Source: Macrostomum lignano (Eukaryota). Taken from it: DNA of 54,182 nucleotides. This document shows, piece after piece, positions 1 through 54,182 of the stretch (within the stretch, counting starts at the first letter, position 1; each line of letters begins with the position of its first letter). Made by a program: the position numbers and the translations under genes. Location: positions 1 to 54,182 of the forward strand of contig NIVC01004223.1 in assembly GCA_002269645.1 (NCBI GenBank), in the 5' to 3' direction. Under the pieces are notes generated by a model. The model was not told the origin of the DNA. It saw only the letters and a list, made by a program, of their open reading frames with translations, and ran no database searches.

Positions 1-5
1 ATTAT

Positions 6-1300
6 TCAAACTTTACTAGACAAGTTATTGATCATATTGACCTTGATCTCCTCTCAAATGCATAGATAATAAACAGATCAACAGCCGTTGCGGCACCAAA
101 TTCTTTACGCTCGATATTAGTCACAATGTTAACGGGGCTATTGTCTGTAGGCATTTGTCTAGCAGTCACATCAACACCAAATATTGGATATAGTTTTTTA
201 TACTGCAAGGTTGTCAAAACAATACCGTTATTCTCTTTGACAGCCAGGTCCGACAGTTCATTGTAAAAACTTACTAATCTTGTTCTCCGAGAAATTCCCA
301 TTTTGTGGCAATGCAGGGTATAAATTGTCACTGATCTCATGTTGAATCGATCGAACGTTTCCATGTAGATATCTACCTACATTAGTTGTATTCCTCATAG
401 TGACAATAATGTACCTTGGATTGCTACAGGAGCCTTCTTTAATGCAAATATTGTGTCTTGCGTCATTCCGCTCATCTCTGCACATATAAGCTGTATAAGC
501 AACATCAATGTCTTTCTCAATCGCCTTCAAGTATTCAGCTTTGAGTGCAGTCTTGGGCTCAATAATTTCTAGTACAGCTCCACGCCAGTTAGCTTAATCT
601 CCATCGATGTATGATTGGCCCCCGACCAAATTCCTCTGTTCCGATCATCTCTAGTCAGTCTAAATGTGTAGCTAAAGTTGCTTGTCAACCGATTGAAACT
701 ATTACAGAAACCACTCATAAACCTCAAAGGTACAAAAATATCTACAGACCTAAACAGCGGATTCTTAGCAGCATCGTTCTCACCAACAAGAGCATAGTTG
801 TATCTCTCCTTTCTCTTTTTGTAACCAGGGTCATTCTCATCTCCTGTCTGTTCATTGGGGATGAATCCAGCACCGCTCCCCATCTGAATAAAATCCGGGT
901 TCTCAATCAAGCACTGGGTATCATAGACCACACCAAAGTTTGCTATTCTTTCCAATTCTGTACTTCCATTGGACACATTAAACTCTTTGAACATATAAGC
1001 CCAGAAATTACTGGTTAGTGCGACATCCGCATTGTGTAGATCATCATTAGCATGAGCGGCGTCTGCGCCTCCTTTAGTTTTGAATTGATACGTCATATAG
1101 AAGCCGCTCCTTAGACTGTGCACACTAACCAAAGACGAACATCCATTGTATGTAAATGTCAGTGTTTGACCAGGACCAAGATTAGTTTCATTCTGATTTT
1201 CCTGACTGGGAACTCTTACCTGAGTCGCTTTGATTGTGCTATCATCACTCAAAATAGGCTTGTTAATTTTGTAGAAAACTGGTGTCAGTGGGTCGTTCAT
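6..1300 (-). CDS. Polinton-type double jelly-roll major capsid protein (hexon-like), three apparent 1-nt frameshifts
   Basis: ORFs 569-1300, 258-530 and 32-364 join into ~430 aa: ...GVELY(L)EIIEPKTALKAEYLKAIEK...NPRYIIVT...LYPALPQNGNFSENKISKF/YNEL...YKKLYPIFGVD...AFE(RE)IKVNMINNLSSKV*. Shifts at ~571, 265-269 (A5) and ~50. Motif spacing recalls Polinton MCPs. Identification is by pattern and gene context. Confidence 0.8.
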
Positions 1301-1330
1301 TTTTTAACTAAAAATAAAATAAAATAAGAA

Positions 1331-2563
1331 ATGAAGCGAAAAAGTACACAGCAGATATCTGAATTGGAGAAGCTAGCACAAGCAGAGAAACGAGTTACCG
1401 GGCTAATAAATAAGGAGCAACAATCCTACAATGAATTCGTCCAAGCAGCCACCGAATTTCACAAACCCGGATACACAGAAGCGAAGAAAAACCTCGACAC
1501 TGTGAAGGAAGCAGTTGATGATATTCAAGAGAGCCACTTGCAAAACACATTGGGTAAAATCCCATCTTCACTGGGACAAACACAGGCTCAGCAACCAGGA
1601 CAACCAGTGCAGATGAATGTGAAGGATAACTTTTTTGGCCCCGTATTGGATGATGGAAAATATATTTTTGGAATTAGCGACTGGCGAAAAAATATTACCG
1701 GGGAACCGGCGGATTACAACATTGAAGTGACGAAGGAAACTATTTCAATCAATAAAGGCGCAGAAACTAAACGAATCCCCTTCACTCAAACTTTACTTGA
1801 TTACATGACTAAAAATCAGGAAAAAAGATCCGAGAAGCAGCTAAAAAATTACAAAGATCTTGTTACCTTTGCTCTTGATAGGGACATAGACATTCTCAAG
1901 AACAACGGTGTTTTGAAAATTTTACATGAAAACGGGATTGTCTTGAACAATTGTAAAAAATACAAATACTTTAAACAATGGTTTGGTTTGCCGGATCAAG
2001 AAGAGGTCATAAGACAAAAACACAACAACCACAACCGCCACAACAACCACAACAGCAGCAACCACAACCACAACCACAACAACCACAATAGCAGCAACCA
2101 CAAACACAACCACAACCACAACAACCTCCACCGCCACAGCAACCTCCACCGCCACAGCAACAAAAAAACCCAGGTTGAACAAGTACTTGATCAACTTGAC
2201 ACTGTAGACCCGATTCTTGTTTCGCAGTACAAAGATAGAAACCCTGATACTTGGCGACAATTAGAACAGTTCTCCCCAGAACGAATGAAGCGAATCAATG
2301 ACAGAGTATTCACACCTAGGCTACAGCAACCCTCACCAGGAACATCCTTCTCTGACCAATCATTCGAATCACCACCAAGCTCTTCCGGAAAAGGCATGCC
2401 TGAATTCTACAAGCGAGTAGCGGTTCTTCTAGGAGCGGCAAAGACCGGAATGAAAGATGAGAATAGAAAAGAGTTCGTTCACATCCTCAATAAAATGCTT
2501 GAGAGAAAATACATCGATAAGAGGGCGAGAGAGCTTCTGCTTTCGCGGTTCAACAAAAAATAA
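1331..2563 (+). CDS. Conserved Polinton accessory/core protein with low-complexity linker
   Basis: 410-aa ORF. The C-terminus GKGMPEFYKRVAVLLGAAKTG...EFVHILNKMLERKYI resembles the 'RL.LL.gs..AGN...Ei..il..L' motif common in Polinton core proteins. Internal repeat tract at 2021-2165. Confidence 0.65.
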   Translation: MKRKSTQQISELEKLAQAEKRVTGLINKEQQSYNEFVQAATEFHKPGYTEAKKNLDTVKEAVDDIQESHLQNTLGKIPSSLGQTQAQQPGQPVQMNVKDNFFGPVLDDGKYIFGISDWRKNITGEPADYNIEVTKETISINKGAETKRIPFTQTLLDYMTKNQEKRSEKQLKNYKDLVTFALDRDIDILKNNGVLKILHENGIVLNNCKKYKYFKQWFGLPDQEEVIRQKHNNHNRHNNHNSSNHNHNHNNHNSSNHKHNHNHNNLHRHSNLHRHSNKKTQVEQVLDQLDTVDPILVSQYKDRNPDTWRQLEQFSPERMKRINDRVFTPRLQQPSPGTSFSDQSFESPPSSSGKGMPEFYKRVAVLLGAAKTGMKDENRKEFVHILNKMLERKYIDKRARELLLSRFNKK

Positions 2564-2579
2564 TTTATTTCAAGTAAAA

Positions 2580-2951
2580 ATGCCACTTATTTTCGAAAAA
2601 GACATTGACAAATACTATGACAAAGAGGAACTTAATCTCATTAAACGCGGATCTGGACTTTTCCCTGCCGGCCACTATCCAAGAAAAGAACGCTCTGGGA
2701 ATGGCCTTGCCGATTTGATCGCTCAGGGGGCCAAGATTTTTAAGGTCATTGGAGAGAACATCAAGAACGTTGCCGAAGCGGCTGGCAGTGTAGCCACAGC
2801 AGCCAAAAAGATTAAAGATACGGTTCATGAAACCCGGAAATCAATACAAGATATTCAACCCCTTGCACCGAGTGCAGATAGTGTCGATCCAGCCATCTAC
2901 GCAAAGATGAGAGCTGAATATAAGAAAGGAGGCGGTTTTAAATTTGACTAA
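2580..2951 (+). CDS. Small basic protein with amphipathic helix (candidate membrane-lytic virion core protein)
   Basis: Likely start is the AAAAATG at 2580 within ORF 2457-2951 (123 aa). GLADLIAQGAKIFKVIGENIKNVAEAAG is amphipathic and follows GxG motifs. Confidence 0.6.
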   Translation: MPLIFEKDIDKYYDKEELNLIKRGSGLFPAGHYPRKERSGNGLADLIAQGAKIFKVIGENIKNVAEAAGSVATAAKKIKDTVHETRKSIQDIQPLAPSADSVDPAIYAKMRAEYKKGGGFKFD

Positions 2952-2987
2952 TTTGGTGCACCCTGACGGTAAAAGAGGTGTGAGGGT

Positions 2988-3100
2988 GTAGGACTAGTCG
3001 GATGTAGGACTAGTCGAAAAAAGACACACACAACCCGAAAAAGACACACACATCCCGCAAAGAGACACACACATACACATCCCGAAAAAAGACACACGCG
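2988..3100. repeat. Short intergenic direct repeats upstream of the ATPase gene
   Basis: TGTAGGACTAGTCG twice, followed by about four degenerate copies of (CCCG)AAAAAGACACACAC. Confidence 0.7.
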
Positions 3101-3146
3101 TCTTAAATACACAAGTTTAAAAAGAAAAAGTTTTTTTACATAAAAA

Positions 3147-3946
3147 ATGGACTTCACAAACGACTTTCATCCCCACTGGACACGCAATCAGATAAAATTT
3201 GCTCACAACGAGATAATTCCAGGGCACTTCCGATGCATTGTTGTTGGCTCATCTGGGTCAGGGAAAACCTTCAGAGTTTTTAACATGCTCCTCAGACCTG
3301 GATTCCTTGATTATGACACACTACATATCTATTCACCCACTCTGTATCAAGATGAGTATAAAATGCTAGTAGCGGGCCTACAGAACAAACTCAACAAGGA
3401 AGATATTATTCAATGTTTTAGACATCAAAAAGACCTCAACAGCAACCCGGAAGTTGTAGCCACTGAATACGCAAAGCACATCCCAGACAATGAAAAATGG
3501 CAAAATATTAAAGTTTTCACTTATGGAGATCCACAGATAGATCCTAAAACTAAACTCTTACCTCAACCTGATGAACTAGAAAAGGGGAGAAAGCACCTGA
3601 TTGTCTTTGATGACTGCATGACCGGTCCCCAGAAACAGATAGAAAATTATTTCACCCGGGGTAGACACAATAACTGCAATGTTATTTACATTGCCCAAAA
3701 CTGGTTTGAACTGCCAAATAAAACAATTAGAGGTAACTGTAATTTGATTCTCCTTTTCCCAACCATACCACAGGATCGACTGAAACGATTTTATAATGAG
3801 GTCATTGCCCCAGCTCACATTACATATCCAGCTAAAACTCTAACAGAACAATATCACAGGAGGAATTTGTTAACATATGCTATGAAAAGTGGAACCAACC
3901 CTATCAGTTTGTCATGATTAATAAGGAGAAAAGAATTTTACTTTAA
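3147..3946 (+). CDS. A32/FtsK-like genome packaging ATPase (one apparent -1 frameshift near the C-terminus)
   Basis: Walker A GSSGSGKT, Walker B LIVFDD, and RGRHNN motif. Adding one A to the A4 run at 3834-3837 gives the expected ending ...SQEEFVNICYEKWNQPYQFVMINKEKRILL* (stop 3944-3946). Confidence 0.9.
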
Positions 3947-3963
3947 TTTTTCATTTAAAAAAA

Positions 3964-4773
3964 ATGTCTATTAATTTTGCTGGTGAGTCAACTACAGGCA
4001 ACAGCACTCTCACAACTTCCTTCCTTGACAAGCGCTACATTAACACTGATGAAGAGATCCCAGAGATCAAACTGAATAAAAACAGACTGAAACAATTAGA
4101 ACGCTCCATGCACCAGTTGCAAATAAACATGGAAGATCTCAGGCTTAAAGTAGCTAGGCAGAAGTTTGAAAGTGATAAGCTTTATGTGCCGTTGTTAAAC
4201 GCAACTATTGAACTAAGGTCAGAAATAACTTCGATAGTCTCGCAAATCAACAGCTTAAGATCGACAGTTAATCTTCTGGGAAATTCCACTGATAGACGGA
4301 TGCGTATTCTTGAAGGAGGAGTTTTCACAAACACAGCTAAAGTAAATAATTTAGAAGAGTTCATGAACCAGTCAACAGCGTTGCATGATAGAATTAAAGA
4401 AAACGTCGCAACCAACACAGTTAAAGTAAATAATTTAGAAGAGTTCATGAACCAGTCAACAGCGTTGCATGATAGAATTAAAGAAAGACTTGAAGCATTA
4501 GAGAAAAGCGATGTATCACACAGTAGCTATCTAAACGGAATGTATAGCTCTTGGGGTAAAATAATAAGGAGGCTTGATCGTCTGGAGAGAACACTCAATC
4601 TTCGTGATATTGCTATTGATGAAGCAGAATCTACTGCTCGTCCGGTCATGTCTACAGATCGAGTAGAAGGAGCTCTGGACCCCGCTGGAGTAATCCGGCA
4701 CGCTCTCAAACGTCAGCCGCCCAGCCGCTGCCTGCTGGACTCGCGATCCTCCGGCGTCACGAGAGCCGCCTAG
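3964..4773 (+). CDS. Coiled-coil protein of the element with an internal 28-aa duplication (possible fibre/stalk protein)
   Basis: 269-aa ORF with A7-ATG start and heptad-rich sequence. NT(A/V)KVNNLEEFMNQSTALHDRIKE occurs twice at 84-nt spacing. Function is speculative. Confidence 0.55.
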   Translation: MSINFAGESTTGNSTLTTSFLDKRYINTDEEIPEIKLNKNRLKQLERSMHQLQINMEDLRLKVARQKFESDKLYVPLLNATIELRSEITSIVSQINSLRSTVNLLGNSTDRRMRILEGGVFTNTAKVNNLEEFMNQSTALHDRIKENVATNTVKVNNLEEFMNQSTALHDRIKERLEALEKSDVSHSSYLNGMYSSWGKIIRRLDRLERTLNLRDIAIDEAESTARPVMSTDRVEGALDPAGVIRHALKRQPPSRCLLDSRSSGVTRAA

Positions 4774-4863
4774 ACAACCGGCGGTGCAGATGGAATTATC
4801 AAAAAGAAAACAGATCTTTCAACCGGATAGTTTTATAATTTTTTTATTTTTTCTAGGGAAAAA

Positions 4864-5592
4864 ATGGCCCAACAAAATTCTCTATACGATCAGTCTAAAT
4901 ACGCTGAACCTAAAATACCGACAGCACCAAACCCAATGGCACCGAATTCGAACACACAAAGCCTGAATGCACCGAATCTGAATGCACCTCAATATGAGCA
5001 ACAAAAACTTTACCCCGTCATTACTTGTAACTCTCAACAGTTTCGACTGGTAGAGATTCAAAAAATGCGGGATGACATTGAAAACAATATTTTCCACAAC
5101 ACAAAGAAAATTAAGCGCTATGAAAGCCACTGTAAATTTTTCGACTACAGCAATATGATTCTAGGATCTGTGTCTGTTCTATCTGGATCTGCTGCGGCTG
5201 TCTCAACGTTGCCAGTCATCACAGCCCCAATCGCAATCCCACTCGGCTCTGTGGGTGCTGCATGTGGATTTATTTCAGCAATTACTGGAGCATTAGCGCG
5301 AAACAGGCGAAAAAAACTAAAGCAGCTACAGGAGAAGCAAGTAAAAGAGAAAGGGGTGCACACTTCAATCATAGGGTACATTTCAAGGGCAATCGAGGAT
5401 AAGTTCATTTCAGAGGATGAGTTCAAAACCATTCAGGATCTTTATGAACAATCAATTCGAATGAACTTGAACATGGTCGGTACTGATGACATGAGTCAGC
5501 TGAGAAATGAACTCGAGAAAGTTCTTCAACATTATGTGGAAAGAAAGTCGGCAAGAAGGACAACGAGAAATACACACAATGAACCCTTATGA
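4864..5592 (+). CDS. Polinton-associated protein with two hydrophobic helices between coiled-coil regions
   Basis: 242 aa: LYP...FRL.EI start, hydrophobic ILGSVSVLSGSAAAV and IAIPLGSVGAACGFISAITGAL segments, basic RRKKLK, and ISRAIEDKFISEDEF ending. This layout is commonly seen in Polinton ORFs. Confidence 0.65.
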   Translation: MAQQNSLYDQSKYAEPKIPTAPNPMAPNSNTQSLNAPNLNAPQYEQQKLYPVITCNSQQFRLVEIQKMRDDIENNIFHNTKKIKRYESHCKFFDYSNMILGSVSVLSGSAAAVSTLPVITAPIAIPLGSVGAACGFISAITGALARNRRKKLKQLQEKQVKEKGVHTSIIGYISRAIEDKFISEDEFKTIQDLYEQSIRMNLNMVGTDDMSQLRNELEKVLQHYVERKSARRTTRNTHNEPL

Positions 5593-5986
5593 AACACAGC
5601 CAAGAATAATTTCCTTGTAGGTCTTTCGTGTTTTGGTCATTGCATACAAAACAGTCATGCACAGCTCACCGCAAATATCACTGCTAAGACCTTGGAGAAT
5701 AAAGTCTGAGCGATAAATTTTTTTATTTTTTTCCCTTCATATAATTTCTTAGCTCTTCTGGTACTGCCGTCCCATAGCTATCGAAGTAATAACACTTGTG
5801 CTTGCGATCGGGATCAATCACCCAGCAAACCCAATGAGATCCTGGCTTATCGGTGGTGTCAAAATTCATGATGCCGCATTCCTTTCTTAGAGGAAAATCA
5901 GGCAGAGTGTCCCTCATAAATATTCCTCTAAAGTTTGGGATTTCCAGTTCGTTAGCCAAAGCTTCAAGAAAGTTATTTGTTGTCAT
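5587..5986 (-). CDS. Adenain-like cysteine protease (one apparent +1 frameshift)
   Basis: MTTNNFLEALANELEIPNFRGIFMRDTLP...GSHWVC...YYFDSYG. Removing one T from the T7 run at 5726-5732 continues into IYRSDFILQGLSSDICGELC, which supplies the oxyanion Q and catalytic C, then ...GCVS*. The His/Asp/Cys triad is complete after correction (132 aa). Confidence 0.9.
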
Positions 5987-6038
5987 TTTTATGAGGTTTA
6001 TTAAACTTTCTCTTAAACCTAAACCTAATCTCAACCTC

Positions 6039-9000
6039 CTAAACCCAATCTCCTAAACCTAATCTCCAGTGCCCGAACGGTAGACTGTTAATATTGTCAT
6101 CAAAAATGAATCTCTTATTATCTGCACCTGACAGTCCAATCTTTTTTGCTGAATTGTGTGAATAATATGGTTTTTGATTGTAGCTTTGAGAACTCATGTG
6201 ATGTCTTTTTGTTGCAATTCAAGGCGTCTCTGTATTCAGCTTCATTAATTTCCTTCCTAACCACGCGTTTTGGAATTCCCTTTGATTTTTTAATTGGGTC
6301 TGACGACTCACATTTTACAAAATAGGACTTTGCTCTCAACCCAATGAATTCAGTGATTATGTCACCAGCAATCTCGTCCTTCATTTTCCCAATCACTTTC
6401 TTGTTAGTGGCGTCAAACACTTGATCGCCATTCTGTGTCCTGAAAGATTCATCATACTCAGACAAGTCAAACAAATCTTTTTGCTGCAGCATGTCCTGAT
6501 AAATGTCTTCTGTTTGAATGTCCATAATAAAACTGTCTGTGTCAGTGTACAAGAGTTTCATTTTATCCTTGTACTGCTGCTTCATGCCATACAAGAACTG
6601 GTACATCAGACGTTTTGATTCGTCGAGAACAGTGACACCTGTATAGATCGGCTTGCGCAGCGTCACCTTGGTTTTGTAAAATATGATCACACCTAAGTAG
6701 CTATTAAAGATATGGAGTTCTTTGAATGTTGGCTTTGACATATTTGCCTGAATAACAGCAGGCTCTGATGAGGTAACAAGTTTCAGGTTTGTTCTTTTCC
6801 GCTCATTCTCAAGAGTCTTGCCATAGACAGAGTTGTTGGCCAACTTAAAGAGGTTCTTGTCAAAGTCGTTGGTTGCTTTGGTCCTAAACTGGGTATTCTT
6901 ATCAATGTAGGGTTTCATCCACGCTTCCTCTGTAAATGTAAGAGCCCGGTGAACTTTAGTGACCCTGCAACCAAGTGAGATAAAATACTGAAGCAGTTTG
7001 TAATGGATTTTGTAACGTGTCTTGTTGTTTAGATTCTGTGTTAGTTTCTCTGTATGTTCTTTTTCTGTTCCTGACAGGTGCCAAGTTCCATTATTATCAT
7101 TGGGAGTTTCGATTATTTTCGGGCACTTGATGTTCTCTGGGAAGGGTGGAAAGTCAGAGAAATAGTCGTGAAGCTCTGGTGGAATGTAAACATCAACCTC
7201 ATAAATGGCAGCCAATGAAAAGTCCCATTTGAATTCTGATGAGGGTAGCCATCGAAAATCTCTAACTGGAAGATCTTGACTCATCGCCCACCCGTAGAGA
7301 TTATTAGCGTCCAAGTAAGTAATGTAGTTTGAGGGCTGCTCCTTATTGTAAGATTCAATGTAGGGATTGTTTGCTTTTGCATACCTGTTAACGCAAATTG
7401 AGATTCCCCCTCGCTTTGACGATTCGACAAAATTGTACATGTCAATGTCTGTAAGAAGTTCAATGTACCAATCTGGATCTTGATCCCATTTCATTTTAAC
7501 AAAGATTCCCAGCTAGTGGCAGGGAGAGACACATAATGTGCTGGATCGAGGCCATATGCTGTGTACCAGGTGTATCTGAAGGTTTCAAACACATCGGCCA
7601 GCAGAAACACATCTGTGTAGAGGTAAAGCAGGTGATACTGGAAGAAGTTTTGACAATTAAAGTAATTATAGACATGCTTCGCGTGCTCATAGTCTTTGTC
7701 AGAGATTCCAGAGTCTGTTAGCTTTGAAAAGAACTTTTCTTGTGGTGGTAAACCTTCTCCAAATACGTGATACCCAGTAATATTTTCATAGGGGTAGAAG
7801 CCTTTCTTTCTTAAAAGTTTAAATGATTCATCACTGTTGTTAATTTTACTTGCAAATATCTTTGTATATGTACATTGTTCATCTTTTAGATTCTTGCTTA
7901 GTTCGTCTAGACTGGCCGCTAGAAATTGATATGAATCCTTCAGTCTTATTTTACCTGTACCCGAATTATCCTGTTTAATATCAACGCACTTAAACTTCTC
8001 CTTGTTTTCTGCGATGCAGTCAAGGTGTATGTCTTGAATCATGCCGATTTTTTCAACTATTAAATGCATGTCATAGTTCTTTGCGTTGTGACAAAATATC
8101 GTTAGATCATGAATGTTGGATTTTAGCTTTAGATTACAGGTGTTATGCGCTGCACCTCTAAATTTCCCAGTAAAGTGACAGTGGTCCCTAACGGTGGGGT
8201 TTTTAAAATCAGTGCAAGTTAACTGTTTCCTGCAGATGTGGCAATGAGTTGCTGATAGGAAATTGCTTTCATCCTCCTCAGTCATCATTATTGGAACAGG
8301 TTGAAGAGTGCTAATTACTCTTTGCAACTCTAACATTCTGGCAATAAACTGCTCCACACACTGGTCTCCAAAGAAATAATTATACTCAACAAGTCCTTTT
8401 GTATTAATAAAGGCATATGCTACTGAATTGGGGACATGTTTTTGAGTTTGAGTTTGTTTTTGAGTATGAGTTTGTTTTTGAGTTTCTGGCATGATTGAGC
8501 ATTCGAAATCAGCATATACAACAAACGGGAGCTTCTCCATCTTGTGATAGTTATTAAAACGGAGATACTTCTCTTCAGCTGAAGGAAGAGAGCAATTGGT
8601 CGGGTGATCCTCGCATGATAATTCATGCTCTGTTAGTTTTTCAAAGCGTTCAGGTCCACTGTAATGCTTAAGGCACAAGCGGCAGATGGCAACAGCCTCG
8701 TGATGATTATTCAACTGCTTGTGAATGAGTCTTGAAAGATCTTTAATCCAAACATAGTGAGCCTCCTCTAGTAAATTACCAATCACTAGAAGATCCACTT
8801 CAGTCCGCCTTTTCCCCTCAGGATCTAAAACGTCTTTGCTACATCTGACCGGTTGAACTTTCTCAGTTTTTTCACTCCACTCAAAGACTGTTATTCTAAT
8901 TTTGTTATTAAACACTTCTTCTAGCTTTGGGATCTGAGAGATCGCCAAGCCTCCTTTGTCAAACCTGATTCCCTTCTTTTCACATTCGATGAGATAGTGC

Positions 9001-9899
9001 TTGAAATAATTTTGATAATTTGAGGTTCTTTCGGGGTGGTGAGAGACACTATCATGATGAAGTGCAGAAAGAACTGCCCATAGAGCACAGCAGTTGTCTT
9101 TATTTTTAACATTTATGCAAGCTTTTTTGCCGGCTAGCTTATGCGGGAGATCTATATAAGAGGAGGCTTTAAGTGGGTCATATTTCATGACCATAACAGT
9201 CGCTCTTTGAATCCCTCCTACGACCCATCCGGAACCTCTGGATGTAAACGCTTCAATTTTCTTAGTGACATCTTGAAGGAAAGGATCCAGTGTGTCTGTA
9301 GGGGTGAATGGCTTTGCCTTTGTTGTCATGTAATACTCGAGATGCTCAGTGGGTTTTGCAGGCATATAAAACGCAATCTTGAATGATATCTGTAGTTTAA
9401 AGGTCTTGCGTGTTTTGAGTGTGTGATCAACAACTGATTGGATGCTGTCTTTATAGTCGTAGATGTTTGCGGTGGTACCGTTGGTGTCGTTAATTGGGAT
9501 TGTGTACTCGATGTAATGTTCTGTAAACTTCCTCTGTGCAAAATTAATCTCTTCAGTGGCAAGCTCCGACTCTTTTAAATGGATTAATTGCTCTAATTTC
9601 TCTTGTTCCTGCTTATTTTGTGGGTACTTTGCTTTTTCACCAGCGAGAGTTTCGTATTTGTTAACTGAGTTGCGACTCCTCTCTTGGTGTTCCTTTGCAG
9701 GATTTTGTATAGGCGCATACTGGTTGGATTCTAATTGGTTGATGATTTCCAACTGTTTTTCATAGCTTCCCAGGTGACCAGGGTCGGTGTTAAACTTTTG
9801 TTTGCATGCTTCTCTTAGTAAATTACTTTTGTCTTGAAATGAGACGCCTTTTGAAAAATATTTGTTGACTAAATCTCTTGCTGGATTGGCTTTTGGCAT
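6039..9899 (-). CDS. polB: Protein-primed family B DNA polymerase (three apparent -1 frameshifts)
   Basis: Exo I YADFEC, Exo II HNAKNYD, Exo III YLYTDV, Pol A YLDANNLYG, Pol B KLANNSVYGK, Pol C YTDTDS. Also an EndoVII-like CHIC...RDHCHFTGKFRGAAHNTCN motif and an N-terminal OTU-like NCCALWAV...HYVWI region. ORFs 7491-9899 and 6118-7494 join by one A at 7494-7497. Two more at 6171-6175 and 6142-6147 restore KIGLSGADNKRF...LPFGHW (~1287 aa). Confidence 0.95.
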
Positions 9900-10041
9900 T
9901 TTTTCTCGAAAATATAAAAAAAATTTTGAGGGTGACCACCCTGATAGAAAAGTTGAACTGTTTCTACATCCTATTAGTAGCGTTAGGTTTATGAAGCTGG
10001 ATAAAGTGGGGTTTTAAACCTCATCACATTCGCATTCACAT

Positions 10042-10506
10042 TCACATCCGCATTATTGTAAACCCAGCATTGTGCAGTGTCATGATGGCTTTGACAATGT
10101 CGGACTTGCTTACAGAATTTTGATGCTCACAATCATCATGATCATCACAATCATCAAAATCAGGGCAGCCCTCTCCTGCCTTAATTGTTATACCTTTGTC
10201 TCTTGCAATCTTTTGCAATTCTAGCTGGTGGGCTCTATCATTCCCAGCTTTAACAGCAGTTGCTACACCTCCAGCTACACCACCTGCGGCACTTACAGCG
10301 CCTGCAATGATTGGGATAAGAGCTGCTAATGGTAGGATTCCTCCTGACTTTTCATCTGTGATGCTGTGTCTTTGCTCATTACATTGAACTATTTGCTGTG
10401 TGGGATCAACCTTAACTTTGACACCTTTAATTGATATAAGACCTGGTTTCTTTGATTCAATGATTTTATTGAGTTTATTGATGGTTCTGGTTTCGATCTT
10501 TGTCAT
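10042..10506 (-). CDS. Adenovirus pX (mu precursor)-like core protein
   Basis: KSGGILPLAALIPIIAGAVSAAGGVAGGVATAV closely resembles the adenovirus pX C-terminal segment (MRGGILPLLIPLIAAAIGAVPGIASV, recalled from memory), including the GG cleavage site. Confidence 0.7.
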   Translation of the reverse strand: MTKIETRTINKLNKIIESKKPGLISIKGVKVKVDPTQQIVQCNEQRHSITDEKSGGILPLAALIPIIAGAVSAAGGVAGGVATAVKAGNDRAHQLELQKIARDKGITIKAGEGCPDFDDCDDHDDCEHQNSVSKSDIVKAIMTLHNAGFTIMRM

Positions 10507-10523
10507 TTTTTTATTTTAATATT

Positions 10524-11519
10524 TTAATTAATTTCCGTGTCAGCTGGTATCACTAGGAGTTCAGCTCTAGTAAATGACCGCGTGGGGGATTTAGGGTTAA
10601 AGGCCTGAGATAAAAAGTAATACTCTCCAGAGTCAGAGGTAAAATGTCTGTCTATTTTATTTACATCAAGGCTGAAGTATGGATCTGTAGCTCTTCTTTT
10701 GGTGTCTTTCTCTAGCTCTCCAGGTAGATATAAAAAGCGTAGAAACTCAGAGTTTGTCAGTATGTATGGTGATTTAACTCTTGGAAGCTTAGGGTAGTTA
10801 GAGGTGTTTGTTCTGTGAGATGCCTTAAGTTTGACAGTGTCTTGTTTAATTGCATGGGACGGTTTCAATCCAGTCATGCGTGTGACCTCATTGTTAAGTT
10901 GCTCTATAACAGTGGGGAGTCTTTCTGTCCATTTTGTATAGTACTGCCCCGCACTCAGTTTAAGTTCTTGCGCTGTCTGCTTAGTGAATAGCCTCTTGGC
11001 TAGAGTTAAATTAAATCTCTCAACGTACGCTTGGTCCCTGTGCAGGTCTGTTCTTCCGTAGCGAATTTCCGTATTGTGCTTTTCCATAAGGGATTTGACT
11101 GCACCCATGAATTCCTTACCCGGGTCGGTCATAAAGGTTTGGGGGTATGTGAGCGGAGAGTTTTTATAAATATCTTGGAGTGCGGCTGCAACAACCTCTG
11201 ACTTCTTCATCTTGAGTGGGCGAGCTTCCTTATATCTGGAAGCAATGTCTGTAATTGTGAGAGCATACTTGTAGCCTGAGTCATTGGGGAGAAACAGAAG
11301 ATCTGCTTGGTGCGCCTCATTAGGTTTATAAATACTGAAATGGGGCCTTTCAAATTTTACTGGTGGGAAATAGACTTGAAAGACAGCCTGCTTAGAGAGC
11401 CATTTTTCTACTGTAGCTTTTGGCTCCTTACTCAGCTCCATGAGTTTACTAACGGCATTTTTGCCTACAAAGAATCCTTTGTCGCTGTAGTAGAGTTTTT
11501 TAAGTTTCTGATCTGTCAT
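10524..11519 (-). CDS. Retroviral-like (rve, DDE) integrase
   Basis: Intact 331-aa ORF with HQADLLFL (D), TDPGKEF (D) and YVERFNLTL (E), as in Polinton integrases. No obvious C-terminal chromodomain. Confidence 0.93.
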   Translation of the reverse strand: MTDQKLKKLYYSDKGFFVGKNAVSKLMELSKEPKATVEKWLSKQAVFQVYFPPVKFERPHFSIYKPNEAHQADLLFLPNDSGYKYALTITDIASRYKEARPLKMKKSEVVAAALQDIYKNSPLTYPQTFMTDPGKEFMGAVKSLMEKHNTEIRYGRTDLHRDQAYVERFNLTLAKRLFTKQTAQELKLSAGQYYTKWTERLPTVIEQLNNEVTRMTGLKPSHAIKQDTVKLKASHRTNTSNYPKLPRVKSPYILTNSEFLRFLYLPGELEKDTKRRATDPYFSLDVNKIDRHFTSDSGEYYFLSQAFNPKSPTRSFTRAELLVIPADTEIN

Positions 11520-11549
11520 TTTTTTAAAAAGAAAATTTTAAATAAAATA

Positions 11550-12044
11550 ATGCAACGCTCTGGCGGTAACTTAGACTCACATGGACTGATAGAAAAGCTT
11601 CCTCATCCAAACAAAGGCTGGACACTTCCCGGGTACAAATATTGCGGGCCTTTGAATCCACTTGAAATACAGCTGGATGGATACAACAACCCAAATCCTG
11701 GACATGAGCCTGTGAACGAGCTAGACTCTGTCTGCATGTGGCACGATGTTAAGTATAGAGATTTTCCAGAGGAGAAGAATCGCTGGGACAAAGAAATGCT
11801 TAGGAGATTAGACAATATGGGGACTTCAAGCGGATTTCGTGAGTCGATTGCTAGGAAATTAGTCAAGGCGGTTATTTTTGGTAAGACAAAATTGGGGTTG
11901 GGGATGTACGCCGAGGGCGGGTGTTTGGGGAGAGAAGGTGGGTGCGTGGGGAGAGAGGGCGAAGGAGCAAGGTTTATTTTGTGCGTTCCTAACAATGAAT
12001 TGGGAAGACTGCTGAAAGAGCTGGGGGTAGAGAGGGGCGCTTGA
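11550..12044 (+). CDS. Parvovirus VP1u-type phospholipase A2
   Basis: Likely start is the ATG at 11550 (in frame with ORF 11307-12044). Ca-binding loop PGYKYCGPLN, then PVNELD, catalytic HDVKY and downstream D (WDKEML). 164 aa. Confidence 0.85.
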   Translation: MQRSGGNLDSHGLIEKLPHPNKGWTLPGYKYCGPLNPLEIQLDGYNNPNPGHEPVNELDSVCMWHDVKYRDFPEEKNRWDKEMLRRLDNMGTSSGFRESIARKLVKAVIFGKTKLGLGMYAEGGCLGREGGCVGREGEGARFILCVPNNELGRLLKELGVERGA

Positions 12045-12258
12045 GTCGGGAAGGGTTTAAAAAAAGACTCATGGATATTAAATTTTAATAAGTTAGAAGC
12101 TTGATTCAATATTTTATTTCATGTTAAACAATAAAAACATTAATACAAAGCTGTTCAAAGTTACATATAATAATTCGTTTAGTTAATTCATGCAGTTATT
12201 ATTACACTGAAAAGTGCTATGAGTAGACTTAGCTGCGAAAAAATTCTAAACAGTCCAG

Positions 12259-12550
12259 GATTTTTTCCAGGATTTTATCAATGTAAGCTACTCATAGTAG
12301 TCTTCTAAACACTTTCCTGGATCTCCAGGATTTTTTTAAACTCGTGCCAATTCCTGACAATACAGGAATTCCTGACAATACAGGAAAGTCTTTTACTAGA
12401 TTTTTTCCAGGATTTTATCAATGTAAGCTACTCATAGTAGTCTTCTAAACACTTTCCTGGATTTCCAGGATTTTTTTCCAGGATTTTTTAAACTCGTGCC
12501 AATTCCTGACAATACAGGAATTCCTGACAATACAGGAAAGTCTTTTACTA
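12259..12550. repeat. Tandem duplication (140 and 152 bp) built from TCCTG/CAGGA palindromes
   Basis: Units start at 12259 and 12399. Each contains TCCTGGA-N2-TCCAGGA and two 18-bp repeats AATTCCTGACAATACAGG, whose junction is the 12-bp palindrome CAGGAATTCCTG. Confidence 0.9.
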
Positions 12551-12551
12551 T

Positions 12552-13376
12552 TCAAAAACGAAGATCTCGAAACAGCGGCAAGTCATTGTTGAGAAGCTCA
12601 TCCTCATCCTCTTCCATTTCTGTCACGCCAGATCGTCCTGAAGCACTTGCAACAGGTGATCGTCTTGGTGAAGTTGAAGCGTCATCTTGCACAGCAGAGC
12701 CTCCACTAAATGTTGGAAGTGGATCATCTTCAAGCAGGCTTGCAAAGTTGGCGTTCTCATCACAACGGTGCTCAATAGCCGACTTGAATTTCAGGATGGT
12801 ATCCATAGAGTATGATGAGCAGAGTAGACCACGATATCGCGATGCGAACTTTGCAAAGTTGGCTAGACGTTCGGTGTACTTGACGGCTATCTTGAGTTTG
12901 ATAGCGATGGCGGCCAGAGTAAGACCTCTCTTCTGTTGTAGATAGATGATCAGACGTCCTTGGGCAAAGTTGGCTAGACATTTGATGATGTCTAAATCCT
13001 CAACTAGTTGAACTAAATCCTTAAACCGGGTCTGAATCTCAGAATCTTCCAAATCCTCGCTGTCATCAATCGGCCGAAGAAGATCCTCAAGTCCATCGAA
13101 TCGTGTTTTAACAACAACATCATTGCGAAGATTCTCTTCTATTTTCGCTTGCAGCCGTTGAAGGAATCGGCGAACTTCCTCATTCTTGTCGATTTTTTTC
13201 TCTTCCTTCTTAGCTTTCTTTGTCTTTTCACTAACAGCTTGTTCCAGTTTCTCAAAAGATTTCAAAAGGGCTCGGCGCTCCTCATCAGATAGTTTAGTAA
13301 GTTCTATCGTTAAAGATCTTTGGTCTCGTTTTGATACTTCACTAAATAAGTTAGCAATTTCAATAGCCCTATCCAT
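12552..13376 (-). CDS. Hypothetical protein: coiled-coil N-terminus, candidate helix-turn-helix, acidic S-rich tail
   Basis: Intact 274-aa ORF. TLAAIAIKLKIAVKYTERL fits the HTH pattern. The C-terminus (SGVTEMEEDEDELL) is acidic. CAAAATG start context. Confidence 0.6.
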   Translation of the reverse strand: MDRAIEIANLFSEVSKRDQRSLTIELTKLSDEERRALLKSFEKLEQAVSEKTKKAKKEEKKIDKNEEVRRFLQRLQAKIEENLRNDVVVKTRFDGLEDLLRPIDDSEDLEDSEIQTRFKDLVQLVEDLDIIKCLANFAQGRLIIYLQQKRGLTLAAIAIKLKIAVKYTERLANFAKFASRYRGLLCSSYSMDTILKFKSAIEHRCDENANFASLLEDDPLPTFSGGSAVQDDASTSPRRSPVASASGRSGVTEMEEDEDELLNNDLPLFRDLRF

Positions 13377-13463
13377 TTTGTAGTAGAAGTTGCTGGCGCG
13401 GCGAGGTTAGGCAAAGCAGAGCGAGGCGGAGATGGTGGGGCGAGGGGTGGTGTGAATCGGCTG

Positions 13464-13544
13464 TATATATACCATTGGTGTGGGCTCGGGAATCCACGGA
13501 TTCTCTTTTTGTTCTAGAATATTCTAGAATTCGAATTCTAGAAG
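13464..13544 (-). promoter_or_regulatory. Heat-shock element plus TATA box upstream of ORF 13376
   Basis: 13511-13530 reads gTTCt-aGAAt-aTTCt-aGAAt: four perfect alternating nGAAn pentamers containing the Pelham consensus CTAGAATATTCTAG. A further aTTCt-aGAAg pair lies at 13535-13544. TATATATA is at 13464-13471, 88 nt upstream of the ATG. Confidence 0.75.
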
Positions 13545-13708
13545 GGGAACCTGTAGATTTTCTATTTATAGGTATGATTTTCTATTTATGGTTGATTGGG
13601 GTTGCCAAAGCGGAAAGAGATTGGAAAGCATGTGTGGAACGCATGGCATGGGTTTTATTTTTAGAACTTACGTCTACACTCTACAAGGTACAACCTTGTA
13701 GTTGGCTA

Positions 13709-13945
13709 CTACAACTGCCTTATAACTTCAGCAAAGTTATAGTAGCTGTCAAAATCGTTAATGACTACTCCATGTTTTTCAAACCAGTGAGATTTAAGTG
13801 CTTGATTAATATTAGGGACATTGATTTCAATGCCGGGCCAATATTTTCTCATGTACTCGCTGCATTCTAGTTTGCATTGGTACCTACTCTTGTAATTAGG
13901 CTCGTGCGCTTTGTAATAAGAACCTGGACAGACAACTGGAAGCAT
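13709..13945 (-). CDS. Small hypothetical accessory protein (78 aa)
   Basis: MLPVVCPGSYYKAHEPNYKSRYQCKLECSEYMRKYWPGIEINV..., starting at an AAAAATG like the viral genes. Aromatic/Cys-rich and protein-like. Confidence 0.45.
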   Translation of the reverse strand: MLPVVCPGSYYKAHEPNYKSRYQCKLECSEYMRKYWPGIEINVPNINQALKSHWFEKHGVVINDFDSYYNFAEVIRQL

Positions 13946-14283
13946 TTTTATTGAGAATTTATTTTTTTCAAAGGGTAAGTGTGACCCACTCTTTTTTTCT
14001 GATTGTGTCAGGGATAATACATTTTTAACCGAGTAGCTCTGCAAGTGGTTGTATAAATAAGCTTTCTTCCTTACGTAGCTTAAACGTGTCGCGGGATTGA
14101 CTGTACTTAGAGAAGTGGAAAGAGAGAGAACTTGCTATGTAGAAATAAATGTACGCGGAGAGGAGAAGCTTGTGCATAGGAAGAGAGGTTCTCTCTGTAT
14201 ACGGGGCCTGCGTACTCTGAGTTAGTGAGGGCATGATCCACATGAAGCTTTTGCATGGGGGGGAGAGATATTTGCTCTGTACA

Positions 14284-14438
14284 TGTTCGGTGGCGGAACA
14301 TTTGTTCGGCGGCGGAACATTTGTTCAGCTGAGGAACATTTGTTCGGCGGCGGAACATTTGTTCGGCTGAGGAACATTTGTTCGGCTGAGGAACATTTGT
14401 TCGGTTGAGGAACATTTGTTCGGCTGAGGAACATTTGT
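14284..14438. repeat. 19-bp tandem array x8 with internal palindromes
   Basis: Unit TGTTCGG(CTGA/CGGC)GGAACATT. This gives TGTTC-N7-GAACA within units and GAACA-TT-TGTTC across junctions. Confidence 0.92.
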
Positions 14439-14520
14439 AGCTGGCTCTGTAGCTGGTGCCCTAGAGGGTAGTTTTACATTTTTCCCTTAGATAAATAGTT
14501 GCAAGCATTGCAATGTGATG

Positions 14521-14720
14521 GGGATAATATGGATGGATATTAGGTGGATTATAATCGAAGTTTTCGGAGCAAGTGCGGCCCCTCTTTTTTCTGATTCTGT
14601 CGGGGATAATATGGATGGATTTAATGGGATTATGGAGGACGTTTTGTGAGCGAGTGCGACCCCCTTTTTTTCTGATTCTGTCAGGGATAATATGGATGGA
14701 TTTAGATGGATTATGGAGGA
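14521..14720. repeat. ~81-bp tandem repeat, ~2.5 copies, with a dispersed partial copy at ~13978-14019
   Basis: GGGATAAT starts at 14521, 14603 and 14684. The shared block TTTTTTCTGATT(C/G)TGTC(A/G)GGGATAATA also occurs at 13993-14019. Confidence 0.85.
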
Positions 14721-14758
14721 GGTGAAAAATTTTGTCCCAGAAGCCCCCTCATGCATTC

Positions 14759-14920
14759 TACTGTGGTTTATCTGCAGCTAGTTTGCAATGGACAAGAAGC
14801 AATTGAGTCTTCTCAATGCTTGAATTAGCAGTACCGTGCATGTGATAGTCGCATCACAATCGATCAGTATTCTGCAATGAGAAATGTTGGTGAGTTTTTC
14901 TGGCTTTGCAATCAATGCAA
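14759..14920 (+). pseudogene. Degenerate PHD-finger coding relic
   Basis: Reads YCG..C..VCNGQEAIESSQCLN*QYRACDSRITIDQY...FFWLCNQC. PHD spacing is recognisable, with substitutions at ligand positions and a TAG where W is expected. Confidence 0.5.
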
Positions 14921-15299
14921 TAGACGGGCTCCTGCAGGTAATTTAGCAGTGTCTCAAATGTCTCTTAGTGCCAGTGGGCAGTAGGGGTTTGCACATTGCT
15001 TGTGAAGTTATGCTCCCTTCCTCAAGAGCCTTATTCCTTTCTTCTTTCTCTGCCCCTGTCACTGCTTGGTTGTATAGGTGCCATCAACCTCAATTGGGTA
15101 TGTGGACATACAAAAGTTCACGTTGTTCTCAACCCCATTCCACTATAGTTTTTATCTAATGTGACCAAGCCAGGTACTTTTAGTGCAGGGGTCGGCAAAC
15201 TTTTTACCTCAATTGAGAACTCATGTAGCTCATGACTGCCTTTCTGGGTCTGCTTTGTTGGGCCCCTTAAGCAAAGCGAGGAGTCCTGATGACAATGGG

Positions 15300-15712
15300 C
15301 CAGAGGTAAGGAGAGAGGGTAAGGAATAGAGAAGAGAAATACAAGCATAGGATAAAGGAGAGGCAAAGGAATAAAGGAGAGGCAAAGGAATAAAGGAGAA
15401 GAGAGTTGATAAGAGGAGAGATTAAATACGAGTGGAGAGAGAGGAGAAGGGAGATTAATGGAGAAGAGAGAGGAAGAAAGGAAGAAGAGAATGAAGAGGA
15501 AAAGGGGGATGAAAGGAATGAGGTGAGGAGAGAGGAGAGGATAGAGGTGAGGAGAGAAAAGAGGTGAGGAGAGGAGAGAGGAGAGGGCAGAGATGAGAGA
15601 GAGAACAGATGAGAGGAGAGGGCAGAGATGAAAAAGAGAAAGATGAGAGGAGAAGGCAGAGTTGAGAGAGAAAAGATAAGAGACGAGAGTGCAGAGATAA
15701 GAGACAAGAGGG
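15300..15712. repeat. Purine-rich (GA) low-complexity tract
   Basis: Almost pure A/G on the + strand. It produces the spurious L/S/P-rich minus-strand ORFs. Confidence 0.9.
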
Positions 15713-15757
15713 CACTCCAATTTTTGCTTACTTCTATCATAACTAATATTATCTTTA

Positions 15758-16163
15758 GGCAATCCTTCGGTTTCCCGCTCTAAATTATTTCAATGTGATA
15801 TTATGATATATTATAAAGAGTTTGAATGGCGATTCTAAAATAATTCTAAAATGATCCATTCCAATTCTGAAGTTAATGATCCCGATTCTGAAGCAAATGA
15901 TTTTGATTCTAAAGTGAATGATCCCAACCCAGAAGTGAATTTTCCCAATCCTGAAGTGAAAGATCCTGATTCCAAAGTGAAAGGTTTTTATTTTGATTAG
16001 CCACTACTATCTACTGTAGTGCGACTGATTGACTAACTAACTAGCTTCCTGTATTGTATTTTTCATTTTTTGTTATGCTCACCTCTGTTGTGCTATTCAA
16101 ACTTGTTTTATAGTATAATATCTAATGTTAAAACAATTTAGAGCGGGAAACCGAAGGATTGCC
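15758..16163. mobile_element. MITE with 29-bp perfect TIRs (possibly Merlin-like)
   Basis: GGCAATCCTTCGGTTTCCCGCTCTAAATT (15758-15786) and its exact reverse complement at 16135-16163. Flanking 8-mers TATCTTTA / CACCTTTA match 6/8 (possible decayed TSD). The GGCAA start fits the Merlin GGNRM pattern. Confidence 0.7.
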
Positions 16164-16984
16164 CACCTTTACCCTCTACCTTTAACTTTTAACATATACA
16201 AACAACACATCAATTTTAGTATATTGAGATAGGTTTGAAACTATTATCCATGATACAAAAATCAAATGTCTTGTGCTAGTAGTGCTACTAGCTTTAGTAG
16301 GTACTAATACTTGCTGTAAAGGGAAGTGTTTTTAGTTTTACTAATCTAATTTCACTAACAAAATCTGTCTTCTCTGAGACTTAAAGCTAGGTCATACCCC
16401 ACCCCAATCACAGCCAATAGGAAATGAGGAAATATATAGACCTATTCCTATCCAAGCAGCCATTCAAAGCTGTGGCCATCTTGGTCATGCGCCCAAAGAA
16501 GTATTGCAAAGTACTTATTTCTAAATTAGAGCTCAATTTTTATAATTTATATCCAATTCTATTTTATAATCTAGGTATCAAAAAGAAAACTGGGGAATTG
16601 AAAAGTCTGGATACCAGGCCCATTACCCTAGATTGCTACACAAAGTGCCTCTGCTTAATCAAGCTATTGGGACTACATATGCAAGGTCAAGGGCAAACAT
16701 CCTTTCTTCTATTTCCTTTTCCTCTTTTCTTTTCCCCTTTTTCTTTCTCTTCTTCTTTCCTCTCTTCTCTCCCCTGTCTTTTTCCCCTTTTTATTACTTT
16801 CTCCCTCTTTTCTCTTTCCCTTTCTCCCCCCTTTCCTTTTCTTATTATCTAAGTAAAATAACAGTCTCCAATTCTTACCAAGATCTGCAATAGTGATGAC
16901 CCACTCATCAGTTGGTTTCCAAGAAGCCTCCTCTGCAATCTATCCTTTGATAGTGGTAGATACTGGTGGCTTCCCCATTGTTTC

Positions 16985-17450
16985 ATTCATCTTAACTTAA
17001 GCCCCTATACTATCCTAGCCACAATGTGCATATAGCAGTCAAAAATGTCATTTTTTATCCTAGGGACTTAAGAGCTCCTTTTGTATTGAAAGTGAAATTA
17101 TATCCCCATTTTAACTCCCTCCCCCTATTCTAACCTCAATGTGCATGTAGTGTCAAACATTTGTCTTTGTAACTTGCGTCTCTAATTCTAAGGACTTAAG
17201 TCAAGAGCTCCTCTCATATTGAAAGTGAAAAAAATTCATCTTCAATTTAGCTCCCAACATCTCAACCCTATCCCAGTCTCTTATCCTAGGGACTTAAAAG
17301 CCCCTTTGAAAGTGAAAACATTCATCTTAACTTTAGCCCTATCACCCAAGTTCCCAACTACAATGTCAACATGGAATCTATGTTGATACTAGAGTCCTAA
17401 CTTCCAGGGACTTATAAGTTCCCCTCATCTTGAAATTGGCAACATTCATT
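16985..17450. repeat. Degenerate ~100-130 bp tandem repeat
   Basis: CCTAGGGACTTAAG..CTCC...TGAAAGTGAAA..ATTCATCTT recurs near 17058, 17188, 17285 and 17403. Confidence 0.6.
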
Positions 17451-17569
17451 TATTTTTACTACTCTAACCCTATCAAATCAATAGCTCCAATGGTATTTCA
17501 ATTCTCAAGTGGTATTATATGGAAACTAAATATGAGATAGGGAAATATATGTTCCCATGTTTTTTATTA

Positions 17570-17920
17570 GAGGCAGGGGGTTTGTGTGCACCTGGCGCAC
17601 TTTAAGCGACATAGGCACACAACTGGCAAGAGGCATTACTGCCCATTCCACCAACTCCCCTGAGCAGGCATACAAGCGCGCGGATATGTATGCAGTCACA
17701 CACTCACATAGGAGTGTACAGTGGCCCTAACTTTATTTTATTGTTAGGCCATGTAAACTTCACTGCGCCTTAGGGGGTTGGCTCTCAAGGCCATTAATTG
17801 CACAAGCAAAGCCAAGCCAAGATTCCAATTCAGCCCTAAATTAATGTGACTACACTTGGAATTGAGCCTGGGTCGCTGGCACACCAAAGCAGCTGCACTA
17901 CTGCTGGGCTATAGCCCCCC
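17570..17920 (-). mobile_element. Degenerate tRNA-derived SINE
   Basis: The minus strand begins GGGGCTATAGCCCAGCAGTAG (A-box-like) ... GGCTCAATTCC (B-box-like, 17858-17868). The body extent to a T-rich stretch near 17570 is approximate. Confidence 0.5.
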
Positions 17921-19583
17921 TTCATATGTTCTCAAAACCATATCAAATGTTTAACAAATAGTTTTTCCCAACAGTGTGTAGATTTGAAATTCATGAAGTA
18001 TGGGTTTATTTTTTTGCAATGCAGATGCTATAGCATCCTAACTTTCAAAATTGCATCTTCAAATTAGACCTTAAATATATTTTTATACCTTAGTACCAGC
18101 AAAAAGAAACTTAGGCTAGGGTTTTTTAGCAATAGGGATATTATACAACATCCTGGCTTTCCAAATCACATCTTGAATTTGGACCTTGGATGCAATTTTG
18201 CATCCTAGTGTCAGCAAAAAACCCAGCATGAAGTTCAAGTATTTTAGCATAAAATACAAGCCTAGAAATAGAAAGGGCCTTGCATATAAAAATGTATACA
18301 ACAGGCCCCTAGGCCCTTTCAATCACCATTGTCCACTATTTGTATTATAGTAGTAGTAGATCACTGATATATTAAGTCACTGAGATGGATGAGGATAAAT
18401 CTCCAATAAATCAGACTAGCAACAAAGGCAAATCTACTTATAACTACTTACTACTGACTATAAAAAAGGATTTACCCAACACTTACCAACCTTTTGTGTC
18501 TGAAAAGTTTAATAAAAAAAGTAAAAATATTTTTAAACACATCAAAGTAAGGCCCTTTATGTCAACATAGAGTAAAAAAGCTTAAATTCTCATTCTGCTG
18601 TGCCCTTGCCATGATCTAGACAATCACAAATAAGTTTGTGTTTTATTTAGCAAATTTACTAAATATTTTGTATGCACAAGGGACCTCAGTGTGATTGTAT
18701 GCTGAGTACATCTTTTGACTACATGGCTATTTATGTATACTATGGCAAACAGCAATTATTACACTTGACAGTAGTACCCTGATTACAATGGGGCATTTCT
18801 CATTATAATTAAATATTGTCCATAATAATCTAATGAGGCGATTCACTCTGTCTAAATGTATTTATGCTCGTAATAAATTTCCTACCAAATTGACTTTTTC
18901 AGCTTTCAGTTTCAAGTATTGCGCTTGTCAGTTTCATTTAGCTCTATTTGGATTTTGCAAGTATGGGCAGGTTAGTGAGCAGGAGTGTAGAGTCCTTTTC
19001 GATTAAAAAAATCTGTGTTGTGTGATCTGGATGCAAAATATGTGTGCCAGCTAATAACATGATTAGGAAGTCTTCCTTAGTCTACCCAGTATCTCCCCTC
19101 TTCCCTCCCCCACCAGGCGCCATCGCTCAGAGTCCTCATCGAGCTCAAAGTCTGCCAGAAAGTATCCTGCATCACTTGGCCACCAGCGTCTGTCGCGCAG
19201 TCGCAAGCGCCGCTGTTTCGGCAATTCGCTAACAGATTCGACAGGTTCAAATGGACTGATCGGCGGCCAGCGCACCGATCTGCCTGCTTGTTTCGATTCC
19301 GATGGCCAGCCTTTGTCCAAACAGCTGATTTTGAGCGACCGGTTTCAACCCATTGTCCTGCTGGAACGAGTTGAAATTGACGAGGCTAAGCCTACTCGTA
19401 TTGGTCTGACTGCGGCTCCGGCCATAGACAATAGAAGGTGCAAATCAACTGCTGACATTGTAGATAATACCAGCCCCTCAGGCTGGTGCTCCGTTATGTA
19501 GCTCTTATAAATTCTGAATCTCTTGAACTATGTCAGACTGCTTGTTCATGCCATTTTATACGATTGTTATTGCTGTTTGTGCA

Positions 19584-20340
19584 GCATAGCAACGGCTGTT
19601 TGTGTCCTTAGATACGGTTACTATTGGTGTTGATTGAGCATAGCAACGGCTGTTTGTGTCCTTAGATACGGTTACTATTGGTGTTGATTGAGCATAGCAA
19701 CAAAGGCTGTTTGTGTCCTTAGATACGGTTAGTATTGGTGTTTATTGAGCATAGCAACAAAGGCTGTTTGTGTCCTTAGATACGGTTAGTATTGGTGTTT
19801 ATTGAGCATAGCAACGGCTGTTTGTGTCCTTAGATACGGTTAGTATTGTTGTTTATTGAGCATAGCAACGGCTGTTTGTGTCGTTAGATACGGTTAGTAT
19901 TGGTGTTTATTGAGCATAGCAATGGCGGTTTGTGTCCTTAGATACGGTTTGTATTGGTGTTTATAATAAACAGTTTATTGACCATAGCAACGGCTGTTTG
20001 TGTCCTTAGATACGGTTAATTATTGGTTTTTATTGAGCATAGCAACGGCTGTTTGTGTCGTTAGATACGGTTAGTATTGGTGTTTATTGAGCATAGCAAT
20101 GGCGGTTTGTGTCCTTAGATACGGTTTGTATTGGTGTTTATAATAAACAGTTTATTGAGCATAGCAACGGCTGTTTGTGTCCTTAGATACGGTTAATTAT
20201 TGGTTTTTATTGAGCATAGCAACGGCTGTTTGTGTCCTTAGATACGGTTAGTATTGGTGTTTATTGAGCATAGCAACGGCTGTTTGTGTCCTTAGATACG
20301 GCTACTTCTGTTGTTTGTTTATAATAGCAACGGCTGTTTG
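19584..20340. repeat. 54-bp minisatellite, ~13 copies with length variants
   Basis: GCATAGCAACGGCTGTTTGTGTCCTTAGATACGGTTA(C/G)TATTGGTGTT(G/T)ATTGA. Some units carry small insertions. Confidence 0.95.
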
Positions 20341-20934
20341 TCTACAAGTAAGTCGTTATCTGTAGTTTATTTTCGTGCTTAAAAGGCATTTTAAAATTCA
20401 AGTTTTTTAGTCAGTAGACGCAAAGCATTTCAATTTGAACTAAACTTTAATAACTAGTATCGATCCATATTTTGCTCATGAAAGCTGACTTCTATATTGA
20501 TACTGCGTCGTTTATTTGACATGTAACTTGTGCAAACTTATTTCCGGTTACTTTTTTAGCTTAAAGCGATCTGCTTATCTCGTAGTTTAACCTGTTTGAG
20601 GCAGCGTGACTTCTGTGTAATTTGTTCTTCTAATCAAGTAAAACATTTTGTGTGTTTGAATTCTTACTAAACAGCTTATGCTCGCAATATTTATTTGCTG
20701 AGTCTGTTTAATTCGCAATTAATACACGAGTATTGATCGAAATTTTAAGTGTGCAATTTTAGTCCTTGGGAACCTTTTTTTAGCAAAATGTGCTTTATTT
20801 GAGTTTGGACTGTTTGTTCCTTTACTTGAGGGGTCAGTACGATAGTCATGTTGTGGTATTGAGCAGGGTGGCTACAAAGACTACAAATCATTTTAGTAAT
20901 TCTTGGGTAGCTATTGAGGCTGAGTATTGAGGTT

Positions 20935-23510
20935 ACAGGGTGGGTATTAATGCTACAGTGTGGTACGACTATTGGGTAACAGAAAATGGTATTGGGGTGA
21001 CAGGGTGGCATTGGGGTGACGAGGTGGGTATTGGGGTGACAGGGTGGGTATTGATGCTACAGCAGTACAGGGTGGGTATTGGGGTGGTAGTGGTAGACTA
21101 TGTTCTTCGCCGATGCCTGCGTGAAGATGATGGCTATGTGCTGGTCTCACGCCGAAGCTCCCGACATCCCGCCGTCTCGCTGCCTGCTCTCGCCTATGCT
21201 GATGACACTGCCCTTCTGTGTCGCGATCCGGCTGCTGCCCAACGGGCTCTGTCTAGACTCTACGAAAAGGGCATCTGAGTTGCCTTGGTGATCAACGCAT
21301 CCAAGACTGAGGTGCTCCACGTGGGCACTGCAACTACCCCTGCGCTAGCTCTTCCAAATGGAGAAGTCGTCAAGGTGTGCGAGGACTTCCGCTACCTCGG
21401 CTCCCTTGTCTTGAGCCCCGACACCATTGTCTCTGACAGGAGGACTCGGGCCTGGCGTGCGGCACGCATGCTCAGGAGCGTCTTCAATTCAACCGCTCGC
21501 GACGACCTAAAGATGCACCTTTTCCGCACTGCCATTGAGCCGATTCTCCTATATGGCATGGAGGCTGTGCCAATGACTGCAACGCGACAGCAAGCCCTGG
21601 ATGCTCACTACAGGTCGCTGCTCCGCTATGCCCTGGGCGAGCACTACCCTGATACTGTGCCGACTAGGGACCTGATGACTCGCGCTGGTGTTCCCGCGCT
21701 CAGCTGCACTATCCGTAAACGCCGTCAGATGTTATTTGGCCACTGCCTAAGAAGCCACGGCCGCGGCGAGCAAAATCCACTGGCGCTGGCTCTCCTGCAT
21801 CAGCCCACTGAGCGTCTGCGCCGTGGCCAAGGCCGAACTGTGACGCTAAATGATACGTTTCTGACTGACTTGCAGGCCATCGGGCTCAGCCCCCAGTCCG
21901 CCATGACTTGCCCCCCTCGGTTGTTCTGCGAACGCGTCCGCGCAAAGTCTCGCTAGATCTCTTTTTGGCTGTGCTACTCTCTGACTCTCTGCGTCGCTAG
22001 ATATATATATATATATTGGGGTGACAGGGTGGGTATTGGGGTGACAGGGTGGGTATTGGGGTGACAGGGTGGGTATTGGGGTGATAGGGTGGGTATTGGG
22101 GTGACAGGGTGGGTATTGGGGTGACAGGGTGGGTATTGGGGTGACAGGGTGGGTATTGGGGTGACAGGGTGGGTATTGGGGTGACAGGGTGGGTATTGAT
22201 GCTACAGCAGTACAGGGTAGGTATTGGGGTGACAGGGTGGGTATTGGGGTGAATGCAGGGTGGGTATTGATGCTACTGCAGTACAGGGTGGGTATTGGGG
22301 TGACAGGGTGGGTATTGATGCTTCAGCAGTACAGGGTAGGTATTGGGGTGACAGGGTGGGTATTGATGCTACTGCAGTACAGGGTGGGTATTGGGGTGAC
22401 AGGGTGGGTATTGATGCTACAGCAGTACAGGGTAGGTATTGGGGTGACAGGGTGGGTATTGATGCTACAGCAGTACAGGGTAGGTATTGGGGTGAATGCA
22501 GGGTGGGTATTGATGCTACTGCAGTACAGGGTGGGTATTGGGGTGACAGGGTGGGTATTGATGCTACAGCAGTACATGGTAGGTATTGGGGTGACAGGGT
22601 GGGTATTGGGGTGACAGGGTGGGTATTGATGCTACAGCAGTACAGGGTGGGTATTGGGGTAACAGGGTGGGTATTGATGCTACTGCAGTACAGGGTGGGT
22701 ATTGGGGTGACAGGGTGGGTATTGATGCTACAGCAGTACAGGGTAGGTATTGGGGTGACAGGGTGGGTATTGATGCTACAGCAGTACAGGGTAGGTATTG
22801 GGGTGAATGCAGGGTGGGTATTGATGCTACTGCAGTACAGGGTGGGTATTGGGATGACAGGGTGGGTATTGATGCTACAGCAGTACATGGTAGGTATTGG
22901 GGTGACAGGGTGGGTATTGGGGTGACAGGGTGGGTATTGGGGTGACAGGGTGGGTATTGGGGTGACAGGGTGGGTATTGATGCTACAGCAGTACAGGGTG
23001 GGTATTGGGGTGACAGGGTGGGTATTGGGGTGACAGGGTGGGTATTGATGCTACAGCAGTACAGGGTAGGTATTGGGGTGACAGGGTGGGTATTGGGGTG
23101 ACAGGGTGGGTATTGATGCTACTGCAGTACAGGGTAGGTATTGGGGTGACAGGGTGGGTATTGGGGTGACAGGGTGGGTATTGATGCTACTGCAGTACAG
23201 GGTAGGTATTGGGGTGACAGGGTGGGTATTGGGGTGACTGCAGGGTGGGTATTGATGCTACTGCAGTACAGGGTGGGTATTGGGGTGACAGGGTGGGTAT
23301 TGGGGTGACTGCAGGGTGGGTATTGATGCTACTGCAGTACAGGGTGGGTATTGGGGTGACAGGGTGGGTATTGGGGTGACTGCAGGGTGGGTATTGATGC
23401 TACTGCAGTACAGGGTGGGTATTGGGGTGACAGGGTGGGTATTGGGGTGACTGCAGGGTGGGTATTGATGCTACTGCAGTACAGGGTGGGTATTGGGGTG
23501 ACAGGGTGGG
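20935..23510. repeat. G-rich composite satellite (20-bp and 28-bp units), interrupted by an RTE fragment
   Basis: GGGTGGGTATTGGGGTGACA and GGGT(G/A)GGTATTGATGCTAC(A/T)GCAGTACA units at 20935-21085 and 22016-23510. Confidence 0.95.
21085..22016 (+). mobile_element. 5'-truncated RTE-like non-LTR retrotransposon
   Basis: VVVDYVLRRCL...RRSSRHPAVSLPALAYADDTALL...INASKTEV...FRYLGS...EPILLYG...RRQMLFGHCLR, with one in-frame TGA at 21276-21278. A short 3' UTR ends in (TA)n at ~22001-22016. Confidence 0.9.
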
Positions 23511-23942
23511 GTGGGAAAGTATTACGAATGTGCCCTACTATACACGGATATGTAAAGTGCATTGCCAATGCATTGTGCTGCAGGCACTAAATGTAGTTCG
23601 AGTGAAACTTGTGACAAGCAGCAATTAGCTAGAAAACTTAAGCTGCTCCGAAGTTTCTTTCGAGAAATTACCTGCTTTTAAGTGGGACAGACGATGCGCG
23701 CCCATAAATAAAACAAATGCGCCGTTTAAATTGCTTTTCCTCCAAGCTGCACATTCGCCCCTCCTGAAACATGTCAGATGGAGGAAGTTGCATGTACATG
23801 AAATTTATAACGGCCAATGAAGTCTCTACGAGAGTTTGAGTTAAAATATTGCTACACCTTGTACATGTAATTATACTTTTTTTCTAACCCAAGCCTTTTT
23901 AAAGCCTCTGATCTTCCTTTAAGATGCTTGTTCACACCCTCT

Positions 23943-24632
23943 CTTCAGCTCGGACACCCTCTTGATCCTCAGCTCGGACACCCTCTGATCCTGAGCTCGG
24001 ACACCCTCTGATCCTCAGCTCGGACACCCTCTGATCCTGAGCTCGGACACCCTCTGATCCTCAGCTCGGACACCCTCTGATCATCAGCTCGGACACCCTC
24101 TGATCCTCAGCTCGGACACCCTCGATCTGTTCCTCAGCTCGGACACCCTCTTGATCCTCAGCTCGGACACCCTCTGTTCCTCAGCTCGGACACCCTCTGA
24201 TCCTCAGCTCGGACACCCTCTGATCCTCAGCTCGGACACCCTCTGATCCTCAGCTCGGACACCTCATTGAGCCTCAGCTCGGACACCATCTGATCCTCAG
24301 CTCGGACACCCTCTGATCCTCAGCTCGTACACCTCATTGAGCCTCAGCTCGGACACCCCTCTTGATCCTCAGCTCGGACACCCCTCTTGATCCTCAGCTC
24401 GGAAACCCTCTTGATCCTCAGCTCGGACACTCTTTCATTCTCATCTCGGACACCTCGATCATTGATCCTCAGCTCGGACACCTCGATCATTGATCCTCAG
24501 CTCGGACACCTCGATCATTGATCCTCAGCTCTGACACCTCACTGATCCTCAGCTCGGACACCCTCTTGAACCTCAGCTGGGGCAACCCTCTGATCCTCAG
24601 CTCGGACAACCCTCTGATCCTTTAGTTCGGAC
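23943..24632. repeat. 23-bp minisatellite, ~29 copies
   Basis: Unit CTCAGCTCGGACACCCTCTGATC with small indel variants. Confidence 0.95.
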
Positions 24633-25234
24633 GGCTCCGGCCATATTTGAGTTCATTGTAGAGCTTTGAAAGAATCAGAAGTTGATGAACTGTAAATGCT
24701 GATTTGGATAAGACTGCGCATATTACACTGATTTACTCCTTTCGAATATTTTGCTTGTATTTCCGCAAGATTTGAATCGACATGCGAGCGTCTGTAAGAT
24801 GGGAATCGCGGTGGTATTAAGCAGACGACTATATAGTATAGTATAAGCGCGTATACAGCTATTCCGAATGCATAATTCTCTGCTATGTCAATACATGTAC
24901 TCTGTGTAACATAGAAAAAAATCAAATTTGGTACTTGCATATGTATATATTTATGGATGATATTAAGGCCAGCCCAGTTCACAGGCTTTAGGACGCACAC
25001 TGCACATACAAGCTAAACGGAATTGACGCTCCATGTAATAGCAAGGATTATCCCAAAGCAGTGATTATGACGTGTAATGCGTGTTCCAGGATTTATTACG
25101 TTGTTGAAGTTTTAATTATAAGACTTCTAAATACGAACTTGCTCAAAACTCGATCATAAATACGTGCTAAAATAAGCTTAGAAATTTTGGATAAAAATTT
25201 CCGTGTAAATCGCAAACACAGATTCAAGAATAAA

Positions 25235-25570
25235 TAGATAGGCCTATCAGCAGATTTGCGTGTAAGCTACTTTCAGTTCAGTAGTGAGTTAAGTACAAGC
25301 ATTTTAACTCTCTGGCTCTTCTCTCTCTACCCCCCGGCCCGCCTAATTTTTATTGCCTTTCTCGGTGTTTAAGCGGCCATGTAAATTTCAGTGGCGCCTG
25401 GCTAATGTCACACATGTACATTGCGGCTGAACCAATAACAAGTTTGCAATCTCTGGCTTCTAAACTTATCAAAGTCAATTCAAGCTGCCTTTGTTTTTAA
25501 AATAGCTTATGTATTCTTTTTTGCTACTGAACTGAAAGTAGCTTAGCTATTGGTGAGTGCAACTCAATAA
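25235..25570. mobile_element. MITE-like element, copy 1
   Basis: 22-bp perfect inverted repeat TAAGCTACTTTCAGTTCAGTAG (25263-25284 / 25524-25545). Internal and flanking sequence is homologous to 43690-44112. Outer boundaries are approximate. Confidence 0.7.
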
Positions 25571-25629
25571 TTTGCCGGCTACGGCTAGCGCACAGTCGTT
25601 GTTGCAGTCAGTCTAGTATTAAATAATAC

Positions 25630-28600
25630 TCAGGCCACGGTCTCTTTGCACAGCACGTGTCTCCAGCTCGTCAGTTGACCGTTGCCCCCGCCTCCACTCA
25701 CGTCGCCGATTCTGCCCATCGATGCGTCTTCCTCAGAGACATCGTCAAGACGGTCGTCGGCGCCAAACCTGTGCCTGTTGTCGCCGCCGCTACTCCCGAA
25801 CCCGATCCCGTTGCTGCTGTCAATCCTCTTCTTCGATGAGGCGTAGCAGTTCAGCGAGAAGCGCAACTCGTTGGACATCTCGGCGCACAGCGGCTGGCTG
25901 CCTGCTTCGGCGTGCTTGCGCGAGTTCCACACGAATTCGACCAGGGCGACCAGCACAGCGAGCACCAGGCCGCACACCAGCACCAGGAAGATGCCGCCAA
26001 CGTTGTGCATGTCTAGAGCTGAGGCGGCCGACTCCTTGGGATCCTGACCGCGACAAGCACCGGTCTCCTTCCACCACCTGTTCTTGAGCGTCTGAAGCTC
26101 CTGATCCCGCTGCAGCTCGAGTATCTTCAAGGTGAGCTCGTCGCGCAGTTTCTCCCGGTTGGGCCGAACCCCGATGCCGTAGCCTTTGCTGTCGATGAGG
26201 CCTCCCACCTGTACAAGCTTGCACTCGCGTTCCACGTGGTACTCAATCATCGCCGACTCCATTAGGAATGCGTAGCCGCCCTTTTTCACTCGCTCGATGC
26301 CCTGCTCAGTTGTCTTCGGCTTCAGATGCGGCCGCTCTTTCATGTAGTTCGCCATGGTCTTGTACGTGTCAATCTGCGACGTATCAAAGAACGTCTCAGT
26401 TGAGCCGCCCGACAGGACGCCGTACTCAATAGCCGACTGTTTGACGAGGTCCTCGGCGCTCTCTATGGGCGAGACCATGCGCTCAACGGTGAGAAAGGCG
26501 GCCAGGTTGGCCGTGTAGGAGCTGATGATGATGAGGGTGAAGAACCACCAGATGGAGCTCACTAGCCGCGTACTGGCTGCCCTGGGATTCACATCGGATC
26601 CCTGTTGCATCAGGGTGGCCACAGTGAACCAGAACGAGTTGGACAGAGAGAATGTGTTCACTAGGTAGTCGGATTCCTCTCGGCAAGGATGCGGATTGAG
26701 CCATTCGTAGGGCGAGAACCTTGCCAGGGCGTAGATCATCAGCGTTACCACGATGTACGCGGCCAGGACGTAGAGCCAGATCTCCACGGCCAGGGGATTA
26801 AGAAAGCTGAACAAGCCGGGCTTCTCACTTTTCGGCTTCTTGAACAGTATGCTGATGCCCAGGTTCATGAACGGCTTGGTGAAGTCTATGACCTTCTCGC
26901 GCTCGTAGGTGATGGTGAACGAGCCCAGGGCGATGTCCGCTCGGCCCTCGATCAGCTCCAGCATGATGCCGCTCCATTCGCACGGGCATTGGCTGGCGTC
27001 GCCGGAGCACGGCCCCACGGGTTCGCAGTTGCCATAGTTACCGTCCGGAGCTCTGTAGATTGTCCACTCTAGGCCGGTTCGATTGGCGATCAACTCCATC
27101 ATATCGATGCAGAATCCTTCCAGGTGCTGCCGATGAAATTCAACGTCTGGCTTCACCTTGTCGTTGGAGTCCAGGTAGCGGCCGCGATACTCGCGTTTAA
27201 TCCAAATAAATGGCTGCGTTGCTACGGCAACCACGCGCAGCACCTTGTTCTTGAGTGGGAACACGTTTTTCAGGTCGAACGGCTCTCTGATGACATGAAG
27301 TTGGCCGCGAGCAGCCTGGGTCCAGTTGGCGAACATCTTTAAACCATCCGGCTGCAGGTGCAGCAGCTCAAGGCTGAGGTCGCTGCGCGAGTTGCCGGAG
27401 AACTGCATGCGGCCGGTGAGGCCTTTGCTAAGATTGGCCGACCTCAGGTGACTCATCAGGCTGGCGCCGAGGTTCGGCTGCGACTGCTGATGAGTTTCTA
27501 TTGGCAAAGGGGGCTGCGATGACGTCTCGAGGAACAGCTCACTACAGTTGGACTTGGTTTGGTGCAATCGACGGTTGTTGCTGAAGGCTGTCAAGGCGCT
27601 GGCCAGCAGTTGTACGGCATCGTACACCAGAGCCGGACCGAGGCCCAGCCGGCCGTCCTGGGTGAGGATGCCGACGCTCTCGTAGGAGCTCGGATCCACT
27701 CTCTGGTGCCGCTCTGTCCAGGTGCGCATTGCGCTCAGCACCGACCCGTAGTGCTCGGCATCGCCCGGCAGAACCCGCATCAGCGTCAGGTTGGCTCCAT
27801 TCTGGCCGTAGTCGTTCAAGGACAAAGTGCTGGCGTCGAGGTTGGCTAACACGAAGTGAAAGTCCCTGTTCATCAAGCCTTTATTTGTAGCTGCGCGTAG
27901 GAAATGGGCGCTGGACTGCAGGCTGAGGTCGACTATTATCTTGGTCCAGCCGGCAGATCCGACCTCCTTCAGCAGCGAGTACACCTCCGCGGGGATGTAG
28001 CGCTTGATGCGGAAGTAGAGCGCCTTGGTGTCCCGCCGGTTGCTGAAAACATTCTCCAGTCTGAATAGGCTCTCCTCATTCTCGTAGACGACGAGCACTT
28101 CCTGCCAGCGGAAGTAGTCAACGATATCAATGAGACAGCGGCTGATGTGATCAACGGACGGGTGCAGGTTGAGCATGAACTCTTCGGTGGTAGAAAGCGC
28201 CGACTGCAGCTCCAGCTGAGGCATTCTGGTAAGTGAGGTCACGGAAGCTGCCAGCGGGCCTGGAGACCCCGCTGCGTTATCTGGCCCAATCAGAGCCACC
28301 GCACCTTCCTCAAGCATCTGGCAGACAGCCTGACTGGTCTGGAACACGTCCGAATCTGACAGCAGCTTGACGATTGGCTCCAGCTCGTGCCGGCAGAAGA
28401 TGCTGCTGCTCAGATTGGCGGACTCGCCGAGCTCCGCGGTCATGCGCTGCCTGACATCGGTCAGGGCAAAGTAGAAAGCGTTCCGCTTCAGCAGGCCGTC
28501 CAGAGAATGATTGAACAGCGCCCCGATGCCCAGTTGCATCTTGGCCCGTTGAGGACAATCCGCTGGCGCCGTCACGGACGAAGCTGGCGGCGTCAGGAGC

Positions 28601-28659
28601 GTAGAGACGAAGGCCGCGACCAGCGCGGACGCCGCGGCAAGCCGCCTTCCAGCCGGCAT
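25630..28659 (-). CDS. Ionotropic glutamate receptor subunit, kainate-type, single exon
   Basis: 1009-aa ORF with signal peptide, ATD, S1 FTITYEREKVIDFTKPFM, M1, pore loop LMQQG (unedited Q), M3 SYTANLAAFLT, S2 GGSTETFF and AFLMES, M4, and C-terminal KETVA. Confidence 0.95.
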   Translation of the reverse strand: MPAGRRLAAASALVAAFVSTLLTPPASSVTAPADCPQRAKMQLGIGALFNHSLDGLLKRNAFYFALTDVRQRMTAELGESANLSSSIFCRHELEPIVKLLSDSDVFQTSQAVCQMLEEGAVALIGPDNAAGSPGPLAASVTSLTRMPQLELQSALSTTEEFMLNLHPSVDHISRCLIDIVDYFRWQEVLVVYENEESLFRLENVFSNRRDTKALYFRIKRYIPAEVYSLLKEVGSAGWTKIIVDLSLQSSAHFLRAATNKGLMNRDFHFVLANLDASTLSLNDYGQNGANLTLMRVLPGDAEHYGSVLSAMRTWTERHQRVDPSSYESVGILTQDGRLGLGPALVYDAVQLLASALTAFSNNRRLHQTKSNCSELFLETSSQPPLPIETHQQSQPNLGASLMSHLRSANLSKGLTGRMQFSGNSRSDLSLELLHLQPDGLKMFANWTQAARGQLHVIREPFDLKNVFPLKNKVLRVVAVATQPFIWIKREYRGRYLDSNDKVKPDVEFHRQHLEGFCIDMMELIANRTGLEWTIYRAPDGNYGNCEPVGPCSGDASQCPCEWSGIMLELIEGRADIALGSFTITYEREKVIDFTKPFMNLGISILFKKPKSEKPGLFSFLNPLAVEIWLYVLAAYIVVTLMIYALARFSPYEWLNPHPCREESDYLVNTFSLSNSFWFTVATLMQQGSDVNPRAASTRLVSSIWWFFTLIIISSYTANLAAFLTVERMVSPIESAEDLVKQSAIEYGVLSGGSTETFFDTSQIDTYKTMANYMKERPHLKPKTTEQGIERVKKGGYAFLMESAMIEYHVERECKLVQVGGLIDSKGYGIGVRPNREKLRDELTLKILELQRDQELQTLKNRWWKETGACRGQDPKESAASALDMHNVGGIFLVLVCGLVLAVLVALVEFVWNSRKHAEAGSQPLCAEMSNELRFSLNCYASSKKRIDSSNGIGFGSSGGDNRHRFGADDRLDDVSEEDASMGRIGDVSGGGGNGQLTSWRHVLCKETVA

Positions 28660-29959
28660 TTTTCGCCTACGATCGGCCAGATGTCATCTGACTGCTTCGG
28701 CTTCTCTCCGTGTCTGTCAGGAGAAATTGTTTAATTATTGAGTTCTGCTTTTGACTGTCAGCTTAGACTTCGCCTACACAGCTGATGCCTGATTCTATTT
28801 CAGGCGGCTGGCTGGCTCTGCTTCAGCTCTGCTTTGGCATTGGAAGGCTTCCCCTCTAACGCATATAAGCCTCATTGGTAGCTCCCCCCCTGCGGCCACT
28901 CGCGGGGAACGAAAACTATAATTTCTTCCCCATTTCTGCCTGCAACTGGACCGCAGCTTTATTCTCCCCTTCCTGTACCCTCTCAGTCCCCGCGCGGCTG
29001 GTCTGGGATCTCCCGCTGAGGGGCGGGGAGGTGCACGGAGAGGCAAGAGCAGGAGCTAAAAGAGGGGAGCAAGCAGAGAGGAAGGGCTGCTTGCTAAAAG
29101 AAATGGGAAGAAAGAATGCTTGGGGTTGATTGTAGAGGAATATGTTTTAGTTCTGACTCTCCCCTCTCTACCCCTCAAAACGAAGGCTTATACATGGCTT
29201 CCCCCGTTTCTTCTCTTCCCTTTCTCCCAATCTCCCAAAAATCTCCCCATACAGGCCCCGCGGATTAATGCTCCCATAGATTATGCTCCCCCTGTCCCCA
29301 GTGAGTAGCAGGAGAGCCTGTCTTCCTTCCTCATCTGTGGGGTTTTGTTCCGAAAGTCTGTTCCGAGAGAGAGGCTGAGAGAGAGGGAGAGGTCGTATCG
29401 GGTAGGGTGTGGTTTCCCCCTGCTCAACTACATGTGAGCAGATCTTTATTTGACAGTAGTGGCTATAGTAATATCTCTGACTGAAATATTAGAATGCTGA
29501 CTGAAGTCGAGCAGGCAGATTCGATAGCTATGCTTGATCGGCTGATGAGCATGCCAGCGTAGAGCATATCAGAGTTGATAGGAGACTGCCGTATTATATG
29601 CATGTAGCTCACGGGTGAGCGATGTACGATGGCTTACAGATGGGAGCCACAGCTGTTTATGATGAAATTGAAGAGGAATTCTTATCAGATCCTACAAGAC
29701 CCTGGAGCAGCTGCCGCCCTCGCTGTCGCCTTTCCGCATTAGCATTTCTTAGCATTTTCTTAAAAATAAACATCTCTTGGATTGAGGTTTAGATAGATTG
29801 ACTGTCCTGACGGCCGCGACCACAAAAATTTTTTGCCTTCGTTTTTTTACAAGTTTCAACAAGAATAGTATTTGTACATGTGAAAGCATGACTTAAGAAG
29901 CCATAATTTTACGCAAACTGGCGCCTGAAATCCAGCATGTGGCGCTAAATTGGCGCTAA

Positions 29960-30547
29960 AATCTAGACAGCGGCGCTGAAATCTAGACAGTGGCGTTGAA
30001 ATCTAGACAGCGGCGCTGAAATCTAGACAGCGGCGCTGGAATCTAGACAGTGGCGCTGGAATCTAGACAGCGGCGCTGGAATCTAGACAGTGGCGCTGGA
30101 ATCTAGACAGTGGCGTTGAAATCCAGACAGCGGCGCTGAAATCTAGACAGCGGCGCTGAAATCTAGACAGCGGCGCTGAAATCTAGACAGCGGCGCTGAA
30201 ATCTAGACAGCGGCGCTGAAATCAAGACAGCGGCGCTGAAATCTAGACAGCGGCGCTGGAATCTAGACAGTGGCGCTGAAATCTAGACAGCGGCGCTGGA
30301 ATCTAGACAGTGGCGCTGGAATCTAGACAGTGGCGTTGAAATCCAGACAGCGGCGCTGAAATCTAGACAGTGGCGCTGGAATCTAGACAGTGGCGTTGAA
30401 ATCCAGACAGCGGCGCTGAAATCTAGACAGTGGCGCTGGAATCTAGACAGTGGCGCTGAAATCCAGACAGCGGTGCTGAAATCCAGATAGCGGCGCTGAA
30501 ATCCAGACAGCGGCGCTGAAATCCAGATAGCGGCGCCAAAATCTAGA
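29960..30547. repeat. 20-bp minisatellite, ~29 copies
   Basis: Unit AATCTAGACAG(C/T)GGCGCTG(A/G). Confidence 0.95.
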
Positions 30548-31189
30548 GCTACTTTGTTGGCTAGACGGGAATCCTGACTGCTTTTCATATACGCTATATT
30601 ATCGAGACAAGTTTTAATAACTGTAATATCGAGAGCCACTCACAGAGATCACTGGACCACATTGTGAAATGGTGTTGCTGGCTTGTTAGCTGATAGATAG
30701 TTTTATGCATTCAGACTCGCTGACATCGCATTTTGATGGACCGTGAAAGATTAGATCGCTGATGAAGCAACATGGGGGCATTAATCAAGCGGTTCACGGA
30801 TGGCAGTTGGATGAGAAAAAATGTGACAGCTGCCCAAGCAAGAATATTATGGCCGAGAGAGTTTTTTGCAACCATCATTTCATTAATTCATCACCGTGTA
30901 TACAGCAGCTCTTGTTGTTCCTCCCATAAATAAAATTTTCTTAGAGAGCAGGGTGCCCATACCATCCAAGTAGCGATGGGGAGACAGAAGATTTATTATC
31001 CCAACTAAAAACATTAGCTATAGTCTCGGTTTTAGAGGCCGAAGCCCTTGAAGCAATTCATACTCATACAATATTTGTAAGATATATATTTTATTTCTAT
31101 CCAATTTGCGAGCTATGCATTGGGAAGAGAATTTTCTGTGTTTCTTGGAGAAGTTTTTTGCTTGACAAGGATTTCCTTTAGATGATCAA

Positions 31190-32005
31190 TAGCATGCAGA
31201 TAGAGATGAGGGGAAGCAGATAGAGATGAGGGGAAGCTGATAGGAGATGAGGGGAAGCATGCAGATAGAGATGAGGGGAAGCAGATAGAGATGAGGGGAA
31301 GCTGATAGGAGATGAGGGGAAGCATGCAGATAGAGATGAGGGGAAGCAGATAGAGATGAGGGGAAGCTGATAGAGATGACGGGAAGCTGATAGGAGATGA
31401 CAGAAAGCTGATAGGAGATGAAGGGATGCTGATAGAGATGAGGGGAAGCTGATAGAGATAAGGGGAAGCTGATAGAGATTAGGGGAAGCTGATAGAGATG
31501 ACGGGAAGCTGATAGAGATGACGGGAAGCTGATAGGAGATGACAGAAAGCTGATAGGAGATGAAGGGATGCTGATAGAGATGAGGGGAAGCTGATAGAGA
31601 TGACGGGAAGCTGATAGAGATGACGGGAAGCTGATAGAGATGATGGGAAGCAAATAAGAGATGACGGGAAGCTGATAGAGATGACGGGAAGCTGATAGAG
31701 ATGACGGGAAGCAGATAGAGATGACGGGAAGCTGATAGAGATGACGGGAAGCTGATAGAGATGAGGGGAAGCTGATAGAGATGACGGGAAGCTGATAGAG
31801 ATGACGGGAAGCAGATAGAGATGACGGGAAGCTGATAGAGATGACGGGAAGCAGATAGAGATGACGGGAAGCTGATAGAGATGACGGGAAGCTGATAGAG
31901 ATGACGGGAAGCTGATAGAGATGACGGGAAGCTGATAGAGATGACGGAAAGCTGATAGAGATGAGGGAAAGCTGATAGAAGATGACGGGAAGCTGATAGG
32001 AGATG
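31190..32005. repeat. Purine-rich ~20-bp minisatellite
   Basis: Unit GCTGATAGAGATGA(C/G)GGGAA with variants. Confidence 0.95.
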
Positions 32006-32510
32006 AAGAGTTGATATTGAAGAGGCAAAATAGAGAGGAAGAGAGCAGACAGACATCAACGATGGTTCAGCAACCTTAGCTAATAATAAAACTGCTTTTG
32101 CTACAAGTACGCTCGTATGAGCTATGAGGAACGCGGAGCCACAGTGTAGTTTTACTTGCCAGGCTGAAATGGTGAAGAAAGGGGCAAACGGTCATCACTA
32201 AAATGGACACCAACTGTTGTTTCAAGTGGCGACGCAAGACTTATCAAGCTTTCGTCACCCGTTTCGCATAACTATCAGAGTAAAGGACTGACTGACTGCT
32301 ATTTTGGTCTGACTCTGTTTTGTTTAAAACTTCGCTACTCTCTTCTTGACTTTCTTTTCCTATTTTCAAATCAAACCCTCTCTTTTTCATCCAGAACAAC
32401 AAAGTACTTTCTGTCAGGGTCTTTAGAAGGCAGCGTCACAGCACAGGGCGCACCTCTGGGCCAGGTCGCGAACGAAGGCGGGCCCAGCCATTGGTTGAAT
32501 TTGGTTGGCA

Positions 32511-32742
32511 GACAGACAGACCTGCTAGACAGACGGGTTTACCCTCTAGACAGACAGGTTTACCCTCTAGACAGACAGGTTTACCCTCTAGACAGACAGG
32601 TTTACCCTCTAGACAGACAGGTTTACCCTCTAGACAGACAGGTTTACCCTCTAGACAGACAGGTTTACCCTCTAGACAGACAGGTTTACCCTCTAGACAG
32701 ACAGGCTTACCCTCTAGACAGACGGGTTTATCTTCTAGACTG
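32511..32742. repeat. 21-bp minisatellite, ~10 copies
   Basis: Unit CTAGACAGACAGGTTTACCCT. Confidence 0.95.
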
Positions 32743-33364
32743 ATAGGTGCGCATAATAAATGATAAAATGCTTTTTTTTTAAAGTAAACTCTTGAACGCA
32801 CAAGTCATTTACATGTTTTTGATATCGTTAGCTTGTACACGAACAAAGACTAGTCAAGCAATTACTTTAACGTAATAAGGTGAGTTCATATTTCAGCATG
32901 TACAGTAAACCCGCCTCTGGAACTAAATCGGGGTGGTGGTGTTTAAGTGGTGTAAAGAAAAAAAAATCGATAATTTCCTTTACCAAAAGGAAGCCCGAGG
33001 GGCCCATTTCTCTTCACACGCAAATTAACGCACACCCCCCTTGTTCCTCCATTTCAGGCAGTCCGCGCCCATACGGCCTTGCGCACGGCGCAGGCGAATG
33101 ATCGTTGGAACTGGAAGGACAGGCATAATATGGTCTGTCCTTCTGTCTATGACGTCACTGGCCGCACTCTCTCTCTCTGTACGCACGTTGTGTTGTCTGA
33201 ACAAAAGCTTTACTCTCTGTCTGCCCCCCCCCCACCCCCACCCCTTCAACCAAGCCACAGAGCCAAGATCGAAATTTTCTTTTCCTTCTTGCATATTTTA
33301 GCTATTACATGTAGCTATTAGACTAAAAAACAAAGGTTTTAATAGGATTTATATAGGAATAGGA

Positions 33365-33778
33365 ATGAGCCACTACAGCAACGCGTTCGGCGCATCGATA
33401 GTATTCGCGGAGCCGATACCAAAACGATTTGAGTGCCCGATCTGTTTGGACTGCATGTCTGAACCGGTGCAAACCAGGTGCGGTCACCGGTTCTGCTATC
33501 TGTGCCTGGCCCGGAGCCTGCCGACTGTGCGCAGCGGTAGCTGCCCCATGTGCCGACTGTCGCTGAATCCTTGGCTTGATTTGCACTTCGATCGGGCTGT
33601 GCAGCGGGAGATTCACCAGCTGCTGGTTGTCTGCCCGTGGGACACAGCCGGCCAGTGCCGACTGCCTCTGGCCGAGCTGGCGCAGCACCGTCGGGAGGCT
33701 GCGTGGCTTCATCCGGCTGGCCAGCAGCAGCGTAAAACTTTTCGGCGCTTCTCGGAGAGCCGCGGAGGAAGAGAATAA
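33365..33778 (+). CDS. C3HC4 RING-finger protein resembling the TRAF N-terminus, single exon
   Basis: CPIC...CGHRFC..C...CPMC followed by DRAVQREIHQLLVVCP...C..PLAEL..H. The stop overlaps AATAAA. Confidence 0.8.
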   Translation: MSHYSNAFGASIVFAEPIPKRFECPICLDCMSEPVQTRCGHRFCYLCLARSLPTVRSGSCPMCRLSLNPWLDLHFDRAVQREIHQLLVVCPWDTAGQCRLPLAELAQHRREAAWLHPAGQQQRKTFRRFSESRGGRE

Positions 33779-33789
33779 ACATTTGTGCT

Positions 33790-34105
<316 letters not shown>

Positions 34106-34554
34106 GTATGCGTGTATGTATGCCCGTGATTGCAATTTATTTCCAATAAATTTTGATAGCATATTTGTGCATTGTGAATTGCAACAATCAAGTCATTGTG
34201 CATGCAGTATGGGCAATTTTATGTTTGTTTTGTGTGTAAAAAATGAGTGTTTTAATAAAGTACATTGAGAACTGAGACTGCATGGTGTAAATATAAAAAA
34301 ACTGAGTGTTATTCGACTCACCCACATGATTTACATCCGCCAACTGGCTCCCCTGGTGCTGGCGTATGAACTCAAATGAGTGAGTACGTCCCCCAAAGCG
34401 CTGCAGAGGCAATTCTGCTCATTCCGCTGACTCCTGAGCACACAAGCGCGCCAATGCTGTACACGCAGGCACGCACTCACACACGCTCTCACAGGGTGAA
34501 CAGCGGCCCTTGACTTTCTTCAGTGATGATGCTGATTCAGTGATCATCCTACGA

Positions 34555-35443
34555 TCCTGCAGTCTACATCCTATTCTACATCCTACAATACTAAATCCTA
34601 CTATCATGCATCCTACTATTCTACATCCTACATCCTACGTATACTACATCATACGTCCTACATCCTACTATCTTACGTCCTACATCCTACTATCCAACGT
34701 CCTTACATCCTACTATCCTACGTCCTTACATCCTACTATCCGATGTCCTACATCCTACTATCCTACATCCTACTATCCTACATCCTACTATCCTACATCC
34801 TAACATCCTACATCCTACTATCCTACGTCCTATATCTTACTATCCTACGTCCTACATCCTACTATCCTACATCCTAACATCCTACATCCTACTTTCCTAC
34901 ACACCATCCTACTATCCTACATCCTAACATCCTACTATCCTACATCCTACTATCCTACATCCTAACATCCTACATCCTAACATCCTACATCCTACTATCC
35001 TACATCCTACTATCCTACATCCTAACATCCTACATCCTACTATCCCACGTCCTATATCCTACTATCCTACGTCCTACATCCTACTATCCTACATCCTAAC
35101 ATCCTACATCCTACTTTCCTACACACCATCCTACTATCCTACATCCTAACATCCTACTATCCTACATCCTACTATCCTACATCCTACTATCCTACATCCT
35201 ACTATCCTACATCCTACTATCCTACATCCTACTATCCTACATCCTACGATCCTACATCCTACTATCCTACATCCTAACATCCTACATCCTACTATCCTAC
35301 ATCCTATATCCTACTATACTACGTCCTAACATCCTACATCCTACTATCCTACACACTATCCTACTATCCTACATCCTAACATCCTACATCCTTCTATCCT
35401 ACACACTATCCTACTATCCTACATCCTAACATCCTACATCCTA
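34555..35443. repeat. CATCCTA/CTATCCTA 7-8 bp composite satellite
   Basis: Alternating ATCCTAC and ATCCTACT units over ~900 bp. Confidence 0.95.
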
Positions 35444-35661
35444 TTCAACAGGGGCGATCTCGGCGTAATTAATCAACATACAATTAGAATTATTTTGTCT
35501 CTGGCCAAAATTAAGGCTGCATATTTCAAAGTAACATATTTATTTGATGATTATGCGAATTAGGTGGGCTAAATTTATAGAGGGGTAAACTTGTAGCCAA
35601 GGCGATTACAAACTTAGCAGTAGCAATACAAAAGATCGCATCGTCGAAAGTTTAAAACAAA

Positions 35662-37053
35662 ATGCGCTGCAGCCAAACCGAAGACAGCGCCAGCGATTCA
35701 TCCAGCCATTCGGAAGCCAGCGTCTTCCAACGCCAGCATCGCAGACTGCAGAAGAGCAGGACGGACAGATGTTCTTATCGATGCTCCCCGTTGCGAAAGC
35801 AACGAAGCAAACAAGCAAAGCAGTCGGAGGGCTCGACAAAGAGCCGCTGCAGGCAGTTGTGCAGCCCTCACAAGCGCAAGCTGTTGTCGAGACCAGGTAC
35901 TCGTAGGTTTGAAAGAGACGCCATTGAGCAGTCGAGCTCCAAGGTTGCATACCAAGCAGCGATTTCTCCTTTGATTTCGTCTGATGCTTGCTCGGGCGAC
36001 ATGAGCGGCGACCAAGTGAACCTTGATTCAAGCGCTTTAGCCAGAGTACTAGCTAGGATAGCTAAACAAAACATCAACACATCGAACGGGCAGCATCGCC
36101 AGCTGCCGAGACAGCAGCAAGTGCCATCGTCGAGGCGGAGAACTGGCTACCAACAATCGCCAATGCAGTCTGAATCGCCTGTGCAAATTCCAATGCCGCG
36201 TTCGCCGTCCCCACTTCCGCCGTCGCCGGCTGAGCAGCGGCAGCGGCAGTTTCAATCGCGACGCGGCAACCGGGAGAATCGCCGAAGCGACTACACAGAT
36301 TGGGAATACGAGCAAAATTCCTCGAATTGGAACGAAATCTATCGCAGTCCAGATGACTTCCGGAGGCGAACGAGCAGTCGGCAGTCTTTGCAGCAACCGC
36401 GACAGCCTGCGGTCCAGCCGTCGAGAAGGCAGTCGCAGCAAATTCAAGAGCCGCGCAAGCAACAACAGAAAAGAAGCCGAGAACTTCGTCAGAAAGAGCA
36501 ACTGCAGCAACTGCCGCGCCAGTCGAAGCTTCAAATGGACAAGATTTACTCCGGCAATCATGCGCCAAGTGACTTGATGCTGCCCGGACGAACGAGGCGA
36601 TGCCAGAGACCAGATCGGAGCAGAATGCGCTATCAAATGGACGACTACGATCAAGACGAGCCTGACGATACATGCCGGGAGGAGGATGAAGACTTGAACT
36701 TTTTCCAACCGTCGAGCAGCGCGCAGCACCGGATGGAGAATCCAGAGAGACAGGCTGCGGATCGTCGGTGGAAAAAATACGAAACTTTGTCTGATCGGCA
36801 GACGGCAGCCTCTCGCCCACGACACTTGTGCCGCGATGGCAACAAACTGCAGCCGACCCAGAACCGTCGGGAAACGCTCTTCCACTGTCCCTATGTGACA
36901 CTGTCGCTGCACACCCAGACGTTCGAGTGCGCCGAGTGCATTGCCGCCGCTCGAGACCAACGCGGCGGACGGCACGACAGAAGCAGGTATCGGAGAGACC
37001 TGCCGGACGAAAGCGACGAATCTCCGGCCGGTTGGTCAAAGAACTGCCGCTAA
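35662..37053 (+). CDS. Hypothetical S/Q/R-rich protein with C-terminal Cys/His motif
   Basis: 463-aa GC-rich ORF in an AT-rich, non-repetitive context. Mostly disordered, with LFHCPYVTLSLHTQTFECAEC near the end. Confidence 0.6.
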   Translation: MRCSQTEDSASDSSSHSEASVFQRQHRRLQKSRTDRCSYRCSPLRKQRSKQAKQSEGSTKSRCRQLCSPHKRKLLSRPGTRRFERDAIEQSSSKVAYQAAISPLISSDACSGDMSGDQVNLDSSALARVLARIAKQNINTSNGQHRQLPRQQQVPSSRRRTGYQQSPMQSESPVQIPMPRSPSPLPPSPAEQRQRQFQSRRGNRENRRSDYTDWEYEQNSSNWNEIYRSPDDFRRRTSSRQSLQQPRQPAVQPSRRQSQQIQEPRKQQQKRSRELRQKEQLQQLPRQSKLQMDKIYSGNHAPSDLMLPGRTRRCQRPDRSRMRYQMDDYDQDEPDDTCREEDEDLNFFQPSSSAQHRMENPERQAADRRWKKYETLSDRQTAASRPRHLCRDGNKLQPTQNRRETLFHCPYVTLSLHTQTFECAECIAAARDQRGGRHDRSRYRRDLPDESDESPAGWSKNCR

Positions 37054-38489
37054 AATTGCTGGTGTGCTACCGACTAGCAGTTCCATGCAATCCTAGATTT
37101 GAATAGATCGACACTTTCTGAATGCTTCATGTTATATGCATGGTAGTCGGGTTGGTCGTCATTGTGTTGCATTTTCCTCTCTTTTTGTCCGCTTCAAGAT
37201 GTCCAATTGTCTCAACTTTATGTAGCTGAAAATCGTATTCGTACTTTCTTCGTGAAACTGCCTGTGAACAGCATTGCCTAATTTCTTCTCATCTGTTCTC
37301 TATGCCTACGGCTAAATTGAACGCAATCTACCCCTCAGCACGTACACGTAACTTGAAAAAATGGTTCGTCTAAAATTGCAAAAGATGCCACAATGTCCGA
37401 AAATTCCTTTGTTGTCGCTGGTACCCCCTGCGTGGTCTATCCATACCATATGAGTATAGAAAACAGAATAATATATACTGTTTTTTTAACTGAAGCAAGC
37501 ATATTTTATCATTTTTATTAATGGTGTCCAATGATTTGATATTTTGTTATTTTGATTTAAAATTTTCAATGCAGCGTAAGATTGACAGCAACAAGTTGAC
37601 AGGACAGGAACGTGAACTTTTATACAAGAAATTCTAATATCAAGTGCACCATTTCTGTAGTCGTAGGCCAAAATACTCGTAGATATTACCCAAAGTTTCC
37701 TACTCAAACAGGTTTTGGCTGCATGGATGCGGTGATGTTACATGCAAGTCTCATCCCAGCTAGTACGCCTTTTTAATAGACGAACTGATTATTACTTTGA
37801 TTATTAGGTCTACCTGTAAGCCAGGTTGAGGAAATTCGGGAAAGTATATATCAAGCTACAGTGTGTTCGAATTCGTCATTAATTCGAACTTGAACTTGAA
37901 CTGTCAGGTTCAAGCTCAATTTAAGCAACCGATCAGTAATGTCACCTGTCTATAGCTGCGCTGTGATTGTGGAGAGCTGAAGTAGATACAGATGGACCCG
38001 TACAGGAACGTATCGACGTATCGCCAGTGCCTTTAGTGTTCTAGAGAACGCATAGCTCTGAATGGGGGTTTCGCCATAGACAAAATCGGTTGGAGAAAAA
38101 TCAGATTTTTTAGAACATACTAGATATGCACTAACAATTCGTACAGTAGTATGTACGGTCCTTACTGACCGCCAGCTCATTTCTAAGAAATAGAGTTTCT
38201 CGTTAAATTTCACACAGCCGTCGCGCTCTGTGTGACGGACGACATCGAGGCTGCCACTTTTTGACTAGAATCAGGTGGGACAGACGACAAAGCTTCCACG
38301 TCGCGCGCCGCTCCAGCGTGGTCGTCAGCGTCCACTGCGTCTCGGCGTTGTAGAGCAGGCCGGTCTCTCTCGATCATCGTCTGCCCTAGCTAGCGCTCTG
38401 GCGATCTGGGAAGCGCTTTGGACTGATCAAGACGGCGCGAATTGACGGGTAGGCCGCCCATGCAAGTCCTTTGCGCCGCCAGTCCTCTC

Positions 38490-39160
38490 CACGTCGGGCA
38501 CATCAGGAGCAAAACACGCTGTCACGGTCTTCAGAAGGCAGCCTCACAGCAGGGCGCGCCTCTCGACCAGATCACGAACAAAGACCACGTCACCGACCGA
38601 ATTCGGGGCGCCAGCTTCAGTCAGCACCAGCAGATAGTCGACGAAATGCTGGGTGCGCGCCTTCCCCCGCCGGTAGGGTGCCAGCAGCGTCAGCAGCAGC
38701 ACCTCCTGCACAGGCTGCGGGCAGTACGACTCGCCGCGGAGGATGTGGCCTGCCAGTTGGAGTCGCCGCCGACGGTGCAACGCAGGTCGCTTTAATTGGA
38801 CCGGGCCAGCGCGATGATGCAGTGCCGCGTTGGAAACTCGCGATCGTCACCCATCTTGAAGGCGGCGCGCAGGAGGCCAGACTTCGCCGCGTCTACTTGA
38901 TGCTCGAGATGGTCCGAGAGCGTCCCGGTGTTGTACAGCGTTGTACAGCAGGACTGTCTCAGCCAACCGCCTGGAACAGCGCCACCCTCTAGCAGTCCAT
39001 GTATTGGGTCTTGGACTGCAGGACTGCCCTCGCAGAATAAAAGGCAACCCCGCGGTGACGCCACTCAGGTTCTCGCGGATGCCGGAAACCAGACCGCCGA
39101 GGTAGATGAACTGTTGACAACAGTTGGACTTGGCACACTTGGTGCTGCTCCATGCAGCTT
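38490..39160 (-). pseudogene. Degenerate RTE-like reverse transcriptase C-terminal fragment
   Basis: Across several frames: QFIYLGGLVS...ETVLLYNA...QVDAAKSGLLRAAF...RRLQLAGHILRGESYCPQPVQEVLLL...RRGKART. Confidence 0.8.
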
Positions 39161-39214
39161 TTTAAGTTGATGAGAGTGTCCGGTCTGAGCTGCACCAGCC
39201 CCATCCACAATCCT

Positions 39215-39340
39215 CGACTCGAACTGGCAGGCCACGCGATCTGGGATATGAGAGCTACGCATGTACTGCTCCCAGCCTGTTCAGCACGTCCTGCTGCTCA
39301 TTTTAGTGGGACCTTTAAGGCGGGCTCAAGCGCGGGGACC
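39215..39340 (+). pseudogene. Short RTE-like fragment in the opposite orientation
   Basis: RLELAGHA...YCSQPVQHVLLLILVGPLRRAQAR parallels the RLQLAGH...YCPQPVQEVLLL region of the neighbouring copy. Confidence 0.6.
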
Positions 39341-39851
39341 CGGAGAGATAACGTCCCCGCGTAGACTGCATCCTGAGAAATCTGAGACATGGCCCGGACG
39401 TTGTCCGCTCGCATGCTTCAGCGTGCCACCTGACGTTGTCTTCACTGACTTACTGCGCATCCTTGTTCTAGTTTGTTGTTTTTGTTGTCTACAATGTACA
39501 TGAAATTCAGTTTAGTTCAGGTTGTGACTAGCGAAAATTAAGTGTAAGAGAAAGAGTAAATATAATTACAAGTTCAATGGGTAACCACGGACATTTCGTC
39601 AACCGGCATGTTAGCCCAACGTTAAAAATTGTCATGTTACATGTACTTTTATTTGAAACATGACTGCAGTTTTAAAACTGAAATAATTACAGAGAGACGG
39701 ACATCAGCCCCAGCATACAATATGGCCTCCGAGAAGTGTACATGTACGTGCGAAACATTTGCATTGCCATTTGACTTATATATTAAGGCAACCATTTTCG
39801 TTTCTGCAAAAAGTTACTTCCAAGGAGTGTACACATTCTAAAAAATTAAGA

Positions 39852-41054
39852 CAGGGACAACTTAAACTACCGGGACGCGAAACAAGCCAAATCATGGCGA
39901 AAAAAGTTGGGGGCTCGTTTGAGTCTATGGGCGCCCAGTTTTTTATGTATTAAATGCATTACGATCAGCGTAGCTGCTGAAAAGACTAAGGCCACAGTAT
40001 TATTTTTGCTTGAAATCGTTCAGTAGGTTGTCTAAAACATTTATTTTTATTCATTTTTAAATGTTTTTTCGTTTTATTTGAGTAGTAGAAAAACGGTCGT
40101 ACAGAGCACAATGACATACCTTCGATGAGAACTTTACCAGGCCTTTAAAATAAACATTCGTAAGCCGACGACTTATACTGCCGTGTCTATGGAGCCGTCG
40201 CACTTCAGTGCTGCAACAAGCTTTTCATTGAAGACTTGGGGAGCGAGTGTTACCTTCGTTTTTCTGTATGCTTGAAGGATAGCAAGCTTTGTGGGTTAAT
40301 TCCGTTCGTTTGACAACGTGATCTTCTGATTTGTACAGTCGGATCACGTCCATCCATTTGGCCGATATAACTCTGCACCTGGCGGTTGAATAGTCAAGGT
40401 TCCATTGGATTCAGTTTGCCAATTGTTGCAAGTCTCGAATCAAAACTGGCGTATGCATAATGAATGCGCTAACGGAGACGTTTAGGACAATAAAGACTGT
40501 CTGTCTGTCCGTCTGTATGAAGCTTGGAGCGAAAGCCAGAGAAGAGGATCTTTCGGTCTTTCATGTCGACCATTCTTCAACATGGGGTATCACTTGACCA
40601 GCAGTGCTTTTGACATATGTCCATGTGTTCAGTCACTTTCTAGAATGGTAAATTTTATCGCAGTAATTATTTTTAACAATTAGTTTGTAATAAATTCATC
40701 CACGCATACGAGCGTGTGTATGATCGCTTAGAATGTCAACATCTTTCTTACCTCAAAAATACTTGGTAGGGTTTGTCTCCAACGCTCCCGTTCTTGTGCA
40801 TCTCAAGGAAAAGCAAATATCTTGGTTCGGCTTTCTTCTGAGAATTATAGTTTGATCTGCAGTTAAAGGCGCTGCACTTTATCGAAAGTTTTCACACTCG
40901 CACAAGAGTTGAGGGCTTTTTATTTGGCCTCACACCTCTTTAGACTTAAGAGTTACAGTTGGAATAACCATAGAACAGTGGATTCAAACGAGCCCCCAAC
41001 TTTTTTCGCCATGATTTGGCTTGTTTCGCGTCCCGGTAGTTTAAGTTGTCCCTG
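39852..41054. mobile_element. Non-autonomous hAT-like DNA transposon (1203 bp)
   Basis: Perfect 71-bp TIRs (39852-39922 / 40984-41054) starting CAGGGACAAC. Perfect 8-bp TSD AATTAAGA (39844-39851, 41055-41062). No internal ORF of note. Confidence 0.92.
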
Positions 41055-43689
41055 AATTAAGATTACATAACATTGCCACTTCTTTTGTCCAGATAATTAT
41101 TTTGCTGAGTTGCCTTTGATTGTTGACGAAATGTTCTGCAGCTGTTAATTACATTGCTTGTAAGTGCTATTTAGTAAGCTAATGTAATAGAAAATTAAAA
41201 AAAATAAATAAAATCGGGATTTGTGGAGCAAAACAATCCATTAAGCTTTATGTATTTGTTTAAACCGTTCAAATGTTCAAAACTGCTTCTTTCTTCGAAG
41301 CCGTAAATAATTCTGATGTTTTCATTATCATGTTAATATAACAGACTTCTCATTCTTTATTTATCAGTAGTTTTTCGCTTTTTAAAATAATATTTGATAT
41401 TTAGTTACTTTACTAAAAAAGTAAACGATAGACTTATGCTTATTTTATCAACATAAATAAGGCTAAGGCCAGGGTAAGGGTAGAGAAACAGGCAGGCAGG
41501 CACCACACCAGCACAGCACCAGGGACCAGGGTTAATTTGATGGGAATAGTTCCAGCATATCGCGCAAGCAAACCTCTTTGATACGATTTGTTCCAGCGCA
41601 TGGCTCATTCTAACTTTTTTGATAGGATTCATTCTGGCGCAGACATGCCATGTCTATGATCCTGACTAGTCTATGGACCTAGGCTAGGGCTCTTTTTTAT
41701 TTACTATTATATTTAATAGTAGTAATATCAAATATCTTAAAGCATTTATACTAGTTAATCTAATATTATATTCTATATAGATCAATTGTCTCATAATGTG
41801 CCAGCTACACAGGAACATTTTAGGCTGCCACAAAAATTGTGTGCGGCGCAGTGTGCAGCCAGCAGTTATGCTTTGCATGCGGGACCTGTGGGAAGTTGCA
41901 ACAATAAAGGGTCTTTTTTGCAATTGCAACAATAAAGGACCTTTTTGCAGTTGCCAGTTCCAACAACTATATGCACTACACATGGATTCATTAAATTCAT
42001 TTACAAAAAATGCAACTTTACATTAATTACATCAATTACATTGTTCAGCAATACTAACATTAAAAAACAATGACTAAAATTTGTAGGCCTAACACCATTA
42101 GTATAATTAATATATACACAAAGAAAAACAGTTCTGAGATCTATTTTTTCCTTGCATTTATAGAACTCCATCATAGACTTTTTAAAAAGTAAAAGTTTAA
42201 CAAAACAAAAAAATAGTTCTTTAGTTTTTAGTGCACCAATGCTGCCCAGCAGCATACAAATTTGCTATGTGCAGTAAGCACACAGCTATATATAGGTGGT
42301 AATGGCTCCATGCCACGCTGTGTGCATGCGCAGCACAGATATTCGAAAGCCCATCTGTGCAGGAATTTTTAATAAACATTTTTGTAAAAAGCTATAGCAA
42401 ATATAGATAGATATGGTCAAGAATTGTGATCTCTAGAGTGTTATAGACAAGCATATAAACAAACTTTAGAGATTTAGTATATTTAGATTTTTTATTATAA
42501 CCTGGCTTTACATATTTAATTTTTAGCTTTAATATTTATAGTGATATTTAGGTCAAATAGATAATAACTTAATATAAGAAATGAGAAATAATAAGAAGTG
42601 TTGCATAGAAGAATAGCAATTTGTTATTATTGATTAGTAAATAGTGCATTCTGTTTAGCTATGATGTTGTTACAAGTATGTTACCCTAGTTTAATAGTAC
42701 AATTAAATCACTTGTCATATATTGTATAAGTGGTAGTCTAAGCTCACTCAAACTTACTGCCTAACCTTACTACTATCAATCCCATTTACTGCTCTATACT
42801 ATTGCACTAATAATTGTTACTACTAAAATATCTAACTCACTTTACTTCTGTATTCAAAATTGTAACTTCACCATATTGTAGCTGTTTAATTGACTGCTTT
42901 AAAAAATTATTATACTACATCAAGAAAAGTTTTTTTCCAAAATTACTTTTGCCATTATGATTAGTTTATTATTATACTAGTCATTCTTGGCACTTTTTAA
43001 ATATCAAGATTTGATTGAGATTCAATTAAAAAAGTCAACATCTCTAATAACAACTGGAGATCAAGATCTTACCCAACCTCTAATATACTTGTATATTATA
43101 GTCACCATGTCAATCTGGATTAATTTAGAAGAAAATTATATTCATACACTAAAATTCTCATACTCATGATTACAAAACAACTTAACCAGTTACAACCAAC
43201 ATTTTAAATTTCTATTTCAGATAGTTCCTCCCCCTGCAAGGTTTTGGTATCATCAGCTGCATTACTGAATGAAATTAAAGGCAATCTGCAGACTATGTAA
43301 TCGAGGTAAGAATGCTATGACCATATGGCAACTGTTGACATCTGAACAGAATGAAATAGTATGTGTCATGGTCATGGAACATCAACTTTAATTTTGGCAT
43401 CCTAAATTTGTAGATCATTAAATGTTTAATTGGCATCCCATTTTTAAGCTAGATAATGATTTGGTTTTGGTTTCATATTTTTGTAATTGATGTTTTATTT
43501 GAAGTATCAGTAACTTAATTATTTCCTTATTAATTAATCTCTATACATAGGGCCTTTAGACTTTTGCAAGTTCTGCAGGCTGGAGAGGCTCAGCAGTGTA
43601 AAGGGTAGGGTAGAGATGCCAAAGTTTTTGACTAATGCCAGTTTGGAATCTTTGATTCTGGTTTTCAGTTGGGAGCACAGATACTAGAA

Positions 43690-44112
43690 TAACTAGATGG
43701 GCCACTCAGCACATTTGCGTGTAAGCTACTTTCAGTTCAGTAGTAAGTTAAACTAAAGCATTTTAATGCATTTTAAAAGCCAAGGCTTATTTATTGGCTC
43801 TTAACCCCCCCCCCCCAGCTTAAACCCTCCAACCGCGCCTTTCCGCACTTACCCCCTCCGTCCCGCCCCAATTTTTATTGCCATTCTTGGAATTCCAGCC
43901 TAAAGCTTCCATGTACATTTCAGTGGACTGGCCAATGTACATTATTGCTGAACCAATTAGCAAGTTGTTTACGCCTGCAAGATTTGGCTTCCAAACCTAC
44001 CAAAGTCATTTCAGCTGCCTTTATTTTTATAAAATAGCTTATGTATTCTTCTTTGCTACCGAACTGAAAGTAGAAAGCTGCTTTACAAGTATATATGCCT
44101 GAGTGGCCCATA
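43690..44112. mobile_element. MITE-like element, copy 2
   Basis: Nested inverted repeats GGGCCACTCAG/CTGAGTGGCCC and CTACTTTCAGTTC(A/G)GTAG. Homologous to 25235-25570. Confidence 0.72.
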
Positions 44113-47100
44113 TATTTATTTCACTATGTGTGGTTGGAAGTGGGTTCACAAATGAAATTTCACAACGTCAAAAGCGCCTTTCTTCACAAGATTGAAATTT
44201 CACGAAATTAATGTGTTTAGTTACTACTTCTAGCCACAGAATATTCTGTGCTTCTAGCTACTCAGTTACAAGTAGTATAATCTTAATAATGTTTACTACT
44301 GACTGATTTCAAGGTTGGCCAGCACGCAGTCGCGCTTATCACAGCATAGCGTGGATACCGCAGGCCCGAGACGCCGACTCTGCTGTCGCCGCCTCAGGCC
44401 GGCAGAACTCTGTCAGACGATGCTGCAGCGAAGCCAAATCCGACGCTGATGATGAGTCATCGATTACAGCTAGACAAGTGGTTGCATTGTCAGCTTTTGT
44501 CCTGCTTGTGTCCTGCAAGTACGCCTTATATTATAAATACTATGGACAGAGTTCTAATAGAAATAGTGTTGATGGCAGTTGCCACACCGGCAGTGACGAG
44601 TCTGTCAAGTAGTATGAAGCGAACATTATTAGCGTTAATAATTAACCAATGAGTTGGGTATTTAGGCAGTTATTAATCAAATAATGTTCATCGTGTTCTC
44701 TTTTTGCGGCTTTCGATGTGAAAAAATAACTTTGATGATTTGTGATTTCTTTGCAAAATTTCGTTTTCGTACGACATAGGAAGATTTCGAGAATGGAAAA
44801 GTTGCTTTTAGAATTTTGTTTATCAATCAATCAAAACTTACTATTTTTCTAACCCTATCACAAGCTGGCAAATTTTGCTGGAGTATATTCTAGAATGCTT
44901 TAGTTTTTCTCAACACTAAATACCCAGTAGTTATCTCGCTTTCTGGACTCAAGTTTATCAGAAATTTTTTTTGAGAAAAAAAGAGTATTTATTGAAGAGC
45001 GGCAACGCTAAAACTAAACTTGTGTCTTTTAAAACGGATCTATCTCGCAAAGATTTGCGATAGATTTTGCATAGCGCCGAATGAGGTTTTGCCATAGACA
45101 GATCTGAAACTTTGCTTGGTTGGCGATCTCCCCCAAACATTTCATTATACCATTTCAATCTGTAGAGTTTAGCAAAAGTGACTACTGTAACAAACTAACT
45201 GATAAAAGCAAGATAAAAACATAAAACAGTCACTGTCACTGCTTTAGTGATCCAACTGTCACATGGAACTGACTCTACCTAAGGCAGTATATAGATTCTG
45301 TGTGTTTCTGTATGAATTTACTTCATGTTCATTAGTTTAGGCTCTCATCTTCTCTATAACTAAAGTTGGAGTGTACTTTTCATTTTTGGTATTGCTACGT
45401 AATAACTGTATCTGCCTCATTCTGCAGTAAATTTTTCTTTAAAAAATATATGTAATTGTTGATAAGAGTAATTTTTATAACAAAACATGCAATTTCGTTT
45501 TTCGAGTTTCTTTATTTACAAATTAGCACCTTTACACCGTTGGCACGTTTTCTTCGACGATAAACTGACGTCTGCGTCTCTCGGTCGAACAACTCCCCAA
45601 TTTTCGTGTGATCAACCGGCTTGTACTTTATGCGTCATTCGGTTTACATGTAATAATAGCTCATTGGATGGCCGTATGAACAAATGAAATTAATAGCGAG
45701 AATTTTTTTCAAGACTCAAGTGGCACCATAGCTGCATACAATAACGTAGGCTTACCCATTTTAAAATGGTCCAATTAAAGTATGTTTTAGTCCGAGTGTG
45801 ATTTATAAATTGCTGAGAAAGTTAAAACAATTTTGTCGATTTTGTCAACTGGCAATGCTTAAAATAGGATAATCACGACTACTAAGCCTTTTACCATACA
45901 TGTTCTACATGTAAACAAACTTATTAGAGAAAAACCTTGACTAGAGATACTGTATATAGAACCATCCAGAAGTAAAACAAATATAGAGGTACTCAGCAAC
46001 ATGTACACTTAATACAGAGGTGCACTCAACGTACATGCGCCTCTTTATCTGTAACTTACGTAATTCATATAGTAGTGAAATTCACAGGCATCATTACAAT
46101 TGGGTGGCCCTTGTTATAGCTTGACTATATTTTTAAAATATTGTATGATAATGTCAGTACATGTATGAAGTTTCTACTTTAACAAATGCAGCTGTGGTAC
46201 TATTTTTGAAATTAATAGAGCTTTATGCTCGTACAACCGGACAGACAGACACATCTTAGACAACTAGTTTTGGTGCATGGATGTTCTAAGGATTTAATAT
46301 TATCTGTTGTCTGTTAGCTGTTTCTCGGTTCATTTTTTGGCATGATGCCAGCTAACTGTCCAGCTCCCACACATTCAGTAGGCATACACATTTATATGCC
46401 ATAGATATTACAGAATCATTTAATTTCCAACTTCGTTGAAGTCATGGCAATAAGTTGGCAAGTATGACCGTGTACACTGTACACGCTGGCCAGCTGCATC
46501 ACATGATTCGTAATTTAAATTTTAAAGGGAAATTTTCAATTTTAATACTGCTTTTGCAGTACTTACAAAAAGCATAAAATATTAGGATTGTAAATGTTCC
46601 ATAAGATATTTATTACTTTAAGTGGCGCTAATTTTAAGTTGCACATGTATGTAAATAGGTATCACTATAAATCTATAATTAAAAAAACTAGGAGCCTATT
46701 TATTCCTATATATTAAAATGGCATCATTTAAAGTTGCACATAAATTTCTAGTTTTTTAGTACAATCAGATTCATAATTAAACAAAATATTAAAATATAGG
46801 CCCATAGTCCAGATCATGCTAGGTGCATGATGCCCATTTTCAAAACTAAGAAGTTGTCTGTAACAATAAATGACCTTTTTATGTGTGAGAATAAAATACA
46901 TTTTTTTAAATTGCATAATGGACCCTTTTGGCAAATAATTTCATTAATTTTTCTACTTTTTTTGACAATATTTTTCATAGTAGAAAAATGATATATGCAA
47001 AGATTTGTTTAAATGTTTTAATATAAGCTTTTAAAACCTAGAAAACTTGAAATTTATGCTTAAAATGAGCTTTTTTCATCTTTTTTACTCCATAATAACT

Positions 47101-48946
47101 TTTCCATGTGATTCTTTGAAGTGCATACTAGGTATGCATGTACATTATTTTTTAGGAGTGATGATACATGCCAACTGTGCATGCCTACTAAGAAGGCCAA
47201 TGCATGCCCAAGTTTTTGGGCATATACTATATGATCTGGAGTATGATATAGGCCTAATAAATTGGCTATCCTATAGAACTGTTTGTAAAACTTACTTTAT
47301 GCATATTTTTTAGCTATTGATATGAAACTTTTCAAAAATGAATATTTTCATTATACTAATTTTTTAAGCATTTTAGCATTAAAACTCTATTGTGGGGGTT
47401 GCAACTTAATTTTCATTTGCAATTACTGGGTTTTTCTGACTTTTGACAACTATTAACAATTATGCAATTTTGAATTTGTGCACTGATGTCATTGGCAAAA
47501 AAACGTGTCTATGATCAAAATTAGTTACAAACTTTGGGGCCTTAAAGAAAAAAGGTTTAGGGTTAGAAATATTTTTTGCTAAGCTACAAATACTGCAAAT
47601 AAATCCATATATTAAAAATGGTTTTTCGGTAGGTATATCTATCTATCTTCTTAAAAATGGCTAGCAGACAACTTTCTTATAGTCAGGAAGATGGCCTTTT
47701 TTATGGAAAATTCTAGTGCAAAAGGGGGTTGGACATCTGGTGCAATAGCAAGCAAGGGAGAAAAATCCCATTGCAGTATGGCACAAGATACAAAAAATTG
47801 GCACAATTTGTTGCAAGACAAAAACTTCTGACAGGACAATATTTTCTCTGATAGAAAATTAGCATGTTATTTCTTCCATAAAACATTGTATTTTCCATGA
47901 AACAGATTCAAATACAAGTTTTGCCAGTATTTTTTGAATGGAAAATTACTATTTTTTGCATTTTTCATGAAGTTGCGGCACACAGCGTATTCAAACTTTT
48001 TTGATAGGATTTGTTCCGGTGCAAGCATTCCATGATCCTGACTATGGTAACATTCTACCCCAACATGCAATAAAAGTTAAGTTGCAATTTTGGCTTGCTT
48101 TTTACACAATTGTATATTTCAATATGTTGTGCTATGACCTTAAAAAGTTAGGTTTAATTCATGATATTCACACATTGTGATTGGCAAAAAACAACATGTG
48201 ATTTTTTCCTTGTGATCATGACTGTGATCATAGTTGATCCCTACATTTTTGTTTAACTTGTCATTTTGAAAGTTCAAATATGTTTTGTTTAAAAAGGCTA
48301 AAATCTTAGAAGATAGGTTCTAAGATAATTTAAGGTGCGAATCTTACAAATCTATATGGTATTTTTATCTATAAGTACCTAGCCCAGGAAGGAACATAAA
48401 GGCAATGGCCTCTATATAAACATATATTTACTGGTCTGAAAAAAAGGAGCATCAATACTTAAAAAATAAGAGGAAAATATGAATAATAGCTAGTAAGAGC
48501 AGGAATGACAAAGCCAATGCTTAAACCAAGCCATGCTAATGTGCAGTAAAATGATATGTACTTGATTTCTAAGTGTATGTCTATAGGTTTTCAACATTAA
48601 TTCCATTGGGGATTTCTACCATTTCAAATATAAATTATTTCAATTTAACTTTATGCATGTATACTGGGGTTTTTGTTAGACATTGTAAAGTGTAGCTCAA
48701 ATGATTATTTTCTTAATGTAATAATAGAAAACGTTTTTTTCACTTTTTATTATCACTACACTAGCTAACATGCTAAACTTGCATGCAAAATTTCCCAACT
48801 TTCAGTCAAGTTACTTCTGATTTTAGAACTTTTGCTGAAGAAGAAACTGCTGAAAAACAAAAGCAATTCAGCCTAGTAGTTGACTGCTAGGCAGTTTTCT
48901 CTACTTCAATCAGAACTGTCTATAATTTTCAAATTGTCTCGAGGTT

Positions 48947-49234
48947 TTGGCCTGGCACGACCAAAGCCCCCAAAGCAGAGTGCAAACGCTGGCTGATAAA
49001 AAGCAACAACAGCAGAAGCAGCAGGCTGGCGCAGATGGCGAGAAATTTGCTGGCGCTTTCATTCCATCCAGCGGCAGCTATGCCAATCTGCCTCCGCTTG
49101 GCATGGCGCCACCGCCACCGCAGACTCAGCCGCAGCAAACTGGTACGGCCACCGCAGCTGCATCGCCGTGGAAAAGTCAGAAACCAGCAGCAGCAATAGA
49201 CACGTTTGAACAGCAAGGGGCAAGTGCAATCTGA
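48947..49234 (+). CDS. Possible coding exon or short ORF, Q/P/A-rich
   Basis: GC-rich island in AT-rich DNA encoding KKQQQQKQQAG...PPPPQTQPQQ. No recognisable domain, and splice sites are not resolved. Confidence 0.35.
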   Translation: MAWHDQSPQSRVQTLADKKQQQQKQQAGADGEKFAGAFIPSSGSYANLPPLGMAPPPPQTQPQQTGTATAAASPWKSQKPAAAIDTFEQQGASAI

Positions 49235-49331
49235 GCAATGCTGATGATTAGGAATTGACGTTATTTAGTAGTCAGATCCTGTAATGCCGAACTACAGATT
49301 TTGAAACACCTAGGAAGTGTTGAACGATTCT

Positions 49332-50136
49332 GAAGCACCTGGGAACGGTAGCAGGTTCCAAGATGCACCTGGGAACGGTAGCAGGTTCCAAGATGCACCT
49401 GGGAACGGTAGCAGGTTCCAAGATGCACCTGAGAACGGTAGCAGGTTCCAAGATGCACCTGGGAACGGTAGCAGGTTCCAAGATGCACCTGAGAACGGTA
49501 GCAGGTTCCAAGATGCACCTGGGAACGGTAGCAGGTTCCAAGATGCACCTGGGAACGGTAGCAGAACCCTGGAAGCACCTGAGAACGGTAGCAGGACCAT
49601 GGAAGCATCTGGGAACGGTACCAGGACCCTGGAAGCACCTGGGAACGGTATCAGGACCCTGGAAGCACCTGGGAACGGCATCGGACCCTGGAAACACCTG
49701 GGAACGGTATCAGGACCCTGGAAGCACCTGGGAACTGTATCAGGACCCTGGAAGCACCTGGGAACTGTATCAGGACCCTGGAAGCACCTGGGAACGGTAT
49801 CAGGACCCTGGAAGCACCTGGGAACGGTATCAGGACCCTGGAAGCACCTGGGAACGGTATCAGGACCCTGGAAGCACCTGGGAACGGTATCAGGACCCTG
49901 GAAGCACCTGGGAACGGTATCAGGACCCTGGAAGCACCTGGGAACGGTATCAGGACCCTGGAAGCACCTGGGAACTGTATCAGGATCCTGGAAGCACCTG
50001 GGAACGGTATCAGGACCCTGGAAGCACCTGGGAACGGTATCAGGACCCTGGAAGCACCTGGGAACGGTATCAGGACCCTGGAAGCACCTGGGAACGGTAG
50101 CAGGTTCCCGGAAGCACTGGGGAACGGTAGCCAGGC
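49332..50136. repeat. 30-bp minisatellite, ~27 copies, two unit subtypes
   Basis: GGGAACGGTAGCAGGTTCCAAGATGCACCT at the 5' end and GGGAACGGTATCAGGACCCTGGAAGCACCT further 3'. Confidence 0.95.
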
Positions 50137-50283
50137 CTAGTAAGGCCTCTGAAACCCTATTGTAAAGAGTAGCACGGGCCTCCCATATGTTTAATGTCTA
50201 CGAAATCCGTAGCCAGATATATTTTTATACTTTTTGATGATATTAATGTTATACGCATGCGTCCATGGAAATTCTTCATTCAG

Positions 50284-50649
50284 GATGACGCAGATTTTCC
50301 ACCGCCGCCCCCGTGCGCCACTGCTGGCGGCGTCAAGTCTTCTTCAGCGGCGGGTGTTAACCAACAGCAGGCTCTGTTTCCATCGCCTACAGCTTTCTCA
50401 TTGGAGCCCACTCCGCCGCCACCGCCGCCGCCGCCGCCACCGCCGCCGCCGCAAGCTCCAACTTCAGCGGCTGTCCGTTTCGACCAGCGCAGCAGCGGTG
50501 GCGGCGGAGCTGGCGGCTCATTGAGCTCGCTGACTGGCGGCAGCGGCCGTCGGTTGGAGCTGTGCCGCGCCTGCGGTCAGTTCCACGAGCCCGGCGGGGC
50601 GCACCTGTACGACTATAACCAGCCCATTGACGATGATCTGCTGTGCAGG
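50284..50649 (+). CDS. LNX: LNX-like (ligand of Numb X) RING E3 ligase, exon upstream of the RING
   Basis: Acceptor ttcattcag/GAT and donor AGG/gtaagg. Encodes ...LCRACGQFHEPGGAHLYDYNQPIDDDLLCR, matching the LNX C..CGQ.H....HLY.Y...VDDDL.C pattern. The 5' boundary is inferred. Confidence 0.75.
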
Positions 50650-51208
50650 GTAAGGCGTTCTGGCTTCTTTCTTTTCAGACGTCAGACTCGATGTGGGGTG
50701 CCAAAGACTGTCAGTCATTTTAAACAACTCACTCAAGGGCAGGGGTCTTGTCTCATTCCATCTCTCGCCTCTCCTCTCCCCTCTGATCTCTATCTCTTCC
50801 CCCTCCTTTCCTCTCTCATCTGGCCCTGAGCTGGGTTGTTTATCTTGCCCTTGAGGTTAAAAGGTTTGCCGACTTGAGTCGCGAGCGCACCATGTGAGTT
50901 GCGGAACCGTAAAAGAGTCGTGTTAGCGCTTTACGTCCTACTGACTCAAGTAGGCTAAATAGAGTTTTTACAAATGCGAAAGCTATTCTAATTCATGTAG
51001 AGTGACGCAGATGCGCTTTAGGCGCAACTCAGTGATTCTGCAGCGACTCCAGCACGCCTCAGATACGACTCTACGGTCTCAGAGTCACTGTGACTTTTAG
51101 GTGACTCTGGCGAATTTTTGGCGACTTGTACCGTGACATCTCGTCGTTGATTCGTTTTTTAGTCGTCTGTAGTCACATCTTTCCTATTTTTACATGTGCT
51201 ACCTGCAA

Positions 51209-51318
51209 GGGGTTGTAGCCTAGTGGTTAGAGCGTCGGACTCACGACTTGAAGGTCGGGGGTTCGATTCTCGACTCACTCGGAACAACAAGCAGGACACT
51301 TAACAAGCAGGACACTTA
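51209..51318 (+). mobile_element. Truncated tRNA-derived SINE head
   Basis: A-box TAGCCTAGTGG and B-box GGTTCGATTCT, with an imperfect anticodon stem. Followed by AACAAGCAGGACACTT x2, resembling the ...GCAAGACACTT segment of SINE bodies. Confidence 0.65.
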
Positions 51319-51995
51319 GAGGAGAGAAAAAATGTCAAAAAAGGAAAAAGAGGGAAAAGAGTACAAGAGGAGAGAGGTGAGAGAACATATGAGAGTAAAG
51401 ATGACAGATAAGAGAGGGGAGATGAGAGAGCAGAAACGAGAGTGAACAGACGAGAGATGGGAGAGTAGAGAGAAAAGAGGAGAGATAAGAAATGAGAGAT
51501 GAGAGATAAGAAATGAGAGATGAGAGATAAGAAATGAGAGATGAGAGATAAGAAATGAGAGATGAGAGATGGAGACAAGGGAGAGATGAGAAGTGAGTGA
51601 GGAGAGAGGAGGGGAAGGGAGAGAATCGAGAGGACAGGGGAAATTGGTGAAAAGGACGAGAGAGTAGAGGAAAGAGGGGAGAGATTAGAGAGAAGAGAGA
51701 TAAGACAGGAGAGAGCAGAGAGATGAGAGGAGAGAGAGAGGAGAAAGAGCAGAGAGAAATGAAAAGAGATAAAAGAGGAGAAAGGAGATATGAGAGACCA
51801 GAGACCAGAGAGAAGAGAGGAGAGGAGAGAAAAAGAAGTGAGAGAATTGAGAGGGGAGAGAGGAGAGAGGACAGAGGAGAGAAGAAAGAAGAGATAATAA
51901 GGAGAGAGAGAAGAGACGAGAGAGAAGATAGGAAACAGAAAAGAAGATGGAAGTTTCAAAGTATCCGGGGACATAGGGAGAGGCAGAGGTAGAGG
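51319..51995. repeat. Purine-rich (GA) low-complexity tract
   Basis: Almost pure A/G, including GAGATAAGAAATGAGAGATGA repeats. Confidence 0.9.
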
Positions 51996-52568
51996 CCAGA
52001 GTTTGCCTGACATTCTGCGCAGCACCCGAGCCAACAATATCAATGCTTGCTTAAAATCCTAATTTTACACGAATGTACTCTATTTTATGTTTAACTCCAT
52101 CCTAACTATTAACAAGTTTTTGTTTGAGTTTGACCTCAGATTTTAGAATACATGTAAAAATAATTCCGGGGAATGGAGCTCCCGGGTTCAAAATCTGCGG
52201 GTTTCAACAGCTTGTTGTTATTATTATTATTATTACCTGCAACAACTCAATTATTAGTAAGTTGAGGATATTGCAAAAGAAAATATTAGCTACTGATATT
52301 ATCGAGACTGAGTTGAATGTCATCCGGGGTCCGTATTCAGGATGTCAAATGTTCAGTTGATGTGTCATGACACCGCTGTGACAGCATTCAAAAAAGTTAT
52401 CAGCTAATGACCAATGCCTTCAATATATTTTTAGACGTTTTTTGTAATTTGATCTGTAAAAAATGATTCAATTAAGGTGTGTCAATTATGAGTATAATGT
52501 AAACTTTTGTGGATTGAAGAAGCAGACTTTATGAAATATAGAATATGATAATAATATGTAAATTACAG

Positions 52569-52727
52569 CTGTGCCAGCAGCCGCTAGTTGACCCGTTGGA
52601 CACCCGCTGTGGTCACACGTTTTGCACCCCCTGCCTGCGTGTTCACCTGGCCCGCCAGGCTCTGTGCCCATCGATAAGAGCATCATCAATTTTCTGGAGT
52701 GCGCACCACGTCTGGTCTGGTCAAAAA
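52569..52727 (+). CDS. LNX: LNX-like RING exon
   Basis: Acceptor aattacag/CTG and donor AAAAA/gtgagt. LCQQPLVDPLDTRCGHTFCTPCLRVHLARQALCP continues the RING in phase 0 from exon 50284-50649. Confidence 0.8.
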
Positions 52728-52782
52728 GTGAGTTTGTTTGTCTATTTATCCTCTTCTACTGTTATAGTCGGCTTTATTGTTT

Positions 52783-53335
52783 GATGATCAAATTTATGGT
52801 TTGGTGATTATCAAATTTATGGTTTGGTGATTATCAAATTTATGGTTTGGTGCTTATCAAATTTATGGTTTGGTGATTATCAAATTTATGGTTTGGTGAT
52901 TATCAAATTTATGGTTTGGTGCTTATCAAATTTATGGTTTGGTGATTATCAAATTTATGGTTTGGTGATTATCAAATTTATGGTTTGGTGATTATCAAAA
53001 TTTTAATTTGATGCTTATCAAATTTATGATTTGGTGATTATCAAATTTATGATTTGGTGATTATCAAAATTTTAATTTGGTGATTATCAAATTTTTAATT
53101 TGGTGATTATCAAATTTATAATTTGGTGATTATAAAATTTATGATTTGGTGATGATCAAATTTATGATTTGTGATAAAATTTATGATTTGTGATCAAATT
53201 TATGATTTGTGAATATCAAATTTATGATTTGTGATCAAATTTATGATTTGTGATCAAATTTATGATTTGTGATTAAATTTATGATTTGTGATCAAATTTA
53301 CGGTTTGTGATGATCGAATTTATGGTTTTTGATCA
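52783..53335. repeat. AT-rich 23-bp to ~19-bp minisatellite
   Basis: TTATCAAATTTATGGTTTGGTGA grading into ATCAAATTTATGATTTGTG. Confidence 0.93.
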
Positions 53336-54182
53336 ACTTTAGCCCCAAATTTGTACAGTAAGTAGGCGGTTACTAATGTATATTGTATAATATTTGTTTT
53401 ACTACGACTGAAAATAAATTTAAATCACTTTTTTAAACTTATGCTTCTGATAGGTTGGAAGAGTTTGAAAAGACAAAACAATCAGATTATGCTACTTTCT
53501 TATCAGCAGTAGTATAGAAAGCTTATCAAAATAGTTGTAAAGTATAGTTTTTTATTCCGAGTTGCCTTAGCTAATTAATTATTACAAGTTTGCTTGGCAT
53601 TTGTAAGCGTACTATCGATCATCTGGTTAATTATGAGTCTAATTAAATATATATCTATAATCTGCTTTTTTTGTTAAGCAAAGCGCTGGTGTAGTGCTAT
53701 GCAAAGCTATATAAAAGGATATGAGACTGATGCGCTGATGGGAACCTTTAGGGAACCTTCGCTGCAGTTTAGCGGCTAACTGTATTATCCATGGCCGATT
53801 GGGCATCAGAATGAGGACATTATTAGGACTCTGCACTACATGTAGCTCCCTTTTTATCCGCTTAATTCTATCTACTTTCTTCTCCGCACAGTCTTAACTC
53901 TTACTAGTATGCAAGTTGTGTACTGTGTCCAAGTTTACCGATGCCTTAGTTTGAAAATAAGTGTGTAATTTAACTTTTTTTCTGCGCGCACATTTCATCA
54001 CTACAAATTCTCGAATTTAATCTGCTTAGTTGAGCAGAGATTTATTGCGAACTATTTACACCTGACTGGTGGTGGGAAATTTGACGGAGAGAGGACTCTG
54101 ATCGAGATAATTAGGTTTGTTAAGTATGGTGTGAAGAGGAGTCTTCGGGTCGTACGAAAATCTCGTAGATATTTGGTTTCAG

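Follow-up and report, generated by a model that had tools for sequence, protein, structure and literature searches.

Gene content and extent of the element

The window analysed here is an entire contig of 54,182 bases, which begins 5 bases beyond the stop codon of a double jelly-roll capsid (MCP) gene and carries the features collected in Table 1. Judged by its sequence, the locus holds the right-hand portion of a polinton (adintovirus/Maverick) that has integrated in a Macrostomum flatworm and belongs to a young family with many copies, and the polinton/adintovirus identification made in an earlier note on this DNA holds, with capsid, packaging ATPase, protease, protein-primed family B polymerase (PolB), integrase, PLA2 and pX-like genes all in place. 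The host, an animal, is probably Macrostomum lignano, as an iGluR gene on the same contig clusters at at least 90% with a protein of that species; the 24 sequencing runs listed all belong to one organism. Polintons integrate by means of an rve integrase, are copied from their terminal repeats by a protein-primed PolB and carry a module of capsid, packaging ATPase and maturation protease. In the present element, as predicted from the family, the rve integrase would insert the element and PolB would replicate it from the terminal repeats.

Table 1. Features of the element, with positions in the window
Feature	Position	Strand	Remarks
Double jelly-roll MCP gene, complete span ~430 codons	6..1300	-	three frame breaks: 48-50, 265-271, 570-572
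Conserved ORF1331	1331..2563	+	open 411-codon frame; low-complexity linker ~2020-2165
Small ORF, candidate virion core protein	2580..2951	+	sub-threshold Colicin match only
A32/FtsK-type packaging ATPase gene	3147..3946	+	one frame break near 3835; Pox_A32 E 7e-7
Coiled-coil-like ORF with internal 84-nt duplication	3964..4773	+	no family above cut-off
ORF with central hydrophobic stretch, possibly membrane-active	4861..5592	+	
Adenain-like maturation protease gene	5587..5986	-	frame break near 5725; Peptidase_C5 E 5e-3, below cut-off
Protein-primed family B DNA polymerase gene	6039..9899	-	breaks near 7494-7500, 6170-6175, 6142-6147
ORF with adenovirus pX (mu)-like segment	10042..10506	-	Adeno_PX E 5e-7, above cut-off
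rve (retrovirus-like) integrase gene, unbroken	10524..11519	-	rve E 1.2e-8, above cut-off; D, D, E motifs
Parvovirus-type PLA2 domain gene, unbroken	11550..12044	+	Phospholip_A2_4 E 4e-13
Duplicated non-coding block, unit ~140-150 nt	12254..12550	.	start of variable region
274-aa helical ORF beyond the limits in the earlier note	12552..13376	-	11 homologues at 25-33%
Right-hand continuation of element	13606..14280	.	includes 78-aa ORF 13709-13945 (-)

The core genes were recognized by family profiles, catalytic motifs and homologues. The integrase scores 35.6 bits against PF00665 (cut-off 32.6) and has the DDE motifs, while the FtsK/A32 ATPase scores 29.4 bits against PF04665 (cut-off 22.8) and has Walker A and B motifs, its tail lying in another frame. 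The adenain protease matches PF00770 below the cut-off, on its first piece, and its motifs span the frame break: this piece carries the His/Asp motifs, whereas the Gln/Cys motif falls in a different frame. The polymerase, with an N-terminal OTU domain, lies in a gene with three frame breaks and combines the vOTU, an exonuclease carrying an HNH/endonuclease VII insertion, and a palm (DNA_pol_B_2 E 1e-6; Endonuclease_7 E 7e-5); exonuclease and palm motifs are present, and the vOTU residues Cys271 and His381 are shared with all 20 of the 20 homologues compared. The earlier statement that all catalytic motifs are present after correction is borne out for PolB, vOTU, integrase, ATPase and, across its break, the protease. 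Homologues of PolB number 3191 among 8000 candidates, the best of which are 30–43% identical and are unnamed or derive from molluscs and insects.

The capsid gene was recognized through its homologues: the sequence relatives found are seven unnamed clusters only, all intact (422–438 aa, 45–78% identical), each in a single open frame and each above the cut-off for PF21738. A search of PDB sequences with the MCP profile gave no matches. In a Foldseek search with a low-confidence model of homologue P0121 (pLDDT 48), the matches were virophage and giant-virus MCPs at TM 0.2–0.3, headed by the Sputnik MCP (E 7e-11). The adjacent ORF1331, which may be PZ-like by resemblance, has four homologues (32–41% identity over 97–98% of its length), three with a Gln/Ala-rich linker and one with the linker missing; an atlas search with this ORF gave no usable match.

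The element extends further to the right than position 12,044, where it had been thought to end. Contig depth is low at 11901–13804, with a dip at 12377–13328, and returns to a core-like level at 13805–14280 in runs X1, X3 and X11, the contigs of which also join 13606 directly to 12003. The 274-aa ORF within the low-depth region is probably an accessory gene carried by a minority of copies; two of its homologous clusters are multi-copy M. lignano hypothetical proteins, and its low-confidence model (pLDDT 49) is predicted to be all-helical. A right terminus near 14,760 is a lead only, suggested by a putative terminal motif that occurs 15 times in 12,000–19,500. To the left, the flank is absent because the window is the whole contig, which stops 5 bases past the MCP stop: no single jelly-roll penton was recognized in the window by family search, no long inverted repeat was found in positions 1–20000, the left end of the element lying outside the contig, and neither a pair of terminal repeats nor the 5–8 bp target-site duplication of polintons was found within the contig. 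Searches for related loci with flanks gave 17 pattern matches in viral_contigs and 39 in metagenome_contigs, with none confirmed in either set.

Relationship to known polintons

The closest likeness is with the adintoviruses (proposed Adintoviridae; Starrett et al., 2021, PMC8502044), which have in common with the Macrostomum element the OTU-PolB, rve integrase, FtsK-type ATPase, adenain protease and double jelly-roll capsid, as well as PLA2 and pX-like accessory genes and an animal host. The adintoviruses, however, have a fused PLA2X, whereas PLA2 and pX are separate ORFs here, and no penton or terminal repeats were recognized in the Macrostomum contig. PLA2 is typical of Alpha adintovirus modules (PMC8502044), whereas here it is accompanied by a PolB that appears Beta-like by a weak PF03175 match, so that by profile scores the two traits point to different classes. 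That match reaches 28.3 bits (cut-off 25.8) over ~190 aa, and is found neither on the C-terminal piece nor on the two best full-length homologues; an initial assignment to an Alpha-type PolB was dropped. Neither Macrostomum nor flatworms are mentioned in the main text or in one supplement of PMC8502044. More widely, no description of a Macrostomum polinton, Maverick or endogenous DNA virus was found in a literature search with Repbase, Dfam and subscription journals outside its scope, nor was a report of a Maverick/polinton capsid in Platyhelminthes found in the literature searched.

Three further systems can be compared. Intact vertebrate Mavericks (Barreat and Katzourakis, 2021, PMC8097293) are likewise young and multi-copy, with intact beside degraded copies and silent-biased divergence; the Macrostomum element differs from them in gene order and in its invertebrate host. 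They are defined by eight intact ORFs, terminal inverted repeats and a 6-bp target-site duplication, whereas the Macrostomum copy has broken ORFs and ends outside the contig. The pPolB2 Polintons of nematodes and oomycetes (Jeong et al., 2023, PMC10748475) have an endonuclease VII/HNH-like insertion in the PolB exonuclease region in common with the present element, a likeness drawn by description. The protist endogenous viruses (Bellas et al., 2023, PMC10120064) are also multi-copy integrated DNA viruses with genes fragmented in assembly; there the fragmentation is an assembly artefact, whereas here the host is an animal and an artefact is the probable reading for this copy.

Frame breaks in the assembled copy

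The copy had been described as possibly intact and virion-competent, which exceeds the data: as assembled, eight breaks in four core genes place it outside the intact class of Barreat and Katzourakis (2021), and penton, terminal repeat pair and target-site duplication are missing from the contig. Ten single-base indels had been proposed. The eight breaks in MCP, ATPase, protease and PolB were found where they had been placed, whereas the two in ORF1331 exist only in an alternative frame and are hypothetical, because the ORF1331 frame is open in the window; the Gln/Ala-rich linker of three of the four homologues lends them some indirect support. The single TAG regarded as the only nonsense codon belongs to the same alternative frame, where it would truncate ORF1331 ahead of its most conserved C-terminal block. 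Against the seven intact MCP homologues, tblastn switches frame at all three capsid sites, with P0126 aligning as three pieces and P0122–P0124 having a separate last piece that starts at 50; the three pieces together retain 106 of 112 invariant columns. In PolB, 76 full-length homologues (of 120 taken) switch frame near 7494–7500 and in the tail at ~6140–6200. In place of homologue frame switches, the evidence for the ATPase break comes from contigs, and that for the protease break from contigs together with the motifs. No break was seen in PolB 7500–9899, the integrase or PLA2.

Comparison with short-read contigs

The window was compared with Logan contigs assembled from short reads in four studies (runs X1, X3, X8 and X11), of which X8, guessed to be RNA, served as one more contig set. 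The sequencing runs contain ~60% of the window's sampled words, and 1–3 records per run extend past an end of the window, two among those listed past base 1. Assembled contigs cannot show strand, ends or expression. The contigs show a gap difference from the window at 7 of the 10 proposed sites, including all three capsid sites: near 265 and 570 (MCP), 3835 (ATPase), and 6170 and 7499 (PolB) in all four runs, and near 48 in the three covering runs. The protease gap near 5725 is listed in two of the four runs, and in the other two the only long record to cross the site has gaps. Position 6142–6147 is not among the rows listed, and 2010–2168, the ORF1331 linker, was skipped as a repeat. The majority form of the family is thereby shown to be free of frame breaks at seven sites, and the idea that the breaks do not typify the family holds, although no one complete copy was seen among the contigs. 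A further gap, at 5574 near the end of ORF 4861..5592, accounts for 10–25% of depth in all four runs.

This result bears directly on whether some breaks could be programmed slippage sites of the virus, a reading that we rejected. Several of the breaks do lie in or beside A/T runs; at the seven sites, however, slippage is refuted by their absence from the family majority, and the homologues, 7 of 7 MCPs and 76 full-length PolBs, have single open frames, so that slippage is scarcely credible. Nor are A/T runs a general explanation. Eight of the indels had been assigned to such runs: the contigs differ in run length at three of these sites and in another manner at two (ATPase and mid-PolB), and the remaining three are not among the listed gap rows or lie in the skipped repeat. 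Over the listed coding gaps, three of seven are run-length changes and four are not, and a homopolymer mechanism fits only those three.

Family structure was also apparent in the contigs. Records of X1 at at least 99%, 95–99% and 90–95% identity to the window number 4835, 3797 and 1768, and long contigs diverge from it by ~1% (33 of 3359 bases in X11, 39 of 3873 in X8). Decayed copies exist, as shown by contigs of low depth in which PolB is gapped and joints skip 39–477 bases. In X11, dominant contigs reach a depth of 286–1253 compared with ~12 for a low-depth allele, no more than a hint that the copies number in the tens or above, contig depth not being a copy-number measurement.

Origin of the breaks

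Most of the breaks in this copy are probably assembly or consensus errors and not decay. Error is favoured over decay because the breaks crowd toward the contig end and because the substitutions are silent-biased and without stops. The crowding toward the contig start gives P 0.016 for the eight breaks over all ORFs, P 0.003 over the alignable core genes and P 0.011 over the 12 listed gap rows (overall range P 0.003–0.017). Among the 40 listed substitution rows, 29 are coding, with 16 silent, 13 missense and no nonsense changes, where 27% silent is expected (P 0.001); the tests on listed rows drew on the 12 best-supported gap rows out of 34 and the 40 best-supported substitution rows out of 321, hence on a biased subset. 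The contig ends inside a repeat, and read support would thin toward that end; short-read polishing would fail in near-identical multi-copy sequence and leave consensus errors behind. For multi-copy endogenous viruses of protists, apparent fragmentation has been described as an assembly artefact and polishing as having often failed (PMC10120064). One M. lignano long-read assembly was made with PacBio and polished with short reads (PMC5730564), which is not claimed as the source of the window.

The iGluR gene had been put forward as an internal control for uneven error. It is no valid control, because zero errors are expected there with a probability of 0.75–0.93 per run (0.05–0.36 per base): the gene has 5 A/T runs of at least 4, versus 212 in the element.

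Alternatively, the breaks may be real private mutations of a recently dead insertion within an otherwise coding-competent family, which we consider unlikely. The earlier preference for error over decay stands in part, as private decay of this copy is compatible with the contigs. Error falls short of proof for this copy because Logan contigs drop rare variants, so that a mutation confined to a single copy among many would give the same picture, and because the family includes decayed low-depth copies. The 12 window-private substitutions (5 silent, 7 missense) also fit neutrality (P 0.19), and four of the seven gaps are not run-length changes. However, neutral decay should not cluster breaks at a contig end, below 7500 the number of gap columns is high compared with that of substitutions (6 versus 12 in X11, 6 versus 15 in X8), and the 29 coding rows hold no nonsense change.

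It is very unlikely that the assembled copy is instead a chimera, in which the part far from the unique flank blends intact and decayed copies and matches no real locus. The contig end within a repeat and the polymorphism of the family would favour such blending, and false consensus sequences have been described for such elements (PMC10120064), but long contigs stay ~99% identical to the window over the length of the element and no switch can be seen in them, and the chimera overlaps with the error reading that we prefer.

Significance

Polinton virions were unobserved as of 2021 and 2023 (PMC8097293 and PMC10748475), and intact Maverick copies have been recorded from 17 species of vertebrates (PMC8097293). 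It is conceivable, though unlikely, that an adintovirus family in Macrostomum laboratory cultures is still mobile and has tens of copies or more, that its capsid lineage is represented by unnamed contigs alone, and that its complete copies make particles naturally. The value of the finding is tempered in that intact copies and the assembly artefact have already been described (PMC8097293 and PMC10120064), and the element is known here from sequence alone. Families of this kind can be scored dead from draft long-read assemblies, and, if the proposal is true, assembly errors would explain why this one was overlooked. With a young family of many copies present in a flatworm already established in the laboratory, the virion question would become open to direct observation; if complete copies do make particles, this small, transparent and genetically tractable animal would offer a place to observe the first animal polinton virions.

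Gene content of the element

A polinton gene set fills the first 12 kb of the window, where an earlier note had proposed an adintovirus, with the capsid, ATPase, protease, PolB, integrase, PLA2 and pX-like genes all present. The capsid assignment follows from seven homologues (P0121–P0127; 422–438 aa, 45–78% identity to the window's capsid), all of which are intact and score above the cut-off of the double jelly-roll family profile. In a low-confidence model of the closest of them, the top structural matches are virophage and giant-virus capsids, and 106 of 112 invariant columns are retained across the window's capsid pieces. Every motif sought in PolB, integrase and ATPase was found, and the vOTU Cys and His agree with 20 of 20 homologues. 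The conserved plus-strand ORF1331 is presumably 'PZ-like'. The only relatives found of the capsid and of ORF1331 (P0137–P0140) sit on short contigs (2–10 kb), whose matching sizes (3512, 3560) suggest that the two genes are adjacent there too.

Features of the element and of the rest of the contig
Feature	Position	Strand	Remark
Capsid gene (MCP)	6–1300	−	7 intact homologues
ORF1331	1331–2563	+	single open frame
Adenain-type protease	5587–5986	−	Pfam below cut-off
PolB	6039–9899	−	Pfam above cut-off
pX-like ORF		−	Pfam above cut-off
Integrase		−	Pfam above cut-off
ATPase		+	Pfam above cut-off
PLA2 gene		+	Pfam above cut-off
Small ORF and two further ORFs		+	the two further ORFs unassigned
Inverted repeat pair	15758–16163		36 nt, 94% complementary, spacing 334 nt, 21-nt tandem array inside; MITE-like
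225-aa frame	21279–21956	+	presumably resembles C-terminal part of non-LTR retrotransposon reverse transcriptase
Ionotropic glutamate receptor (iGluR) ORF	25630–28659	−	single exon, 1009 aa
Exon	33302–33778	+	presumably TRAF-like RING finger
465-aa open frame	35656–37053	+	Gln/Arg/Ser-rich; long open frames on opposite strand
Proline-rich exon	50173–50829	+	terminal 'HLYDY..IDDDLLC' motif, which we take to be typical of LNX/PDZRN RING proteins

Frame breaks in the window

Eight frame breaks are genuine features of the window sequence. Homologue alignments change frame at all three capsid sites (~48–50, 265–271, 570–572), and a homologue search (76 full-length proteins among 120 fetched) shows frame changes in the middle and tail of PolB (6142–6147, 6170–6175, 7494–7500). 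The ATPase tail lies in a different frame from the rest (~3835). In the protease (~5725), the His and Asp motifs lie in one frame and Gln/Cys in another, so the ORF track makes the enzyme look dead; the earlier note was right on this, and on the presence of the catalytic motifs. Its count of ten indels holds for these eight, whereas the two placed in ORF1331 occur, like its single TAG, only in an alternative frame, the actual frame being open. The alternative frame is plausible in that three of four homologues have a Gln/Ala-rich linker there (absent in the fourth), but its TAG would cut off the C-terminal block, where conservation is highest; unless the TAG is also an error, this speaks against 'intact'.

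Other copies of the family

About 60% of the window's sampled words are present in 20 of 24 listed runs (7 studies, one organism). We compared window 1–14280 with assembled contigs of four runs from four studies (X1, X3, X8, X11), skipping 2010–2168 as repeat and taking the best-supported rows (12 of 34 gap rows, 40 of 321 substitution rows). The family is multi-copy and polymorphic (10,400 records in X1, 4835 of them at least 99% identical), and overall divergence from the window is ~1%. Gaps relative to the window occur near 265, 570, 3835, 6170 and 7499 in contigs of all four runs and near 48 in all three covering that site. Two of four runs list the gap near 5725, with roughly 20% of the depth behind it, and in the remaining two the sole long record over the site carries gaps. 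None of the 12 best-supported gap rows (of 34) falls at 6142–6147, though one record over 6094–6597 shows a second gap outside those rows. The family majority therefore lacks the seven breaks that the gap rows cover. Further gaps lie at 3037, 3957, 5574, 5985 and 10506, only 5574 being inside a reading frame. The description 'homopolymer indel' fits a minority of breaks: among the gap rows listed, run-length change accounts for three of seven coding gaps, and the ATPase and mid-PolB differences are not of this kind, though both had been placed in runs. At 4652–4809, at the end of the 3964–4773 ORF, several low-depth contigs skip or replace 130–150 bases and one switches strand; the spot is variable and possibly prone to hairpins.

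Error or decay

Assembly error is the likely cause of the breaks in this copy. The window makes up a whole contig, which stops within the element, and the breaks are concentrated near this end (P 0.016 for all ORFs, 0.003 for alignable core genes, 0.011 for the 12 of 34 gap rows). Among 29 coding substitution rows (of the 40 of 321; the other 11 lie outside ORFs), 16 are silent and 13 missense, with no nonsense change, where 27% silent would be expected (P 0.001). The ratio of gap columns to substitutions is high below 7500 (6 to 12 in X11, 6 to 15 in X8). Multi-copy endogenous viruses are described in PMC10120064 as appearing fragmented through assembly artefacts and resisting short-read polishing. 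The breaks could instead be mutations private to one decaying copy. Contigs drop rare alleles, so such mutations would look the same, and the comparison with other copies, while placing the majority without breaks, cannot by itself separate the two. Twelve substitutions occur in the window alone; 5 are silent and 7 missense, which is indistinguishable from neutral (P 0.19). The family also includes decayed copies at low depth, in which PolB carries gaps and internal stretches are deleted, and the gap and substitution rows tested are a support-ranked subset. Crowding, silent bias and gap frequency favour error. The iGluR ORF, offered as proof of uneven error, is no such sign, since it has 5 A/T runs against 212 in the element and zero events are expected. 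The other member of its cluster of two is a named Macrostomum lignano protein from a different contig, which shows that there is a paralogue or homeologue and makes M. lignano the probable host.

Extent of the element

The element continues beyond 12044, where the earlier note had ended it. In three of four runs contig depth falls at 11901–13804 and is core-like again at 13805–14280, and contigs of the same runs join 13606 to 12003 with 13 letters between. Other copies therefore have the block holding a 274-aa ORF either missing or rearranged (orientation is not displayed). This ORF has 11 homologues, some of them multi-copy hypothetical proteins of M. lignano, and probably represents an accessory gene that varies among copies. 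Listed X1 and X11 records run on past base 1, so the element extends leftward outside the contig. No right end was found. Two arrays occupy 14284–14720, a tandem one of 19-nt units (8 copies) and one of 81-nt units (2.5 copies), and a 29-nt piece of the latter recurs at 13991–14019; the arrays could be subterminal repeats. A broken Cys-rich frame after them (~14,810–14,960) is presumably PHD-finger-like.

Comparison and significance

The element has every adintovirus feature testable within the contig (penton and termini are not among these). Its traits are mixed between the Alpha and Beta groups, the weak PF03175 match of PolB being Beta-like and the PLA2 gene typical of Alpha modules. As assembled, it falls outside the 'intact Maverick' definition of PMC8097293. 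The literature covered, which mostly excludes subscription journals and repeat databases, yielded no account of an element of this kind in Macrostomum, and the main-text part and one supplement of PMC8502044 (text possibly incomplete; other supplements could list one) contain no flatworm element. By analogy with polintons, integrase would insert a linear genome flanked by inverted repeats, PolB would prime from the terminal-protein domain that it carries and that, according to a proposal, the vOTU protease sets free, capsid, penton, ATPase and adenain would assemble and mature particles, and PLA2 possibly aids entry (PMC8502044, PMC11071308, PMC10748475). The genes, their motifs, copy polymorphism and silent-biased divergence are established here, and the family has probably been active recently. 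The family, rather than this copy, is the worthwhile lead: young polintons in a tractable animal, in which natural particles could be searched for.
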